Shown piece after piece: positions 1-64,000 of a DNA stretch of 64,000 nt. Each line of letters begins with the position of its first letter. Position 1 is the first letter of the stretch. Source of the stretch: a virus; the IMG/VR virus record IMGVR_UViG_3300045988_148972; one strand, written 5' to 3'. The notes under the pieces were generated by a model that was given only the letters and a program-made list of their open reading frames with translations, was not told the DNA's origin and ran no database searches. Made by a program: the position numbers and the translations under genes.

Positions 1-197
1 ATGGCTTCGTAAAGGGTTTTACCATCCTTTTCCGTGGCCAGACGGAATCCCATCATTTTAGATGCGTTACCCTGTGCGTCGGCATCTATTACCAGCACAC
101 GTTTACCAAGAGAATGTAAGGCTTTTGCCAGATTGACGGTGGTAGTGGTCTTCCCTACTCCACCCTTAAAGTTGAATGAAGAAATTGTAATTGCCAT
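1..197 (-). CDS. parA: ParA/Soj-family partition ATPase, N-terminal 65 codons (gene continues left of the window)
   Basis: Not in the ORF track because it runs off the edge. The reverse complement of 1-197 reads [46 protein letters not shown]... It has the deviant Walker A KGGVGKTT and the VIDxDxQ motif of ParA/MinD ATPases. Confidence 0.85.
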
Positions 198-310
198 ATC
201 AAATGTTTTTGTTTTATTACACTGCAAAGATAGTCGTTTTTTTTCATTTCCGCCATAAATACAGAAATATTTTTATGCAAAAATGTAAATATTCAAATGT
301 ACAAACGCAT

Positions 311-708
311 AAAAGTATTTTTGAATAAAAATATAAAAGCATTTTTATGTGGATGCATAAAATAATAATAGTATAAACGAATAAAAGTATAGAAGTATAA
401 AAACATAAAAGTATTTTTATATAAACATACTTTTGTGTGAAAATACAAAATGGGTGATGGAAAGATGTTTTAGTACAAAATCATAGAAGTATGAACATAT
501 AAAAGAATAATTGAGTAAAAGTATAAAAACATAAAAGTATAAAAGTATGAAAGTATGAAAGAATAAAAGTATCTACATTCAAATATGCAGACATATAAAA
601 GAATAATAATGTTTTAATACAAATGAATGAAAACATAAAAGCATGAAATAATAAAAGAGTAAAAGTATTTTTATATAAAAGCATAAAAGCATGTTTGAAT
701 AAAAGTAT
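311..708 (+). repeat. Iteron-like array of the 8-mer AAAAG[T/C]AT
   Basis: 13 exact same-orientation copies: AAAAGTAT at 311, 383, 407, 517, 533, 541, 565, 661, 701; AAAAGCAT at 335, 637, 677, 685. One inverted copy at 427-434 and about 7 one-mismatch variants. No credible ORF. Lies directly upstream of the parA start. Confidence 0.8.
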
Positions 709-742
709 TTATTATAAATCAGATAATCAATTAGTTTCAAAG

Positions 743-774
743 TTTGCTTATGTGCGGTAAAAACATTATATTTG
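743..774 (+). promoter_or_regulatory. Canonical Bacteroides-type promoter (-33 TTTG, -7 TATATTTG)
   Basis: TTTG at 743-746, a 20-nt spacer, then TATATTTG at 767-774, which matches TAnnTTTG. Confidence 0.55.
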
Positions 775-850
775 CAGAGAATTGAGCATGAAAATGTTCT
801 TTGTTTTATTACACCTGGATGGGGAACAGTGGTTCTTCATCCTTTTTCTT

Positions 851-881
851 TTTGATATTCAGAGAAAATAGGATATATTTG
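851..881 (+). promoter_or_regulatory. Canonical Bacteroides-type promoter (-33 TTTG, -7 TATATTTG)
   Basis: TTTG at 851-854, a 19-nt spacer, then TATATTTG at 874-881. Shares the same TATATTTGCA core as the site at 767. Confidence 0.55.
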
Positions 882-1026
882 CATCATCATGAGAAAAATA
901 GTAACCATGTTATTGCACACGGTGGTGTGAGTTATTTGTTATTATGAATTAATGTGTTAAGATGACATGCTCATTTCCATGTGAATGGATTTGAAAATAC
1001 ATGTTTTTTATAAATAGTTTATTGAT

Positions 1027-1059
1027 CGCGCTTCCCTGTGAAGGGAGGTGCGTTTTTTT
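1027..1059 (+). terminator. Intrinsic terminator
   Basis: CGCGCTTCCCT-GTGA-AGGGAGGTGCG forms an 11-bp stem (2 G-U pairs) and is followed immediately by T7 (1053-1059). Confidence 0.65.
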
Positions 1060-1094
1060 GTCCTTCATTACCATATTAACCTTGTATATCTTTG
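1055..1094 (+). promoter_or_regulatory. Phage late-type promoter cassette TTTTTG-TCCTTCA-N19-TAnnTTTG
   Basis: TTTTTGTCCTTCA at 1055-1067. The -7-like TATCTTTG at 1087-1094 lies exactly 26 nt after the G. ATG is at 1113. Confidence 0.6.
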
Positions 1095-1112
1095 TATCAA
1101 AACAAACGCAAG

Positions 1113-1376
1113 ATGAAGAAACCGACCAAACGTCTGCTCTGGACGGAGGCGTACAAGCTGATGAACGCCCGCACTCCGGACGGGAAAAACAAGCCGTTCG
1201 ACATACGTTTTGTGTGTAAGGACGGAACGATAAGCGAATGTTACAACGTGCAGCGTGCCGTTTCGTACAACCGCGAAAAGGGATACCGTAAACTGGTAAT
1301 GCCAAACGGAGATTTCCGTTACGTGTACGACGTACTTATTCTGCAGATTAACGACACAAAGATATTGGTTAAGTAG
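1113..1376 (+). CDS. Hypothetical protein (87 aa) immediately upstream of the portal gene
   Basis: ORF 1092..1376 begins at a TTG. The first ATG is at 1113, just after the promoter cassette. No motif recognised. Confidence 0.6.
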   Translation: MKKPTKRLLWTEAYKLMNARTPDGKNKPFDIRFVCKDGTISECYNVQRAVSYNREKGYRKLVMPNGDFRYVYDVLILQINDTKILVK

Positions 1377-1380
1377 TTAT

Positions 1381-3114
1381 ATGGCGACAAACACAAAAAA
1401 TACAAACCGTAAGAAGTCAAACCCGGGAATAAAGGAGTTCAGAGGAAAAGTGACTTCACTCGTAGACCGTGGATACCAGTATATAGGCATGGCCCGCGTG
1501 TCGGAAATCCCGTCTGTATCTTCCTCGGAAATGATGAAAGGGGGAGGGGCTATCGGCGGGCTGCCCATTCAGGGCACGTTTGATATTTTCGACAGCCGGC
1601 AGTCAAACCCGGTGCCGGTCAGCAATGCCGGGACACCCGGTCTGGGTTACATTCCATGGGGACCTGGCAACATGCTGCCGAATACTATCTACAAACTGGT
1701 AGGCAGTCTTCCATACACGGCGACCGCCATCAAATATATTATTGACCTGGCCGTAGGGCTCGGGCCGCAGCTTATGTACCGCTGGTCACGCTACGTAAAC
1801 GGTACGGTAAAGACTGAACTGATTCCCTTCAAGGATGCCGGACTACTGATTCGCAACCGCATCATGGAGATTCAGGCACAGATTGACCAGCAGAAAGCAG
1901 AAAGCGGAGAAGAGCAGGGTGGGGGAGGCACAATTACCTGGTCGCAGGCCGTATCTGGAGAGGAACAGAAAGATTCCGCAAAGGTTGGAACACCGGAATA
2001 CGAGCTGAAGCAGCTTCGTGAAGATTATCGCACCTGGGAAGAGACTGACAAGGAATGGGACAAGTTCTGTGAAAATAACAATCTGGAACTTCACTACCTG
2101 AAGTGCATGACAGACGACGCGCACATGGACATTTATTTCCCGACTATCGGGCTAAGCATCGGACGGAAGGACGAAGAGTGGGACCCGAAAATCGTCAAGT
2201 TAGGAAACATTCCGGCGGTGTGCTGCCGTATGGAGGAAATGGACGAACGGATGCGCATAAACTACGTGTATTATGCGGAGAAGTGGCGAAAGGATGCCAC
2301 GCCAAAGTTGGAAAGAAAGGATGTGGTGGCTTATCCCACACTGATGCCTGAAAATATGCTTACGGAGCTTCGCCGTCAGGTGGAAAAGAGTAAGAACCGT
2401 CCTCCAAAGAAACGTACCACCTGGTTCTGCTGTCCCAGCTACTATGCGTCTATGCTGAAACCTTATTACCCTCAGCCGGCCTGGTGGAGTATCTTCCCGT
2501 CGATGACCTTCGATTATGCCACGACTCTGATGGCTGATAAACACATGGCCCGCCAGAATGCGACCATGTGGGGGAAAATGATTTTCATCAACAACGAGTA
2601 CCTTCGTGCGATGTTCGATGAAATGGGAGCGGATACTACCGAAGCGAAACAAGCTGTACGTGACAGTATCTATAAGAAGGTGAATGAGTTCCTTCAACGC
2701 CGAGAGAACAACGGGAAAACTATTTGTCTGGACTCGTTTGTAGGCCCTGACGGGAAGACGATGCAGCATGCGGTGGAGATTGTGGATGTGCCGCAGGTAG
2801 CAAACTCAATAGAATTGAAAAACGAGTTGGAGGAAATATCCAGCATTATATTCTTTGCCATCGGTGTGCATCCGGCCCTTATTGGTGCGGTTCCCGGTAA
2901 AAGCGGTAGTAGTGGGGGAACTTACCAGCGCGAATTGCAGTTGCTCAAGCAAAACCAGCTTTCTACCCGGCAGCGTATTTATCTGCGGTTCCTGAAGAAT
3001 ATCTATACATTCAATAAATGGGACAAGCATGGAGAAATAGTCATCCGTCAGCAGACATTTACCACGCTCGACCGTAGCGCAACCGGCACAGAAGAGACAG
3101 AATCCACGCTATAA
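1381..3114 (+). CDS. Portal protein (putative)
   Basis: 577 aa. The N-terminal WGPGNMLPNTIYKLV...AIKYIIDLAVGLG block and the C-terminal GVHPALIGAVPG...YQRELQLL block resemble portal families. Size is typical of a portal. Confidence 0.65.
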   Translation: MATNTKNTNRKKSNPGIKEFRGKVTSLVDRGYQYIGMARVSEIPSVSSSEMMKGGGAIGGLPIQGTFDIFDSRQSNPVPVSNAGTPGLGYIPWGPGNMLPNTIYKLVGSLPYTATAIKYIIDLAVGLGPQLMYRWSRYVNGTVKTELIPFKDAGLLIRNRIMEIQAQIDQQKAESGEEQGGGGTITWSQAVSGEEQKDSAKVGTPEYELKQLREDYRTWEETDKEWDKFCENNNLELHYLKCMTDDAHMDIYFPTIGLSIGRKDEEWDPKIVKLGNIPAVCCRMEEMDERMRINYVYYAEKWRKDATPKLERKDVVAYPTLMPENMLTELRRQVEKSKNRPPKKRTTWFCCPSYYASMLKPYYPQPAWWSIFPSMTFDYATTLMADKHMARQNATMWGKMIFINNEYLRAMFDEMGADTTEAKQAVRDSIYKKVNEFLQRRENNGKTICLDSFVGPDGKTMQHAVEIVDVPQVANSIELKNELEEISSIIFFAIGVHPALIGAVPGKSGSSGGTYQRELQLLKQNQLSTRQRIYLRFLKNIYTFNKWDKHGEIVIRQQTFTTLDRSATGTEETESTL

Positions 3115-3152
3115 CATACATTTTTCTTCTTCTTTTTTGGTTTTATTCACAG

Positions 3153-3191
3153 AAAAAATCCCGGCAAAACGTCTGATTTGTCGGGATTTTT
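3153..3191. terminator. Bidirectional intrinsic terminator between convergent portal and early-block genes
   Basis: ATCCCGGCAAA-loop(8)-TTTGTCGGGAT stem, flanked by A6 on the left and T5 on the right. Confidence 0.65.
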
Positions 3192-3214
3192 GTTGATTTT
3201 GGCTCAAGTGTTTA

Positions 3215-3302
3215 TTAATAGATTTTTCAGTGGCGTAGTATCGCCACTTCAGTCGCGCTTAATAGATTTTTTGGTGGCGATACTACGCCACTAAACTCGC
3301 GT
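3215..3302. repeat. Two tandem 44-bp units, each carrying a GTGGCG-N6-CGCCAC site
   Basis: Units at 3215-3258 and 3259-3302 are 32/44 identical. The 18-bp sites at 3230-3247 (spacer TAGTAT) and 3274-3291 (spacer ATACTA) are exact reverse complements of each other. A related copy sits at 59573-59608. Confidence 0.8.
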
Positions 3303-3304
3303 AA

Positions 3305-3619
3305 CTACGATTTTTCTTCATCTTTGCTTTTGGAATCTTTATTTTCCGGCTGTTTTTCATGGCTCGTGTTCCCTTGAATGGCGTTTAAAAGATTGATAAT
3401 CAATCTGTGTTCAATCCGCTTTATCATCAGGAACTGGGTGTATGTCTTGGCTATCTGTGCAATGATGAAAGAAAGCATCAATATAATAGAGATGAAAAAA
3501 TTGTACAACAAGTCCCTTGTTTCAGTCCCGTTAAAATATGAAAAAACAGAAAAGGCTATTTGAGCACATACGATGATAGGGAAAATAAAGTTGATTGCTT
3601 TTAAGATTTTATCTTTCAT
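3305..3619 (-). CDS. Small membrane protein (2 predicted TM helices), hypothetical
   Basis: ORF track. Has hydrophobic segments FIFPIIVCAQIAFSVF and FFISIILMLSFIIAQI. Last gene of the leftward block. Confidence 0.6.
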   Translation of the reverse strand: MKDKILKAINFIFPIIVCAQIAFSVFSYFNGTETRDLLYNFFISIILMLSFIIAQIAKTYTQFLMIKRIEHRLIINLLNAIQGNTSHEKQPENKDSKSKDEEKS

Positions 3620-3658
3620 AATCTGTTTGTATTTTTATGTATAAATGAATGTATAAAA

Positions 3659-4078
3659 TTACTGTTCTATTTCCACACGCAGATAGGGCATTCCGCCTGG
3701 TAGCATTGGCCATATCTCCGCGTCTGGTGTAAGCATCCGCATCTGTTTCGAAGCGAGTCCAAGCAGGCAAAGCTTTTCTACTTCTGTATGGAATCCTGTC
3801 CATAATTCTCCATCTTTTGCGCAAGCAGCTTGCAGGAAAGAAGCTCCGCCACCTTTATCTTTAAAGAATCCGTCAGGTAATTGCAACAACATTTCTCTGA
3901 TTTCCTGCCGGTGCTTTTCGATACGTTCCGTATGGAATCCTACATTTACATTGGTATTCTGAATAGAACGCACAAAAAAATGAAGTCCTTCTTTCTTACA
4001 TTCTTCGTATTCTTCGTGGCTGCGAAACATGCAGTCGGCGAAAATTCGGTCCACGTTTTCAGTATTCAGTTCGGTCAT
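3659..4078 (-). CDS. Hypothetical protein
   Basis: ORF track. Start overlaps the stop of the upstream gene (4075-4078). Confidence 0.65.
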   Translation of the reverse strand: MTELNTENVDRIFADCMFRSHEEYEECKKEGLHFFVRSIQNTNVNVGFHTERIEKHRQEIREMLLQLPDGFFKDKGGGASFLQAACAKDGELWTGFHTEVEKLCLLGLASKQMRMLTPDAEIWPMLPGGMPYLRVEIEQ

Positions 4079-4827
4079 GGCTCTGTGATTTTAATGTCGT
4101 CAAGGTTATTCAAATAAACAATAATATCTTTAATAACATATACATATTCTACATTGCTTTCACCTCCCAGATAGGTAGCTGTATTTATTTCGTCAATATC
4201 CGAATGAGGGAAAGCGCTTTTGAAAAGTTCTTTCAGCATATTGAAGTTTTTTTCAGAGGCTGTAAGGTGGTGCCCGTAGTTTGTAACAGACGATACATCG
4301 AATCCTTTTTTCTTCAACATTTCCACCTGATTTTTTATTTCCTTTTCGCGACTGGAAGGGAAGATACTCCCTCTCAATGTGGCTGTCATTTTGTACCGGT
4401 CGAAAATAATTTCATCTATATTTCCGGTTCCTTCGTTGTGCCACCATTCATCAAATGATTCAGTGATAAGTTTCAACCTTTCCCTTGCATCCTCGTTCGA
4501 TACCTTCATGCCAAGCTGTTTTCTTAGTTCCCGGTTTTCATGGTTGAGTGAGCGTATCTCCTGGATGTATTCATTGTACTTTTTGTTGATGTCACCTTCA
4601 TATCCGAGGCTGTTCAGAATTTCTATAGAATTTTGTTCAAACAATTCTGCACTTGACTCTTTTGTACCTTCGTTTAGTTCCCCTTTTTGAAGCAAATAAA
4701 GCAATAATGAGAAATTTTTGACCAACGTCTCCATTTTTACACACAACATTCCGTGCAATGTTCCGTCCGGATCAAGAACCGGAGTATTATCATCGTTCTT
4801 TTTAAAGTTGATTTTTCTTTCTTCCAT
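4075..4827 (-). CDS. Hypothetical protein with central coiled-coil-like segment
   Basis: ORF track, 250 aa. No motif recognised. Confidence 0.65.
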   Translation of the reverse strand: MEERKINFKKNDDNTPVLDPDGTLHGMLCVKMETLVKNFSLLLYLLQKGELNEGTKESSAELFEQNSIEILNSLGYEGDINKKYNEYIQEIRSLNHENRELRKQLGMKVSNEDARERLKLITESFDEWWHNEGTGNIDEIIFDRYKMTATLRGSIFPSSREKEIKNQVEMLKKKGFDVSSVTNYGHHLTASEKNFNMLKELFKSAFPHSDIDEINTATYLGGESNVEYVYVIKDIIVYLNNLDDIKITEP

Positions 4828-4839
4828 GGTTTTTTCGTT

Positions 4840-5082
4840 TTATTCGGTATCTAAAATGTCATAGGTCTTATTATCTCCCTGATAGTCATCCAGCGGACAC
4901 CAGTCTGGGATTTCTATTGGTACATCAAGAACTTTGGTTACGTCATTTCGCTTTACCACCTTGTTTATTGGTGAACATAGAATAATATATCCAAAGGTAG
5001 CGTTCTCCAAGTTGTATTTGCGATGGAATACACATTCTTCGCAATGCGAAACAATTGTGCTGATTTTCTTTTTTTCTGCCAT
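4840..5082 (-). CDS. Small Cys-rich protein, paralog of 5089..5391
   Basis: CxxC near the N-terminus plus the shared C-terminal motif IPDWCPLDDY (IPEWCPLDCY in the neighbour). Confidence 0.65.
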   Translation of the reverse strand: MAEKKKISTIVSHCEECVFHRKYNLENATFGYIILCSPINKVVKRNDVTKVLDVPIEIPDWCPLDDYQGDNKTYDILDTE

Positions 5083-5088
5083 AGGTTT

Positions 5089-5391
5089 TTAGTTTCTATA
5101 TCTCACCAAAGGTGCCTCCCATTGTGAATCACGTGGCTTTTCTTCTTTAATCCCGTAAATTTCATTTTCTCCGGTGTAGCAATCCAGCGGGCACCATTCC
5201 GGGATAAAGTTACTCATATTTATCTTATCTGAGTGATAAATATAATCATCAGTAATGATTATTTGTTCTTTTTCTTTGCATACAAGCACTGAACCGGTTG
5301 AGCCTTGAGAAGAGTCGTACCTTTTTGAGTGTGGACACTTCAGGCAGTCGGTAATGACTGCGCTTATTCTGGGTTTAACTTTATTATCCAT
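5089..5391 (-). CDS. Small Cys-rich protein, paralog of 4840..5082
   Basis: CLKCPH near the N-terminus plus IPEWCPLDCY. Confidence 0.65.
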   Translation of the reverse strand: MDNKVKPRISAVITDCLKCPHSKRYDSSQGSTGSVLVCKEKEQIIITDDYIYHSDKINMSNFIPEWCPLDCYTGENEIYGIKEEKPRDSQWEAPLVRYRN

Positions 5392-5402
5392 ATTACTTAT
5401 TT

Positions 5403-6044
5403 TTATTCCGGTAGTGGGTTATCAAATATTTCTTTCAGTTTATTCATTGATTCCTGAATACGTTTTTCAAGGTTTTCCGTGTAGTGGTCATCATTTATCG
5501 GATTGGGGATAAATGTTGTTTCTACTCCGTAACGACCTATGTCAAGAGGGAGAGGGAAAAACGAAACAGTATCTACTGTCGTTCCTGGGATTAAATTGAC
5601 GGTAATGCTCACGCCTTTAACGTCTTTCACCATCGTAAACCAGACGCTATGATTCTTACACGTTGCGAGGTCCTTTATCAGTCCTTTCTCTTCCAGTGGT
5701 TTCAGGTATTTCGTAATGTATAAATCGGTGTTTACTGACTTCCTGTTTAGTTCATCATTAAGGGATTTATTTGCAGCCATCAGTCTTTGATAAATAAACC
5801 TCCGTTCTGGTGATCTGAATGTTTCCTCTGCTGACACATCGGACTTGAAAAATGTGATATGGTCTTCATCCGCCTCTGTTTCGATAATGACTTTCATTGA
5901 GTTTTCTCGTGACGGCTCATTAAGTCTGAACATGATTCGGCATCTGCATGGAATAACCCGCAAGTCTGTGATAATTCCTTTCTCTTCCAGCGGTTTCAGG
6001 TATTCAGACACATATTTTTCTATTGAGTAATCGTTTGCGGTCAT
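5403..6044 (-). CDS. Hypothetical protein made of two tandem copies of one domain
   Basis: YVSEYLKPLEEKGIITDL (N-terminal half) and YITKYLKPLEEKGLIKDL (C-terminal half). A related segment, YIRPLEYVGLVNRV, occurs in 53019..53606. Confidence 0.7.
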   Translation of the reverse strand: MTANDYSIEKYVSEYLKPLEEKGIITDLRVIPCRCRIMFRLNEPSRENSMKVIIETEADEDHITFFKSDVSAEETFRSPERRFIYQRLMAANKSLNDELNRKSVNTDLYITKYLKPLEEKGLIKDLATCKNHSVWFTMVKDVKGVSITVNLIPGTTVDTVSFFPLPLDIGRYGVETTFIPNPINDDHYTENLEKRIQESMNKLKEIFDNPLPE

Positions 6045-6048
6045 AGGG

Positions 6049-6564
6049 CTATTTTTCTTTTATTTCTCTGATTGACTGCATGAAATAAGCATTATCCAGC
6101 ATGTTGAGAAGTCCTCTTTCTTTTTCACTGATATACTTTTGTTTGTTCCACATTTCATATAAGGCATCTTCGGTGAGAAGTCCTGCCGGTAAAATACGTA
6201 TGGTGAAGGATTTCATATCTACATGCTTGATATGGTACTGCCAACATTTGTACTGCATGAAGTTTGCGTATTGGACGGCTATTCCCGGTCGGTCAATCAC
6301 AGATCCGAGGAAAAGCAGGACTGCGTTCTCAATGGTGTAGGTGTGGTTCTCTTTTATCCGGTCGTGAAGGATGGCGACTCCATTCCATTTACCTAGCAAG
6401 GATTCAAAATTTTTGTCTGTTCTGTAATGGGGTTCGTTTATCATACACATAAACAAAGTTTTTCCTTCTTCCGGTGTTAATTCTCTTTTGGGTTTCCGGT
6501 CAAGTTCCTCACACCATTTCTGAATGGCGTCCGGACCGAGATCTTTCTGATGTTTAAATTCCAT
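6049..6564 (-). CDS. Hypothetical protein
   Basis: ORF track, 171 aa. Confidence 0.65.
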   Translation of the reverse strand: MEFKHQKDLGPDAIQKWCEELDRKPKRELTPEEGKTLFMCMINEPHYRTDKNFESLLGKWNGVAILHDRIKENHTYTIENAVLLFLGSVIDRPGIAVQYANFMQYKCWQYHIKHVDMKSFTIRILPAGLLTEDALYEMWNKQKYISEKERGLLNMLDNAYFMQSIREIKEK

Positions 6565-6586
6565 AGCTATATTGTTTAATGGTTTC

Positions 6587-6862
6587 TTACTTTATACGTT
6601 CCGACTGTTCCGCACATGTTACACGGCCAATTTCAAGGTTTCTGCAGCTCATACATGTGGGTACGGTAGGGGAGTAGACACGTCCGCATTTCGGGCAGAT
6701 CCATCCGTATATCGCTGATGCTGGTATATTGTCAGCAGGTTTGTTTTCACTGCGGGCCATTTCAACGGCCTTCATTGCATCGTCCAGAGATACGGTGTAG
6801 TATAATTCACCTCCAATGAATCGGCCCGTTTTCTTTTTGTCAAGGTATTCTTTGGGTGTCAT
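6587..6862 (-). CDS. Zinc-ribbon protein, paralog of 54941..55183
   Basis: GWICPKCGRVYSPTVPTCMSC here against GWVCPVCSRAYAPSVSECTEC in the paralog. Confidence 0.65.
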   Translation of the reverse strand: MTPKEYLDKKKTGRFIGGELYYTVSLDDAMKAVEMARSENKPADNIPASAIYGWICPKCGRVYSPTVPTCMSCRNLEIGRVTCAEQSERIK

Positions 6863-7194
6863 GGTTCAATTATTTGTAGTTCATTACCAACTTTCAGTTT
6901 GGCTAAGAGTGTATTTACGGCTGCTACCTGATTTGACAATTCATTGAGGTAGATCCTAAATATTTCTTTCATCAGCTTGTCATCCACGTTTATATTGACA
7001 GTCTTGGATTTTCCTTTTTTATATCCGAACAATTTTCGTTCTTTGTAGATAATGAACTGATGAAGTTGAATATCTTCCATCTCTTTCATGTTTTGAATGG
7101 CTCCATCGAGCATTTTCAGCCTTCTTGTGGCTTCCACTTCATTACCAAGGATTCCCTCGACTTCATCTATCAGTTTCTTTAGATCTTCCGTCAT
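6859..7194 (-). CDS. Hypothetical protein
   Basis: ORF track. 4-nt start/stop overlaps with both neighbours. Confidence 0.65.
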   Translation of the reverse strand: MTEDLKKLIDEVEGILGNEVEATRRLKMLDGAIQNMKEMEDIQLHQFIIYKERKLFGYKKGKSKTVNINVDDKLMKEIFRIYLNELSNQVAAVNTLLAKLKVGNELQIIEP

Positions 7195-7445
7195 AACTCA
7201 TTCTGTTTATGGTTTGTGGGGTAATCACTCCACTCTCTTATCTCTGCATTGCAGCAGGGGCACAAAACATATAGCAATGTTTTTTCTATTCTTGTAAATG
7301 GGAACTTCCCATCACTTCTGGATAGCACGTCCCTTTTATCGAAAGTAAACTCGCACCCGCAGAACTGACAGGTCGCTATTTTCTTATCGTATTTCCCTTC
7401 TTTGATAATTTCAATCATATTGTTACAGGTTAGACAACACCACAT
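7191..7445 (-). CDS. Small zinc-finger-like protein
   Basis: CLTC, CQFCGC and CPCC pairs in 84 aa. Confidence 0.6.
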   Translation of the reverse strand: MWCCLTCNNMIEIIKEGKYDKKIATCQFCGCEFTFDKRDVLSRSDGKFPFTRIEKTLLYVLCPCCNAEIREWSDYPTNHKQNEL

Positions 7446-7480
7446 ACATGGCTGCCAAAAACAGATAATATAATTTGGTT

Positions 7481-7831
7481 TTACTCATGGCTGATTGCCT
7501 TTACATATTGTTCAAGAATTGATTTCACTTTTCGGATGGACTCTGTTTCCAGGTGGATGACGGGATGTAAATATTCTTCGCATTCATCTTCGTTTGTATA
7601 TAGGATGTACAGCATATCTTCTTTAAATTCCACGCCTTTAAATCTGACTTCAACGCCATCTGCCTGGAAAAATATTTCATCTTCCAGATCCAGTTCGTCG
7701 ACAATCTCATAACTTTCTATTCTGAAACCATCCATGTCGTCGTATTCACAGACGGGAGCGAGGAGCAGATAAATTTCTCCATAAAGCTTGAATCGCTCCA
7801 GCATTTCTTTTTTGGTGATTTCTATTTTCAT
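7481..7831 (-). CDS. Acidic hypothetical protein
   Basis: ORF track, 116 aa, D/E-rich. Confidence 0.6.
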   Translation of the reverse strand: MKIEITKKEMLERFKLYGEIYLLLAPVCEYDDMDGFRIESYEIVDELDLEDEIFFQADGVEVRFKGVEFKEDMLYILYTNEDECEEYLHPVIHLETESIRKVKSILEQYVKAISHE

Positions 7832-7847
7832 GGTTACTTAGTGTTGA

Positions 7848-8498
7848 TTAATATCCGTTTTGACATGCTTCGCAGCAAAATTTCTCACGATCACCTGCAT
7901 CGGAATCATTGATTTCGTATTTACGTCCGCACTGCTGGCAGGTATATTCAATCACGTCCGACTGATAGTATTTGCAGGAATCTTCCGCTTTTACTTCCTT
8001 CCCGAAATTGGTACATTTCCCGTCGTCATAACTGTTGCAAGTTGCGCAGGTGGGGGAGAAGTTCTCGCAGTTGTCTAAATTCACTCTGACTGTCACTTTT
8101 TCTTGATGTAAAGTGAAGTAAGGTTGCTGAAACTCTTTTCCATTTTTAAAGTCGATACAGTAAAATCTAAACATTAAATTGCTAAGGCATATAATGTTAT
8201 AATCAGAGATGACTCGATATATATGGCTCATGTGCCTTTCCCCGTTACCACATTCAATAGCCATGTTGGAATAATCAGGTATTGAATCTGCTACAATACC
8301 CATAAACTCTTTAAATGTGTTTTTTATGACTTCCGGATCATGCTGTATATACTCATTTGATTCTAAGTCACGTCCTAATATTCCGAGTTTTAGATTTATC
8401 GAATTGCATTTATCGCACAGTTCTTCATATTTAATAGCTTCTTCTTTTTTGTCGAATCGGCTACCATCATTTGTTTCGTATATTTCTATTGCTTTCAT
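7848..8498 (-). CDS. Hypothetical protein with Cys-rich C-terminal region
   Basis: The C-terminal 70 aa contain about 11 Cys, including CATC, CQQCG and CCEAC. Confidence 0.65.
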   Translation of the reverse strand: MKAIEIYETNDGSRFDKKEEAIKYEELCDKCNSINLKLGILGRDLESNEYIQHDPEVIKNTFKEFMGIVADSIPDYSNMAIECGNGERHMSHIYRVISDYNIICLSNLMFRFYCIDFKNGKEFQQPYFTLHQEKVTVRVNLDNCENFSPTCATCNSYDDGKCTNFGKEVKAEDSCKYYQSDVIEYTCQQCGRKYEINDSDAGDREKFCCEACQNGY

Positions 8499-8501
8499 AA
8501 A

Positions 8502-8663
8502 CTATTTTGTCTTTAAAAGTTCCGGATTGTCGTGTATATTTCCCACGATTTCACACTGGAATCCCTCTTCGGATGTTTCGGTAAAGGCGTGAAGGGGGAA
8601 TCCTCCATAAATCCATTGATTATGGATTAATCCTTTCCCTCTGAATTTTATTATTGGTTCCAT
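8502..8663 (-). CDS. Miniature YopX-like protein (53 aa)
   Basis: Below the ORF-track cutoff. Hand translation is MEPIIKFRGKGLIHNQWIYGGFPLHAFTETSEEGFQCEIVGNIHDNPELLKTK. The N-terminal KFR and the terminal (I/V)GNIHDNPELL are the YopX-family signature. Confidence 0.55.
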   Translation of the reverse strand: MEPIIKFRGKGLIHNQWIYGGFPLHAFTETSEEGFQCEIVGNIHDNPELLKTK

Positions 8664-8666
8664 AAT

Positions 8667-8981
8667 CTACATAATAATGGTTCCAGAATTATTTTCTATG
8701 TATGTTTGAGTCTTCACGGACCGTAACCATTGATTACGGATTTTCGCCCAATATTCAATATCAATACTGTTGAAAATATGCCTGCGAATTTTTGCAGCTT
8801 TTTTAGCGTATTGCATAATGTCTTCGATAGGCCGGCTCATTCTTCGTTGAATATCAAAACCAATCTCTTCAATTCTATTATAACAATTCACTTTTATGTA
8901 ACATAGTCCGATGCCTTCTACTTCTGCAAAGACAAATATGTCACTTAAAAATAATGGGTTATATATCTCATATATTTTCAT
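8667..8981 (-). CDS. Hypothetical protein
   Basis: ORF 8667..9059 trimmed to the internal ATG (MKIYEIY) at 8981, so it does not overlap 8987..9361. Confidence 0.55.
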   Translation of the reverse strand: MKIYEIYNPLFLSDIFVFAEVEGIGLCYIKVNCYNRIEEIGFDIQRRMSRPIEDIMQYAKKAAKIRRHIFNSIDIEYWAKIRNQWLRSVKTQTYIENNSGTIIM

Positions 8982-8986
8982 ATCAG

Positions 8987-9361
8987 TTATTTTTCTGTAT
9001 TGGGTAGTAAATCTTTTTTGTAAGCCCATTTCACGGCAGGAGAATAATATTCCTCCCAATCATCATCATAATCAACGATTTTCCCATTTCCCAAGAGCAA
9101 TACAACATCATCATGGTTATTTATATTTATATCGAAATCATGCCATACGCTGTTAATCTTACTTTCGTATCCATCCAGGAAACCTTCGCAATATGTCGTA
9201 GAGTCATAAGAGGACGGATTATCTCGGACAAGTTCTGATTTTGATTTGATCAACGGCATAAGTCGTGTGATTTTTTGCATACGTGAGTGTACATTGTTTG
9301 CATGTGAAAGTGCCTTATCCGCATTATCGAGCATGATGTTTATTTTATCTTCTTTTTTCAT
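8987..9361 (-). CDS. Hypothetical protein
   Basis: ORF track, 124 aa. Confidence 0.6.
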   Translation of the reverse strand: MKKEDKINIMLDNADKALSHANNVHSRMQKITRLMPLIKSKSELVRDNPSSYDSTTYCEGFLDGYESKINSVWHDFDININNHDDVVLLLGNGKIVDYDDDWEEYYSPAVKWAYKKDLLPNTEK

Positions 9362-9879
9362 GGTTTGTCTTTTAAGTATTCCGGGTTCAGGTGATTATTA
9401 TGTATAAGCCATTCAATCATGCAAATAACGGCATCGAAGGATTTGTGTCTCATTTCCTGATGTTTTACATCGTATCCAAGTTCCTCGTAAGAAATGAACC
9501 AATATTGCCCGTCGCTATTCATATCAAAATCGGCATTTGGCCTGTGTCTCTGTTTTATTGACTTTGGGATAAGCTCCAGAAGTCGGTCTAGGCTCCATGC
9601 AGGAATGTCTTTCCCCCATAAGAGATCGAAGATTTCCTCTCCGGTCATTAATGTACCGTCCGGATGTTTATGGAAAGGGCTTTCCAGTTTTGCGATTCTT
9701 TCCGGTGTCCAATACTTCCCTCTCAATGTGGGAGGTTTTGTTTGAAGTTCCCATTCCAATGATTTTACCCGGCTGTTAGTATGGTGATACACCATGTCGG
9801 CCGTTTCCGGTTTTAGCCCCAGCGAAAGAAGTATTTCCGACTGGTCGCGTGTAGTTGCTATTTGTGATTTGAAGTCCAT
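9358..9879 (-). CDS. Hypothetical protein
   Basis: ORF track, 173 aa. Confidence 0.65.
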   Translation of the reverse strand: MDFKSQIATTRDQSEILLSLGLKPETADMVYHHTNSRVKSLEWELQTKPPTLRGKYWTPERIAKLESPFHKHPDGTLMTGEEIFDLLWGKDIPAWSLDRLLELIPKSIKQRHRPNADFDMNSDGQYWFISYEELGYDVKHQEMRHKSFDAVICMIEWLIHNNHLNPEYLKDKP

Positions 9880-9882
9880 ATT

Positions 9883-10098
9883 TTATTCCTCCACTTTTAC
9901 AAAGATTACACTAGTTTTATCCCTTCTACTTTCATCGCATTTACCTACAAATGATTCAGCAAAATCGTCACACATCGGAAAATTCTCGTTCCAGAAAAAA
10001 CATCCTATACACGATGTAGGCTTTTTAGATGGTTCAACTTTCAGCTTTACCAGCCCGCACTGGAAAATTTCTCCTATTTTAAATTCCTTCTTCGCCAT
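9883..10098 (-). CDS. Small Cys-containing protein, paralog of 10439..10639
   Basis: Trimmed to MAKKEFKIGEIFQCGLVKLK...DKTSVIFVKVEE. The paralog reads MPKKEFNVGETFQCGLIKLK...DKTNVIFIKVEK. Confidence 0.65.
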   Translation of the reverse strand: MAKKEFKIGEIFQCGLVKLKVEPSKKPTSCIGCFFWNENFPMCDDFAESFVGKCDESRRDKTSVIFVKVEE

Positions 10099-10099
10099 A

Positions 10100-10435
10100 T
10101 TATAACTCCATTGATTTTTGAAGTTCACTAACAAGTGCATCCGCTGATTTGACAGACACTTTAGCAAGTGCTGTAAATGGGAAATCTTCTTTTGTGGTTA
10201 GAAATTGCATTAGCTCAGGACTAGCATGATTCGCTGCCATTATTGCAATTGCAGCCTGTATCCTTACTTGCTGCCAATCTGGATAAACATTTTTGAAATC
10301 CAGTTCGGTATCAAAATACGTATTCCCGTCAGAGCCTTCATATACACTTTTTGCACCAGACTTTGCAGTAGGTTGAGAGTTAAGGTTCAACTTAACTTCA
10401 ACAATTTTCCCGGTATATAAAACTTTTGCTTTCAT
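10100..10435 (-). CDS. Hypothetical protein
   Basis: ORF track, 111 aa. Sits between the two paralogs. Confidence 0.6.
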   Translation of the reverse strand: MKAKVLYTGKIVEVKLNLNSQPTAKSGAKSVYEGSDGNTYFDTELDFKNVYPDWQQVRIQAAIAIMAANHASPELMQFLTTKEDFPFTALAKVSVKSADALVSELQKSMEL

Positions 10436-10438
10436 GTT

Positions 10439-10639
10439 TTATTTCTCCACCTTTATAAAAATTACATTGGTTTTATCTTCTCTGTTTTTTGAACTACAAA
10501 ATCCTACTATGTCAAAATCACATTTATATCTAAAAAAACAATATCTGCATGAACGATTTTCATCCTTGTATTCAATACACTTTAATTTAATCAGTCCGCA
10601 CTGAAATGTTTCTCCGACATTAAATTCTTTCTTCGGCAT
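10439..10639 (-). CDS. Small Cys-containing protein, paralog of 9883..10098
   Basis: See 9883..10098. Confidence 0.65.
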   Translation of the reverse strand: MPKKEFNVGETFQCGLIKLKCIEYKDENRSCRYCFFRYKCDFDIVGFCSSKNREDKTNVIFIKVEK

Positions 10640-10642
10640 ATT

Positions 10643-10897
10643 TCAATCTTCGTCTTTAGGGAACAAGCTCTCAATATCTACACTGGTATAATAGCTTAGA
10701 ATATCTTCAAAGTGATCAATGCAAATGCCTGTTCTTTGCGCCACACAATGAATTTCACGTTCAGAATCCACTCCAAGTATCTTATCAAAAATAGTCGTGC
10801 AATTAGGATATTCTATCCATACCACAAGGCCATGGTCCATTTGCCATTCATATCCATCAATCAGTTCTGTGAGTAATTTTAGTTTCTTGAAATCCAT
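10643..10897 (-). CDS. Hypothetical protein
   Basis: ORF track, 84 aa. Confidence 0.6.
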   Translation of the reverse strand: MDFKKLKLLTELIDGYEWQMDHGLVVWIEYPNCTTIFDKILGVDSEREIHCVAQRTGICIDHFEDILSYYTSVDIESLFPKDED

Positions 10898-10900
10898 ATT

Positions 10901-11254
10901 CTATTTATTTTCATTGTTCTTTATTTCCTCATAAATCATCTTTGCAAGTTCCGGAACAGACTTGTCACACCATCCGTCTGCTATGTCGTCTTTTTCTTTG
11001 TCAAAGTGATTTTCGGAAACATATTCGTTCACCCACGATTGAAAATCATCCTCCGAAATACCATAGTCGGGGTCGTATTCTATGTAAGATGTAAGTGAAT
11101 AGCAGTGTTCGTGAGATTTCCATGGATATACAGTCCCATCATAGACAAGTGTCTGATTTTTGTATTGTTCCCCAGCGTGGATAGTTCCACCGCAATAATC
11201 GCACCGGTGTTCTTTACGGGCGATAGGAGATTTTTCTTGTAATACTTCTGGCAT
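10901..11254 (-). CDS. Hypothetical protein, possible zinc-binding N-terminus
   Basis: HRCDYCGG...H...HEHC pattern. Confidence 0.6.
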   Translation of the reverse strand: MPEVLQEKSPIARKEHRCDYCGGTIHAGEQYKNQTLVYDGTVYPWKSHEHCYSLTSYIEYDPDYGISEDDFQSWVNEYVSENHFDKEKDDIADGWCDKSVPELAKMIYEEIKNNENK

Positions 11255-11255
11255 A

Positions 11256-11432
11256 TTATTCTTCTTTTTTATCGTTTCTGATGGCTTCAGATAATTTGTT
11301 AATTACGAGATAAATGAGCATAAGCTCTATAAACATAATGTCATAATTCTTGTCTGCCAAATAGCATAATACTAAGAGAGCAAATGAACAAGAAACGACA
11401 ATGATCATTGCAATAAAATACTCTTTCATCAT
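11256..11432 (-). CDS. Small membrane protein (58 aa)
   Basis: Below the ORF-track cutoff. Hand translation is MMKEYFIAMIIVVSCSFALLVLCYLADKNYDIMFIELMLIYLVINKLSEAIRNDKKEE. Confidence 0.4.
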   Translation of the reverse strand: MMKEYFIAMIIVVSCSFALLVLCYLADKNYDIMFIELMLIYLVINKLSEAIRNDKKEE

Positions 11433-11511
11433 TAATACCGGAATTTACTGAATTGAATTACTGCCATTGGCTTGCTGAAATCATAACCACGGAACCACTC
11501 TTTCCAGTCTT

Positions 11512-11889
11512 CTACCGCAGGCCATCGTTGGCCGCAAGTTCTTTCAGTTCCGGATATTTACCGTCGATGTCGAAGAAATTGAAAGAGGCACATCCGTCGT
11601 GATCCAGCTGGAAGGTAAGTTTCTGAATACCTGTTCCAGATTCCGCAGTCAGACAGCCTATTGTTATTTGCCTGCTGAAATACGGACGGCCTTCCCACTG
11701 ACGGACGGAGATAACCGCTTCACCTTGCTGCACCTCGTGTATGCGTTTTGCCCAAAGCGGAAAGTTAGACCGGATGGTGTGTCGTTTTTCTCCGGAAAGG
11801 AATTTCTCACGGAATCCGGTAGGGCTCCCAGACCGGGGATGTTTGGCCGGGAAAGATTGCGAAAGCATGAGCACGTAAGTCTTTTTCAT
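11512..11889 (-). CDS. Hypothetical protein, possibly ASCH/PUA-like
   Basis: 125 aa. The GEKRHTIRS motif is reminiscent of ASCH domains. This is a weak call. Confidence 0.55.
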   Translation of the reverse strand: MKKTYVLMLSQSFPAKHPRSGSPTGFREKFLSGEKRHTIRSNFPLWAKRIHEVQQGEAVISVRQWEGRPYFSRQITIGCLTAESGTGIQKLTFQLDHDGCASFNFFDIDGKYPELKELAANDGLR

Positions 11890-12794
11890 AAATCTTCAAT
11901 CTCCTTTTCTAATCGTTTAATTTCCTGGTTAATTTCTTCACGTATCATCTTATCATGCTTATCAAGTAAATCTCTGAGGCTAATAGTAAAGCTTTCAGCG
12001 TATCTTGCAAATAGAATACATTCAGGATTATATATATAGCCTAACGAGTATTTATCCTCAGAAAGTTTCTTCTTTATATTTTCCAGAGTTTTCTTACGAT
12101 TTATCAATAAGCATAGCTTTTCATATTCTTCCTCTGTCATCTTATACCTCCTTTCCCAGATGAAAATACGGTTCATCTCTGGATTGAACGAGCGGGTAAT
12201 CAAACCGTCAAGTTCGATTTCCCTGTGCGGAAGTTTCATAAGTGGATTGTAACGATGTACGTGTTTGTTCCCGACAAGGATAAACCGGCGTACAAAAGAG
12301 AGCATCTTCGTCATGTCTATACCCAGGTCATTACCGCTTTTCGTATCTCCGCGCCATTTATGAGTCACGAAGCATCCAAGTATGGTGTGCGGACGATATT
12401 TCCGTGCGGCAGAAACCGCATCAATCTTTTCCACGTACTTAGGGTATCTGATTGTAGGACAATTAAGCAGCTCATACATTCTATGGGTCTCAAAATCTGC
12501 CGACTGTTGGTAACTGTCGGTGGTACGAATGCTCAGTTCACGTCCGATAATTCCACGTCCGGCTCCTACCTCTATTGCATCATATTCTCCAATTTCCTTG
12601 TCAAGGAAGTCAATAAGTTCTTCAGTAGGAAGCACATAAAGCGCTTCATTGTTCATGAATAAATGAATCTGGTCCAAACTGAACTGAGACCAGAAGTCTT
12701 TACCGAGTATCTGGAACTCTCCATTTCGGTACACATCGTTAAGAATGGGCGTAATGTCCGTGTTCTTTGAAATAGTTCTTACATTCATGTTCAT
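11886..12794 (-). CDS. Class I SAM-dependent methyltransferase-like protein
   Basis: AIEVGAGRGIIG matches SAM-binding motif I (ExGxGxG). Trimmed to MNMNVRT (ATG at 12794). First gene of the leftward block. Substrate unknown. Confidence 0.6.
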   Translation of the reverse strand: MNMNVRTISKNTDITPILNDVYRNGEFQILGKDFWSQFSLDQIHLFMNNEALYVLPTEELIDFLDKEIGEYDAIEVGAGRGIIGRELSIRTTDSYQQSADFETHRMYELLNCPTIRYPKYVEKIDAVSAARKYRPHTILGCFVTHKWRGDTKSGNDLGIDMTKMLSFVRRFILVGNKHVHRYNPLMKLPHREIELDGLITRSFNPEMNRIFIWERRYKMTEEEYEKLCLLINRKKTLENIKKKLSEDKYSLGYIYNPECILFARYAESFTISLRDLLDKHDKMIREEINQEIKRLEKEIEDL

Positions 12795-12817
12795 CGTTTT
12801 ATTACATTTACCTACCG

Positions 12818-12825
12818 CAAAAATA
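12818..12825 (-). promoter_or_regulatory. -7 box (TATTTTTG on the minus strand) for the leftward early operon
   Basis: Matches TAnnTTTG and ends 23 nt upstream of the ATG at 12794. No clear -33 TTTG. Confidence 0.35.
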
Positions 12826-12888
12826 ACAATTTTAAACCGAAATCGCATTAAAATTATCTCTAAAATTCATAAAACCTCCGATATTTCG

Positions 12889-12928
12889 TTTTTGTCCTTC
12901 AAATTACCGAATCAGACCACTAACTTTG
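12889..12928 (+). promoter_or_regulatory. Phage late-type promoter cassette
   Basis: TTTTTGTCCTTCA at 12889-12901, TAACTTTG at 12921-12928, ATG at 12946. Confidence 0.6.
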
Positions 12929-12945
12929 AGGAAAACACAAAGACT

Positions 12946-13971
12946 ATGTTAGTAACGAAAACCGAAGAAATTAGGGCATACGTGCCCACCAGCGTGTACA
13001 GCGGCGGCCAGTCACTTCTCACAATCATGGAAGAGACAGAAGAGAACATTATTGTGCCGATACTTGGGCGAAAACTATACGAAAAGGTATGCGAAGAATA
13101 CGATAAGGCCATGGAGGATTATGGCGGAGTGACGGCGGACTACGTAGACAAAGAAAACCTTACACCCGAAATCCGTCTGATACGTGCCTGTCAGCTTCCG
13201 GTGGTCTATTTGTCGCTGGCCAACAGCACCGGCATTCTCACGGTAAGTCTGAACGACGGGGGTGGACTGAACCAGGTGTACACCGACGGGTACGACAAGG
13301 CCGACGAGAAATCCGTGAGCCGGTTTGAACGCGATGCGTATTTCAAGGGCCGTCGCGGAGTAGATCGTCTGCTGGTATTCCTGGAAGAGGATGCGTGCAG
13401 TCAGGCCCCCGTGTTTGCTGATTTGTGGCGCGAAAGCCGGTATTTCTACCTACAGGGAGATTTGCTGTTTACTACCGCCATCGAGATGAACCGTTTTCTG
13501 GACATCAACGAAAGCCGGGAGAAGTTTATCGCCATGTTGCCTGACATTCGCTATTGCCAAAGTGCATATATCGAGCCGGAGATAGGGGAGGAGCTGACCG
13601 ATGCGCTGGTAAAATGGTGCACGCGCTCGCTAAAGTCCGACCTTTTCACGGGCGAAGACAAGGATGCCATAAATGCGGTTTGGCAGAAGGCTGTGGACTG
13701 TCTGCACATGGCGCTGGCATTGTACATCGAGTCGCGCCGTCCGGAAAAACAGCGCAAGTACAGCGAAAACGAGGCAGCTTATTCCATGATAAAGGCACGC
13801 AAATTTATCTCCAACCATCAGGATTCTTTCGGAGAGTTTATCAAGGATTCTCCGCTGTATGTGCCCCCTCTCACTGAGACTTCCGAATCGGACAAGCAAC
13901 CCATATTCGACTATGACAACCAGGATAACTCCCTCTTTGTGCTTCGTCCGCAAGCCTTCAACCGGCACTGA
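12946..13971 (+). CDS. Hypothetical virion-module protein (341 aa)
   Basis: ORF 12745..13971 trimmed to the ATG at 12946. The upstream extension overlaps the promoter cassette and the divergent gene. Confidence 0.7.
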   Translation: MLVTKTEEIRAYVPTSVYSGGQSLLTIMEETEENIIVPILGRKLYEKVCEEYDKAMEDYGGVTADYVDKENLTPEIRLIRACQLPVVYLSLANSTGILTVSLNDGGGLNQVYTDGYDKADEKSVSRFERDAYFKGRRGVDRLLVFLEEDACSQAPVFADLWRESRYFYLQGDLLFTTAIEMNRFLDINESREKFIAMLPDIRYCQSAYIEPEIGEELTDALVKWCTRSLKSDLFTGEDKDAINAVWQKAVDCLHMALALYIESRRPEKQRKYSENEAAYSMIKARKFISNHQDSFGEFIKDSPLYVPPLTETSESDKQPIFDYDNQDNSLFVLRPQAFNRH

Positions 13972-13972
13972 T

Positions 13973-14012
13973 TTTTTGTCCTTCATTCTCAGTTGTCATA
14001 TACCTAACTTTG
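13973..14012 (+). promoter_or_regulatory. Phage late-type promoter cassette
   Basis: TTTTTGTCCTTCA at 13973-13985, TAACTTTG at 14005-14012, ATG at 14030. Confidence 0.6.
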
Positions 14013-14029
14013 GGTAAAAGAAACGACAA

Positions 14030-15022
14030 ATGGATACGACAAACTACCAGATAAATCTTCATGCTCTTCCAGACAGTTGGAACAGGCTTTCCACCAGAGA
14101 GCTAGAAGAAGTGAATAGACTTTACATAGAAAGGAATATAGAAGTTGAGGAGGAACAGTCTGAAAGGCTTTTTAAGTTAAAATGCTTTATGCTTTTTCTT
14201 AGTCTAAAAATTGTGAGATTTACTACTACAGACGAGAATGGAGATACAGTGTTCTTCTTCCGAAGAAAAGGGTTTGTTCATCGTTTTGAAAGAATACCTA
14301 TGAGGGCGTGGCAAGTAAATCAGTGGATTGATCAGAAACTAGGTTTTCTGGATAAACCTTTTGGGCGAACGATTACTCCCTATAAAATTGTCCGTTTGCG
14401 TATGGGGACCCTGTGTTTGAAGGCTCCAAAGGACGTAATGTCCGATGTGACTTTTGCGCAATATCAGTCTGCTCAGAATCTGCTTATTATGTACTGGGAA
14501 ACTCAGAAAGTGATTCAAACTCTTTTTAGAAACAAGTCTAGTCGTACAGCTATTCGCATGCAGATGCGCCGCATGGAACAGGTGCGTTGCCGGTTTTTGG
14601 CCACTCTGTTTAATGAATCAGTGAGAGAAACAGGAGAAATACGAGAAGGAAGATACATGCGTAAATATAAACGTCGTGTTTGGTCATTTTATTCCGGACA
14701 GATACAGAAAAATGCTCGCTGGTTCCGACCGGTAGAAGGCCGTATGTTTCCAGTCATGGTTCAGTATTTTCAAAGTGTGCAAGAAGCCTATGCTCGTATG
14801 TATCCTGAACTGTTTACTTCAAACGGTAAAAAGAACGGCATCTATAGTCCAATAAAGATAGAGGTAGAGATGATAAATAATATTATGAAGTACCAGGGAT
14901 TTGATGACTACGATGCAGTATATGATAGTGAGGCTGTACGTATTCTGGGAATTATGAATGCCATGGCAAAGGAAGCCAAAGAAATTGAAAAAATGAATCA
15001 GAAATACAAAACAGGGAAATGA
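14030..15022 (+). CDS. Hypothetical virion-module protein
   Basis: ORF track, 330 aa. The stop overlaps the start of the fibre gene (ATGA). Confidence 0.7.
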   Translation: MDTTNYQINLHALPDSWNRLSTRELEEVNRLYIERNIEVEEEQSERLFKLKCFMLFLSLKIVRFTTTDENGDTVFFFRRKGFVHRFERIPMRAWQVNQWIDQKLGFLDKPFGRTITPYKIVRLRMGTLCLKAPKDVMSDVTFAQYQSAQNLLIMYWETQKVIQTLFRNKSSRTAIRMQMRRMEQVRCRFLATLFNESVRETGEIREGRYMRKYKRRVWSFYSGQIQKNARWFRPVEGRMFPVMVQYFQSVQEAYARMYPELFTSNGKKNGIYSPIKIEVEMINNIMKYQGFDDYDAVYDSEAVRILGIMNAMAKEAKEIEKMNQKYKTGK

Positions 15023-18000
15023 TAACTGACTACCAGAATAACGGATACCGAATTTCATATCAGGGAGTGTCCATGATAGAAAATGCGCTTGACAACCCTA
15101 ATCTAATTCAGATAGGGGTTTCGTCAGGATGTACCATTATGGTAGCTCCAGAAAAAGATTACGGAATAGACTATCTTCCAAATGGTGAATACAAGACTTG
15201 GAAACTAACAGGATATAACACGCGCCTAAACCGAACGGAAGAACATTATATTTATGCTCGTCTAACCAGAAACTCGGATACTGCTATGATTCTTTTTTCC
15301 GTTAACGAATATGCTATTGACGGAAGCATTGGTGGGCAGAATCCTAGCGAATATTACTATTATATACGAATAGGGAAGATTACTGCAACCGACAAGTTGG
15401 AAGAAGCTACTCTTGATCGAGAGATTACATTGGATTACGGTAAACTTTCTACACCTGCTGGGCAAACGCAGGATACAGCCGGATGGAAGGAGCTATTTAG
15501 TGTAACTGCAGATGATCTTATTCGTCCATTGAAAAAGTTCACTTCCTACATTGTACAAGGTACACTATCTATTATTGGGAAGTTGGTTATCAACGATAAG
15601 CAGATTTCAGATGTAGCAAGACAGGTAGATGAAGGGGAATTTTCTGCCAGTGATGAACTTATACCAACGACGGCTTTACTTGTAGGGAAATATATAACAA
15701 AGATTAGAGAATATTTTTTAAGTAAAGATAGGGAAGATCAGACTAAATTCTTGCTAAGGCTTATTGGAGGAGCAGAATTTGGAACTTATGCTTCAGGAAT
15801 ATCAGGAGCACAAATTTCTTCCGATGGAGCAGCAGAATTACTCAATTTATTGCTTCGTGGTGCTTTAACTATTGGAGATTATCAGGTTAAAAAATCTGGT
15901 GCTAAAATAGACGAGCAGGGCGTTGCAGACTTACTTTCTATACTTGTACGAAACGGTATGGAATCAGCCAACTTTTCTACTGGTGCTTTAGGTACTGGAT
16001 TCTGTCTGAAAAAAGATGAAAATGGCGACAGTTACCTGGAAGTAGACCGTATGCTTGTCCGAAAGGTAGCTACATTTATACAGTTGCTTATCCAGCAGAT
16101 CAAGCATGTTGGCGGTCAGATTATTCTAACTCCGGCATCTATGTCGTGTGTTAAGGTAGAGGATAAAGGAGATTTCTATCGTTGCTACTTTGAAAACACG
16201 GACGGAGAAAAGACAATAGAGCAGGAATTTGTGGTCGGTGATTTGGCTAGAGCGCAGACTTTTAACGTAAAGGAGGGTGTTAATGAAAATGTAACTAATA
16301 CCTACTATTGGCGTGCTGTCGTAGGAACAGGAGATAACTATATAGATTTATCCAAAACAGATTGCGATGCAGGTTCTACCGAGCCAAAAGCTGGCGATGA
16401 TATTGTACAGTTAGGAAATAAGTCTGACGCTACACGTCAGGCAGCTATTATCTTGTCTGCATACGGCAATGATGCACCTTATTTCAAGTTATATCGTGGT
16501 ATTAATTCCTATTCTTTGGACGGAAAAGAATTTGTTTCTTTTTCACGTTCAGAAGTAATGATTATTGCCGATGCAATAAAATTCAGTTCCGGAGAAAGCG
16601 TAAAGGACTATATCGACAACGCGGTAGGGGAAGTCAATACAAAAGTAGACGATGCTATATCTGATTTATCTGAAAACATTTCATTTGTAAATCAGTTATC
16701 TAAGGATTTAGAAGCTGTTAAAAACCAAATAGACGGTGCTATTGAAACATGGTTTTATGAACCAGTTCCTACATTAAGTAACGAACCTGCTGTAAATTGG
16801 ACTACAAACGAAGATAAGAATGTACATTTAGGTGACTTGTATTATGACGGAAACGGAAAGGCTTACCGTTTCCAGATGTCAGGTACTTCTTATGTATGGC
16901 AGGTAATAACCGATTCTGATATCACAAAAGCTTTGGCTGACGCTAAAAAAGCACAAGACACAGCAGATGGAAAGAGAAGGGTATTTGTAACTACCCCATC
17001 TAATGCTTCAGTGTATGATATTGGAGATTTGTGGGTTAATGCAACATACGGAAGCTACAAGAATGATTTGCTTCGATGCAAAACGTCTAAACAAGCAAAT
17101 GCTCAGTTTTCTATTGAGCATTGGGAACTTGCAACAAGATACACAGACGATACTAAGGCTAATCAGGCAATAGAGGATGCGGCTAACGCAAAAGCAGCAG
17201 CAGACAACGCACAAACTGATGCAAATGAAGCAAAAGAAAGATTAGATAGCTGGGCTTCTGATGGTTCTATTTCTCCAACGGAAAAACAGTCACTAAAAGA
17301 AGAGATATCAAGGATTGATGCAGATAAAACACAGATTGCAAACGGATATGCTAAGTATAACTTAGATACTCCTACAAATTACAACAATGCACACACGGCT
17401 TATCGTGCTGTGTTGGTAACTCTTACTGCATCTTCGCCTGAAACAATCACTATCCCGTCCGATTTTGCTACAAAGCAAACTGCATATTATACACAGAGAA
17501 CAAATGCTTTAACTGCTATTTCAAATGCTGCACGTGATTATGCGCAAGGTATCGCCAACGACTTAAATACCTATAAGCAAACTGTAAGTTCTCAATTTGA
17601 GCAGACCAACAACAGCATTACTGCTGCTGTAACTTCTTCAAAGGAATACACAAATAATGCTATTAATAATATTCAGATTGGAGGAAGAAACTATTTTGCT
17701 TTTTCTAGGACTAAAATAAAAAATACTAGTGGGACAGGAAAATTTGATAAAAGTATTAATGGAGCTGTTTTAACAACAGGAAGTAATTCTACAAGCAAAG
17801 GAATTGTAAGATTCAATAACTTCGGTTTAACTGATGCGGGTGATTATACACTTTCATGTGAAATAAAAGCAACGTCTGACGTAACTATAAAAATAGATAT
17901 ATGCGATTATACAATTCTTAATAATATAGCTGTTACAAACCAATACAAAAAAATAAAATTAACAGGAAGAGTTGCTGCTTACATAAACGGTGTTGGTGGA

Positions 18001-20736
18001 TATTACGGATTTGTAGACTTTGATGAAGTTTCTGATATTCCTGATGGTGTAAAAATTTACATAAAGAATTTCAAATTAGAATCAGGCAATAAAGCTACCG
18101 ACTGGTCGCCTGCCCCCGAAGATTCAGAAAACGCTTTGACAGAATACAAAAAAGAAGTCACTGCACAATTCAGTGTATTGGAAGGCGAAATTAGCAGCAA
18201 GGTTTCTTCCACAGAAATGACCACAATTAAACAAGAAATTCTTAATTCTGCTGCAACTGATGCAGCAAATAAGGTTAATAGTATTCAAGTAGGAGGAAGA
18301 AACTATGCTTTAGGTACAGGCACTAAGAAGGAAACTACTCCAAACAATTCTAGCAACCAACTATATAATCTATATGTTTTAAAAAAGGAATTGGGAGGAA
18401 ATCATATATTTGTATCTGCTAAAGTTAAATTCGAGAATTGTACATTTAGCAGTAACAGTAAAGCTAGCCTACAAGGTAATGGTGCTATGTTTGGTTGGTC
18501 ACCTAATTATACCTTTATTGCAGGAGGAGGACAAAACAAAGAATATATTGTTAAATGGGAAACAGACTTACAGAAACCATCATCAGATAATACAGCCTAT
18601 ATACAATTAAGATTAGATTATATTAATGGTGGAAAAGTTACAGTTTCTGAATTTAAAGCAGAAATAGGCAATAAAGCAACAGACTGGTCACCTGCTCCCG
18701 AAGATGCAGACTCTAAATATGCTACAATTACGACTGTCGAATCTATGCAAACTGAGATTACGCAGTTAAGTAGCGAAATTTCACTCAGGGCTTATAAGTC
18801 AGAAGTTACTGCCGTTCAGAACAACCTTAATCAGACTAATAACAATTTGTCAGCGCTGACTACACGTGTAAGCAAAGCTGAGATAGCATTGCAGCCCGAT
18901 AATATTTGGATTGGCATTTCTTCAAAAGTAACAACAACAACAAAGGTAAACAATATTGTTCCTGATAGCTGCTTTGATGATGCTAATTACAGCTTACTTT
19001 ACGGTGGTGGTTCACGAGTTAGTGCGGCAACTGCTAACAATAGCTGTCCTACAAGTTATTGTATGAAGTCTACTCAACGTGATGTGCAAGCTAGAAATTA
19101 CGTATCTGTTTCAGAAGGAGAAAAATATTACATTTCTGCCTATGTAAATGCTCAATTAGCTAATTATACTGTAAGAGTTGGACTTATATTAAAAAAATCT
19201 GACGGGTCTACAACTTGGATGTATAATAACGACACTTCTGTTGCTTCAAAAACTAGTGGATGGCAAAAAATATCAGGTTATATTACAATTCCTGCTGGAT
19301 ATATAAAGGCTGGTATTTGGTTTCAAATTGATGGAGGTTCAAACTTTGGTTCGGCTTACTTTACAAAGGTATATGCATATAAGGTGGATGAATCCGTTAA
19401 TCAAAACTATGCTTTATTGACAAGCAATGAAAAAAGATTGACTACTTTTAATAATGTAGCAAATCAAAGAAATACATTATACAAAACATCCGGTTTAAGA
19501 AAAGGAGATATAGTGACTATTTCATTTGAGTATGAAGCAAGTAATCTTATTTGGGACACAACAGAAAATTCATATTTTAGGGTTCAGTTTGACGATAAAT
19601 TTGGTTGGACTGCTTATAATATTCCTAATTTAAAATCTAATGGTACAGGTAAAATTATTACTCCTCCCTTAACTTTAGGTGGTAGTGATACAAATATCAA
19701 AGATTCTAATATTGAAATGTGTTTTTATTACATTTCTTCTGTGTTACAAGACAATAAACCAATAGGTTACTTCCGTGTTTGGAATATGAAAGTAGAAAAA
19801 GGCGAAAGGTCAACACCATGGAGTGCTGCACCTAGCGATTATTCCACAACAGAAGAGATTAAGGCTGGTATGCAGATAACCGACAAGGGATTCAACTTCT
19901 TCGGTCAGGAGTTTAACTTCTCAGGACGTATATCAGTCGGAGATTTAGACCCGACAATTATCGAAAATGGTTATTTGCGTGCAAGTCTTATTAATGCCGA
20001 TACACTTGTAGTTAAAACACTTAATGCTTCAAATACAGATGGTGTAAGTACACTTGTAAACAAAGACGGTCTAAAAATGACGCAAGGAAGCAATGTGCTA
20101 TTTAAGCTGACATCCAATAAATCTACAGTAGGAACAACACGATATTACGCACAAATGGACCTTACAACGGCTTATTCGGATGGTTCTACTTTGCAAGGTA
20201 CATTAACGCCCGAATCTTTATTTCTTCGTGGTAAGACTAAAAGCACTGACAAGACATTGAAAACTACATTGATGTATAATGGCTTGATGATTTATGATGA
20301 AAATGGTACAGGTCTTACTGTTAACACAAAAGGAATACAGCTTACATATTGTGGAAAAACACAAGGAGGTAGTAATGTTTGTGCTGTTGTTCATTATGCT
20401 AAGTGTATATTCTCTGTCTACATTACGGCGCAGGGACGTGTATCATATAATATAGGAGGAAGCATTCCTAATTCATCCGGAACACCAATTGAGTTTTCCG
20501 TAACAAGGACAGGCGCAGGAAGATATAAAGTAACTCATAATATCAATGATTTAAGATATATGGGACAAATCACTGCTTTGTCAAATGGAAATTTGACTGT
20601 AGGTATTTTTGAAAATAGAAATAGCACATCATTCGAGTACTCTACTATTAGCTTTAACGGAAGTGGATGGTATGCTCAAGATTGTGGTGTATATTTATCT
20701 ATATATTACGAATCGCCTAAACTGTTTACATTCTGA
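15019..20736 (+). CDS. Giant tail fibre / host-recognition protein (1905 aa) with three beta-sandwich-like modules
   Basis: Modules start at (I/V)Q(I/V)GGRNY (nt 17671, 18283) and end at GNKATDWSPAPED (nt 18085-18123, 18667-18705). A third module ends at GERSTPWSAAPSD (nt 19801-19840). Has long coiled-coil and Ala/Thr/Asn-rich linkers. Confidence 0.7.
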   Translation: MITDYQNNGYRISYQGVSMIENALDNPNLIQIGVSSGCTIMVAPEKDYGIDYLPNGEYKTWKLTGYNTRLNRTEEHYIYARLTRNSDTAMILFSVNEYAIDGSIGGQNPSEYYYYIRIGKITATDKLEEATLDREITLDYGKLSTPAGQTQDTAGWKELFSVTADDLIRPLKKFTSYIVQGTLSIIGKLVINDKQISDVARQVDEGEFSASDELIPTTALLVGKYITKIREYFLSKDREDQTKFLLRLIGGAEFGTYASGISGAQISSDGAAELLNLLLRGALTIGDYQVKKSGAKIDEQGVADLLSILVRNGMESANFSTGALGTGFCLKKDENGDSYLEVDRMLVRKVATFIQLLIQQIKHVGGQIILTPASMSCVKVEDKGDFYRCYFENTDGEKTIEQEFVVGDLARAQTFNVKEGVNENVTNTYYWRAVVGTGDNYIDLSKTDCDAGSTEPKAGDDIVQLGNKSDATRQAAIILSAYGNDAPYFKLYRGINSYSLDGKEFVSFSRSEVMIIADAIKFSSGESVKDYIDNAVGEVNTKVDDAISDLSENISFVNQLSKDLEAVKNQIDGAIETWFYEPVPTLSNEPAVNWTTNEDKNVHLGDLYYDGNGKAYRFQMSGTSYVWQVITDSDITKALADAKKAQDTADGKRRVFVTTPSNASVYDIGDLWVNATYGSYKNDLLRCKTSKQANAQFSIEHWELATRYTDDTKANQAIEDAANAKAAADNAQTDANEAKERLDSWASDGSISPTEKQSLKEEISRIDADKTQIANGYAKYNLDTPTNYNNAHTAYRAVLVTLTASSPETITIPSDFATKQTAYYTQRTNALTAISNAARDYAQGIANDLNTYKQTVSSQFEQTNNSITAAVTSSKEYTNNAINNIQIGGRNYFAFSRTKIKNTSGTGKFDKSINGAVLTTGSNSTSKGIVRFNNFGLTDAGDYTLSCEIKATSDVTIKIDICDYTILNNIAVTNQYKKIKLTGRVAAYINGVGGYYGFVDFDEVSDIPDGVKIYIKNFKLESGNKATDWSPAPEDSENALTEYKKEVTAQFSVLEGEISSKVSSTEMTTIKQEILNSAATDAANKVNSIQVGGRNYALGTGTKKETTPNNSSNQLYNLYVLKKELGGNHIFVSAKVKFENCTFSSNSKASLQGNGAMFGWSPNYTFIAGGGQNKEYIVKWETDLQKPSSDNTAYIQLRLDYINGGKVTVSEFKAEIGNKATDWSPAPEDADSKYATITTVESMQTEITQLSSEISLRAYKSEVTAVQNNLNQTNNNLSALTTRVSKAEIALQPDNIWIGISSKVTTTTKVNNIVPDSCFDDANYSLLYGGGSRVSAATANNSCPTSYCMKSTQRDVQARNYVSVSEGEKYYISAYVNAQLANYTVRVGLILKKSDGSTTWMYNNDTSVASKTSGWQKISGYITIPAGYIKAGIWFQIDGGSNFGSAYFTKVYAYKVDESVNQNYALLTSNEKRLTTFNNVANQRNTLYKTSGLRKGDIVTISFEYEASNLIWDTTENSYFRVQFDDKFGWTAYNIPNLKSNGTGKIITPPLTLGGSDTNIKDSNIEMCFYYISSVLQDNKPIGYFRVWNMKVEKGERSTPWSAAPSDYSTTEEIKAGMQITDKGFNFFGQEFNFSGRISVGDLDPTIIENGYLRASLINADTLVVKTLNASNTDGVSTLVNKDGLKMTQGSNVLFKLTSNKSTVGTTRYYAQMDLTTAYSDGSTLQGTLTPESLFLRGKTKSTDKTLKTTLMYNGLMIYDENGTGLTVNTKGIQLTYCGKTQGGSNVCAVVHYAKCIFSVYITAQGRVSYNIGGSIPNSSGTPIEFSVTRTGAGRYKVTHNINDLRYMGQITALSNGNLTVGIFENRNSTSFEYSTISFNGSGWYAQDCGVYLSIYYESPKLFTF

Positions 20737-20771
20737 TTTAAATTTTGTATATTTGTAAAAACTATTTAATT

Positions 20772-21050
20772 ATGAAAAAACTGAATTTTAAAGCCGTTCC
20801 GACAAGGGACATCGAAGGCAACCTAGAGCCTAGAGATATTTCAAAAGAACTAGGAAACTTTATCTATCGTGAAACCTCCGACTTGGGAGAATTGGATTTG
20901 GCACAAAGAATCTACAAGGACGGAGAAGTGGAAGTCAATGAGAGTGAAGTAGAAATCATCCGAAGATACATGAACCGCGGATATAAGGCATTTGTAAAGA
21001 AAGCCTTCGAGGAAATGGTTTCGGATGTTCAAGAAGTTCAATCTTTATAA
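20772..21050 (+). CDS. Hypothetical protein
   Basis: ORF 20745 starts at a TTG. First ATG at 20772 (MKKLNFKAV). Confidence 0.55.
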   Translation: MKKLNFKAVPTRDIEGNLEPRDISKELGNFIYRETSDLGELDLAQRIYKDGEVEVNESEVEIIRRYMNRGYKAFVKKAFEEMVSDVQEVQSL

Positions 21051-21063
21051 ATCAGATAAATAT

Positions 21064-21708
21064 ATGGATGTAAAAAATCAGTCTTACGGAAAAGTTATCA
21101 GTGCTTCTTATCAGCACTACATTACACTGACAGAAGTAGAAGATAAGTACAAGCCTATCTTCACTACTATCACAGTACCGTCATGGGAAGGGCTAGACCA
21201 ATTTGTTGAGATAGACGAAGCAGAAGCGGAAAGAATACGTACAGTCAAGAACGCTGCCAAAGGGAATGTAGAATATCCAGAAGAGCTGGTTAATCAAATG
21301 ATTGGGCTGTTTGCTACTTCTATCAACACTATGAGCCTGACAGACGAACAAGCATTGCAATTCAAGAATTTATACCCAGCATGGGAAACATTTATTAACC
21401 AGAAACTTGAAAAAGACTACAAGGTATTGTACGAAGATAAGCTGTACAAGGTTAAACAGACTATCGAAAAGGTATTGCAAAATCAGCCACCTTCAATAGA
21501 CACAGCAGCTTTGTATGAAGAAATCAATGAAGCTAATGCAGGCACACTTGAAGACCCTATCCCTTACAACACCAACATGGAGTTGTTTGAAGGGAAATAT
21601 TATTCTCAGAACAGCGTCACTTATAAATGTACTCGTAACACAGGACAGCCAGTCTATGAAGACCTATCAGCACTAGTAGATATATATGTCGAACAAGTAG
21701 AACAATAG
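21064..21708 (+). CDS. Putative carbohydrate-binding (CBM5/12-like) protein, paralog of 27123..27830
   Basis: LYPAWE...KLYKVKQ segment plus the shared C-terminus GTLEDPIPYN...GKYYSQNSVTYKCTRNTG. Trimmed to the ATG at 21064. Confidence 0.55.
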   Translation: MDVKNQSYGKVISASYQHYITLTEVEDKYKPIFTTITVPSWEGLDQFVEIDEAEAERIRTVKNAAKGNVEYPEELVNQMIGLFATSINTMSLTDEQALQFKNLYPAWETFINQKLEKDYKVLYEDKLYKVKQTIEKVLQNQPPSIDTAALYEEINEANAGTLEDPIPYNTNMELFEGKYYSQNSVTYKCTRNTGQPVYEDLSALVDIYVEQVEQ

Positions 21709-21750
21709 TGTTATGGAATCATATTAGAGATAGATAAACATCTTCTCCTA

Positions 21751-21790
21751 TTTTTGTCCTTTATATACTATACATGGATAATTAACTTTA
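21751..21790 (+). promoter_or_regulatory. Phage late-type promoter cassette (variant)
   Basis: TTTTTGTCCTTTA at 21751-21763, TAACTTTA at 21783-21790 with the same 26-nt geometry, ATG at 21806. Confidence 0.45.
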
Positions 21791-21805
21791 CATTAAAAAC
21801 AGATT

Positions 21806-22090
21806 ATGGAACAAAGAGAATTATCTTTCAATGAACAGAATGGATATTATATATCTGAAGAAAAAGTAAATGCAGATTATAATCTGCATATAGAGATGGA
21901 AGAAGAAAAAGGTTCTGTCGAAATTTATCAAAGAGGCAGTGACTCGGGAGAATATCGGCGTGTATATACACAAACAGGGTGGGGAAAAGTGGTGGACGCA
22001 GATTTCCAGCATGCAGTATATCCTAAATATATAAAAATAAAGGTAAGGAGTAAAGTCGTTATGGCTACTATAAGGGAGGCAGACGTATGA
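21806..22090 (+). CDS. Hypothetical protein
   Basis: ORF track, 94 aa. Confidence 0.6.
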   Translation: MEQRELSFNEQNGYYISEEKVNADYNLHIEMEEEKGSVEIYQRGSDSGEYRRVYTQTGWGKVVDADFQHAVYPKYIKIKVRSKVVMATIREADV

Positions 22091-22290
22091 ACAAAACATT
22101 ACCTGTAAAAATAAAAATGTCTATATATCGAATTGGTTTTGGCATCGACTCTGGGATTGAGAAGGAGAGTATAACTGAAAATATTCCCAGATCAGTTCCT
22201 ATACGGCTTGAAACCGGAGAAATAATGTGTAGCGAATCCGGTAGCTACATTGTACTTGAAAACCTTTTACATAAATATAAAAAGAAGTAA
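22087..22290 (+). CDS. Hypothetical protein
   Basis: ORF track, 67 aa. Overlapping start/stop. Confidence 0.5.
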   Translation: MNKTLPVKIKMSIYRIGFGIDSGIEKESITENIPRSVPIRLETGEIMCSESGSYIVLENLLHKYKKK

Positions 22291-22292
22291 AA

Positions 22293-22910
22293 ATGGAACT
22301 GGCATGTGATATAATGGATATAGGAACATTAGATATATGCCCTAAAGAAACATATTCGGGAATAGGTCATGTAATATATGTGACTTATCCCGAAGATCTT
22401 GTGGAAAAACCTTTTTACGAGAATGGTGAAGCTGCTTTTTCACTTTCATCTTTTGTATTTAAACCTGGTAGAGGGGCATATCGTATTTATATCAAGAAAA
22501 AAAGCGGAAGAATACAGTCTGTCGGATATGATAGGGATAAAGGATACAAGGTTAATCTGATGTTTACGATTGATCGTGTTTTAGAAAAATCATCAAGGCT
22601 GCTTCGCATATTGAAAAATAGAGAAGATGCGATATTTTTTGTTGATCGGTTTGATGGAGGATACTATGTTGTGTATGATCCGGTGTTCGGTACGAAAGTA
22701 AGTAATTCCTATGATAGCGGGAAAGCTCCTGATTCTGATAGAGGATATTCTGTTACTGTCACCTGTGATCCATCTAAATACTCATTGACTAAGTGGGATG
22801 GAACTCTTACTATATTAAAGAGGTCATTGTCTTTTCTTTCTACTGAAGATGGTCGTCCGATATTTACAGAGAAAAACGAATATATTTTGTCAAACAAAAT
22901 AAAACTTTAA
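22293..22910 (+). CDS. Hypothetical virion-module protein
   Basis: ORF track, 205 aa. Confidence 0.65.
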   Translation: MELACDIMDIGTLDICPKETYSGIGHVIYVTYPEDLVEKPFYENGEAAFSLSSFVFKPGRGAYRIYIKKKSGRIQSVGYDRDKGYKVNLMFTIDRVLEKSSRLLRILKNREDAIFFVDRFDGGYYVVYDPVFGTKVSNSYDSGKAPDSDRGYSVTVTCDPSKYSLTKWDGTLTILKRSLSFLSTEDGRPIFTEKNEYILSNKIKL

Positions 22911-22914
22911 GTAT

Positions 22915-23760
22915 ATGGCTATAGAAGATCAAGATGGTGTAAAAATTAGTGATATGCCCGATTTAAGTTCAATAACGGGTAAAGAATATTTTCCTGTAGT
23001 TGATTCTGCTGGTACAAACAGAAAGGTTGCTACATCATTGCTTGCTACAAAAACCGAACTTGAAGGCAAGGCGGATAAATCCGAAATAGTTGATATGGCA
23101 ACAAAGACTTGGATAGGTCAGCAAGGTTTTTTGACAGAGCATCAAGATATATCTCAGCTAGCTACGAAACAAGAAGTTACACAAGGATTGTCGGGAAAAC
23201 AAGATACACTTCAAAGCGGTACTACTATTAAAACCATTAATGGGCAGTCAATACTCGGTTCGGGTGACTTGGAGATACAGACGGACACGGGAGGTATTTC
23301 GGATGCTCCATCTGACGGAAAGAAGTATGTCCGCAGCAACGGGAACTGGGTAGAAGAAACAACGGTAGACACATCTAATTTCGCAACTAAGACTGAACTT
23401 GAAGGCAAAGTAGATGATTCTGAAATTGCAGATATGCTGACTAAAACAGAGGCAGCTTCTACTTATCAGCCTATAGGAGATTACTTAACTGCTATCCCTG
23501 ATGAATATGTAACAGAAACAGAGTTGAACGGTAAAGGATATGCAACTACTACGCAATTATCCGATGCAGTAGCAGATAAACTAACTAAGACGCAAGCGGA
23601 TGGGTATTATCAGGCTACAGGTGATTATGCGTTAAAATCGGAGATCCCCGATGTAAGCGGTTTTATCACCTCTACTCAGGCAGACGAGAAGTATGCTACA
23701 TTAGAGCAAATTGGAAACATTGATACTATATTGGATGAAATAAATGGGGAGGTGATATAA
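22915..23760 (+). CDS. Tail fibre-like protein with internal repeats
   Basis: Repeated ATKTELEGK(A/V)D(K/D)SEI(V/A)DM segments and a fibre-like N-terminus (SDMPDLSSITGKEYFPVVD). Confidence 0.6.
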   Translation: MAIEDQDGVKISDMPDLSSITGKEYFPVVDSAGTNRKVATSLLATKTELEGKADKSEIVDMATKTWIGQQGFLTEHQDISQLATKQEVTQGLSGKQDTLQSGTTIKTINGQSILGSGDLEIQTDTGGISDAPSDGKKYVRSNGNWVEETTVDTSNFATKTELEGKVDDSEIADMLTKTEAASTYQPIGDYLTAIPDEYVTETELNGKGYATTTQLSDAVADKLTKTQADGYYQATGDYALKSEIPDVSGFITSTQADEKYATLEQIGNIDTILDEINGEVI

Positions 23761-25178
23761 TGGGAACGACAGCAGACAAACTTAATAAGTTAAAAGAAAG
23801 CAAAGCCGCCATAAAGGCAGCCATTGAAGCAAAGGGTGTAGAAAATGTAGGAGAAATCCTTTCAGAATACCCGGCTAAAATAGCAGCCATTCCGACAGGG
23901 GATGAATACGCCCTTGAATCGCAAATGCTGATACTGCCGGTACGCTCAACCACCATTACCACCAGTGAAGGAAAGACAGCGGCAATAGCTACAAACGACC
24001 ACATCAAGATTGTAGATACCAACCTGGAGCATTACACAGTAAAAGAATGGAACGACCGAAGCGTGGCAAATGGCTTTGACAACGAACTTATTGCTCCTCC
24101 TGTAGGCTTTTCTCTGGAATGTAACGGAATCAGAACGATATTGTATTGGCCGTGGCAGGGAGAATATTACGCCACGTCCGGCAGTACAAGCAAAGTATCA
24201 AACGGAATACAGCATTCAGTCTATGAATACGACCAGATGACCGGAGCCAGGGAAGGGACTGATTATCACGGCACGGCAGATGAAAACCTTGGTACTCACG
24301 CCGTAGGAAGTCACTTTGCTGCAGACTGGAGCGTAACAGTAACGGAAGATGACAAGCTTGAACTTTATAGCGGTAACACCAAACAACGCTGGATAATGGA
24401 AAAGAATTGCGGCAATGTAGATGTTATGATAGCGAATAATTACGCCGAACGTCTTGAAGCCATGTATGTACAAAATGAATGGCTTCGCCACAGGTTTGCC
24501 ATCTGTAGCGGCATAACATCTTCTGAAGCAGAAGGCACAATAACCGATGTGGAAATCCTAAATTCATCAGGCGTACAGGCTCAGGTAGGTGAAGATATGT
24601 TTTTCTTCGTAAACAGCCAGAACACAGGTTTGAAAGCAATGTACAATACAAATAATAAGTATTCAGTAAACAACGGATATTATTTCAAACCTGAATACGC
24701 TGAATGGCTGTACGAACAGCAGAAAACAAACGGTGTAAACATGAACGACACCGGAGTAAACTCCGCCAAACGACCTCTTCTTTCTCCGGGCGCAAAAGGA
24801 GCGGAAGCAATTACCGTTGACGGGTATTGGTATATCATTACCCCATACATAAGCAGACCGGGAAATTCCAGTACAAATTACGACTGGAATATGGCAGATT
24901 CTCATGCTGTATATTACATCAAAACACTTGAAGGGAAGTATATGGCAGGAGAGAAAGAATTATATCCATACTGGACGAACAAAAGCATAATTTCAGGATT
25001 GATAAACTATCTTAACAGTTATGAAAAATGGGGCATACCTGGCGTTCTGGGCGGCAACGTCTGGAGCTGTGTCCGCAACCTTGGCAACTACGCATGGTAT
25101 GTGTACATGGGCAATGGTACCTTGAGCAACTTCAACACGATCAACACCTTTAGTGTGGTGCCGGCCTCCGCTTTTTGA
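23760..25178 (+). CDS. DGR target protein (tail fibre / receptor-binding candidate) with C-terminal variable region
   Basis: 472 aa. The N-terminus, LNKLKESKAAIKAAIEAKGV, is fibre-like. The last 44 codons are the VR. The pattern WSCVRN..AWYV.MGNG resembles C-type-lectin-fold DGR variable domains. Confidence 0.85.
   Translation: MGTTADKLNKLKESKAAIKAAIEAKGVENVGEILSEYPAKIAAIPTGDEYALESQMLILPVRSTTITTSEGKTAAIATNDHIKIVDTNLEHYTVKEWNDRSVANGFDNELIAPPVGFSLECNGIRTILYWPWQGEYYATSGSTSKVSNGIQHSVYEYDQMTGAREGTDYHGTADENLGTHAVGSHFAADWSVTVTEDDKLELYSGNTKQRWIMEKNCGNVDVMIANNYAERLEAMYVQNEWLRHRFAICSGITSSEAEGTITDVEILNSSGVQAQVGEDMFFFVNSQNTGLKAMYNTNNKYSVNNGYYFKPEYAEWLYEQQKTNGVNMNDTGVNSAKRPLLSPGAKGAEAITVDGYWYIITPYISRPGNSSTNYDWNMADSHAVYYIKTLEGKYMAGEKELYPYWTNKSIISGLINYLNSYEKWGIPGVLGGNVWSCVRNLGNYAWYVYMGNGTLSNFNTINTFSVVPASAF
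25045..25176 (+). repeat. DGR variable repeat (VR)
   Basis: 120/132 identical to the TR at 25689-25820. All mismatches correspond to A in the TR. Confidence 0.9.
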
Positions 25179-25186
25179 TTTATCTC

Positions 25187-25205
25187 AGCCGTGCGGAGCA
25201 CGGCT
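25187..25205 (+). other. GC-rich hairpin just downstream of VR (candidate DGR target-recognition cruciform)
   Basis: AGCCGTGC-GGA-GCACGGCT forms an 8-bp stem starting 10 nt after the VR end. No counterpart follows the TR. Confidence 0.55.
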
Positions 25206-25255
25206 TATCAATTTTTGAATTAAAATATATTAACATTTAATACGCGACAATAGAA

Positions 25256-25609
25256 ATGAACAGATCCGGGAGGAAACATTTGGACGCACCGATTATTCAG
25301 GATGTGATACGCCTGAATAATTGTCTCATAGAAATCAACAGCAAAGCTTATAAGGTCATAAGCAGAACATATATAGACCCTATGCTGAAGCAAGGCGCAC
25401 TGCTTTTCAGCTACGCTATGCGCCAGGTCCGTGGAATGGACTATTATAAAAGAGCTACAGAGCTGACATACGAATTGCAGTTCGGAATATATCTGATAGT
25501 GGCTCTTGGAGGATGCAGCAAAGAGAAAGCGTCTGTAATAGACGTTTTGTGCGATAATATTTTATCTTCGCTTGCGAGGATAAAGAATGTCAGATCCGAA
25601 AAGTCTTGA
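25256..25609 (+). CDS. avd: Accessory variability determinant (Avd)-like protein
   Basis: 117 aa, predicted helical. Lies between the target gene and TR/RT, the canonical Avd position. The call rests mainly on position and size. Confidence 0.6.
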   Translation: MNRSGRKHLDAPIIQDVIRLNNCLIEINSKAYKVISRTYIDPMLKQGALLFSYAMRQVRGMDYYKRATELTYELQFGIYLIVALGGCSKEKASVIDVLCDNILSSLARIKNVRSEKS

Positions 25610-25612
25610 ACT

Positions 25613-27085
25613 ATGTCGGCAGAACTGTTTAATGATAAAGGTCCCTGTGCTTGCAGTGAGCAAGCTATTCCGATTAACAGGGCAGAAGTTCTGGGCGGCA
25701 ACGTCTGGAGCTGTGTCCGCAACAATGGCAACAACGCATGGTATGTGAACATGGGCAATGGTAACTTGAACAACAACAACACGAACAACACCTATAGTGT
25801 GGTGCCGGCCTCCGATTTATCAGAAAAAGTGTCCGCCTGGATAGCTGCCGAAAGTGATTGCTATAAAAACAAGCACGCATCGCTCGAAGCGGCATCGTTT
25901 CATTTCAACCTGTCGCGTATTTATGAATTGATAAACAGAATAAACAATGGCTACCAGCCACAGACAAGCATCTGTTTTGTCCTCGACTACCCCGTGTATA
26001 GAGAAGTTTTCGCCGCCAACTACACCGACCGTATCGTACACCACTACGTCGCCCCGATGCTTGGCGAGATATGTGAGAAAGTACACGAAGCCAATGGCGA
26101 TGTAAGCCACGGCAACCGTATCAGACACTCCGCATCTACAGCCATCGAGCAGATACAGCGGAATATCCGTGATGTAACGGACGGCTACACAAAGGAAGCC
26201 TTCGTAGCCACAATGGATATATCAGGCTTCTTTATGTCGATAGACAAGGAAACCGCATACCGCATCTTGCGGAAATACGCCGATATGTACTACGACAAAC
26301 CCGATAAAGAAGAAAAACTCTCTCTGCTTCACACCCTGATACAACACAATCCGGCCACAGACTGCGAGCGACATTCCGACATAAGAATGTGGGATAAAGT
26401 CCCGCCCAACAAAAGCCTTTTCGGACTTCCACCCGACAAAGGACTCCCGATAGGAAACTTCTATTCCCAACTCCTCGCAAACCTTGTGATAGCCGAAGCT
26501 GATGCGGAAATGATAAAAACCGGAGTGAAATACACACGGTTTGTAGATGATATATGCGTGGTGGCAGAAACATCAGCCGAAATAATCCATGCCCGGAAAG
26601 TATTCATTAAAGCGATCGGACGGCTGAAACTAAAAGTCCATCCCGATAAATTCTACATACAGCCGGCCTCACACGGAGTAAAGTTCTGCGGAAAGGTAGT
26701 AAAGCTGAACCGTATCTACATATCCAACCGTACGGTACACGCCCTTCATACAGCAATAGAAGAATACAGCCGGATGCCGTCGTACAGCAATGCCGTACAC
26801 GTCATGCAAAGCATAAACAGCTATTTCGGGCTGATGAAAGGAACAGCGTCCTTCAATATTAAAAAGCGTATAGCCGGGAAAGTCCTGGAAACATTCTCCG
26901 AATGGCTGTATTTCCGCAACAAAAACGGCCGGTTCGTCTGTGTGTTGAAAAGCAAGTACAAACCTAACAAGACATCATATCTAAACCTGAACGACTATGC
27001 TTCCATATTCAGACCGCCGACAAGGTGCTATCCGAAAAGGAGGCTGCCCTTACAACTCCGCGAACCTGCATATCTGCGAGCATAA
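25613..27085 (+). CDS. DGR reverse transcriptase (true start uncertain; the ORF includes the TR)
   Basis: Motifs FAANYTDRIVHH, LPIGNFYSQLLANL (DGR-type motif 4) and YTRFVDDICVV (catalytic xxDD box). There is no ATG between the TR and the first RT block. In-frame GTG codons occur at 25799 and 25802. Confidence 0.85.
   Translation: MSAELFNDKGPCACSEQAIPINRAEVLGGNVWSCVRNNGNNAWYVNMGNGNLNNNNTNNTYSVVPASDLSEKVSAWIAAESDCYKNKHASLEAASFHFNLSRIYELINRINNGYQPQTSICFVLDYPVYREVFAANYTDRIVHHYVAPMLGEICEKVHEANGDVSHGNRIRHSASTAIEQIQRNIRDVTDGYTKEAFVATMDISGFFMSIDKETAYRILRKYADMYYDKPDKEEKLSLLHTLIQHNPATDCERHSDIRMWDKVPPNKSLFGLPPDKGLPIGNFYSQLLANLVIAEADAEMIKTGVKYTRFVDDICVVAETSAEIIHARKVFIKAIGRLKLKVHPDKFYIQPASHGVKFCGKVVKLNRIYISNRTVHALHTAIEEYSRMPSYSNAVHVMQSINSYFGLMKGTASFNIKKRIAGKVLETFSEWLYFRNKNGRFVCVLKSKYKPNKTSYLNLNDYASIFRPPTRCYPKRRLPLQLREPAYLRA
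25689..25820 (+). repeat. DGR template repeat (TR)
   Basis: Invariant donor copy, rich in AAC codons (NNGNN, NLNNNNTNN). Sits directly upstream of the conserved RT sequence. Confidence 0.9.
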
Positions 27086-27122
27086 CGGACAACTGATAGC
27101 AACATTTAAAACCATAAACAAC

Positions 27123-27830
27123 ATGAAGTACGCAAAAATCGAAAACGACGAATTCCTCATTAAGGAATTTGAAAAGGGTATCGAGGTAGGCGGCAAGCTT
27201 ACCGAAGAAGAAATAATCGCACAAGGTTATAAACCTTTATGTGAAGTAGAAAAACCTGATGGAGCAGAAGGTTTTGTATATAAAGATTACGGAACCTGTT
27301 ATGTGCAGATATGGAAGATGCCAGGCGAGGATATACGTCCGGATGAAATATGGACTTCCGATAGTGGGATCATGCCTGAATTTTCCGATTTGCAAAGGCT
27401 GCAAAAAGACATTGCTATGATAAACGAGAATATTAATTCACTTAACCTTACCAGTAATGAAGCTTTTGAAGTTAAAGAGTTTTATCCTGAATGGTCTGCC
27501 GATTCTGTAGAAGTAAAGAAAGGTGAAAGATATCAGCTAAACGGAAAGCTTTATGAAGTAGTACAAGATCATACCACACAGGCTAACTGGTCACCTGAAA
27601 ATCAATCTTCTTTATGGGTTGAAGTTACAGAAAGCCATGCAGGTACATTTGACGATCCAATACCGTATAACGAAGAGTTAGATCCGATGTGGCAGGGAAT
27701 GGTACTTGAAGAAGGGAAATATTATACTCAGGGTGGAGTAGTATATAAGTGTATAAGAAATACCGGAAACAAGGTTACACAGAATCTTGCCGATTTGGTT
27801 TCCGGAGGATTTGTAGAACAAGTTAAATAA
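27123..27830 (+). CDS. Putative carbohydrate-binding (CBM5/12-like) protein, paralog of 21064..21708
   Basis: FYPEWSADSVEVKKGERYQLNGKLYEVVQDHTTQANWSPENQSSLW fits the CBM5/12 aromatic pattern. The C-terminus, GTFDDPIPYN...GKYYTQGGVVYKCIRNTG, is shared with the paralog. Trimmed to the ATG at 27123. Confidence 0.55.
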   Translation: MKYAKIENDEFLIKEFEKGIEVGGKLTEEEIIAQGYKPLCEVEKPDGAEGFVYKDYGTCYVQIWKMPGEDIRPDEIWTSDSGIMPEFSDLQRLQKDIAMINENINSLNLTSNEAFEVKEFYPEWSADSVEVKKGERYQLNGKLYEVVQDHTTQANWSPENQSSLWVEVTESHAGTFDDPIPYNEELDPMWQGMVLEEGKYYTQGGVVYKCIRNTGNKVTQNLADLVSGGFVEQVK

Positions 27831-27837
27831 TAGAATT

Positions 27838-28161
27838 ATGAAATTTTTTGATTGGTTAAAAGAAAGCAACCGGCTTTCTCACCTGAAAGTTGGTTTTGCC
27901 ATTTGGATTGTTGTAATGCTTATCGGATGCTCCATGTTGAGCATGTTCGAAGAAGTTACTGATTTTGAACTTATGCAGGCGCAAGCCATTACGATTACAT
28001 GCTCCTTGCTAGCAGATTTAACCGTATTTATTTCCATGTGTGCCGTGGAATATGTACAGAAATCATCCGGCATAGGTAAGTTTGACTGGCTCGATATTCT
28101 GGCAGGGATGATTACTCCTCTAATTATTACTATTGTAATTGTAATTATATATCTATTATAA
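27838..28161 (+). CDS. Small membrane protein (3 TM), hypothetical
   Basis: Three hydrophobic segments in 107 aa. Confidence 0.6.
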   Translation: MKFFDWLKESNRLSHLKVGFAIWIVVMLIGCSMLSMFEEVTDFELMQAQAITITCSLLADLTVFISMCAVEYVQKSSGIGKFDWLDILAGMITPLIITIVIVIIYLL

Positions 28162-28295
28162 ATAATTTTAGATATTTGAATAGCCCAATTAAAAACATTA
28201 AAATATATTTTCCTATTAATATTTTTTGTAATTTAGCGGCGTAATAGGGAAAACAGGGAATCCCTTTTTATGAGAGTTTTATCAACACACAGAAA

Positions 28296-28321
28296 GGAGA
28301 CAAGCGATTGTTTCCTTTTTT
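28296..28321 (+). terminator. Intrinsic terminator
   Basis: GGAGACAA-GCGA-TTGTTTCC stem followed by T6. Confidence 0.6.
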
Positions 28322-28341
28322 GTCCTCCTTTGAACCGTATT

Positions 28342-28381
28342 TTTTTGTCCTTCACTCTTCTATATTCTCTTTATAACTTTG
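28342..28381 (+). promoter_or_regulatory. Phage late-type promoter cassette
   Basis: TTTTTGTCCTTCA at 28342-28354, TAACTTTG at 28374-28381, ATG at 28425. A degenerate TTTTTGTCCTCCT half-copy sits at 28316-28328. Confidence 0.6.
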
Positions 28382-28424
28382 TATTGCAACAAAAACCAAA
28401 TGTTTAACTAAAAACGACGACAAA

Positions 28425-28823
28425 ATGAAAAAGATGATTTTAATGTTTGCAATGCTGATCTCTGCATTGACCGTTTTCGCGCAGGGCGCTGTAACCTCTG
28501 AACCTTCTACTGCCGGATTCGTAATCGACCTGGGAACGTTCACCGGAATCGTAGCACTTATCTCGGCTATCGTGACGCAGATCCTGAAAGTAATTCCTGC
28601 CATTTCAGGAAGCAAGCTCGCAAAAATCGGTGTGAGCGTGGCGGTAGGTATGGTGGTTTGCGTGCTGGCATGGGCGCTTCAGCTTACTCCTCTGCTCGAA
28701 GGATACCAATGGTGGGGAACGCTTATTTACGGACTGGCTGCCGGACTTAGTGGATGCGGTTTCTACGATGTGGTAAAAGCTATTGCCGCTCTTTTTAAGG
28801 ATAATACGGAAGAGATGGAATAA
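28425..28823 (+). CDS. Membrane protein, holin candidate
   Basis: N-terminal signal-like segment plus about 3 TM helices in 132 aa. First gene of the operon that contains the endolysin. Confidence 0.45.
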   Translation: MKKMILMFAMLISALTVFAQGAVTSEPSTAGFVIDLGTFTGIVALISAIVTQILKVIPAISGSKLAKIGVSVAVGMVVCVLAWALQLTPLLEGYQWWGTLIYGLAAGLSGCGFYDVVKAIAALFKDNTEEME

Positions 28824-28847
28824 CGGGAAATCGGAAGGAGGCACGGA

Positions 28848-29480
28848 ATGGACGCAGAAATGGTGACGGCCATAAGCGCAGCTGTAGTTTCCGTGGGTAC
28901 CTTGATTTTTACTCAGTACAACAAAATGACGCAGAAGTATCGTGACAAGATGAACGATATGAAGTTGGAACGGTACAAGCAGGAAACCGAACGTCTTAGC
29001 TTCAAGCGAAGCGAGAACACGGCAAAGGTATTTGGTGAGCTGTGGAAGGTGCTCTACGAGACAAAGGCCGACAGGGTGTACATCGTACAGCCGCACCCGC
29101 TGGGTAACGCAGCCTTCCTTTCCATCTATTTCGAAGTGAAACGCAAGGGGGTATCGGGCATGAAAGACAACGTGCAGCGGCTCCCTATGAGCGAAATGGC
29201 AGTATTCAGCAGAGGACTGGCCGAAAACCTGTTTCTCTGCTATACGGATATAGATTCTCAAGTGAAGGACAAGATGGCCAAATCCCTGTTTATAACCAAT
29301 GGCTGTCGCGCCGTGGCCATAAAGAGGCTGAACAGCGCTTCCGACTGGGTAGGAAACATCTTCTGCGAGTTTACCGACGAAATGGAGGTAAGTGAGGAAC
29401 AAGCCCATAAGGTGCTGCACGATGCAGCAGTGAACATACAGTTCATTCTTCCGGAATACCGGGAGAATCCCTATAAATAG
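28848..29480 (+). CDS. Hypothetical protein with N-terminal TM anchor
   Basis: ORF track, 210 aa. The antisense ORF 28605..29510 is judged spurious. Confidence 0.65.
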   Translation: MDAEMVTAISAAVVSVGTLIFTQYNKMTQKYRDKMNDMKLERYKQETERLSFKRSENTAKVFGELWKVLYETKADRVYIVQPHPLGNAAFLSIYFEVKRKGVSGMKDNVQRLPMSEMAVFSRGLAENLFLCYTDIDSQVKDKMAKSLFITNGCRAVAIKRLNSASDWVGNIFCEFTDEMEVSEEQAHKVLHDAAVNIQFILPEYRENPYK

Positions 29481-29509
29481 AGTTACAAACCAAAAACACA
29501 ACACAAACA

Positions 29510-30085
29510 ATGGACGAAATCAGTTTTAAGAAGGGAGCTGAAGGCTATGTGGCCGAATATACTTCCGAAGGACGTACAATGGTGCAGATTCAGGGTGTGA
29601 AAAGCGGAAGGCTTTCAATCTACCAGTTTATTGACACCATGGAACCCGTCGCAATGGATACGGTGAATTTCACAAATTCAGTAATTGAAATCAATGTACC
29701 TGCCGGCATGAAGGTACGGCTTCTGAGCGATGTGGAGGTGAAAAAAGTCAAGGCATTGGTCATCAAGGATACCGAAGCAGCCGGAGGTGGCGGCGGAGGT
29801 GAAAGCTATGTGCTCCCGAAAGCAACCGATTCTGCTTTGGGAGGAATCCAGACCGGCTATTCTGAAAACAGCAAGAATTATGCTGTGAAAGTAGATGGCA
29901 GCGGGAAAGCCTATGTAACAGTAAGCTGGACCGATACAACTTATACAAATGCCACATCAGGAACACCAGGTTTGGTAAAACAGGGTGCCCATGTAACAGA
30001 TGCTACAGGTTCGGAAGATGCACATACCGTACTGAACAAGCTGATTGACGAGCTTGAAAAGGCCGGAGTTCTGGCTTCTGCATAA
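29510..30085 (+). CDS. Head-fibre / decoration-like protein (putative)
   Basis: Gly hinge GGGGGG, then LPKATDSALGGIQTGY...GLVKQGAHVTDA...LNKLIDELEKAGVL. This resembles the C-termini of phage head-fibre or fibre proteins. Confidence 0.45.
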   Translation: MDEISFKKGAEGYVAEYTSEGRTMVQIQGVKSGRLSIYQFIDTMEPVAMDTVNFTNSVIEINVPAGMKVRLLSDVEVKKVKALVIKDTEAAGGGGGGESYVLPKATDSALGGIQTGYSENSKNYAVKVDGSGKAYVTVSWTDTTYTNATSGTPGLVKQGAHVTDATGSEDAHTVLNKLIDELEKAGVLASA

Positions 30086-30121
30086 CCACAGTCACAACAC
30101 AAAAACTAAACTAGACACGAC

Positions 30122-30694
30122 ATGAAAATCTGGATTGATAACGGTCATGGTGCAGACACCAAAGGGAAGCAGTCGCCAGACGGACGGTTGCGCGAATATG
30201 CCTATGCACGCGACATTGCACGCCGCGTGGTGGATGCGCTAAAAAAGAAAGGGCTCGACGCGCAGCTGCTCGTTCCGGAAGAGGAAGACATTTCGCTTCA
30301 GGAACGGTGCGCACGCGCCAACCGGGTGAAAGACAGCATCCTGGTATCCGTCCATTGCAACGCTGCCGGAAGCGGCACGCAGTGGATGACCGCACGCGGA
30401 TGGGAAGCATGGACCAGCGTAGGTCAGACCAAGGCCGACAAACTGGCCGAATGTCTGTATCAGAGTGCGGAGCAGGTGCTGAAAGGCATGAAGCTTCGAA
30501 AGGACACCACCGACGGTGACAGCGACAAGGAAAGCGGTTTCTATATTCTGAAACACACTGCATGCCCGGCCGTGCTGACGGAAAACCTTTTCCAGGACAA
30601 TCGCGAAGATGTGGACTTCCTTCTGTCGGATGAAGGCCGCCAGAAGATTGTCACGCTGCATGTGCAGGGAATCTGTAAATACCTGGGCGTATGA
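30122..30694 (+). CDS. N-acetylmuramoyl-L-alanine amidase (Amidase_3-type endolysin)
   Basis: IDNGHGADTKG, VSVHCNAAGSG and LTENLFQDN match the zinc-ligand and catalytic blocks of AmiC-type amidases. Confidence 0.85.
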   Translation: MKIWIDNGHGADTKGKQSPDGRLREYAYARDIARRVVDALKKKGLDAQLLVPEEEDISLQERCARANRVKDSILVSVHCNAAGSGTQWMTARGWEAWTSVGQTKADKLAECLYQSAEQVLKGMKLRKDTTDGDSDKESGFYILKHTACPAVLTENLFQDNREDVDFLLSDEGRQKIVTLHVQGICKYLGV

Positions 30695-31245
30695 AACAGC
30701 TCCCGTGGATACTGGTAAGCTTGCTGTCGGCCGCGCTCATCTTTGCGCTTTTCTTCCGTGGATGCGCGTCGCCGCAGTCTGGACAGGGTGATACCGTATG
30801 GCTTCCCGTAAGGGTAGATACGATACGCGACACGGCAGTTGCTACTCCCGTGTCAGAACGTCCTGCAGGAACAGACACCGCACGCCTTCCGGTATATCGT
30901 CCGCAGAAACCGTCCGGACCAGCTTCCATCCCGGACAGCATAGCGGACACGGTTACGGTTGTTTCTGATTCGCTTTCTACAGGGACCGACAGCGTGGACG
31001 TGATTATTCCTCTTACAGAGAAGGAATACCGCACGGACGACTACCGGATAGTCATTTCAGGGTACCACCCTAAACTGATCTCGGTAGAGCTTTACCGCCG
31101 AATACAGACAGGTGTAGTAAACGCGCCGGCGCCGAAAAAAAAGAGGTGGGGGATAGGACTGAGCGTAGGATACGGAATAGGGCTTTCAGGGAAGACAGAA
31201 CCGTTTCTGGGCGTTACGCTTAATTACAACCTGCTGCAATGGTAG
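30691..31245 (+). CDS. Signal-anchored, possibly lipidated envelope protein coupled to the endolysin (spanin-like candidate)
   Basis: The start overlaps the amidase stop (ATGA). N-terminus LLSAALIFALFFRGC, a Pro/Thr/Ser-rich linker, and a Gly-rich amphipathic C-terminus WGIGLSVGYGIGLSG...LNYNLLQW. Confidence 0.55.
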   Translation: MKQLPWILVSLLSAALIFALFFRGCASPQSGQGDTVWLPVRVDTIRDTAVATPVSERPAGTDTARLPVYRPQKPSGPASIPDSIADTVTVVSDSLSTGTDSVDVIIPLTEKEYRTDDYRIVISGYHPKLISVELYRRIQTGVVNAPAPKKKRWGIGLSVGYGIGLSGKTEPFLGVTLNYNLLQW

Positions 31246-31312
31246 CGGCAGGTTGTTTCTTTAAACACAAGAGAAAAACACAGGGCAGACGTGCCCGATA
31301 AACAAAGAAACG

Positions 31313-31618
31313 ATGAGTAAGAGTGAGATTTTTAACACCATCCTCCGCATGGTATCGGAGGAAACGGAAATACCGTCTGCACAGATCCTTTCTGGCAGGA
31401 AGGACACAGAGACGGTAGATGCACGCTATCTGCTCGTGCATTTCCTTTTTCAGAGCGGATTGAATCCGTCGTATATCGCTGCACGAATCGGAAAGACGGA
31501 GCGTGCCGTCAACCAGATTCATACCAATTTTGACCAGCGTCTCAGCACACAGAAAATATTCAGAATAAGTTGCGAAAGAATCAGGAAGAGGTTAGGAAAT
31601 AACTCATTCCCAGAGTAA
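31313..31618 (+). CDS. DnaA C-terminal-domain-like HTH protein
   Basis: ILSGRKDTETVDARYLLVHFL...IAARIGKTERAVNQ resembles the DnaA domain IV helix-turn-helix. Confidence 0.5.
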   Translation: MSKSEIFNTILRMVSEETEIPSAQILSGRKDTETVDARYLLVHFLFQSGLNPSYIAARIGKTERAVNQIHTNFDQRLSTQKIFRISCERIRKRLGNNSFPE

Positions 31619-31682
31619 TGTTTCGTCCGTGCCTTTGTCATGTCGGGCAATAGTGCCAGGCACAACACAAACACAAAACAGT

Positions 31683-32195
31683 ATGACTATCAAAGGTATG
31701 GACGGGCAGAGTTACAACGTAACTGGCCAGGGACAAGGTAATTTCAACACTGTGGGTGCAGCAGCTGGTATCGCATCATTTTTGGGAATCAACGGTGGTA
31801 ACATTCTGGGCCGTAACGGCTGGGGATGGAACGGAGAAGGATGTTGCTCAGACAACATGCCGGTAACTCGTTATGAGCTCGGTATGGTAGAGCAACTGAA
31901 TGCAAAGGATTCAGAAATCGCTTTGCTGAAGGCTGACAAGTACACAGACCAGAAGATCGTGGAAGCCTACAAGGACTTGCAGGGTCAGATCAAGGAACTT
32001 GCAGTGGAAGTTCGTTCCAACAAGGACGCTCAGACAGCTGTCAACATGCAGCAGGCCGTTTACAACGGTACCAACACCGCTACTCTGCAGTGTATGCAGA
32101 ACAGCATCGCCGCTTTGCAGGCTATCACTAAGACATACATTCCTTCAAGCAACGTATGTCAGTCTGACTGCTGCGGATGTGTATCTGCTCAGTAA
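31683..32195 (+). CDS. Hypothetical protein with coiled coil and Cys-rich C-terminus
   Basis: ORF 31629 starts at a GTG. The ATG at 31683 follows a CA-rich leader. Ends in CQSDCCGC. Confidence 0.6.
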   Translation: MTIKGMDGQSYNVTGQGQGNFNTVGAAAGIASFLGINGGNILGRNGWGWNGEGCCSDNMPVTRYELGMVEQLNAKDSEIALLKADKYTDQKIVEAYKDLQGQIKELAVEVRSNKDAQTAVNMQQAVYNGTNTATLQCMQNSIAALQAITKTYIPSSNVCQSDCCGCVSAQ

Positions 32196-32285
32196 TCAAC
32201 TGCTGAAATCCAGGGGAGGGCATAGGCCTTCCCCTTTCCCTTATGATTTTCATACTCCACACAAACAACTCAAACACGCAGCACA

Positions 32286-32777
32286 ATGACAAACGCACAG
32301 ATTCTGACCGCTGTCATCCTGAAATGGGGTGAGCCGGTCATTCCGGTTATGATGGGCAATATGCTCAATGGTATTTCTGCCGGCATGCTTCCGGTAGAAA
32401 AGTTATTCAAGTCAATCGGACTTGCAGGTCCAGGATGGCAGATTTCCAATGAAATCAATTCTCTGGCATCTTTAGGAGGGACAAAATTGCTCCGTCCGTT
32501 TCTTGAACAATTTGTATCCCGCATTCCGGACGATATGATTCCGGAACTGGCTCACGGGTATGTAGATTCTGCAATCCAGCAGGGAAAGCTTTCTGTAATC
32601 GACGGATTTTTCACTTTCGACCGAGATGACCTGGTAGAACTGAAAAAATACCTTGATTGCAACCTCCCGTATCAGAAGTCGGAAGAATATGTGGTAAAAA
32701 TTCCGCAGGCACAGCCGTCGCAGCCACAACCGCAGCCGGCACCAAAGAATGAAACACGAGAAAAGGAAGAGAAATAA
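32286..32777 (+). CDS. Hypothetical protein
   Basis: ORF track, 163 aa. PQ-rich C-terminus. Confidence 0.65.
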   Translation: MTNAQILTAVILKWGEPVIPVMMGNMLNGISAGMLPVEKLFKSIGLAGPGWQISNEINSLASLGGTKLLRPFLEQFVSRIPDDMIPELAHGYVDSAIQQGKLSVIDGFFTFDRDDLVELKKYLDCNLPYQKSEEYVVKIPQAQPSQPQPQPAPKNETREKEEK

Positions 32778-32836
32778 GGCCGAGGGCAGGCGGCACGTAG
32801 TCCTGTCATAACACAACACAAACACAACCAAAAGCT

Positions 32837-33241
32837 ATGATTCAATTAAATCCAATTGCAATCGCGGCTACCAGCCAGCAATACTTGGCTAATGTAGTCG
32901 AAAACTTGTGCCAGCCATTCTGCTCCACAGGTTCTATACAGCCTACGGGTGGTGTAAACTACATGGTCGTTGAACAGAGTACCAACGATACGGTAACAAC
33001 TGTCACCATCAACGCAGCTGTTACAGTGGTTTATCAGCCCAAGAACTCCTGCCGCTCCGTGGTAAAGCAGTTCACCGAGCAGTTCAAAGTGGCATTTGTC
33101 GGTGCGGCAAACGCTGTTCCTACCATCTCCATTACCACGCTGAACACGCAGATCAGTCCTGAGAACGTGAAATGCTGCAACCGTGCGTATGCAGTGAGTC
33201 TTGCTACTCCGATCACGATTACTGCTACCTTTCCCGCTTAA
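32837..33241 (+). CDS. Hypothetical beta-rich protein
   Basis: ORF track, 134 aa. T/V-rich. Confidence 0.6.
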   Translation: MIQLNPIAIAATSQQYLANVVENLCQPFCSTGSIQPTGGVNYMVVEQSTNDTVTTVTINAAVTVVYQPKNSCRSVVKQFTEQFKVAFVGAANAVPTISITTLNTQISPENVKCCNRAYAVSLATPITITATFPA

Positions 33242-33333
33242 CGAAGTTCAGGCAGCCGCATTTAGCGCTTTCAGTCTGGCTTCGGCAGATGAACCCGTAA
33301 AAAAGCGAAGGAAAAGGAAAAATGTTTGAGTGG

Positions 33334-33361
33334 CTTCCCGTCCGTGAGGGCGGGAAGTTTT
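33334..33361 (+). terminator. Intrinsic terminator
   Basis: CTTCCCGTCC-GTGA-GGGCGGGAAG stem followed by TTTT. Same stem/loop family as the terminator at 1027. Confidence 0.6.
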
Positions 33362-33389
33362 GAAGGAACTAATTTTAAACTATTGAGAT

Positions 33390-33938
33390 ATGGATAGAGA
33401 ACAAATGATCTCCCGTTATGAGGAGCTGTATGATAAGATGAAGGACAGCAAGGACGTAAAGAATATGAAAATATTCGGCGAAGCTGCTACTTATTATTTC
33501 AAGGAAATGGCCAAAATGCACCCGGAAATGGCAATGAGCTGGCTATCACATCTTGAAGCAATGTGCTGGGACAACTTTTTGTCTGAAACAGAGGCTGTGA
33601 ATATTGGAAAAACTATGATTAATGAAGACGGTGTGAAAGGATTTCACTGGGGACATGACACCTTTGTAGCTGCTGTTAAACAGCTTGGAGGAGTTCCTGA
33701 AGAAAAGCCTTCGTACAATTCGTATGCACTTTGTGTCACAGCCAATATGATTTACAGCGACATGGCTTACAGCATCGCTGAAGATATGGGATACAAGACA
33801 CCTGCCGAAGTCCCTAACGAAAAGATGGCACTTTCCTGCTACAAGAAAGCTGTAGCGTATCTGAAAGACAAGGATAAGAACTTTCAGGTGCGTCGTTACT
33901 TCAAGAAACGCATGTACGGAGATCCTACCATCATGTAA
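33390..33938 (+). CDS. Hypothetical protein
   Basis: ORF track, 182 aa. Confidence 0.65.
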   Translation: MDREQMISRYEELYDKMKDSKDVKNMKIFGEAATYYFKEMAKMHPEMAMSWLSHLEAMCWDNFLSETEAVNIGKTMINEDGVKGFHWGHDTFVAAVKQLGGVPEEKPSYNSYALCVTANMIYSDMAYSIAEDMGYKTPAEVPNEKMALSCYKKAVAYLKDKDKNFQVRRYFKKRMYGDPTIM

Positions 33939-34091
33939 CAGCCGCATAGAAGAAAAGCTGGATCTGCTTATCCGGATGGTAGCTCAACTTGACGGGTTAA
34001 GAGGATTTGGTTCTAATGTGCTGGCAAATGTGGTAGGTGATCTGATAATGAGAAAAAGATGATATAGTTTGTCTTTCCACTATATATGAAT

Positions 34092-34142
34092 AAAAATGCA
34101 GACGGGGTTTTGTCGTTTCTTCCCCGGCTGCATTATTTTTTT
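34092..34142. terminator. Bidirectional terminator between convergent genes
   Basis: ATGCAGACGGGG-loop-CCCCGGCTGCAT stem flanked by A5 and T7. Confidence 0.6.
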
Positions 34143-34151
34143 ATATGTTTA

Positions 34152-34670
34152 TCAATATCCGTCGGTTAAGTTTACATTTATCCATTCTTTTATACATGGA
34201 AAGTATTTTTTATAGTTCTTTTCTGTAATCTCTATTATCTTTTCTTCTCCATTCATAAATATAATTTCTATACGGAAAGGGAATGCAGTGACTTTCATGG
34301 GATAAATAAAAGTTCCGCTGGCCCATCTTGAATATTTTTTATTTGGGAAGTATGGTCCTGTAAGATTCAGTATTTTTATTTTGGTGTGCTTTACATTTGC
34401 ATTTACGGCACCTACTATATCGCTTGAAACGGCATCTCCCACCTGATTTATCCCATAATAGTATACACGAATGTATTTAATGCTTCTACTACTTGTAATC
34501 TTAAATTTTGTATCTGTCATTTTCCTCCCAGGACAGCATCCGAATGGAGAATCTTTTTTAAATGTAAATTTAGAAAATGACACCTGTGCATTCATAATGG
34601 AATAGGTAGATAATAGAAATACAAGTAAAATGTATTTTATAATTATACTTTTAAACAATTGCTTTTTCAT
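34152..34670 (-). CDS. Secreted protein encoded antisense to the virion operons (moron candidate)
   Basis: Signal-peptide-like N-terminus (KYILLVFLLSTYSIMNAQ). Has its own -7 box (TATTTTTG on the minus strand at 34692-34699) and a terminator. AT-rich flanks. Confidence 0.65.
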   Translation of the reverse strand: MKKQLFKSIIIKYILLVFLLSTYSIMNAQVSFSKFTFKKDSPFGCCPGRKMTDTKFKITSSRSIKYIRVYYYGINQVGDAVSSDIVGAVNANVKHTKIKILNLTGPYFPNKKYSRWASGTFIYPMKVTAFPFRIEIIFMNGEEKIIEITEKNYKKYFPCIKEWINVNLTDGY

Positions 34671-34841
34671 AATCTTATTAGTTTATTTTTTGCAAAAATA
34701 TTGATTTAGCAGAGTTTGCTTTTCATATTTTCTGATTAAATGAAAAATGTGCTTAAAAACGGAGTAAAATGTAAAATATGTAACGATTTTAATAGTATAT
34801 ACTTTTAAAAAATCATTATATACTTTACATTTTTAGTTGTT

Positions 34842-34881
34842 TTTTTGTCCTTCATTTCCAGATTCCTGCTGCCTAACTTTG
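34842..34881 (+). promoter_or_regulatory. Phage late-type promoter cassette
   Basis: TTTTTGTCCTTCA at 34842-34854, TAACTTTG at 34874-34881, ATG at 34902. The leader is near-identical to the one at 12921-12945. Confidence 0.6.
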
Positions 34882-34901
34882 AGGAAAACAAACACAAAGA
34901 C

Positions 34902-37900
34902 ATGGCAAATAGTTTAGGTACCAGACTGGCTAGAATCGACGTGCTTATCGGAGGAGCTGATCAGGCTCGTAAACAAGTAGAAGAAATGCGCAAAGAATGG
35001 GCAAAACTTGGGAAACAAGTCCAGGAAGCGCAACGTAATATGGAGAAATCCGTTGATACTGTTGATTACGATAAGAATAAGAAAGCATACGCAGAAGCTC
35101 AGAAACAGCAGAAACAGCTTCAGAAATCCATCCAGGAGTCAGAACGTAATATAAATACAGTTCAGAAATATCTTTCGGATATTTCCGGACAGACTCTTCG
35201 TAACCTTAATAATGCGCAAAAAGGATTGAAGCAGATGCTTCTTGGCGTTAATCCTAAAAATATAGAATCACTGAATACCGTCCGCGAATATATCAAGCAG
35301 ATATCCGATGAAGTACAACGCCGTAAGGGTAATCTTGTTGAGTTTTCAGATATTATAGGTAATATAGGAAATGTGAGCGATAAGTCACTAGGAATGGCTA
35401 AACAGCGGCTTCAGGAACTTATTTCAACCACTCAAAAAAATACGCAGGAAATTCAGACTTATCGTGAGCAGCTTAAAAAGGTGGAAGACGAGGAGCAGCG
35501 CCGAATAAGCTCTAAGGCTGGACGAGTAATGGGAGATTTGGATGGAAGTAGCATAGCAGAAATCCAAGAAGCTATTAAGTTAACAACTCAGCTTCGCGAT
35601 GCTCAGAAATTGGGAGGCCAGGAATGGGATATCTATAATGGAGAAATACAGAAGGCACAAAAATACCTGGAAGACTTTAATAGTAAGATAAAGCAACTAA
35701 CCATGTTCCGTCAGATGGGAGATTTGACCAAGGTTAGTTCTTCTTCTCTTTCAGAATTAAAAAGATACTGGCAAGAACAAGTTAATGGTGCTGAAACTAC
35801 ATCCGCTAAGTTGAAACATTATCAGATTCAGCTGCAGGCTGTAATGAAAGAAGAAGAAAGACGTATTAGCGTACAGGCTGGTAAGGTTATGGGAAATCTT
35901 ACCGGGTCTTCTGTGTCTGAAATTCAGGAAGCCATTAAGGTTACAACTCAGCTTCGCGATGCTCAAAAACTTGGAAGTCAGGAGTGGGATGTTTACAATG
36001 ATGAAATACAAAAGGCACAAAAATATCTGTCTGATTTTAACAACTTGACGAAACAGCTTTCCATGTCTGAGCGGATGCGTGATATTGGGAAAGCCAGTGA
36101 AGCATCGCTAATAGAGTTGAAAAAATACTGGCAGGAGCAGGTAAATGGTGCACAGCGTGGAACTCAAGAGCTAGCTGAATATGAAGCAAAACTTAAACAG
36201 GTTTTGGATGAAGAGAAGAAACGCTCGGCTAAAAGTGCCGTCAGTGTATTCAGTAATTTAAGTGGAAGTAGCCTTACTGAGATTCAGGATGCGATTAGGG
36301 CAACAACCCAACTTCGTGATGCGACAGAACTTGGCTCAAAGCAATGGGATATATATAATCAGTACATTGAACGAGCTAAGAAGTATCTTTCTGATTTTGA
36401 GAATGCAAGTAAAAATGCGGCTATTGCAGAACGCATGAAGAATATTGGAAATGTCAGCACATCCTCACTGGCTGAACTGAAAAAGTTTTGGCAAGAGCAG
36501 ATAGATGGGGCAGAACTTTCTTCTCAAAAATTACAGAATTATAAGCAGAACTTAGATGCTGTTATCAAAGAAGAACAAAATCGTGTTTCTCAGCGTGCGC
36601 AGTCTACTATCGGCCAAGTACAGACCGGTACATTTGACGGGACCATTGCACAGACAAAAGAAGCAATTAAGCTATTAGAACAGTATAAGCAACAGCTTAA
36701 GACCAGTGATGCGCAGGGTATTAAGGATGTGGAATCTACTATTAATTCATTGAATGAAAAGCTGAAGCAATCATCCGCTCAATTTTCTTCTTTGGATGAA
36801 GCACTCGATAAAGCTGGAACAGTTGGTAATGGCACATTCGATGGCACACAAGAGGATCTTGATAAACTGAAAAAATCGCTCGAAGAATATAAGAAACAGC
36901 TGAAAGTGAGTGATACTAAAGGTTTGAAAAAGATTGAAGATGCGATTAGTACAATTGAGAAAAAGCAGAAAAATGCAGTATTAAGTGCACAAGAATTAGA
37001 AAAAGTAATTCTGACAATTAAAACCGCTCCTTTGGAAGACCTGCAAAAGGCAGCAGCCCAACTTCAGGAGAAACTTGCAACAGCTGAACGTGACACACGA
37101 GAATATGTAGATACGTCACTAAATCTTCGTCGTGTAAATGAGCAGATCAATGAAGTGAAACGAAGCTGGCAGGATCATGACAACCAGATTGTAGCTACGA
37201 TAAAACGTTTGACAAGCTATGTATTAGTATATGCCGGCTTTAATGAAGTCGTAGGGCGTATCAAACAGTTGTATCAGGCTAACCTGGAACTTAGCGATAG
37301 TCTGGCGGACATTCAGAAAACTACCGGCCTTTCTGCTGAGTCTGTTGCAGAGCTAAGCCGAGAAATTGATGAAATTGATACCCGTACTGCACAGCAAGAG
37401 CTCCACGATCTAGCTTATGAGGCAGGTAAACTGGGTATCTCTGCTAAGGAAGATGTGCTTGGATTTGTAAAGGCTGGTAATCAGTTACTCGTAGCGTTAG
37501 GTGAAGATTTGGGAGGTGCCGAAGCTGTACGTCAGCTGATGAAGGTAAATGCTATTCTTGGTGAAACTCAAAAGCTTGGTGTGGAAAAGGCTTTGCTGGC
37601 AACTGGTTCTGCTATCAATGAAATTTCACAGACAAGTCGTGCTTCTGCCGGTCCGATAGTTGATGTAGTAAATCGTATCGGTGCTATTGGGGAAGCTGCT
37701 GGTCTTTCTATGTCCGACCTGATAGCACTGGCTGGTACACTTGATGCACTTGGACAGCATGCAGAAATGGGAGGTACTGCATTGAATACCTTTATTTCTA
37801 CTCTTACAAGTAACACAACCGAAGTAGCACAGGCTGTAGGACTGAGCGACGAATATCTTAAAAATCTGATTGATCAAGGGAAGACTATTCAGGCAGTTAT

Positions 37901-40900
37901 AGCTGTTTTAGAGAAGATGAAAGCAATGGGTGGTTTGGATGTACTGGCTCCTATAATGAAAGATTTGGGAAGCGACGGAGAACGTATCAAGCAGGTACTT
38001 GTTACTTTGTCCTCTGGAGTTGACGAATTGAAAGCTCAGGTATTTACATCATCTCGTGCGTTTAAAGAAGCCACCAGCGTAACAGATGAATATAATATAA
38101 AGAATGAAGATGCTATGGCCATCATGATGCGTATGGGTAATGCTATCAAGGAGTCATTTATAAACAGTGGTCTGGTAGAATGGCTTACCGATGTTCTAAG
38201 ATTCATGGCTAGTATTCCGAACCGATTTGAGCGTGGAGAAACCTCTATACGTCTTACGGCAGTAGCATTGCAAGTATTGGTTGGAGTTTTGATTGCCACC
38301 TCTAAGGCTGTTCAAAATGCCAGTATGAATATTCTGTTTTTTTACCAAAGGGTTAATGCCGGAACTGCATCTGTGAACATATTTGTAAAAGCTTGGAACG
38401 CTTTAAAATTTGCCATGTCTTCAAATCCTTTGGGTTGGATTACGCTGGCTGTTACGGCTCTCACGTCAGCATGGACTTTATTAAAAAAATCAGTAAATGA
38501 AGCGGCAAAGGCGCAGGCAGAATATGAAGGGACTTTGCAAAAAGAACGGTTTGAATTGGATAATCTTCGTTTTGCTATCGAAAAAGCTAATGTAGCCAAT
38601 GGAGAACGTGCGGCGTTGATAAAACAGCTCAATGATAAGTACGGTGCATATCTTGGGTTCATGGTTACAGAAAATAATTATGCAGAAAAGCAGGAATATA
38701 TTTATAGTCTGATTAATGCCCGTCTACGTGAAACTCTTGCTTTAAAGATGCGAGATAAAATGATGGAAAACATAGCGGACAAATATTCCGACCAAATACA
38801 GGAGCTTCAATCAAAGATTATTGCTTCACTGAATAATATGAAGAATGTTGGTGAAACGAATGCTGGTGATGCAATGGCTCTTATTATGGACGGGATGAAC
38901 AAGGTAGTGGAAGAAGGCGGAAATCTATATGATGCGCTGGAAGGCTTTATGGAAAAATATAATAAAAATATAAAGCAACTTCCATTCAGTTCCGATGCCT
39001 TGAAGCTGATGAATATCCTTAAAAATATACGTAAGGAGGCAGGACAAACACAGACTTTCCTGGATAGTACACAACGCGCTGCTGAAAGCAGGACAGAGGA
39101 GCTTATGCTACAAGATCTTCGCAAGTCCAATCAGGGTATTCTTTCAACATCTGATCTATCTGCACTTAACACCTACTTGCAACAGGCCACCACTTACGTA
39201 CAGCGTCTCCGTGAAGATGTAGATGAATTGAATGCAAAACGTGAGAAAGGAGAAAAACTTACTAAATCTGAAACAGCTGAACTTGCAGAAAAAAATCGGC
39301 AGTTAGGCGTATATCAGAACAATATTTCTCAGGTAGAGAAGCGTATAAAAGCAATAGGAATGGAGTCTGTATGGGGGAAGGGAGTATCTCTTGAAACTGC
39401 TGGTGTTGACAAGCTTGTAGCTACCTATAAGAAGCTCGAAGCCATGATGAAGAGTATTAATGAAGACAAGGACTATGCAGATACATTTGCTGCCCGTGGA
39501 TTCAAGTCGGCCAAGGAAGAATACGAGGCGTTGAAAAAGATGGAGCAGGATGTGGCCAAGGTGCTTGCTGAGAAATGGGGACGCGACACCAGCGGTAACT
39601 GGCTCAAAGTACGTAAGTCAGGCACACGCGGCGAGCAGAAGGAAATGAATGATGAAATCAGTGCGGCCATGTCTGCGCTCGAAGCTTATTTTCTCCGCCG
39701 TCAGCAGGCTATTCGTCAGGCATATCTCGATGAACAGATAACTACTGAGGAGATGAACCGCCAGATTGACGCGACCGAGGAAGAACATCTGCTGGCACGT
39801 GTGGAGCTTCGTAAAAAGCTGTTGGGCGAAGAGAATACCTTCAATCAGAATTTATACGGAATGGAAGGTAAGAACCTGGAATCTACTGCTGCATTGATTA
39901 AAAAGCTGGGTGAACGTCAGACCGACGGGTTACGTAAGAACCTTGAAAAGGATCTGCTCGAAGTACAGAATATGGCGGTAAAATATAGTCAGAATATAGA
40001 AAAGGAACTTCTCAAGTATAATCCGTTTGAAAGCCTTATTAATCAATTTGAGGAATCTCTTGATAAGCTTCGTCTTCTGAATACCGATTCGGAAAAGAAA
40101 ATGAGAATGAGCTTAGGATTTAGCGGAGTGATTGATGAAAGTATGATTAAGGAAAGAATTAATGCCCTTATATCTCTGTCAGAAGATGCTTACAGCTTGA
40201 ACGAAGATCAGTTACGGACTTATCTTAGCAATATTGATGCGCTATGGGCAGAAAGCATGAGCCCTGAACAGATGTCTCTTATGCTGAAAAAGCTTCGTGA
40301 TTTTTATAGGGATTCCAAAGCAGCTGCCGAGAAGTATGCAAAGGACATTAAGGAAATGATAGACGTTCAGTGGGAAACTAGCGGAAGACAGAAACAATGG
40401 GAAGATCGTATAAATTTATCTAATGATCAAAGCGAAATGATGCGTGCAGCCGCCAATTTAGGGCTTGCTTCTTCTCAAAGCTCGTTTCTCGGTACTTCTG
40501 ATACGGATAATGCCGAGCTGGAAGCCTTGCGAATCCGCCTGGAAGCTGCACAACAGTATTATGAAGAGTTCTATGCCCGTAAACAAGAACTTATACAGCA
40601 GGCTATTGCTTCAGGCGCAACAGAGCAGCAAGCTCAAGAATACTATCACATGGCCGAGAAAGAGGCACTGGATGAACTTAACGCATTGAGAGAAGAACAA
40701 GCTGCAAAGGAGCTTGAAATTACCCAAAGCAAACTGAGTACATTGAAAAATTACACAGATGCAATAGTAGATTTCAGTGAACAGATGGGAGAAGCTGCAT
40801 TTGCTGAAGTTGAAGACCGCAAAGAGGCTGCAAAGATGTTATTGCAAACAACCATTAAACTTACTAAGGACTTGATTATGCAAAAGATTCAGGAACTTAT

Positions 40901-41726
40901 AATGAAAAAAGCTCTCGGTGCACAGGAAGTAGCTCAAGAATCAAGTACGCAAACTGCCATTACGGCTTTGCATGGCTCTCAGGCTATTACAGATCTTACA
41001 GTGCAGGGCGCAAAAACTACAGCTGACATTTCTGCGGGTATTGCTTCTGGATCAGCTAAAACAATCGGTCAGTTAGGATGGTGGGGAATACCTCTTATTG
41101 CTGCAATTACAGCCGCACTTTCTACATTAATGGGCTTGGCTATGGGCAAGCTGAACAAATCAAAGGAGGAGATAGCTTCAGCTACTGGTGCAAGCAGTAA
41201 TAAAGGCCGTGTCGCTGCTGGTATGCTTACATATAAAAATGGTGACTATCCTATATTGGGAAACGATGGGCATATTTACAATGCAAGTTATCAAAAGGAA
41301 CTGAAAACGGGAGTATATAGTGGAGGTGCTCACTTCGGCCTTTTTTCTGAAAAGAAACCAGAAATGATTGTAGACGGAGATACAACTCAGAAGCTTATTC
41401 TGAACTATCCGCACATTTACGAAAGCATTCTTACTATTGCCCGTCATGGACAGCTTAAGTCGGCATCTATGCCTACGTTTGCAAACGGGAACTACCCTTC
41501 TATGGCTGTGCAATCTTCTCAGGCAAGACAGCAAGATAACTATTCCGGGATGTCTGGGGATCAGATAGCACAAATACTTGCAGAAATGACTGGCGCAGTA
41601 AATGCACTTACTGAACGGCTTAATAAGCCTATTAGCGCAACGGTTGATCCTTACGGAAGTAAAGGAGCCGTAAATCAGTTAAATAAAGCAAGTAAGTTTA
41701 TGACAAAGCGAGGATTGACTAAATAA
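34902..41726 (+). CDS. Tape measure protein (2274 aa)
   Basis: Very long and mostly alpha-helical or coiled-coil. Has 120-aa tandem repeats, a hydrophobic segment WWGIPLIAAITAALSTLMGLAMG near the C-terminus, and sits in a tail module. Trimmed to the ATG at 34902. Confidence 0.85.
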   Translation: MANSLGTRLARIDVLIGGADQARKQVEEMRKEWAKLGKQVQEAQRNMEKSVDTVDYDKNKKAYAEAQKQQKQLQKSIQESERNINTVQKYLSDISGQTLRNLNNAQKGLKQMLLGVNPKNIESLNTVREYIKQISDEVQRRKGNLVEFSDIIGNIGNVSDKSLGMAKQRLQELISTTQKNTQEIQTYREQLKKVEDEEQRRISSKAGRVMGDLDGSSIAEIQEAIKLTTQLRDAQKLGGQEWDIYNGEIQKAQKYLEDFNSKIKQLTMFRQMGDLTKVSSSSLSELKRYWQEQVNGAETTSAKLKHYQIQLQAVMKEEERRISVQAGKVMGNLTGSSVSEIQEAIKVTTQLRDAQKLGSQEWDVYNDEIQKAQKYLSDFNNLTKQLSMSERMRDIGKASEASLIELKKYWQEQVNGAQRGTQELAEYEAKLKQVLDEEKKRSAKSAVSVFSNLSGSSLTEIQDAIRATTQLRDATELGSKQWDIYNQYIERAKKYLSDFENASKNAAIAERMKNIGNVSTSSLAELKKFWQEQIDGAELSSQKLQNYKQNLDAVIKEEQNRVSQRAQSTIGQVQTGTFDGTIAQTKEAIKLLEQYKQQLKTSDAQGIKDVESTINSLNEKLKQSSAQFSSLDEALDKAGTVGNGTFDGTQEDLDKLKKSLEEYKKQLKVSDTKGLKKIEDAISTIEKKQKNAVLSAQELEKVILTIKTAPLEDLQKAAAQLQEKLATAERDTREYVDTSLNLRRVNEQINEVKRSWQDHDNQIVATIKRLTSYVLVYAGFNEVVGRIKQLYQANLELSDSLADIQKTTGLSAESVAELSREIDEIDTRTAQQELHDLAYEAGKLGISAKEDVLGFVKAGNQLLVALGEDLGGAEAVRQLMKVNAILGETQKLGVEKALLATGSAINEISQTSRASAGPIVDVVNRIGAIGEAAGLSMSDLIALAGTLDALGQHAEMGGTALNTFISTLTSNTTEVAQAVGLSDEYLKNLIDQGKTIQAVIAVLEKMKAMGGLDVLAPIMKDLGSDGERIKQVLVTLSSGVDELKAQVFTSSRAFKEATSVTDEYNIKNEDAMAIMMRMGNAIKESFINSGLVEWLTDVLRFMASIPNRFERGETSIRLTAVALQVLVGVLIATSKAVQNASMNILFFYQRVNAGTASVNIFVKAWNALKFAMSSNPLGWITLAVTALTSAWTLLKKSVNEAAKAQAEYEGTLQKERFELDNLRFAIEKANVANGERAALIKQLNDKYGAYLGFMVTENNYAEKQEYIYSLINARLRETLALKMRDKMMENIADKYSDQIQELQSKIIASLNNMKNVGETNAGDAMALIMDGMNKVVEEGGNLYDALEGFMEKYNKNIKQLPFSSDALKLMNILKNIRKEAGQTQTFLDSTQRAAESRTEELMLQDLRKSNQGILSTSDLSALNTYLQQATTYVQRLREDVDELNAKREKGEKLTKSETAELAEKNRQLGVYQNNISQVEKRIKAIGMESVWGKGVSLETAGVDKLVATYKKLEAMMKSINEDKDYADTFAARGFKSAKEEYEALKKMEQDVAKVLAEKWGRDTSGNWLKVRKSGTRGEQKEMNDEISAAMSALEAYFLRRQQAIRQAYLDEQITTEEMNRQIDATEEEHLLARVELRKKLLGEENTFNQNLYGMEGKNLESTAALIKKLGERQTDGLRKNLEKDLLEVQNMAVKYSQNIEKELLKYNPFESLINQFEESLDKLRLLNTDSEKKMRMSLGFSGVIDESMIKERINALISLSEDAYSLNEDQLRTYLSNIDALWAESMSPEQMSLMLKKLRDFYRDSKAAAEKYAKDIKEMIDVQWETSGRQKQWEDRINLSNDQSEMMRAAANLGLASSQSSFLGTSDTDNAELEALRIRLEAAQQYYEEFYARKQELIQQAIASGATEQQAQEYYHMAEKEALDELNALREEQAAKELEITQSKLSTLKNYTDAIVDFSEQMGEAAFAEVEDRKEAAKMLLQTTIKLTKDLIMQKIQELIMKKALGAQEVAQESSTQTAITALHGSQAITDLTVQGAKTTADISAGIASGSAKTIGQLGWWGIPLIAAITAALSTLMGLAMGKLNKSKEEIASATGASSNKGRVAAGMLTYKNGDYPILGNDGHIYNASYQKELKTGVYSGGAHFGLFSEKKPEMIVDGDTTQKLILNYPHIYESILTIARHGQLKSASMPTFANGNYPSMAVQSSQARQQDNYSGMSGDQIAQILAEMTGAVNALTERLNKPISATVDPYGSKGAVNQLNKASKFMTKRGLTK
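35371..36810 (+). repeat. Four in-frame tandem 360-bp (120-aa) repeats inside the tape measure gene
   Basis: Unit starts at 35371, 35731, 36091 and 36451, an exact 360-nt period. The conserved core is SL.ELKKYWQEQVNGA....SSV(S/T)EIQEAIK.TTQLRDAQKLG.QEWD.YN..IQKAQKYL.DF. Confidence 0.85.
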
Positions 41727-41735
41727 TAGTAAAAC

Positions 41736-43856
41736 ATGACAGGTATACAAATCAAAATAGGTGGGAAATGGGCTTATCTTCCTGATGATTTTTCTTTAAG
41801 CCTGGAACAGACCAGTCCTGTATTCAACGATCAGGGGACTTTTTCGTTTCCCTTTGAAATTCCTCTTGAACCAAACAGGGAGATTTTCCAGAATATTGCA
41901 GATCCGTATGGAGATATCAGTTTGAAAGACATAGATAAACTTCCGGCTGAGATCTGGTTTATGGGTGTTATGCTTTATCGAGGAAAGATAGAGACAGACA
42001 GTGAGATAGAATTTGAAGATACTATTCCACTGACATTTATTTCAGGTAACAGCGATTTTATGGATCGTACAGAGGAAATCAATGCGAGGGATGTTCCACT
42101 TGACAGACAGATAAAACTAGGATATCTAGTAACAGAAGCACATTACAACTTTGAAGGTGAAGACAAGGTTTTTCAGCTTCCAGAGCATGTTATGATGAAT
42201 TATACGGAATATAATGTTTCAGATCCATATCCGGTAAAGCCTTATTGTAATGTAAGGGTATGCGCTTCCGATGAAAATATTACAGACGGATCAAGCATGT
42301 ATGTTATACTGGAAGCCCGTCGTCCGTTTAGTGGGGTATGTTTTTATGTGAGATATTTCTTGCAATGCCTGTTTACCTATATGAATGTAGGGGTAAGGGA
42401 AGATACACTTGGAAGTATGGAAGATATAGAAAGACTAGCTTTTTTTACAACAAAGTGTGATGTGGATTATGGGAAAGAACTTTATCCTATACCATACAGC
42501 GATATTTCTTCCGAGAATTTTTTGGGTTCTGATTTTGCCATGGAAGGGGCTGCAAGTAGTCTTTATAAAACTTACTATTTTGCTGCATGGGATTTTACTT
42601 ACAAAGGAAAGGACATTTATGCTACAAATAAAAATTTCCCAGATTGTACAGCCAAGGAAATTATAGAATATCTCCAGACTGCCTTTGGAGTAGTTTTTGT
42701 ATATGATGCTCGTGAGAATGCCATGCGCATGTATTATATAAAAGACATACTAAAAAGCGAAGAGATACTTTCTCTTGATGTGGAAATTTTGGATTGTACC
42801 GTAAAAAAATCCAAATTTGAAGGACTTAAAATTACGTATGGTAATACTGATGATACGGCATTTAATTATACCGATTATCAAAACGCTGTAGAATATGAAG
42901 ATTACAAGGCAATACTTGCTAAAGGCATATCCGCAAATGACACTACCTGTTTTATAGACAAAAAAACTGGTAACGCATACCGTATAAAAGTAAATAAAGA
43001 TACAGGTGGAGATCCTTCTCTTTTTGAAGTTGCAGGATATCGTGACTATCAGACTCCAGAAGCTTCCGACGAGTCCGAAGAGCAAACTCTGACATTTCAG
43101 CCTGTTATTGTAAATGATGTACAAAAAGCCGTATTGGAAAAATTAGGAAATTCGACTGATAATTCGGAGAATGAAAAACAATGCTATGCCATATTTGCGG
43201 ATGTACAATTGAATAAGAGCCAGGATTTTAGACAGGATTTATATAAGGGTACATGGCTAGGAGAAATATATCAGGGGATTAAAACTCCTTATTCTGTACT
43301 TCTAACATTAAAAGCCCGCTGTCAGGAAAACTACGATATGACATCTTCGAATGAAGCTCCGTTGCGCACCTACGATGCAGGACAATGTGTGGGTATAATG
43401 AGAGGCCCTGGGAATGAAGCTGGAACTACATATATTAATAATTATGATGGTGAAGGGAATGATTCCTGGGTCCAGACTGTAGCAAATTATGCGTTTACGT
43501 CTGACAGTTGTGATAATTATGGAAGATTTTTTGATTATAACGGTACAGAATCCGGTGGGGTAGATCAGGAAGGGCGTTTTTCACTTAAACTGATAGCAAA
43601 TAAAGATGACTATCCCATAGGCGCTCAATATTCTGGTCGTGGACTAGTTTCAAAATTCCTTTCCGAATACTTGTATTTTATGGGGAATAAAAAGGCTGTT
43701 ATTCTCACCGTAAGGATGACAATATCACAGATATTAGGTATTGACATGCTCAAACGTTATCAAATAGGAGATTATGTGGGATTTATAAACAAGCTTTCCT
43801 ATACTATAGACCGCAGTGGTATTACGGATGTGAAAATAGAATTATACACCATTTAA
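41736..43856 (+). CDS. Tail tip / baseplate protein candidate (706 aa)
   Basis: Immediately follows the tape measure gene. No motif recognised; the call is positional only. Confidence 0.6.
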   Translation: MTGIQIKIGGKWAYLPDDFSLSLEQTSPVFNDQGTFSFPFEIPLEPNREIFQNIADPYGDISLKDIDKLPAEIWFMGVMLYRGKIETDSEIEFEDTIPLTFISGNSDFMDRTEEINARDVPLDRQIKLGYLVTEAHYNFEGEDKVFQLPEHVMMNYTEYNVSDPYPVKPYCNVRVCASDENITDGSSMYVILEARRPFSGVCFYVRYFLQCLFTYMNVGVREDTLGSMEDIERLAFFTTKCDVDYGKELYPIPYSDISSENFLGSDFAMEGAASSLYKTYYFAAWDFTYKGKDIYATNKNFPDCTAKEIIEYLQTAFGVVFVYDARENAMRMYYIKDILKSEEILSLDVEILDCTVKKSKFEGLKITYGNTDDTAFNYTDYQNAVEYEDYKAILAKGISANDTTCFIDKKTGNAYRIKVNKDTGGDPSLFEVAGYRDYQTPEASDESEEQTLTFQPVIVNDVQKAVLEKLGNSTDNSENEKQCYAIFADVQLNKSQDFRQDLYKGTWLGEIYQGIKTPYSVLLTLKARCQENYDMTSSNEAPLRTYDAGQCVGIMRGPGNEAGTTYINNYDGEGNDSWVQTVANYAFTSDSCDNYGRFFDYNGTESGGVDQEGRFSLKLIANKDDYPIGAQYSGRGLVSKFLSEYLYFMGNKKAVILTVRMTISQILGIDMLKRYQIGDYVGFINKLSYTIDRSGITDVKIELYTI

Positions 43857-43871
43857 TCAAGAAGTAAAGAC

Positions 43872-44993
43872 ATGGCAATACAAGTATTACAGCAGCCGCC
43901 TCAGATAGCATTTGCAGGCGACCCTATTATCGTAAAAGTAAAGACTACGTTGTCTGGAAAAACATTTCTGCGCATTAAGATTACGGTAAATGCAACAGCT
44001 TTTGCTGCATCGGAAGAGTTTAACTATTCAGAAAACTATTCCTTTGAAGTAGGGACAGACGGGACAGCCGTATTTAATATTGGAGAAACCATAAAAACCG
44101 CTTTGGCACGTAAAATGACTTTTGATGTGACAAGTACAAATACTATTTCTCAAATGTCCTATGCCGCTAGATATACTATTACATATAAGGAATCTTATTT
44201 GGACGGCATGATAGAAATAGAAGAGGGAGAAACTACTTCCGAACAGTATAATGCTATTCCTGGCAGGCTTACGGAATTTGAAAGGCTTACTGCATCCAGT
44301 GAAGATAGTACAGAAATTCTAGGTAATGGACGTATTTTGAGTCGTAAGCCAGAGGGTGATATTGTGCCGATTGGAATGCCTCTGTGTATTCCTGCAGTAA
44401 ATACTCGCTCTGATTCTATAACATACACGGTAACACAAGGAGATGAATCGAAGGAATATTCCGAATATACTCGTGGTGCTCTGGTGCCTGATTCATTGAA
44501 TATAAGTACCTCCACGTTCAAAGAAGGTGAACTTTTGGTAAGTACCGGATTTGAAACCGGGAAAAAACGCTATGCGGTAAAAATAAATCCATTTATGCGC
44601 CACTTTATTTTCTTGAACGGATTTGGACTTATGGAAAGTGTGGTAGCCTGTACACGTGATTCGCTTGAATACGACATACAAAGCGAAATTTATACGCTTC
44701 CTTTAGATATTTCATATCGAGCAACCACACGAACGGCCAATTACGCACAAGCACCTTCAGGAACTCTATCTATGAGTAGCGGTTATGTGAATAGGGAGTG
44801 GGCCGAATGGTGGCTCACTGAATTTGTTGTAACGACGAAAGCTTGGATGTACGACAACGGAAGATACATACCGGTCACAATTATACCCGAAGAAACAAAC
44901 GAGTTATATGATAAAAGTAAGCCCGGTCTTCTTTCTGTAAACTTTAGTGTAAGGTATGCGTTCTCCGGAAGTACGCTTAACTCATTCGTCTGA
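43872..44993 (+). CDS. Tail tip / baseplate protein candidate (373 aa)
   Basis: Second gene after the tape measure. Positional call only. Confidence 0.6.
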   Translation: MAIQVLQQPPQIAFAGDPIIVKVKTTLSGKTFLRIKITVNATAFAASEEFNYSENYSFEVGTDGTAVFNIGETIKTALARKMTFDVTSTNTISQMSYAARYTITYKESYLDGMIEIEEGETTSEQYNAIPGRLTEFERLTASSEDSTEILGNGRILSRKPEGDIVPIGMPLCIPAVNTRSDSITYTVTQGDESKEYSEYTRGALVPDSLNISTSTFKEGELLVSTGFETGKKRYAVKINPFMRHFIFLNGFGLMESVVACTRDSLEYDIQSEIYTLPLDISYRATTRTANYAQAPSGTLSMSSGYVNREWAEWWLTEFVVTTKAWMYDNGRYIPVTIIPEETNELYDKSKPGLLSVNFSVRYAFSGSTLNSFV

Positions 44994-46268
44994 CGGAAGG
45001 TTGACTTTCCCATTTTTGTTTTGAAGTTTTTCTTTCAATCGGATTACCTGCTGGCGGAGCATACGGTTCTCTTCCAGCAGGATCTCTATTACGGTCATTC
45101 CTGAAGGTAAATCCATTCTGTTTTTGTCGGCAATAAGATAAAAAGGTGTTATCTCAATCCTGTTGCATATATCTAGCATATCTTTTATGCGCATTGTGCT
45201 TTCTGTTTTTCTCCATGATCTGAGTTTCCATTCACTTATTCCTGTCCGTTCCAGCAGTTCCGAACGGTTTATTCCTGTAAGGCTGTCTTTCCCAAAAAAG
45301 TCATTAATGTATTCGGGATGAAAACACACGTTCTTCCAGTCGTCTGTCCTATAATAGTCATACACGTTTAACTCTGGGATAATTCCGTTATCTCTGAAAA
45401 AGAAATGCCTTGTGCTGATGTGGTATTTATTGGAGAGCTTTACTAAAGAACTAACCAGCATATTGCCGTCTATAAACATTTCACTGTAATATTTCATGCC
45501 TACATCCTGAATAATTCTTGATCTTGACACTCCTACAACGGTGTGAAAGTTTTCAAGAAGTTTCCAGTTGGCAGTCCATTCCCTTATATTTGCTTTGTAT
45601 GAAGATCCAGCATTTTCTTCTGACAACATTTCTGAATCTCTTAGCTGTATTCTCAGTCTACGGTTCTCTTCCTGAAGCTCACGATTTTCTTTCCTGTATT
45701 CTGAAAGAGCCTCTTTCAAACCGGAAATCTCCTCCCACACAAGTGTCGGGAGTGTCGATTCCGAGTCAATGTACTTTTCAAGCTTTTCGTTTTTATCTTC
45801 CAGGAATACTTCAATGTCTATTCTGAGCCTATTGCATACGTCTACAAGCCAGTTGACCGTACATCCTCCTATTTCTGGGTTCTGCCATCTGACAATGGTA
45901 GAAATGGAAATTCCGCTAAATCTGGAAAATTCTGCCAGTGAAGGTATTTTGCTAATTCCATTCGGCCCGTACAAGAAACGTATGTTTTCTGGATGAAATT
46001 TAATTTGATAAAAATCATTGTCAGGAATTACATATTTGAATCGGTTTCCTAGAGTGCAATCAGATGGATGTATGGAAATGAATTTGGTCATGCTAATACG
46101 GAAAGCATTGCATGCTAATACTAAATCTTGAACCAATATATTGTTTTGATTTTCAACCTTTCGTCTATACATATAAACATTTCCGTATATCTTTTTAGAT
46201 ACGTCTTTTGCAGTCATACCAAACAGAGCCGGGAGATTTTCAAACAGGAAGGAATTGAAATAATACAT
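44982..46268 (-). CDS. Four-HTH DNA-binding regulator with internal duplication (repressor / master-regulator candidate)
   Basis: The architecture is (HTH-HTH-leucine zipper) twice. The HTH-like segments include SLAEFSRFSGISISTIVRWQ and RSELLERTGISEWKLRSWR. The zippers are ENRELQEENRRLRIQL and EENRMLRQQVIRLKEKL. Lone minus-strand gene, divergent from the replication block. Confidence 0.6.
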   Translation of the reverse strand: MYYFNSFLFENLPALFGMTAKDVSKKIYGNVYMYRRKVENQNNILVQDLVLACNAFRISMTKFISIHPSDCTLGNRFKYVIPDNDFYQIKFHPENIRFLYGPNGISKIPSLAEFSRFSGISISTIVRWQNPEIGGCTVNWLVDVCNRLRIDIEVFLEDKNEKLEKYIDSESTLPTLVWEEISGLKEALSEYRKENRELQEENRRLRIQLRDSEMLSEENAGSSYKANIREWTANWKLLENFHTVVGVSRSRIIQDVGMKYYSEMFIDGNMLVSSLVKLSNKYHISTRHFFFRDNGIIPELNVYDYYRTDDWKNVCFHPEYINDFFGKDSLTGINRSELLERTGISEWKLRSWRKTESTMRIKDMLDICNRIEITPFYLIADKNRMDLPSGMTVIEILLEENRMLRQQVIRLKEKLQNKNGKVNLPSDE

Positions 46269-46404
46269 AAAATATGTGTTTAAAATTGTTTTTTAAGTAC
46301 GATTATGATGTGATTGTCAAATTAAAATTGTTACTTTGTAGGGTAAAAATAACAAAAAACGACCGAAACCGCAAAGACGGGAAATAACAATATATATCAA
46401 AAGT

Positions 46405-46785
46405 ATGAAAATGAGCATCATTCAAGCATTATCCGAAAAGAAATTAAGTCCCATGCGATTGGGGTTCAGTCGCTATCTTGTGGACCGTTACGGAATGAGC
46501 ATGAGCACGGCTTACCAGAAGATACGTTTGAACCGTGTTCGCCGTTGGGAGGCGGAAGGAGTAGAAAAATGTCTTAGAGATTTTGATCCGGATTACGAAG
46601 GAAAGCTGGAAGACTTTTTTGCGCACGTGCGTGTGAAGGGTGAATTTATTGGGTTTATGAAAAAACGAGGCATGGGTGAACATGCGTTGCGTGCGCATTT
46701 CCGCAATTTTGACTTTACAGAAGTAGAGCTTCGTGGTCTGGAGGATATTTATAAGGAATACAAGAAACAGTTGGAGGAAATGTGA
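46405..46785 (+). CDS. Small HTH-like protein (Cro-like position)
   Basis: The segment GMSMSTAYQKIRLNRVRRWE is HTH-like. First gene of the rightward block, opposite the regulator. Confidence 0.5.
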   Translation: MKMSIIQALSEKKLSPMRLGFSRYLVDRYGMSMSTAYQKIRLNRVRRWEAEGVEKCLRDFDPDYEGKLEDFFAHVRVKGEFIGFMKKRGMGEHALRAHFRNFDFTEVELRGLEDIYKEYKKQLEEM

Positions 46786-47414
46786 TGGATATATTGGAAA
46801 GGCAATGGGAAGCGCACACACGTCTTCAGGATGGATTTTCAAGGATTGAGTTTGAAGACGGCGAAGAAATTACTATTAAAAACGACGGGAAGACAGGAAT
46901 AGATTTTGTAGAGGAATATCTCAAGGAAATGAAGAAGAACTATCCGTCGCATCTTGTTGCGGCAGACCTTCTATTGCAGATGCGCTTGGGACGTTCATAT
47001 AAAACAATTCGGAGTCTGCGGAGCCGATATCTGTCAGAACTTGCACTGGTAAGTCTGAACTGCTGTTTCGGACGGGAGGATGACATTCCTGATCACGAAG
47101 GCCCGGAAGACTTTAATACGGAACATACACACTGTCCTATGCGATATAATTGTCCGTTTAATGGTTTTAATCCTGCTTTCAAGAACAAAAAGGAGGTATG
47201 CTGCAATCCTGTATATGAATGCGGGCTGACTTCTACTCAGGCAGAAATAGCGAACATGCTGGTCAATACTTCATTTACTTACGAGGAAATTGCCGACGAA
47301 TTGGGATGTAGCTATTCCAATATAGACAATATGAGGAAACGTATTTTCGCTAAACTGGGAGTGAATACACGTCCGGAACTTATGTTATTGCTTAAAGGGA
47401 AACGCTTGTTATGA
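46782..47414 (+). CDS. LuxR/GerE-type HTH transcription regulator with Cys-rich middle region
   Basis: The C-terminus LTSTQAEIANMLVNTSFTYEEIADELGCSYSNIDNMRKRIFAKLGV fits the LuxR / sigma-70 region-4 type HTH. It is preceded by HTHCPMRYNCP...CCNPVYEC. Confidence 0.65.
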   Translation: MMDILERQWEAHTRLQDGFSRIEFEDGEEITIKNDGKTGIDFVEEYLKEMKKNYPSHLVAADLLLQMRLGRSYKTIRSLRSRYLSELALVSLNCCFGREDDIPDHEGPEDFNTEHTHCPMRYNCPFNGFNPAFKNKKEVCCNPVYECGLTSTQAEIANMLVNTSFTYEEIADELGCSYSNIDNMRKRIFAKLGVNTRPELMLLLKGKRLL

Positions 47415-47704
47415 AACGAAGTAGAGAAGTATATGAACAGCGTTTCCATGTGCGTTACACGGAAATAGCGATAGGCTATCCGGAAGGTTGTGTGAGCATA
47501 GCGTGCAGCAACCTGTCGAAGTCGTCCATGCAGAAGCTCATGAACGAGTTGGTGTACGACGGATATTCTTCCACAGGAAGCGTGCAGGAAGATACAATTT
47601 ACCTGCATGAACCAGACCCCATGATGTGCCTGCCGGAAAGCCTGAAAGAAATGATACAAGCCAAAACGGAAAGCATGAACTACGAGGTGAAATTCCTCTA
47701 TTAA
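47411..47704 (+). CDS. Hypothetical protein
   Basis: ORF track, 97 aa. Confidence 0.55.
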   Translation: MKRSREVYEQRFHVRYTEIAIGYPEGCVSIACSNLSKSSMQKLMNELVYDGYSSTGSVQEDTIYLHEPDPMMCLPESLKEMIQAKTESMNYEVKFLY

Positions 47705-47715
47705 AATTCCCTGAA

Positions 47716-50700
47716 ATGATTTCTGACAAAACAGTTGATAAACTCAATGCGCTTCCTCTTCCTGACGTGATGCGCAACAACGGATACCTTCCCGCGTCGC
47801 AGACAGCACGCAGCGTATTCTATCGCTGCCCGTTTCACGACGAGAAGAACGGAAGTTTCTGCGTGAGCAAATTCCCACCGAAAGGAGAACGCTATGCGGC
47901 CTTCAATTGCTTTGTATGTGGCGAACAGAATCGAAGCAAGGGAGTAGGAGCCATTATGCTGCAGCAGCGGCTCTTAGAACGTGCAGGAGAGAAGCACGAC
48001 TTCCTTGATGCGGTGAACCGGCTGGCCAAGGACTTCAACCTGATTATTGAGGGAGATTACAAGAACGGATTTTTTCACAGGGCACGCAAGACTGATCCAC
48101 AGCCGGAAGTAGATTTCCGCATCCGTGAGGAAGAGTTTACACCCGCTGAGCTTCGTGCGTTGGGCTGCCAGGTACTACCTGTGTTCCGGGCCGGGAAAAA
48201 TACAATCGAAGGCCCCGAGCAGACGGCCGTGACCGATGCAGACGGAAACAATCTGTTGCGCTGTTCTTTCAATCCCGATTTCTACCGTGGAGATAAACCA
48301 GCACTCTTTGACAGCAGCCAGCTCCGCACTATGTTCAACCTCTATCCGCTGGAAAGCTATGTCACACCCGAGAAGGCCGATACTGACGGCGTACTGACCA
48401 GCTACGAAGTGAAGTCTACGCCTTCTTACCCGATTTTTCTTTTTCGTTACGAAGACGAAAACGGATGGTGGGCACGAAAATATGAGCCTTATTTCCGTGA
48501 AACGACGGACGCGGACGGACGCCGCCAGCCCAACTACAAGTTTACCTGGTGGTACCAGGGAGGAATCCGTCCGGAAGGATTCCACAAGGAAATCTACGGC
48601 GACACTGACGTGATGCGTGCCCTACAGAGCGGACGTGTGGAAACCTCCGACAAGAAAGGACACCCCATTATAAATATAGAGAAAACACGTATAGACGAGA
48701 AAGGGCGGCGCACCCGTGCTTTTGCTGACGTCTTCCGCCGTATCGTCATTTGTTCCGGACCGCGCGATGCCATCAATGTATACTTCCATAGCGACGCTCA
48801 TGTGGTGTTTCCCCACTCCGAGAGTGTGGAGATTTCATCGGAAACTATCCGTCGCCTGCTGGACATCTCCATGGAAGTGTTTGTGCTTTATGATATCGAC
48901 CGCACCGGCATACGTGCCATGAACCGGCTGGCTTTGAAACACGTGGAACTAAAAGTGCTCTATCTGCCTGAAGATCTCTCCACTCAGTACAATCCCCGCA
49001 GCGGAAAAGCCTGTAAGGATGCCGAAGAGTTCTTCAATTTCTATCCGGCAGTGATGCGCCGGAATGAAAAGCTTATGCACACTAACGTAAACCGCTATTT
49101 TGACGACCTGCTCAAGACCGCCCGCCGGATGCGTTTCTGGGACGTGCAGTACCAGACCAAAAAGCAGGAGGACGAAAGCAAGGTAGTGGTGCGCAAATAT
49201 ACCCTAAACTTCGATAACATGGCCCAGTTCCTTTCTGCCAACGGATTCTACAAGTACACCGACGAAGCCGACACCACCAAGTTTGTGCACATCAGCAACA
49301 ACATTGTCGATGTGGTGGAAGAGAGCCAGGCACTTAGTGAAGCCAAGGAAATCATGAAAGACTTCCTGATATATAATTCACAGTATTATTCCGAGGAACT
49401 AAGCAATGCCATCAGTACCCAGAAGAAAATCGGACGCGACACCATGTCCGGCATCAAGAAAGTAGACCTGAACTTCATGTCGTGGGGAAAAGATTTCGAT
49501 TATTTCTTCTTCCGCAACTGCGCCGTGAAGGTGACGGCCGACAGCATCGAGCCGGTGGACTACGTGGACCTGCCTTTCCATGTAAACCGAAAGGCCATTA
49601 TTGACGCTGATTACCATCCGATGAAGTCTCCGCTTTTCACTATCGAGGAGAATCCGGAATATGCCGCACGTAAGGAACTGAACAGGCAGCGCATGGCCGA
49701 CAAGCGGATGAACGAAAACGAGCGCCGCCGTGAGGATGCGGAGTTCATCGCCTACCAGCGTTTGTACCGCTTTTTGCTAAAAATGCCAAAAGACATTGAC
49801 CAGATGCCTATCTGTGTGCAGTGGCTATACGACACCAGCCGCATACACTGGCGAAAGGAATCTGAAGGCTATCCGCTTACCGATTTGGAGAAGCAGCGCC
49901 AGGATATGCACTTCATTTGCAAGGTTGCCCTGATGGGTTACATGCTTTCGCGCTACCGTACTGGAACCATGCAGAAGATGGGAGTCGTGACGGAGTACAC
50001 CGTAGCCGACGAAGGAAAGAACAGCGGCGGTACCGGAAAAAGTTTCTTCCGTTCCTTCTTCGAGCTTGTGCGGAAGGTGTGCTACATTCCCGGTCAGACC
50101 CTGAAGAAGAAGGAAAACATGGCCAAGAACTTCGACAAGTTCCACTATACCGTGGACAGCATGTGTCTGATAGACGACCTTCGTCCCGACATGATGGGCA
50201 GCGAGTTCTACAACATTACGGACAACATTACGGTAAAGACCCTGTATCACGATGAAATGACACTGCCGCGAGAAGCTACCCCGAAGATATTCATTACCAT
50301 GAACAAGATGCCGTTCGACATGACCGAAGGAAGCACCTCACGCCGTATCTTCCTGGCCATGCAGAGCGATTACTATCACGACGAGGACTACGCCGGCCAG
50401 TTCAAGAAACGCACGCCGCAGACCAAGTTCGGGAAAGACATCTTCCTGGAAGCTACCGAAGAGGAACGCGACGAAGCGGTGTACATGATGCTGCAAAGCT
50501 GTCAGTTCTACCTCGGCCTGCAGGAAAGCCTTATACCGCCCATGTCGCAGGACGGACAGATGCGAATCCTTTACTCCGCCATCAAGGACCAGGTATTCAT
50601 TGACTGGGCCAATCATTTCTTTGCGAACCAGTGGCACTGGAAAAGGCCGGTATCCATCAGTGAAATGGCCATCAGTTACCTGGAACACCGGGGTGATGCG

Positions 50701-51015
50701 GTGACGATGCAGAGCGTGAAATCCGTGAAGAACGAAATGATAGAGAAGATGCAGGCTTACTGCTTCAATATGCAGTACACCATGAACCCTTCCATCGTCT
50801 ACCGCTCGGACAAAGGCTCCAAATATCCCCGTCACTACGCATGGGAGCAGGAGTTTATGAACGACACGATCCGCCGTGAGGAACGCACCCGAAAATTTAC
50901 CCGTGTGTGCTTCTTCTACAAGCTGGGTGAGGAACCCAAAGACTCCAAGGAGATACTTTCCTGCCCGGAAACCGACGAAGAGTGGGAGGAAAAGAAGCGC
51001 TTTGAAGATGATTAA
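47716..51015 (+). CDS. Primase-helicase fusion (zinc-finger primase + TOPRIM + P-loop NTPase)
   Basis: CHC2-like zinc finger YRCPFHDEKNGSFCV...FNCFVCG, the TOPRIM-like acidic motif VLYDIDRTG, Walker A GGTGKSFF and Walker B-like CLIDDL. Trimmed to the ATG at 47716. Confidence 0.8.
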   Translation: MISDKTVDKLNALPLPDVMRNNGYLPASQTARSVFYRCPFHDEKNGSFCVSKFPPKGERYAAFNCFVCGEQNRSKGVGAIMLQQRLLERAGEKHDFLDAVNRLAKDFNLIIEGDYKNGFFHRARKTDPQPEVDFRIREEEFTPAELRALGCQVLPVFRAGKNTIEGPEQTAVTDADGNNLLRCSFNPDFYRGDKPALFDSSQLRTMFNLYPLESYVTPEKADTDGVLTSYEVKSTPSYPIFLFRYEDENGWWARKYEPYFRETTDADGRRQPNYKFTWWYQGGIRPEGFHKEIYGDTDVMRALQSGRVETSDKKGHPIINIEKTRIDEKGRRTRAFADVFRRIVICSGPRDAINVYFHSDAHVVFPHSESVEISSETIRRLLDISMEVFVLYDIDRTGIRAMNRLALKHVELKVLYLPEDLSTQYNPRSGKACKDAEEFFNFYPAVMRRNEKLMHTNVNRYFDDLLKTARRMRFWDVQYQTKKQEDESKVVVRKYTLNFDNMAQFLSANGFYKYTDEADTTKFVHISNNIVDVVEESQALSEAKEIMKDFLIYNSQYYSEELSNAISTQKKIGRDTMSGIKKVDLNFMSWGKDFDYFFFRNCAVKVTADSIEPVDYVDLPFHVNRKAIIDADYHPMKSPLFTIEENPEYAARKELNRQRMADKRMNENERRREDAEFIAYQRLYRFLLKMPKDIDQMPICVQWLYDTSRIHWRKESEGYPLTDLEKQRQDMHFICKVALMGYMLSRYRTGTMQKMGVVTEYTVADEGKNSGGTGKSFFRSFFELVRKVCYIPGQTLKKKENMAKNFDKFHYTVDSMCLIDDLRPDMMGSEFYNITDNITVKTLYHDEMTLPREATPKIFITMNKMPFDMTEGSTSRRIFLAMQSDYYHDEDYAGQFKKRTPQTKFGKDIFLEATEEERDEAVYMMLQSCQFYLGLQESLIPPMSQDGQMRILYSAIKDQVFIDWANHFFANQWHWKRPVSISEMAISYLEHRGDAVTMQSVKSVKNEMIEKMQAYCFNMQYTMNPSIVYRSDKGSKYPRHYAWEQEFMNDTIRREERTRKFTRVCFFYKLGEEPKDSKEILSCPETDEEWEEKKRFEDD

Positions 51016-51036
51016 TAACCTTAAAAAGAAAAGAAT

Positions 51037-51333
51037 ATGGCAAGAATTTTAAAACATGAAATCCCGGCAGCGTCAGAGTTCAAGCTTCCGCTTCACGAGT
51101 ATAGCAAGCTGCTGAAACTTGATGTTGTAAACGAGAAAACATATATATGGGCATTGGAAGATGAATCAAAGCCACAGCGGGGAGTAAAGTTCCGTATGGT
51201 AATGACCGGTGAAGAGATAAATCTTGATCCTTACATGGTGTATATAGGTACGTTTATACTTTACAACGGTTCGTTTGTAGGGCATTTGTTTATGGATACT
51301 TCTGTTCCGATGATAATTGGTGTAGGGCTTTAA
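51037..51333 (+). CDS. Hypothetical protein
   Basis: ORF track, 98 aa. Confidence 0.6.
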   Translation: MARILKHEIPAASEFKLPLHEYSKLLKLDVVNEKTYIWALEDESKPQRGVKFRMVMTGEEINLDPYMVYIGTFILYNGSFVGHLFMDTSVPMIIGVGL

Positions 51334-51346
51334 AATAGTGGGAGAT

Positions 51347-51628
51347 ATGGAAGTAATAATAACTATATTATTAGTATTCCTCATTATATCAGGGATTGGA
51401 TTTATAATTTGTCAATATCTTATATACAGAAACAGAAAAGTGTTAGAGTTTCAATTTATGGTATTAGATATTTGTGCTGAGTACTTATATAGACATGCTG
51501 ATAGCAATATTAATGATGTGAATTGGTTTGTAGGTAAACACACAGACAAGCGATTGCTATTCAGCATAAAACCACTGAAACTCGAATATTGGTACACAAA
51601 AGAAGAATTGGATAAGATTTATAATTAA
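51347..51628 (+). CDS. Small membrane protein
   Basis: ORF 51338 starts at a GTG; ATG at 51347. TM segment VIITILLVFLIISGIGFIICQYL. Confidence 0.55.
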   Translation: MEVIITILLVFLIISGIGFIICQYLIYRNRKVLEFQFMVLDICAEYLYRHADSNINDVNWFVGKHTDKRLLFSIKPLKLEYWYTKEELDKIYN

Positions 51629-51638
51629 TAAAATTTAG

Positions 51639-51989
51639 ATGAACGTCATGAACACACCGATTATCATGGAAGAATCCTATTGGGCAAACAGCCAGCTTTC
51701 TATTGCCCGATATTATGGTGGAATTGTATTCAGGAGGAAAGAATACTTCATCGTAAACAAGGATGGAATTACGCTACTTGAGTTAAGCGACCCTGACAGC
51801 CCACACTACGTAAAAGGAGGTATGGCCATTCCACCCGGAGAACTGGCCGACCTGGTACAGAATGAGTGGATTCCAGTCTACAAGGCATTAGGAAGGAAGA
51901 AAACCTTTGAGCTGGTACAATCTGGAAAGACTCTGGGTGAAGCATTGCTGATGGTTAAGGAAGTGAAGAAATTGAAGAAAGTGAAATGA
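51639..51989 (+). CDS. Hypothetical protein
   Basis: ORF track, 116 aa. Confidence 0.6.
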   Translation: MNVMNTPIIMEESYWANSQLSIARYYGGIVFRRKEYFIVNKDGITLLELSDPDSPHYVKGGMAIPPGELADLVQNEWIPVYKALGRKKTFELVQSGKTLGEALLMVKEVKKLKKVK

Positions 51990-52459
51990 GACGAATACTT
52001 TATAACGCAAGCGATACAGAAACATTCCAGCGTATTGTAAAAACAGCTAAGAATGGAATTTTTGGAGGCACTTCGGACACAATAGATTACCTTGATAAGT
52101 GCCGATGGTTTTTGGAACGATACGATTGTATAATCATATTTACACGTGATGAAGGAGCCCATACCTGCGGATGGTGGAAAAATCCGGATTATGAAAGATG
52201 CTACCACCTGTCAATCTCATTTCCTGGGGGTTGGAACAGGAAGAAAGCGGAATATATTCTTGATCGGATATTCGGATATAACAAGCGTATGCTGTGGTGC
52301 GAGCCTCCATATTCAGAAGATGGGAAGCGAGCTGGAGTATTCCACTACCGGCTATTCTGCGATGTGAACTGGAATCCGATAATGCCTCGTGGAGAAGTAT
52401 ATTCCACAAAATTTACGGAGCTTGGATGGAAAAGCTTTTCGGAACTGCATGGAAAATAA
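51986..52459 (+). CDS. Hypothetical protein
   Basis: ORF track, 157 aa. Overlapping start/stop. Confidence 0.65.
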   Translation: MRRILYNASDTETFQRIVKTAKNGIFGGTSDTIDYLDKCRWFLERYDCIIIFTRDEGAHTCGWWKNPDYERCYHLSISFPGGWNRKKAEYILDRIFGYNKRMLWCEPPYSEDGKRAGVFHYRLFCDVNWNPIMPRGEVYSTKFTELGWKSFSELHGK

Positions 52460-52475
52460 AATAGGAGAATGACAA

Positions 52476-52700
52476 ATGCTAATAAAAAAGAACTTTTCCG
52501 TGGTTTTTGAAGCCGGTACACCCCCGGTTAGATTCCGTGAAGAATACCTTCTTCCGGTCCGTACAGAAGAAGAGCAGACGGATCATTCAACCCTTCATCA
52601 GGCTGCAAAAGGAGCCATAGCAAAAGATTTAGGGATTATGAGATGCGAAGTTCGGATTCTGAAAATTATGGAAATTCATAATCACTTGATAGTTGAATAA
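52476..52700 (+). CDS. Hypothetical protein
   Basis: ORF track, 74 aa. Confidence 0.5.
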   Translation: MLIKKNFSVVFEAGTPPVRFREEYLLPVRTEEEQTDHSTLHQAAKGAIAKDLGIMRCEVRILKIMEIHNHLIVE

Positions 52701-52725
52701 AACCATAAATCGAATTACATAGCCT

Positions 52726-53022
52726 ATGTTTGAACTAATTAGAGTCTTTCCCAACCATGATTCTCCCTATGTTGGAGGATATGTGGATTTTGACAGACAA
52801 TATACTGTCGGAGAGTTTATCGAAGAAACCATGAAAAAGTACCCGGCTATTAGCGGTTCCTTCGTCGTAGATGCAACTTCACACGTTGCACACTACCGGA
52901 AAGGGAAGCTGTTAAATGAAGATTTCCCGGAAAAGGTTTTAAAAGCCAGGATTGCAGCTGTTTCCTTTTATACAGGATGTAATGAAGCCAATTATGTTAT
53001 CACTAAATTAGATGGACAATGA
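52726..53022 (+). CDS. Hypothetical protein
   Basis: ORF track, 98 aa. Confidence 0.6.
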   Translation: MFELIRVFPNHDSPYVGGYVDFDRQYTVGEFIEETMKKYPAISGSFVVDATSHVAHYRKGKLLNEDFPEKVLKARIAAVSFYTGCNEANYVITKLDGQ

Positions 53023-53606
53023 TTTCAGAAGAAGAAAAGAAAAAACTGCGTGAATTGTCGGATAGAATAAGAAAATCCGAATCAGAATGGGGACCAATTC
53101 AAGCTTGTGTTACTTGTAGGCACTTTGCTTGGAACCTCAATTTAGACAAGAAAGGAATAGTATGTACTACCTTTTATTGTAGGCTTTCCGGCGAATCGGT
53201 AAGAAGACTAAATATATGTAATAAGTTCCAGAATAAAGATTACTTATCGAATCTTAGAAGTGAAAGAGAAAACGAATTTTTGGAACAGTACATACGTCCA
53301 TTAGAATACGTCGGCCTTGTCAATAGAGTGCTTGAAAGTACGATTTCTAATCAGATGGTACTTTATGCAGCACAGAAAATACATGGTAAGACAGTAGAGA
53401 TCCAAATAAATATGGATAACTACGAAACGCATACAATTACATTTTTCATGGATGATCCTAAACCACAAAAAACAGGCGACCGGATCTGGATGCAAACGAC
53501 CATGCCTTCTTCTGCAAAATGTGGAGACTCGTATTCGAGATTATTAGCTGATTCCATTAAAAATGCTTTATCTGAATTTAAAGAGTTTTGTAAAAATAGA
53601 GAATAA
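53019..53606 (+). CDS. Hypothetical protein: Cys cluster plus a domain related to the 5403..6044 repeats
   Basis: CVTCRH...CTTFYC at the N-terminus. YIRPLEYVGLVNRV...VEIQINMD...ITFFMDDP parallels YLKPLEEKGIITDL...VIIETEAD...ITFFKSD. Confidence 0.65.
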   Translation: MISEEEKKKLRELSDRIRKSESEWGPIQACVTCRHFAWNLNLDKKGIVCTTFYCRLSGESVRRLNICNKFQNKDYLSNLRSERENEFLEQYIRPLEYVGLVNRVLESTISNQMVLYAAQKIHGKTVEIQINMDNYETHTITFFMDDPKPQKTGDRIWMQTTMPSSAKCGDSYSRLLADSIKNALSEFKEFCKNRE

Positions 53607-53610
53607 TATC

Positions 53611-54216
53611 ATGAAAGAAGAAGAAAAGCTACTGTTACTGGAAGATATTTCAGCCAGATTACCGTTCGGATTGGCGTTTATCACTAAACAAGGAATGATT
53701 GAAATGGACGTTATAAACTTAGCCGACAGATATAAGGTATGGGCTTATAAGAAAAGAGACAAGAATGGTAACGAAATTGGCCTGAATGCCGAAACATTAA
53801 AAGGAGAAAGATGTCTAGGGAAAGGGTTCAGATTGGGAGATATAAAACCGATACTCTATCCGCTGTCTTCAATCACAGAAGAAATCTTTGTTAACGGCTC
53901 GGGAATCTGCCCGATGAAGTATCTGGCAGAAGCATTCGATTTCGACGGGTATATGGGCCTTTATACCACCTGGAATTTCGACGAAGAAAGAGGATGCGTG
54001 GAGTTCTTTGCCTGGGGATGTAAGGTGTGCGAAATGAGCTTGCAGAGCTTCTTTATTACACCGGAAGAAGGGAAGCATAACAGCACTCAATTGGGCCTTC
54101 GTAATTTCCAGCAAGTCTTTCACGTGCTGCATCAGTGTCACATCGACTACCGCAACCTGATCGCACAAGGGCTGGCCGTTTCAGCTTTAGTTTTGGATAA
54201 TAACCCTTATAAATAA
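53611..54216 (+). CDS. Hypothetical protein
   Basis: Trimmed to the ATG at 53611 (MKEEEKLLLL). Confidence 0.6.
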   Translation: MKEEEKLLLLEDISARLPFGLAFITKQGMIEMDVINLADRYKVWAYKKRDKNGNEIGLNAETLKGERCLGKGFRLGDIKPILYPLSSITEEIFVNGSGICPMKYLAEAFDFDGYMGLYTTWNFDEERGCVEFFAWGCKVCEMSLQSFFITPEEGKHNSTQLGLRNFQQVFHVLHQCHIDYRNLIAQGLAVSALVLDNNPYK

Positions 54217-54223
54217 AATAGCC

Positions 54224-54613
54224 ATGTTTAGACCGGAAGAATATGTGACACACGATGTTGCAAAGCTTTTAAAAGGAATAGGGTTTAATGAACCTGTGCA
54301 TTCCCAATATACTAAGACAGGGACAGCATGGGTGTGCCAGGAACCCGAAAACTTCAACGAATCGCTTGATTGTTGTTGTTCCAGACCAACTTTATACGAA
54401 GCTCAGAGATGGTTACGTGAAAATTATAATATTCATTTAGACATAAAGATTATTTGTTTTCACGCTCCTACAAGAAAATCTGATTTTATCTGTGATATTC
54501 ACTCTTTAAATTCAAAGGAATACAGAGAAACTAAGGTATATCAAAGTTATGAAAAAGTGCTGAATGAAGGAATCCGTGAATCATGTAAACTGATTAAAGA
54601 AAGAAGATTATGA
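54224..54613 (+). CDS. Hypothetical protein, paralog of 57707..58111
   Basis: Shared blocks are VAKLLKGIGF / VAKLLQDKGY, PTLYEAQRWLRE / PTLYAAQKWVR and YEKVLNEGIRES / FEKALNDGIKES. Confidence 0.65.
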   Translation: MFRPEEYVTHDVAKLLKGIGFNEPVHSQYTKTGTAWVCQEPENFNESLDCCCSRPTLYEAQRWLRENYNIHLDIKIICFHAPTRKSDFICDIHSLNSKEYRETKVYQSYEKVLNEGIRESCKLIKERRL

Positions 54614-54939
54614 AAAAAATACCATTTATAGCAATTGTATCTGTTGTATTAATGTTATTGGCCGGCATTGTTACATTTTCCAACCAGCGTGAAGTAATGT
54701 CCACTGTGAACCGGATTGAGAAAATAGAAAATGTAACCTCAAGTGAAGGTAATACGACTACCGAGGTTTATTATCTCCTTTTCACATCCGGAGGGACCAT
54801 GAGAATAAGCATAAACGGTTTCTTATCCCATCCTGAACTACTCGGTAGGATTAAGGTAGACAGCACTTATACGTTCCGAACCATGGGATTGGAATTGCCT
54901 TTTGCGGGATTTTATCCGAATGTGGTATCCGTAAAATAA
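54610..54939 (+). CDS. Membrane-anchored hypothetical protein
   Basis: N-terminal TM segment IPFIAIVSVVLMLLAGIVTF. Confidence 0.6.
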   Translation: MKKIPFIAIVSVVLMLLAGIVTFSNQREVMSTVNRIEKIENVTSSEGNTTTEVYYLLFTSGGTMRISINGFLSHPELLGRIKVDSTYTFRTMGLELPFAGFYPNVVSVK

Positions 54940-54940
54940 T

Positions 54941-55183
54941 ATGGCTATGACAGCAGAAGAGTTTTTGAAAAAGCAAGCAATGTATGAATTTATAAACGGG
55001 GTTAGTCATCCACCTGTAGAAATAGTCACATACGATATAGCTTTAGCTGCATTGCAATTAAAAGAATATGAAGTTATCACCGATAAGGAACGAAAAGGAT
55101 GGGTATGCCCGGTATGTAGTAGGGCCTATGCTCCGAGTGTATCTGAATGTACTGAATGTAATAAAAATAGAGAATCAACATGA
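54941..55183 (+). CDS. Zinc-ribbon protein, paralog of 6587..6862
   Basis: GWVCPVCSRAYAPSVSECTEC. Confidence 0.6.
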   Translation: MAMTAEEFLKKQAMYEFINGVSHPPVEIVTYDIALAALQLKEYEVITDKERKGWVCPVCSRAYAPSVSECTECNKNREST

Positions 55184-55407
55184 TTAAGCTATACAGAGCA
55201 GACCAGATGCACCCGTCCTCGTCGGTAGTGTCGCTATCAAGCCTGCAAAAGACTGTCAGGAAGAGCAGAGAAGTAACAGATAGACTAATTCAGCAGCTGA
55301 TTGATACTGGCTACATCCCGGAAGAAAAGAAGCCCGAACTTCTGTCTGTCTTCGACAAAGAAATGACCGAGTACACAAAACTCAAAACAAAGAAGAAAAA
55401 AGCATGA
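55180..55407 (+). CDS. Hypothetical protein
   Basis: ORF track, 75 aa. Confidence 0.5.
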   Translation: MIKLYRADQMHPSSSVVSLSSLQKTVRKSREVTDRLIQQLIDTGYIPEEKKPELLSVFDKEMTEYTKLKTKKKKA

Positions 55408-55685
55408 ACGAAATGGAGAAAGAAGAAAAACAAAGAGAGCATGTTGATATGCAGGATGCCTTTGACGCATTGATGGTCGGCCTTCTGACAAACGTAAAAG
55501 AACGGCAACCTGACCCGAACGAGGAGGTTATCTGCCGTATGGTGTCAAACGGAGCATTCGTAAGCGGATACATCTACCAGGAAGACGGGAAATACAAAGT
55601 GGCCACTTCTCCCGATTTTCATTTTGAGGACTACGGAGATTATGAATGTGACTACTGGTTCCCGAAGCCTAAACTAAATGAATAA
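55404..55685 (+). CDS. Hypothetical protein
   Basis: ORF track, 93 aa. Confidence 0.55.
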   Translation: MNEMEKEEKQREHVDMQDAFDALMVGLLTNVKERQPDPNEEVICRMVSNGAFVSGYIYQEDGKYKVATSPDFHFEDYGDYECDYWFPKPKLNE

Positions 55686-55688
55686 GTT

Positions 55689-56318
55689 ATGGATAAGGAA
55701 GAATATATACACCAATACGTCACGAACCTGTTTAACGAACGGATTAAGGATTCAGGAAGCGATGAAAATATACACTTCTCCATTGACGACATAATAAAAG
55801 CAATGTGGACTTCATGGGATGCGTCGTCTTTCTACCAATGGAAAAGCGTACAAGCGTCACTTCCTCCGAAAGGACAATGCGTGAACGTCATGCTGGAAGA
55901 CGGGAGATACACCAATTCCTTCATCATGTCAGACGGAACATGGGCCTACAATGTAAGGCCAATCGCATGGAGCGAAATAAAACGGCCGATATTATACCAT
56001 AAACCAATGATTGAACTTAAATACCCAGGTATGAAAACGAAAAACATTATCTACACCGGTCCGATAGCCGATTATTACGGAAGAGAGTTGCCATCTATTC
56101 TTTGCGTAAACCACATACATAGATTAAACAATAGGGTACAAGGGAAAGATGATTCCTGCGACAGACCGATGATTATTATCAACCTGGAGACAAAAACTGC
56201 ATGGATAGAGTACGTTGACGAAGAATGTTCCCAGTACGATAGCTTGGAGAACAAGTTTACCTGCGACCTTCAGGAAGTGGAACGTATGATTGAAGAAAGT
56301 CAGGAAAGTAAAGAATAA
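55689..56318 (+). CDS. Hypothetical protein
   Basis: ORF track, 209 aa. Confidence 0.65.
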   Translation: MDKEEYIHQYVTNLFNERIKDSGSDENIHFSIDDIIKAMWTSWDASSFYQWKSVQASLPPKGQCVNVMLEDGRYTNSFIMSDGTWAYNVRPIAWSEIKRPILYHKPMIELKYPGMKTKNIIYTGPIADYYGRELPSILCVNHIHRLNNRVQGKDDSCDRPMIIINLETKTAWIEYVDEECSQYDSLENKFTCDLQEVERMIEESQESKE

Positions 56319-56335
56319 TCTAAAGCTAAGGACTC

Positions 56336-56656
56336 ATGAAAACAGAATATCTTGATGAATTATACCCTCATCAGTTAAAAAAACAATTATCACAGCTTGG
56401 AGTTGAATTGACGGAAGACCAGTATAGAATACTTGTTAATCGCGGGAGAACATTTCTGTATGCTCCAAGGGATAGGAAGAAGAGCAAATCAAACATATTA
56501 TGCAGAATGACAATATTATTCTACATAATATGGGCTGTTTTTGTCAGACTTGTTATCCAACCTATCAAATGGTTGTTTACTGGAACCGAGTATTTTAGCA
56601 TGGACAACCCTATTTATAAATTCACGGTTGGATGGGGACGTAAAATTGGATTCTAA
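56336..56656 (+). CDS. Hypothetical protein with one TM segment
   Basis: ORF track. Hydrophobic segment MTILFYIIWAVFVRLVI. Confidence 0.55.
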   Translation: MKTEYLDELYPHQLKKQLSQLGVELTEDQYRILVNRGRTFLYAPRDRKKSKSNILCRMTILFYIIWAVFVRLVIQPIKWLFTGTEYFSMDNPIYKFTVGWGRKIGF

Positions 56657-56668
56657 AAACATACGACT

Positions 56669-56893
56669 ATGAAGAAAGCATTACCTGATGTAAAAGAGAA
56701 TACTCCTTCGCCAGAGGAAAAAGAGAAAACTGTTCATCTTCACTTTGAAGGAGATTTCACTCTAAGGGATGGTAAGGTATTTGTCAGCAAGCTACAGACT
56801 AGCGAGTTGCCAATTACATTGTGGACAGACCTATTCCGAGCTATAAACGATGTATTAAAAAAAAGATTTATAAACCATGTATATCGACGATAA
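56669..56893 (+). CDS. Hypothetical protein
   Basis: ORF track, 74 aa. Confidence 0.5.
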   Translation: MKKALPDVKENTPSPEEKEKTVHLHFEGDFTLRDGKVFVSKLQTSELPITLWTDLFRAINDVLKKRFINHVYRR

Positions 56894-56932
56894 AAAAGCA
56901 GTTGTATTCGTACCTAAGACGAGTACGAAAAG

Positions 56933-57355
56933 ATGAAAGAGCTGGCCAACGCCAACGCAGAAGAGATAGAGAAACGCGCCCTCGAAATGTGGGAGACTAA
57001 AGCAATTCCATGTCTTAAAGTTTCCATGGAGATACGAAGCAGCGGAGGACGTGATATTCTGGATTCAGAAGAGTTTGAGTTCAGGACAGATTCATACCTG
57101 CTAAACCCTTCAGGTAAGTTCACTATCAAAGAAGAAGCCAGACAAAGATTTGATAAGATTCTTACTGACTGGGCACGTCACATGATGGAGCTTCAGTTTG
57201 GCGAGCACATGACGAAAATCAATTATATCAACGAACGATGCCACAAGGCAGATATATTGTGGAAGAGAATGCTAATACCGGCCATTTGTGCAGGGATTGT
57301 CGCCTTCGTTATGTTTGTCTGCTTAATATGGGTTTTACTGTCTAAATTCAATTAA
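56933..57355 (+). CDS. Hypothetical protein with C-terminal TM anchor
   Basis: C-terminal segment IPAICAGIVAFVMFVCLIWVLL. Confidence 0.6.
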   Translation: MKELANANAEEIEKRALEMWETKAIPCLKVSMEIRSSGGRDILDSEEFEFRTDSYLLNPSGKFTIKEEARQRFDKILTDWARHMMELQFGEHMTKINYINERCHKADILWKRMLIPAICAGIVAFVMFVCLIWVLLSKFN

Positions 57356-57369
57356 ATCAAGTTATAGCA

Positions 57370-57702
57370 ATGGCTGAGATACGAATCCACGAAAGCCGGA
57401 AGTCAAAACTAAAATGGAAGGATATTCCTAAATTTAAGGACAGTTACTGTTGGCCGGTAGTTCAGGTACAGGAGCATGAAGGTAGCCTTCACTTTAAGTT
57501 TTCCGGTGGCTCCAAATACTCTCCAAATACTTACTTTACCATTGAAGATTACCGGAAATATACGGCTTTGGAGATATTCAATATCCTCGTCAATATAGGT
57601 TTCTATACACGGCACAGCCACGATGCAGTATTGAAATTCTACCACGATAGAGGACTGGATTTAGGTTTTACAAGAAACTTTTTAAAATCATTAAAAGCAT
57701 AG
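57370..57702 (+). CDS. Hypothetical protein
   Basis: ORF track, 110 aa. Confidence 0.6.
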   Translation: MAEIRIHESRKSKLKWKDIPKFKDSYCWPVVQVQEHEGSLHFKFSGGSKYSPNTYFTIEDYRKYTALEIFNILVNIGFYTRHSHDAVLKFYHDRGLDLGFTRNFLKSLKA

Positions 57703-57706
57703 CACC

Positions 57707-58111
57707 ATGTCAACAGAACGAAATATGAAAAATGAAAACTTTGTCACTTTTGAGGTAGCTAAGCTTCTTCAGGACAAAGGATATAGAGAAGACTGTCATG
57801 CCAGTTACAGGACAGACGAAACAGGCCGGTCGGAACTGACCGTAGTGTTTGGGGTGAGGGAGTTCCGTTATCTTTCAAGACATGTAAACGGATTTCAGTA
57901 CGAATACCTGGCTCCCACGCTGTATGCTGCGCAGAAATGGGTACGTATAAAGGGGAAAATCCACATCGTTGTCGAGCTAAACAAACACGGATGGTACTAT
58001 CGCCTGTACGACACAGAGGATTTGTCTCTCATATCGCAGATGGACGGATATGCCGACACATTCGAGAAAGCTTTGAACGACGGGATAAAAGAGTCATTAA
58101 CTTACTTATAA
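57707..58111 (+). CDS. Hypothetical protein, paralog of 54224..54613
   Basis: See 54224..54613. Confidence 0.65.
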   Translation: MSTERNMKNENFVTFEVAKLLQDKGYREDCHASYRTDETGRSELTVVFGVREFRYLSRHVNGFQYEYLAPTLYAAQKWVRIKGKIHIVVELNKHGWYYRLYDTEDLSLISQMDGYADTFEKALNDGIKESLTYL

Positions 58112-58228
58112 GAATCAGACTATGTTTACACAACCTTGTTTTATCCGGAAGAACACACCGGAACTGCGGAAAAAGCTTCAGGAACTGGGGCAATCAAAAG
58201 ACTGAACGATTCTAAAAACGAATAGCCT

Positions 58229-58405
58229 ATGCCAACCACAATCAAACGAATAGTGAGCGTACTTTACCGGGCACGCACCAATAAATACGAGGTGCAGGCT
58301 GTGGCCGAAAAGAATGGCCGACCATGTGTTATCACGCTGTATTATAGAAATGAAAAAGAAGCAAGAAAACTAAAGAAAGGAGACGTAATAGATGGAAACA
58401 ACTGA
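58229..58405 (+). CDS. Small hypothetical protein (58 aa)
   Basis: Below the ORF-track cutoff. Hand translation is MPTTIKRIVSVLYRARTNKYEVQAVAEKNGRPCVITLYYRNEKEARKLKKGDVIDGNN. Overlaps the next start by 14 nt. Confidence 0.4.
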   Translation: MPTTIKRIVSVLYRARTNKYEVQAVAEKNGRPCVITLYYRNEKEARKLKKGDVIDGNN

Positions 58406-59000
58406 AACAATAGAACTAAACAAACTGCGAGATGAAGCCTACCAAAACGCAGTAGAACACGGTTGGCACGATAAGGATTTGAGTGACGAGCATTTCCTTT
58501 GTCTGGTCATTAGCGAGCTGATGGAAGCTGTGCAGGCCGAAAGAAAAGGGAAACGGTCCGATGTGGCAAAGTTTAATGAATGGCAAGGAAATAATATCCC
58601 ATTTAGCGAAGAAACCCGAGTAAGAAGATTTCAGGAAGATTTTGAAGCGTATATAAAAGATAGTGTGGAAGATGAACTTTCCGATGTCTGCATCCGTATG
58701 CTTGACCTGGCAGGTTTGCTGGGAGTTAGTTTCTTAGGGGTAAAATTCCCGCTTGAGATAAAGGAAGAGATATACAAAGATAAAAGCCAGAATACTTTTA
58801 CAGAGTGGTGCTACAATCTGACAAGATTTATCGCATCGTATAATGAGTGTCATATTACCACTCTTCAATTCTTTGTAAACATATTACAAGAAGTGTTTAT
58901 TATGTCCAAAATCAAAGGATTCGACCTCCTCTGGCACATCGAACAAAAAATGAAGTATAACCGCACCCGTCCACGCATGCACGGGAACAACAAATTTTAA
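58392..59000 (+). CDS. MazG-like nucleoside triphosphate pyrophosphohydrolase (all-alpha NTP-PPase)
   Basis: AYQNAVEHGWHD...LVISELMEAVQAERKG...VEDELSDVCIRMLDLAG...KMKYNRTR fits the MazG/dimeric dUTPase-like helix pattern with EExxE/D metal ligands. Confidence 0.6.
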   Translation: METTETIELNKLRDEAYQNAVEHGWHDKDLSDEHFLCLVISELMEAVQAERKGKRSDVAKFNEWQGNNIPFSEETRVRRFQEDFEAYIKDSVEDELSDVCIRMLDLAGLLGVSFLGVKFPLEIKEEIYKDKSQNTFTEWCYNLTRFIASYNECHITTLQFFVNILQEVFIMSKIKGFDLLWHIEQKMKYNRTRPRMHGNNKF

Positions 59001-59002
59001 TT

Positions 59003-59398
59003 ATGAATACCGCAGACTTAATAATCAGCATCGTTTTTGTTTGCATAAACTCCACCGCGCTATTCCTGATTTACCGGTCCATATCGCGATGGATGACCCG
59101 AAACGAGAAGAAAATAGACAACCTGGAGCACGCCGTTCTCAAAATTGACGACTACATAAAATACAGCTCTCACACCATTGATACCGTTTACATCTACGCA
59201 TTGAACAGGCTAATCGAACAGTATATAAAAGATGAAAAATACGAAGTGGCCGATCTCGTCAAGAAGGACCTCCAATTGGTGCAAGCTAACGTATTAAAGG
59301 AGATGAAACGTCGCATGGAGGAGGCAGAAAAAAAACTCTATGAAGACATTATTAACAAAGAATATAATCAGAAGAAAGGAGAAACGAAAGAAGAGTGA
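59003..59398 (+). CDS. Membrane-anchored coiled-coil protein
   Basis: N-terminal TM segment LIISIVFVCINSTALFLIY. Last gene of the rightward block. Confidence 0.6.
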   Translation: MNTADLIISIVFVCINSTALFLIYRSISRWMTRNEKKIDNLEHAVLKIDDYIKYSSHTIDTVYIYALNRLIEQYIKDEKYEVADLVKKDLQLVQANVLKEMKRRMEEAEKKLYEDIINKEYNQKKGETKEE

Positions 59399-59572
59399 TT
59401 TTTAGTGCTTTATAAACGAGGATTGTAAAATAAGTTTTATATACAGGTTGAATTAAAACGCTAATTAATCACAATCTGATTCATTTTTAAGAAGACGTAG
59501 GAGTGTATGTAATCGCACTTTTATGCCTTTTTTCTGTCAACAAAAGTCGTATTTCGTCACATAAATTCCAAA

Positions 59573-59647
59573 CTGGCGTAGTATCGCCACTGTGGCTGCG
59601 CTTAATAGGCACTTTTTTCGCGTAGTTACGCTATTTGAGTGGCGTAG
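59573..59647. repeat. Second locus of the GTGGCG-N6-CGCCAC element
   Basis: TGGCGTAGTATCGCCACT at 59574-59591 is identical to 3231-3248. The block 59574-59608 is 29/35 identical to 3231-3265. CGTAGTTACG at 59621-59630 is the reverse complement of CGTAACTACG at 3300-3309. A partial site GTGGCGTAG sits at 59639-59647. Confidence 0.75.
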
Positions 59648-59738
59648 GCACGAAACTTTCAGAAAAATCATTCCGACACAAAGAGAAAATCGCTTAGAAA
59701 ATCAATTTAGTATCAAATATTACAAGTTTTACACACCC

Positions 59739-59833
59739 TTTGCAAAACATTTTGCAATTTGATAATCAGTTAGTTAAGTATCATTTGTAAGCAATTTTGC
59801 AAAGCTTGCGAAGTGTTGGCGAAATTTTTGCAA
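59739..59833. repeat. Cluster of palindromic TTGCAA (TTTTGCAA) sites, left of the GC-rich core
   Basis: TTGCAA at 59739, 59752, 59797 and 59828, each preceded by T-runs. Confidence 0.6.
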
Positions 59834-59995
59834 TGAATAACTATCTGATAATCAATTAAAAGTATTGTACTTTTTGATATTTTGCCGATTTTTCACGAAA
59901 AACGAGTTTACAAAATCTTTAAAATAAAAATTTTCGTAGGGTGGAGAAGGGTGTACATCAGTCGAATCATTTCTTCTTGTGAGCGCCCGAATGGG

Positions 59996-60099
59996 GAAGG
60001 AATCCGAAGGGAAACCTGAAAGAACGAAAGGAGGGAAAGGTCGGCCTGCGGAACGCGGGACGACAAAGCACGTCTTTCCCCTTTCGTTCTACTTCCTTT
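59996..60099 (+). other. GC/purine-rich nested stem-loop element (candidate structured ncRNA or origin cruciform)
   Basis: The outer stem pairs GAAGGAA (59996-60002) with TTCCTTT (60093-60099). A long stem pairs AGAACGAAAGGAGGGAAAG (60021-60039) with CTTTCCCCTTTCGTTCT (60074-60090). The inner hairpin is GTCG-G-CCTGCG-GAA-CGCGGG-A-CGAC (60040-60064). There is no ORF on either strand. Confidence 0.5.
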
Positions 60100-60301
60100 A
60101 TATCCAATTTCATCGTGTAACAGAGAGAGCTACGCAATAGACATAAAAGAAAAAGCTGGACAGCCTGAAATCTGTTCTTTACCGAAAAAAATACGTTTTC
60201 TTCACTTCAAAATTAATGAACAATCGGCAATAACTCTTTATTTATTATTTATTTTCACTATAAATAATTGATAATTAAATAAATAAGTATTGAGAATTGT
60301 T

Positions 60302-60328
60302 TTGCAAGAAAATTGCACAGCTTTGCAA
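60302..60328. repeat. Cluster of TTGCAA sites, right of the GC-rich core
   Basis: TTGCAA at 60302 and 60323, with the half-site ATTGCA at 60312. Confidence 0.5.
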
Positions 60329-60447
60329 AATCGTGAAAAACACGCAAAATAAGGTCCCAGGCGCTTAACCTTTTTTTGTTGAATGAAATTCCGATTGGTG
60401 TTTAATCGTCCGTAACTTGCTGTTGATTAATTGATTTACATATATTT

Positions 60448-61095
60448 ATGAAAAGCCACAGCACAAAAAAGAATGTATCTGCACCTCCGGTAATGTATGT
60501 CAAGCTTAGTATATATCTCCGCAAATACATGGAAAGCAGATATGGTAAAGATGTATTGATTATTCCGTTCATGAGCCCTATTTATACATGTATGGAGCAG
60601 TATTTGGTCAACAATTACAGTATGGTCAAGATAAGTCCCAGAGCATGCTCACAGCGTATGTTCAACTATAACGGCACATCGGATTTATTTGAAAGAAGTG
60701 GTATTTGTGTAATGGACACCGCTGAAAAACAGGAATATATTGCCGTACAGATACCCGAAAGAGTGTTTAAGGGTGGATTGATTGTGAAGACTTCAGATAA
60801 CTGGCAGCTAAGCAATACCGGGTTTGTAGAGTTCAACAAACTGGTGAAGCGTGAGTTCTGGATGGAATGTATGACGTTTGTAGACGAATGTTTCACTTCT
60901 GCACGAATCCAGGGATTGCGTACCACACGAGAAAATGCTATATCCGATTTTATGGTGGCCATGGATATACCGATGCAGTACTATGAGAACATGATCAGGT
61001 ATTACAATCGGATGATAAACCGTATTCATTCCGACATTGAAAAAAAGAGAGAATGGCTTGAAAGCTTAAATGATACCGCACTCACCTATACATAA
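60448..61095 (+). CDS. Hypothetical protein, first gene of the head block
   Basis: ORF track, 215 aa. No motif recognised. Confidence 0.65.
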   Translation: MKSHSTKKNVSAPPVMYVKLSIYLRKYMESRYGKDVLIIPFMSPIYTCMEQYLVNNYSMVKISPRACSQRMFNYNGTSDLFERSGICVMDTAEKQEYIAVQIPERVFKGGLIVKTSDNWQLSNTGFVEFNKLVKREFWMECMTFVDECFTSARIQGLRTTRENAISDFMVAMDIPMQYYENMIRYYNRMINRIHSDIEKKREWLESLNDTALTYT

Positions 61096-61145
61096 ACAGA
61101 AATTAATACATGAATAACCCGAAATAATAGTTAAAAAACAAGAGA

Positions 61146-61170
61146 TTTTGTCCTCCTGTTTGTCCTTCGC
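61146..61170 (+). promoter_or_regulatory. Degenerate half-copies of the late cassette (TTTTGTCCTCCT + TTTGTCCTTCG) without a -7 box
   Basis: The sequence ATTTTGTCCTCCTGTTTGTCCTTCGC has no TAnnTTTG at the 26-nt position. Confidence 0.3.
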
Positions 61171-61200
61171 TATTTTTAAACAAAAAACAACACATAAATC

Positions 61201-61641
61201 ATGAATTGCAGCGAGAATTATTACGAGTTGATAGGCAGCATTGAAGCTTATCCGGACGACGCGGTTACGTTTTCCCGCCCGTTCAATATTGAGAAGAAAA
61301 GTGACAAACCTGATTTTTCTGTGTCGGGCGACCGTAAGATTTCCATTCAGATGAAACCGAAATCGGGGAGCCTGAAGGAGAGCGCGGAAACCAGCGTGGC
61401 CGGCGATTCTTACGAAGTGACGGTGAGTTGGGAGGTAGAGATGGTGACGCAGGAAACCTATTTACAGCTTGAAACGCTGAAAAACAGCACTAACCATTTG
61501 ATTGTAAGAACATTTTGCGACGGTGAAATGTTTGTGCGTGCCGTGAGCGACGGTTATGAATTTCAGTATGAGGAAGGCGACGGCGTGATTTCGTGCACAC
61601 TCACCATCCGCAACGTGACCGGAGCACAGCGTGTGGTCTGA
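61201..61641 (+). CDS. Hypothetical head-module protein
   Basis: ORF track, 146 aa. Confidence 0.65.
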   Translation: MNCSENYYELIGSIEAYPDDAVTFSRPFNIEKKSDKPDFSVSGDRKISIQMKPKSGSLKESAETSVAGDSYEVTVSWEVEMVTQETYLQLETLKNSTNHLIVRTFCDGEMFVRAVSDGYEFQYEEGDGVISCTLTIRNVTGAQRVV

Positions 61642-61684
61642 CATCTACACCTTATTATATATATTGCTTTTTTCTTTCCGTTGG

Positions 61685-61725
61685 AATGCCGTTCCTGCAT
61701 ACGTGTGTGGAGCGGCATTTTTTCT
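61685..61725 (+). terminator. Intrinsic terminator
   Basis: AATGCCGTTCC-loop(13)-GGAGCGGCATT stem followed by T6. Confidence 0.6.
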
Positions 61726-61944
61726 TTGGGCCTTTCTTTTTGTGCGCGTTTTTCTTTCATCCTGCAGGTAAATCTTCATTATCGTCTTTGTGGCATTCTT
61801 CAATTTCTTTGCGTCCGCCGCAAATTTCTTTTTTTCGCACAAACTTCGTGTGTTTTACAACATGCTCATTCTTAGCAGGTTTTTATTTGCAGAGAAAATC
61901 CGCTTGAGCATCCGCATATTTCTGTAATTCACGCATTTAGTCAT

Positions 61945-61986
61945 TTTTTGTGTCCTTCATTACCGCATTTCGCGTGCGTAATTTCG
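61945..61986 (+). promoter_or_regulatory. Phage late-type promoter cassette (variant with TG insertion)
   Basis: TTTTTG-TG-TCCTTCA at 61945-61959. TAATTTCG at 61979-61986 lies exactly 26 nt after the start of TCCTTCA. ATG at 62016. Confidence 0.5.
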
Positions 61987-62015
61987 TGATGTAATCAATT
62001 AATTATCAAACGAAA

Positions 62016-63590
62016 ATGGCAACAAGAGCATTTCACGAAATCATGTCTACGCGATTCTGGGACTTTTACCCGGAGTCTCTGCATGCTTACCGGAGAACGA
62101 TTCTTGACAACATTGCCTCACACCGTCCTTACGAGAAACCGGACGAGCGGACCGACAGACCTTACTTCCTTTCTTCGCGCGACGGGTTTACGGAGAAAAC
62201 CTACGTGGGTAATTACGACCGCATAACCTACTGGTACGATTTGGAAGAAGACGACCGCATCATTTCGGTTATCGACGTACAGGGCCCCATTCTTCGTAAT
62301 GGCGACCTGTGTTCCTACGGAAGCAAGGAACACAAGGACATCATCATGCGTGCTTCTGACGATGCGCATACCATCGGATTTATTATCGAGATGGACAGCC
62401 CGGGCGGTAGCAGCATGGCGAAGTACGATTACGAGATGGCCCTGAACTACGCCCGCTCAAAAGGAAAGAAGATTGTGGGTCACATCGACGGGATGGCCTG
62501 CAGTGCCGGTTATGCGCTGATGGCCCTGTGCGACGAAGTGTATTTCACCAATCCGCACGACACGGTGGGATGTATCGGTACCATGTGCGCGATGCTCACT
62601 AACAAGGACGGCGATGTGAACACCGTGACGCAGGAACGGTACGCCGAGATTTACGCCGACGGATCTCCTTATAAGAACAAGGAACACCGCGACGCGGCCG
62701 AGGGAAACTACGACGGCATCAAGGAAGAGCTGAACCGGCTTTGCGCCGATTTTCAGCAGATGGTACGCGAGCGCCGTCCCAGAGTGACGGACGACCAGCT
62801 GACCGGAAAAACTTTCGATGCGGGCGATGTGGTGGGTACCATGGTCGACGGTCAGGGTGACTTCAAGTTCTGCGTGAACCGCGTGCAGCAGCTGGCCGGA
62901 GTGAGTCAGAGTCAGAAAGGAAATTCGTCCGGAGCCTCACGTGAAGACAGAAAATCGGCAGGAATCAAGGAAGAAAAGCAGCCGGGAACACAGGAACAGG
63001 CTTCTGTGGAGCAGCCGGCATCAGATAAAACAGAATCACAAACTCAAAAACAAGCAACTATGGCAAAAAGCTATCCATTTATTCAGTCGGCTGCAAAGGT
63101 AAACTCCCTGGTAGTCGAAGAAAACGGCGGTTTCTACATGGTGGAAACCATGGCGGACAATGTAGAAGAGTTCGTCATGAAAGCCAAACAGACGGAATCT
63201 ACGCTGGCTGCAAAACTCACGGAAGTAGAACAGCTTAACGCAACCATCGAACAGATGAAGAAAGACCATGCGGAAGCACTGGCCAACCTGAAAGCGGAAC
63301 ACGAAAAAGAGGTTTCTTCATTGAAGGACGCTCATAAGAAGGAATCGGAAGAACTGACAGCGAAGCTGAATGAAGCTCAGAAGAACATCGAACAGAAGGA
63401 TGCGGAAATCAAGGAGCTGAGCGAAACGGCACAGCTGGAACCTACTCCGCAGGACCCGCCGAAAGACAACAACGGAGGTCAGGAAAGCGGACAGTTCCAT
63501 GTGCAGAGCGTATCCGGTGAAAACATGAGCTGGGCCGAAAAAGCTGAAGCCCGCCGCAAGCGTGATGCTGAAATCAGCAAAGCACGATAA
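62016..63590 (+). CDS. S49 (SppA/ClpP-fold) prohead protease fused to a scaffold-like coiled-coil C-terminus
   Basis: IIEMDSPGGS and GMACSAGYALMALCDEVYF...GCIG match S49 peptidase blocks. The C-terminal 200 aa are K/E-rich coiled coil. Confidence 0.75.
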   Translation: MATRAFHEIMSTRFWDFYPESLHAYRRTILDNIASHRPYEKPDERTDRPYFLSSRDGFTEKTYVGNYDRITYWYDLEEDDRIISVIDVQGPILRNGDLCSYGSKEHKDIIMRASDDAHTIGFIIEMDSPGGSSMAKYDYEMALNYARSKGKKIVGHIDGMACSAGYALMALCDEVYFTNPHDTVGCIGTMCAMLTNKDGDVNTVTQERYAEIYADGSPYKNKEHRDAAEGNYDGIKEELNRLCADFQQMVRERRPRVTDDQLTGKTFDAGDVVGTMVDGQGDFKFCVNRVQQLAGVSQSQKGNSSGASREDRKSAGIKEEKQPGTQEQASVEQPASDKTESQTQKQATMAKSYPFIQSAAKVNSLVVEENGGFYMVETMADNVEEFVMKAKQTESTLAAKLTEVEQLNATIEQMKKDHAEALANLKAEHEKEVSSLKDAHKKESEELTAKLNEAQKNIEQKDAEIKELSETAQLEPTPQDPPKDNNGGQESGQFHVQSVSGENMSWAEKAEARRKRDAEISKAR

Positions 63591-63633
63591 GAGATAAGAA
63601 CACGACACAAAAACTAAACCAGACACAAACAAT

Positions 63634-64000
63634 ATGGCTACAAAGTTATACGCACTCAGTGAAGAGAATGTATCGCATGTAAAAGACATTCTTGCTCCGG
63701 ACATCATCGAAAGCCCGGTTCTCGATAACATGGCAGTGTTCAACAAACTTCGCATCAAGGTTATCGAAGATATTGAATACGCACAGACTCAAATCATTTT
63801 CCGTCGTAAGGGTGGTGAAGCCCGCCGTTACAAGGAAGGTTCTACGCTGAAGTCAACCCTTGGTTTCATGGACGAAAGCAAACTGGTGATGAACCAGATT
63901 TGGTCACGTTACTACGAAAATCTTCAGAACTTCCGCGAAAAACAGCCGTTCAGCATCCTGGGTTCAAACGGAACCTACAATGCACCGGTTACAGAATTTA
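63634..64000 (+). CDS. Major capsid protein candidate, N-terminal 122 codons (runs off the right edge)
   Basis: Not in the ORF track because it has no stop in the window. The ATG at 63634 follows a CA-rich leader, and the frame stays open to 64000 (MATKLYALSEENVSHVKDIL...). It sits directly after the protease-scaffold gene. Confidence 0.55.
   Translation, partial: MATKLYALSEENVSHVKDILAPDIIESPVLDNMAVFNKLRIKVIEDIEYAQTQIIFRRKGGEARRYKEGSTLKSTLGFMDESKLVMNQIWSRYYENLQNFREKQPFSILGSNGTYNAPVTEF

What the first reader, a model, noticed from the sequence alone, without database searches (positions are those of the whole stretch)
12889..12948. Fixed-geometry promoter cassette TTTTTG-TCCTTCA-N19-TAnnTTTG precedes the virion and lysis operons (7 copies)
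The cassette occurs at 1055, 12889, 13973, 21751, 28342, 34842 and 61945 (the last has a TG insertion). All copies are on the plus strand, 15-43 nt upstream of the first ATG of the portal, virion, lysis, tape-measure and protease operons. The distance from the first T of TCCTTCA to the -7-like box is exactly 26 nt in all seven. That puts the upstream TTTG 26 nt from the -7 box, not the 19-20 nt seen at the two canonical promoters in this window (743-774, 851-881). A normal -33 contact is therefore out of register. This suggests a dedicated late regulon that needs a phage activator or alternative sigma factor. Sites 12889 and 34842 also share a near-identical leader (CTAACTTTGAGGAAAACA..ACAAAGAC). 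Degenerate TTTTGTCCTCCT half-copies sit at 28316 and 61146.
Basis: seen in the sequence. Interest (0 to 1): 0.65.

Follow-up and report, generated by a model that had tools for sequence, protein, structure and literature searches.

The report
Conserved late-gene promoter cassette of gut phage
A 40-base signal, TTTTTGTCCTTCA-19 bases-TAACTTTG, sits in front of every virion and lysis gene block of an uncultured ~100-kb human-gut Bacteroidota phage and its relatives. It is most likely a late promoter that keeps the host's -7 box but replaces the usual -33 contact with a phage-specific box.

Summary
Seven copies of TTTTTGTCCTTCA-N19-TAAyTTyG lie in the window. All are on the + strand and intergenic, 15-43 nt before the first ATG of the portal, tail, DGR/fibre, lysis, tape-measure and protease gene blocks.

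The sites score 46-71 bits against 7.6 for the next-best site. The exact core pattern occurs 5 times against 0 expected. The cassette is kept in more than 50 related 50-120 kb gut phage contigs, including relatives with only 36-50% protein identity. The two boxes and the 19-nt spacing stay fixed while the spacer and flanks diverge. It is not found in bacterial chromosomes.

The 3' box is the Bacteroidota sigma-A -7 element. The canonical -33 position holds TTCA, not TTTG.

Best reading: a late promoter class that needs a phage-encoded factor acting at the sigma region-4 position. This is inferred, not shown.

Its recognition helix does not co-vary with the box, so it is a weak candidate. No sigma-70-family protein was found in about 100 kb of genome.

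The "half copies" are other things: a terminator U-tract and a separate TTTGTC tandem repeat.

This is a new variant of a known kind, of moderate interest.

The parts
1055..1094 (+). Cassette 1: TTTTTGTCCTTCA-N19-TATCTTTG. ATG at 1113 (87-aa gene, then the portal-like gene 1381-3114).
   Evidence: A strong hairpin at 1027-1052 lies directly upstream.
12889..12928 (+). Cassette 2 (the finding): TTTTTGTCCTTCA-N19-TAACTTTG. ATG at 12946 (341-aa gene). It lies in a divergent intergenic region.
   Evidence: Alignments of divergent relatives begin exactly here.
13973..14012 (+). Cassette 3: TTTTTGTCCTTCA-N19-TAACTTTG. ATG at 14030 (330-aa gene, then the 1905-aa tail/structural protein).
   Evidence: The boxes are invariant in 46 relatives chosen by protein homology.
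21751..21790 (+). Cassette 4, a variant: TTTTTGTCCTTTA-N19-TAACTTTA. ATG at 21806 (94-aa gene, fibre-like genes, reverse-transcriptase block).
28342..28381 (+). Cassette 5: TTTTTGTCCTTCA-N19-TAACTTTG. Its leader holds a 3-codon mini-ORF, followed by the holin gene at 28425 and the lysis block.
34842..34881 (+). Cassette 6: TTTTTGTCCTTCA-N19-TAACTTTG. ATG at 34902 (2274-aa tape-measure protein). It lies in a divergent intergenic region.
61947..61986 (+). Cassette 7, a variant: TTTGTGTCCTTCA-N19-TAATTTCG. ATG at 62016 (head maturation protease).
   Evidence: The same variant is kept in all 45 relatives examined and in the distant relative L224.

Best explanation
**What it is.** The cassette is the promoter of the late (virion, lysis) transcription units of a clade of about 100-kb uncultured gut Bacteroidota phages.

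**How it probably works.**
- The 3' box, TAACTTTG, is the -7 element read by region 2 of the host primary sigma factor (sigma-ABfr). The start site would fall a few bases downstream and give very short A-rich leaders.
- The 5' box, TTTTTGTCCTTCA, spans about -43 to -31. It covers the place where sigma region 4 would normally meet a -33 TTTG, plus about 8 bp upstream.
- The canonical -33 signal is missing, the box is phage-specific, and the spacing to the -7 box is rigid. So a phage-encoded protein probably reads the box and either replaces or re-targets the sigma region-4 contact. T4 MotA/AsiA at middle promoters and P1 Lpa at late promoters work this way. This would switch on all late operons together.

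**Shown:** the motif, its geometry, its strand and position, its deep conservation, and its restriction to this phage clade.

**Inferred:** promoter activity, late timing, and dependence on a phage factor. The factor is not identified.
For: - Seven copies against 0 expected, all sense-strand and intergenic, each before the first gene of a structural or lysis block.
- An eighth copy lies just beyond the window, before a 400-aa gene in the head region (L174:14174).
- The cassette k-mers are the most enriched words in upstream regions. No other shared upstream motif was found.
- The 3' box matches the published sigma-ABfr -7 consensus TAnnTTTG (PMC7366714).
- Only three sites in the window have the canonical TTTG-N19-21-TAnnTTTG, and none is a cassette.
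- In 46 relatives chosen by protein homology, both boxes are invariant while the spacer changes. In three of them the upstream gene is different.
- Relatives with 36-50% protein identity keep GTCCTTC(A/G)-N19-nA(A/T)yTTyG.
- Spacing is 19 nt in 286 of 286 instances and in 39 independent sequence contexts.
- An exact scan of 185,579 species genomes gave 9 hits. At least three are mis-binned relatives of this phage (protein homology), and a fourth lies in the same MAG and carries a divergent cassette pair. The rest are at chance level. So this is not a host regulon motif.
- Control: the cultured B. fragilis phage B124-14 has its own five-member repeated promoter family, which uses the canonical TTG-N19/20-TAnnTTTG.
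Against: - There are no transcript data, so start sites and timing are unknown.
- A perfect -7 box may be enough for host RNA polymerase. The -33 element is weak or undetectable in some Bacteroidota (PMC7366714).
- A repeated phage promoter of a Bacteroides phage is reported to be strongly constitutive in uninfected cells (10.1101/2025.03.18.644028).
- No reader of the box was identified. The only sigma-4-like protein does not co-vary with the box.
- The box is constant across very divergent phages. That would also fit a conserved host reader.
Confidence: 0.55

Rival explanations
1. It is a strong promoter used by host sigma-A RNA polymerase alone. The -7 box does the work. The T-run and GTCCTTCA act as an UP-like or non-canonical -33 element tuned for high expression, and no phage factor is needed.
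For: - The -7 box is perfect or nearly so.
- The -33 element is weakly conserved in Bacteroidota (PMC7366714).
- A Bacteroides phage promoter is used as a strong constitutive part in uninfected cells.
- No phage sigma factor was found.
Against: - A specific 9-13-bp box with zero spacing variation is far more constrained than host promoters. Their -33/-7 spacing is variable (PMC7366714).
- The box is absent from bacterial chromosomes.
- The host-type promoters in this window and the B124-14 promoter family use TTTG or TTG at N19-20 instead.
- A phage with a plasmid-like ParA/iteron module needs its late genes to be switchable.
Confidence: 0.2
2. It is the promoter for a phage-encoded sigma-like factor. 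One protein would read both boxes, with a region 2 that keeps the host -7 specificity and a region 4 that reads GTCCTTCA.
For: An invariant 19-nt spacing with no +/-1 variants fits one rigid bipartite reader. Both boxes are more constrained than the host consensus: the 'nn' of TAnnTTTG is almost always AC.
Against: No Sigma70_r2 hit was found among 103 + 31 proteins covering about 100 kb of this genome and its close relatives. The only Sigma70_r4-like protein has no region 2 by Pfam, by PDB sequence search or by fold search. A divergent, unrecognisable sigma, like T4 gp55, cannot be excluded. About 9 kb of the 111.6-kb contig was not examined.
Confidence: 0.12
3. The 5' box is an operator for a phage repressor. 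The repressor would keep all late promoters shut in a plasmid-like carrier state by covering the -33 region.
For: The phage carries ParA, an iteron-like repeat array, a DnaA_N protein and Cro/CI-type HTH proteins. The box is asymmetric and scattered through the genome, as P1 C1 operators are (from my own knowledge).
Against: A repressor does not need exact 19-nt phasing with the -7 box. The promoters would then lack any -33 element when derepressed. Direct repression of each late operon is unusual.
Confidence: 0.08
4. It is not a promoter. It is a terminator tail, an RNA processing site, or a recombination/module-junction sequence.
For: - A strong hairpin directly precedes the copy at 1055.
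- A conserved terminator-like hairpin lies about 25-50 nt upstream of the copy at 28342.
- Homology between relatives often breaks exactly at the cassette.
Against: - Five of the seven copies have no upstream hairpin (z-scores near 0).
- Two copies lie in divergent intergenic regions that no + strand read-through transcript reaches.
- The second box matches the -7 consensus and sits at a fixed distance.
- Breakpoints at the cassette are expected for any conserved intergenic sequence, so they are best seen as a by-product.
Confidence: 0.05

Closest known systems
T4 middle promoters (MotA box plus sigma-70 -10, with the MotA/AsiA 'sigma appropriation' mechanism). Named from my own knowledge; not tested here.
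   Same: The host -10-type element is kept. The -35-type element is replaced by a roughly 9-bp phage-specific box at a set distance. Many copies head one temporal class of genes.
   Different: - The host phylum and the sigma element differ (-7 TAnnTTTG here).
- The box is centred near -37, not -30.
- The spacing here shows no variation.
- No MotA or AsiA homologue was found.
- The genes served are late, not middle.
P1 late promoters activated by Lpa (with host SspA). From my own knowledge.
   Same: A phage with a plasmid-type partition module. Its late promoters have a host -10 and a conserved phage-specific element in place of the -35.
   Different: The P1 element is a 9-bp inverted repeat near -22. 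The box here is asymmetric and lies further upstream. No Lpa homologue was identified.
Middle/late promoter motif of crAss-like phages (phi14:2; Drobysheva et al., bioRxiv 10.1101/2020.03.07.982082).
   Same: Bacteroidota phages with an extended conserved motif before middle and late genes. It includes -35-like and -10-like blocks and is transcribed by host RNA polymerase.
   Different: - This phage is not crAss-like. It has a tape-measure protein and no virion RNA polymerase hit.
- The crAss motif keeps a -35-like block and worked with E. coli sigma-70 holoenzyme.
- The crAss motif logos are in figures, so the sequences could not be compared.
Canonical Bacteroidota sigma-ABfr promoter (-33 TTTG / -7 TAnnTTTG). 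Examples: window 743 and 851, and the five-member repeated promoter family of B. fragilis phage B124-14.
   Same: The same -7 element and A-rich short leaders. In B124-14 it is also a repeated phage promoter family.
   Different: The cassette has TTCA where TTTG or TTG should be, with TTTG displaced 7 bp upstream. It also has a 13-nt invariant box and an invariant spacer length.

Membership tests
Bacteroidota sigma-ABfr promoter | -7 element TAnnTTTG | tested here: met
   Exact in 5 of 7 copies. The other two have one mismatch each: TAACTTTA at 21783 and TAATTTCG at 61979.
Bacteroidota sigma-ABfr promoter | -33 element TTTG about 19-21 nt upstream of the -7 box | tested here: not met
   That position is TTCA in every copy. 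TTTG lies 26 nt upstream. Only 743, 851 and 57285 fit the canonical pattern.
Bacteroidota sigma-ABfr promoter | Transcription start a few bases downstream of the -7 box | not testable with these tools
   No transcript data are available.
Activator-dependent phage promoter (T4 MotA-box / P1 Lpa type) | Host -10-type element kept, and -35-type element replaced by a conserved phage-specific box at a fixed distance | tested here: met
   The 13-nt box and N19 spacing are invariant over 286 instances and 39 contexts. The box is absent from host genomes.
Activator-dependent phage promoter (T4 MotA-box / P1 Lpa type) | Heads the genes of one temporal class | tested here: inconclusive
   All copies precede structural or lysis genes, judged by annotation. 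Timing was not measured.
Activator-dependent phage promoter (T4 MotA-box / P1 Lpa type) | Activity depends on a phage-encoded box-binding protein | not testable with these tools
   No reader was identified. The LuxR-type candidate shows no co-variation with the box.
Promoter of a phage-encoded sigma-70-family factor | The phage encodes a protein with sigma regions 2 and 4 | tested here: not met
   Pfam scans of 103 + 31 proteins gave no Sigma70_r2 hit. ORF 46782-47414 has only a LuxR/sigma-r4-like HTH. About 9 kb was not examined.
LuxR/GerE-family activator site (for ORF 46782-47414) | Dyad-symmetric site, and a recognition helix that tracks the site among relatives | tested here: not met
   The box is asymmetric. 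Helix 178-192 differs completely in P0063, P0057 and P0050, whose phages keep the box.
Intrinsic terminator | G+C-rich hairpin directly followed by the T-run | tested here: not met
   This holds only at 1055. A hairpin lies about 25-50 nt upstream of 28342. The other five copies have none.

The most novel reading that the evidence does not exclude
These phages encode an unrecognised small protein. It could be one of the many orphan early or middle gene products, or the Cys-rich LuxR-type protein acting through its conserved N-terminal domain. The protein would re-target region 4 of the unusual Bacteroidota primary sigma factor to GTCCTTCA at a rigid 19-bp distance. That would be a sigma-appropriation-like switch in a phylum where none is known, and it would yield an orthogonal, infection-specific promoter and activator pair for Bacteroides.
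Probability: 0.2. Interest if true: 0.7.

Novelty: new variant of a known kind. Interest (0 to 1): 0.45.

Why it matters
Transcription control in gut Bacteroidota phages is almost unstudied outside the crAss-like group. This cassette defines the complete late regulon of a widespread clade of about 100-kb human-gut phages, in more than 50 contigs, from sequence alone. It marks operon starts for annotation. It also poses a sharp, testable question: what reads GTCCTTCA at a fixed 19 bp from a host -7 box? If a phage factor is needed, the pair would be a ready-made orthogonal expression switch for Bacteroides engineering and a first example of sigma-ABfr re-targeting. If host polymerase suffices, it is a new strong promoter architecture. 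Either way, it is a variation on the familiar theme of phage late-promoter consensus sequences.

Tried and rejected
1. **Terminator-tail reading of the T-run.** Only 1055 has an adjacent hairpin.
2. **Host regulon.** An exact scan of species genomes gave only chance hits and mis-binned phage contigs.
3. **ORF 46782-47414 as a sigma factor.** Structure prediction (pLDDT 83), fold search and PDB profile search show only a C-terminal LuxR/GerE HTH.
4. **Co-variation of that protein's recognition helix with the box.** None was found.
5. **Link between the TTTGTC tandem repeat at 61146-61169 and that HTH.** The repeat's variable 3' parts do not track the HTH. The same HTH occurs with different repeat variants.
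6. **Search for any sigma or RNA polymerase gene.** Pfam was run on 134 proteins from the window, both flanks of the source contig, and relatives' further flanks. None was found.
7. **PHROGs on ten small neighbouring proteins.** This gave no regulators.
8. **Nearest cultured phage.** There was no megablast hit, and only remote portal similarity.
9. **Literature.** There was no hit for the motif or for late promoters of Bacteroides phages.
10. **Rfam and tRNA scans of the window.** Both were empty.
11. **Minus-strand exact boxes at 29263 and 33439.** They are intragenic with no -7 partner, and were discarded as chance.

Full report
**1.

The pattern TCCTTCA-N19-TAnnTTTG occurs five times in the 64-kb window, always on the + strand. 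None was expected in 100 dinucleotide-preserving shuffles.

Allowing mismatches in the 13-mer TTTTTGTCCTTCA recovers two more copies in the same register. Site 21751 reads TTTTTGTCCTTTA-N19-TAACTTTA. Site 61947 reads TTTGTGTCCTTCA-N19-TAATTTCG.

A weight matrix built from the seven sites scores them 46-71 bits. The best other position on either strand scores 7.6 bits. The matrix is circular, but the gap shows there are exactly seven copies.

All seven are intergenic. The first ATG follows 55-60 nt after the motif start at five sites. At the holin gene the leader contains a three-codon mini-ORF. At the protease gene the ATG lies 29 nt after the box.

Cassette words are the most enriched 7-mers in upstream regions. 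No second shared upstream motif was found.

Together with 57285, they are the only exact canonical matches in the window.

**2. What the window is**

The sequence is part of a 111,579-bp human-gut metagenome contig, ENA ERZ919609 k127_65851. It is a tailed phage with no close cultured relative.

The genes that follow the cassettes are:
- an 87-aa gene and the portal-like gene (1381-3114);
- a 341-aa gene;
- a 330-aa gene and a 1905-aa tail/structural protein;
- a 94-aa gene followed by fibre-like genes and a reverse transcriptase;
- the holin and lysis block;
- the 2274-aa tape-measure protein;
- the head maturation protease.

An eighth copy, TTTATGTCCTTCA-N19-TACTTTTG, lies just beyond the window end, before a 400-aa gene in the head region (L174:14174). 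Relatives carry a ninth, weaker copy further on.

The minus-strand block 3305-12848 and the + strand block 46405-61100 (primase and many small ORFs) carry no cassette.

**3. Conservation**

Nearly all align to the window at 65-96% nucleotide identity.
- To avoid selecting on the motif, I collected 46 relatives through the protein encoded at 14030. In every one, TTTTTTGTCCTTCAT and TAACTTTGG are invariant while the 19-nt spacer varies. In three of them the upstream gene is different, and the homology break falls exactly at the T-run.
- More distant phages still carry the cassette. In L110 the tail protein is 35-40% identical. In L224 and L225 the primase is 42-43% and the protease 36% identical. 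L274 is also distant. All carry GTCCTTC(A/G) or GTCCTTTA, 19 nt, then (T/G)A(A/T)yTTyG before structural genes.
- The protease-site variant, with TGTG and TAATTTCG, is conserved as a variant in all 45 relatives examined and in L224. This suggests tuned strength rather than decay.
- Spacing is 19 nt in 286 of 286 instances. In 39 independent sequence contexts, only the two boxes, the TT after the first box, and an A-rich leader carry information.
- In L110 and L118 two cassettes sit back to back and point outward. So orientation follows the downstream gene, not the genome.

**4. Not a host motif**

A scan of one genome for each of 185,579 bacterial and archaeal species, using 19 specified bases, gave nine hits.

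At least three are short contigs with protein homology to this phage, mis-binned into Bacteroidaceae, Fibrobacter and Ruminococcus MAGs. A fourth lies in the same Bacteroidaceae MAG and carries a divergent cassette pair. The other five lie in unrelated phyla. About four chance hits are expected for 19 bases in 596 Gb.

No Bacteroidales chromosome carries the cassette.

**5. Anatomy relative to the host promoter**

The published consensus for the Bacteroidota primary sigma factor is TAnnTTTG at -7 and TTTG near -33, with variable spacing (PMC7366714).

The 3' box fits the -7 element. If it spans about -11 to -4, the 19-nt spacer covers -30 to -12. Then TCCTTCA covers -37 to -31 and TTTTTG covers -43 to -38.

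But the canonical -33 slot is not empty. It holds the invariant TTCA. The box therefore covers the sigma region-4 position and the adjacent upstream 8 bp.

As a control, the cultured B. fragilis phage B124-14 has its own five-member repeated promoter family. That family uses TTG-N19/20-TAnnTTTG, the canonical geometry.

**6. Rival readings of the 5' box**

- *Terminator tail.* Only 1055 has an adjacent strong hairpin (-20 kcal/mol, z = -5). Five sites have none.
- *RNA processing site.* Two copies lie in divergent intergenic regions that no + strand read-through transcript reaches.
- *Recombination junction.* Homology breaks at cassettes are frequent. They are expected at any conserved intergenic island, so I treat them as a by-product. 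They resemble the mobile regulatory cassettes described in T4-type phages (my own knowledge).

**7. Who reads the box?**

It belongs to a clade-restricted family of about 205-aa proteins (69 hits at 45-92% identity). Its features are:
- an N-terminal domain that matches nothing in the PDB or Pfam;
- five invariant or nearly invariant cysteines;
- a C-terminal four-helix LuxR/GerE/NarL-type HTH.

It has no sigma region 2.

In its favour, LuxR-family activators typically bind around -40, overlapping the -35 (my own knowledge). The gene also heads the primase module in conserved synteny, as expected for a gene expressed before the late genes.

Against it, the predicted recognition helix changes completely in distant homologues while the box does not:
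- close clade (residues 178-192): SYSNIDNMRKRIF;
- P0063: CKRTTEKLGSEVF;
- P0057: SYHRARDIASEIY;
- P0050: SRKTVDNIRGQIF.

The phages of these three distant homologues keep the same box. The box also has no dyad symmetry.

Pfam scans of 103 proteins from the window and both flanks of the source contig, and of 31 more from relatives' further flanks, found no Sigma70_r2 protein. Together these cover about 100 kb. The DNA binders found were this GerE protein, Cro/CI-type and winged-helix HTH proteins, and an HU-HIG/HU-like protein.

**8. Mechanism: commitment and its limits**

I judge it about 85% likely that the cassette is the promoter of the late operons. I judge it about 55% likely that it needs a phage-encoded factor acting at the sigma region-4 position. 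That would be activator-type or sigma-appropriation-type.

The arguments for a factor are:
- the missing -33 element;
- the phage-specific 9-13-bp box;
- the complete lack of spacing variation, which implies a stereospecific contact with RNA polymerase;
- the need for a phage with a plasmid-like module to keep late genes off.

The main rival, at about 20%, is host holoenzyme alone. The -7 box is perfect, the -33 element is dispensable in some Bacteroidota, a Bacteroides phage promoter is known to be strongly constitutive, and the deep constancy of the box would fit a conserved host reader.

A cryptic phage sigma (about 12%) and a repressor operator (about 8%) remain possible.

**9. The 'half copies'**

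Site 28317 is the T-run that follows a hairpin. That hairpin is conserved in relatives as a clean terminator stem, GAAAGGAGACA/TGTCTCCTTTC.

Sites 61146/61157 form a tandem direct repeat, TTTGTC-N6-TTTGTC, before the 146-aa gene at 61201, with no -7 box. In relatives both repeat units keep TTTGTC, while their 3' parts change in concert (CCTCC, AGTAA, CCCCC, CGCCG). These changes do not track the LuxR-type HTH. Its meaning is open.

**10. Novelty**

Text searches found no description of this motif or of late promoters of non-crAss Bacteroides phages.

The closest described case in the phylum is the extended middle/late promoter motif of crAss-like phages, which is transcribed by host polymerase (10.1101/2020.03.07.982082). 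The closest mechanistic analogues are T4 MotA-box promoters and P1 Lpa-dependent late promoters (my own knowledge).

The cassette is thus a new variant of a familiar kind. It is of moderate interest, mainly because it is so sharply defined and because its reader is unknown.

Noticed in passing
window 1-740; L176:3686-8817: A ParA-type ATPase gene runs off the window start. Next to it, 230-740 is an AT-rich array of many ATAAAAGTAT-like short repeats that look like iterons or parS sites. Further upstream in the source contig lie a DnaA_N-domain protein and a Cro/CI-type HTH protein. The phage may be maintained as a plasmid. No integrated copy was seen in 185,579 species genomes.
   Followed up: partly
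window 743-1052: Two canonical host-type promoters (743-774, 851-881) are each followed by a hairpin terminator (817-842, 1027-1052). The predicted products are a roughly 65-nt and a roughly 165-nt transcript with only tiny ORFs. These could be small RNAs or micro-peptides, just upstream of the portal cassette.
   Followed up: no
window 22915-27837: A reverse transcriptase gene (25613-27085, phrog_1423 E = 2e-50, RVT_1) lies after fibre-like genes and before a stretch (27086-27837) whose only ORF is a doubtful one (26997-27830). This is probably a diversity-generating retroelement inside the late operon started by cassette 4.
   Followed up: no
window 61146-61169: A tandem direct repeat TTTGTC-N6-TTTGTC lies before the 146-aa gene at 61201. 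Relatives keep both TTTGTC units, but the 3' parts change in concert (CCTCC, AGTAA, CCCCC, CGCCG). This looks like a binding site whose specificity drifts. It has no -7 box and no link to the LuxR-type HTH.
   Followed up: partly
window 59399-60447: A 1049-nt stretch has no ORF of 60 aa or more, no tRNA and no Rfam hit. The distant relative L224 has a similar gap of about 800 nt in the equivalent place.
   Followed up: no
window 46782-47414: This is a clade-restricted family of about 205-aa proteins. They have an N-terminal domain with no match in the PDB or Pfam, five invariant or nearly invariant cysteines (C94, C118, C124, C141, C147; possibly a metal site) and a LuxR/GerE HTH. The recognition helix is hypervariable among distant members, while the N-terminal part is conserved.
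   Followed up: partly
window 28400-28411: A three-codon mini-ORF, ATGTTTAACTAA, sits in the leader between cassette 5 and the holin gene. It is conserved in relatives, including divergent ones.
   Followed up: no
window 12784, 12889, 28214, 32844, 36581; L130, L147, L153: Alignments of relatives to the window repeatedly start or stop at the same coordinates, several of them at cassettes. In three relatives the gene upstream of cassette 3 is replaced, with the break at the T-run. The cassettes coincide with mosaic module junctions.
   Followed up: partly
L110:~10070-10110; L118:6120-6230: In distant relatives two cassettes sit back to back, with their T-runs about 8-30 nt apart, and drive divergent gene blocks.
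   Followed up: no
L122, L124, L126: Short contigs with protein homology to this phage are binned into MAGs labelled Fibrobacter, Bacteroidaceae and Ruminococcus. L118, from the same Bacteroidaceae MAG as L124, carries the cassettes and is probably another one. This is likely mis-binning, so these labels are not host evidence.
   Followed up: partly
L174:16360-17760; L176:1-725; L277/L293: The rest of the genome and its relatives encode a Tad2-like anti-Thoeris protein, N6/N4 and C5 DNA methylases, an HU-HIG/HU-like DNA-binding protein, KilA-N/ANT antirepressor domains and a radical-SAM protein. L224 carries an IS605 OrfB/TnpB gene.
   Followed up: no
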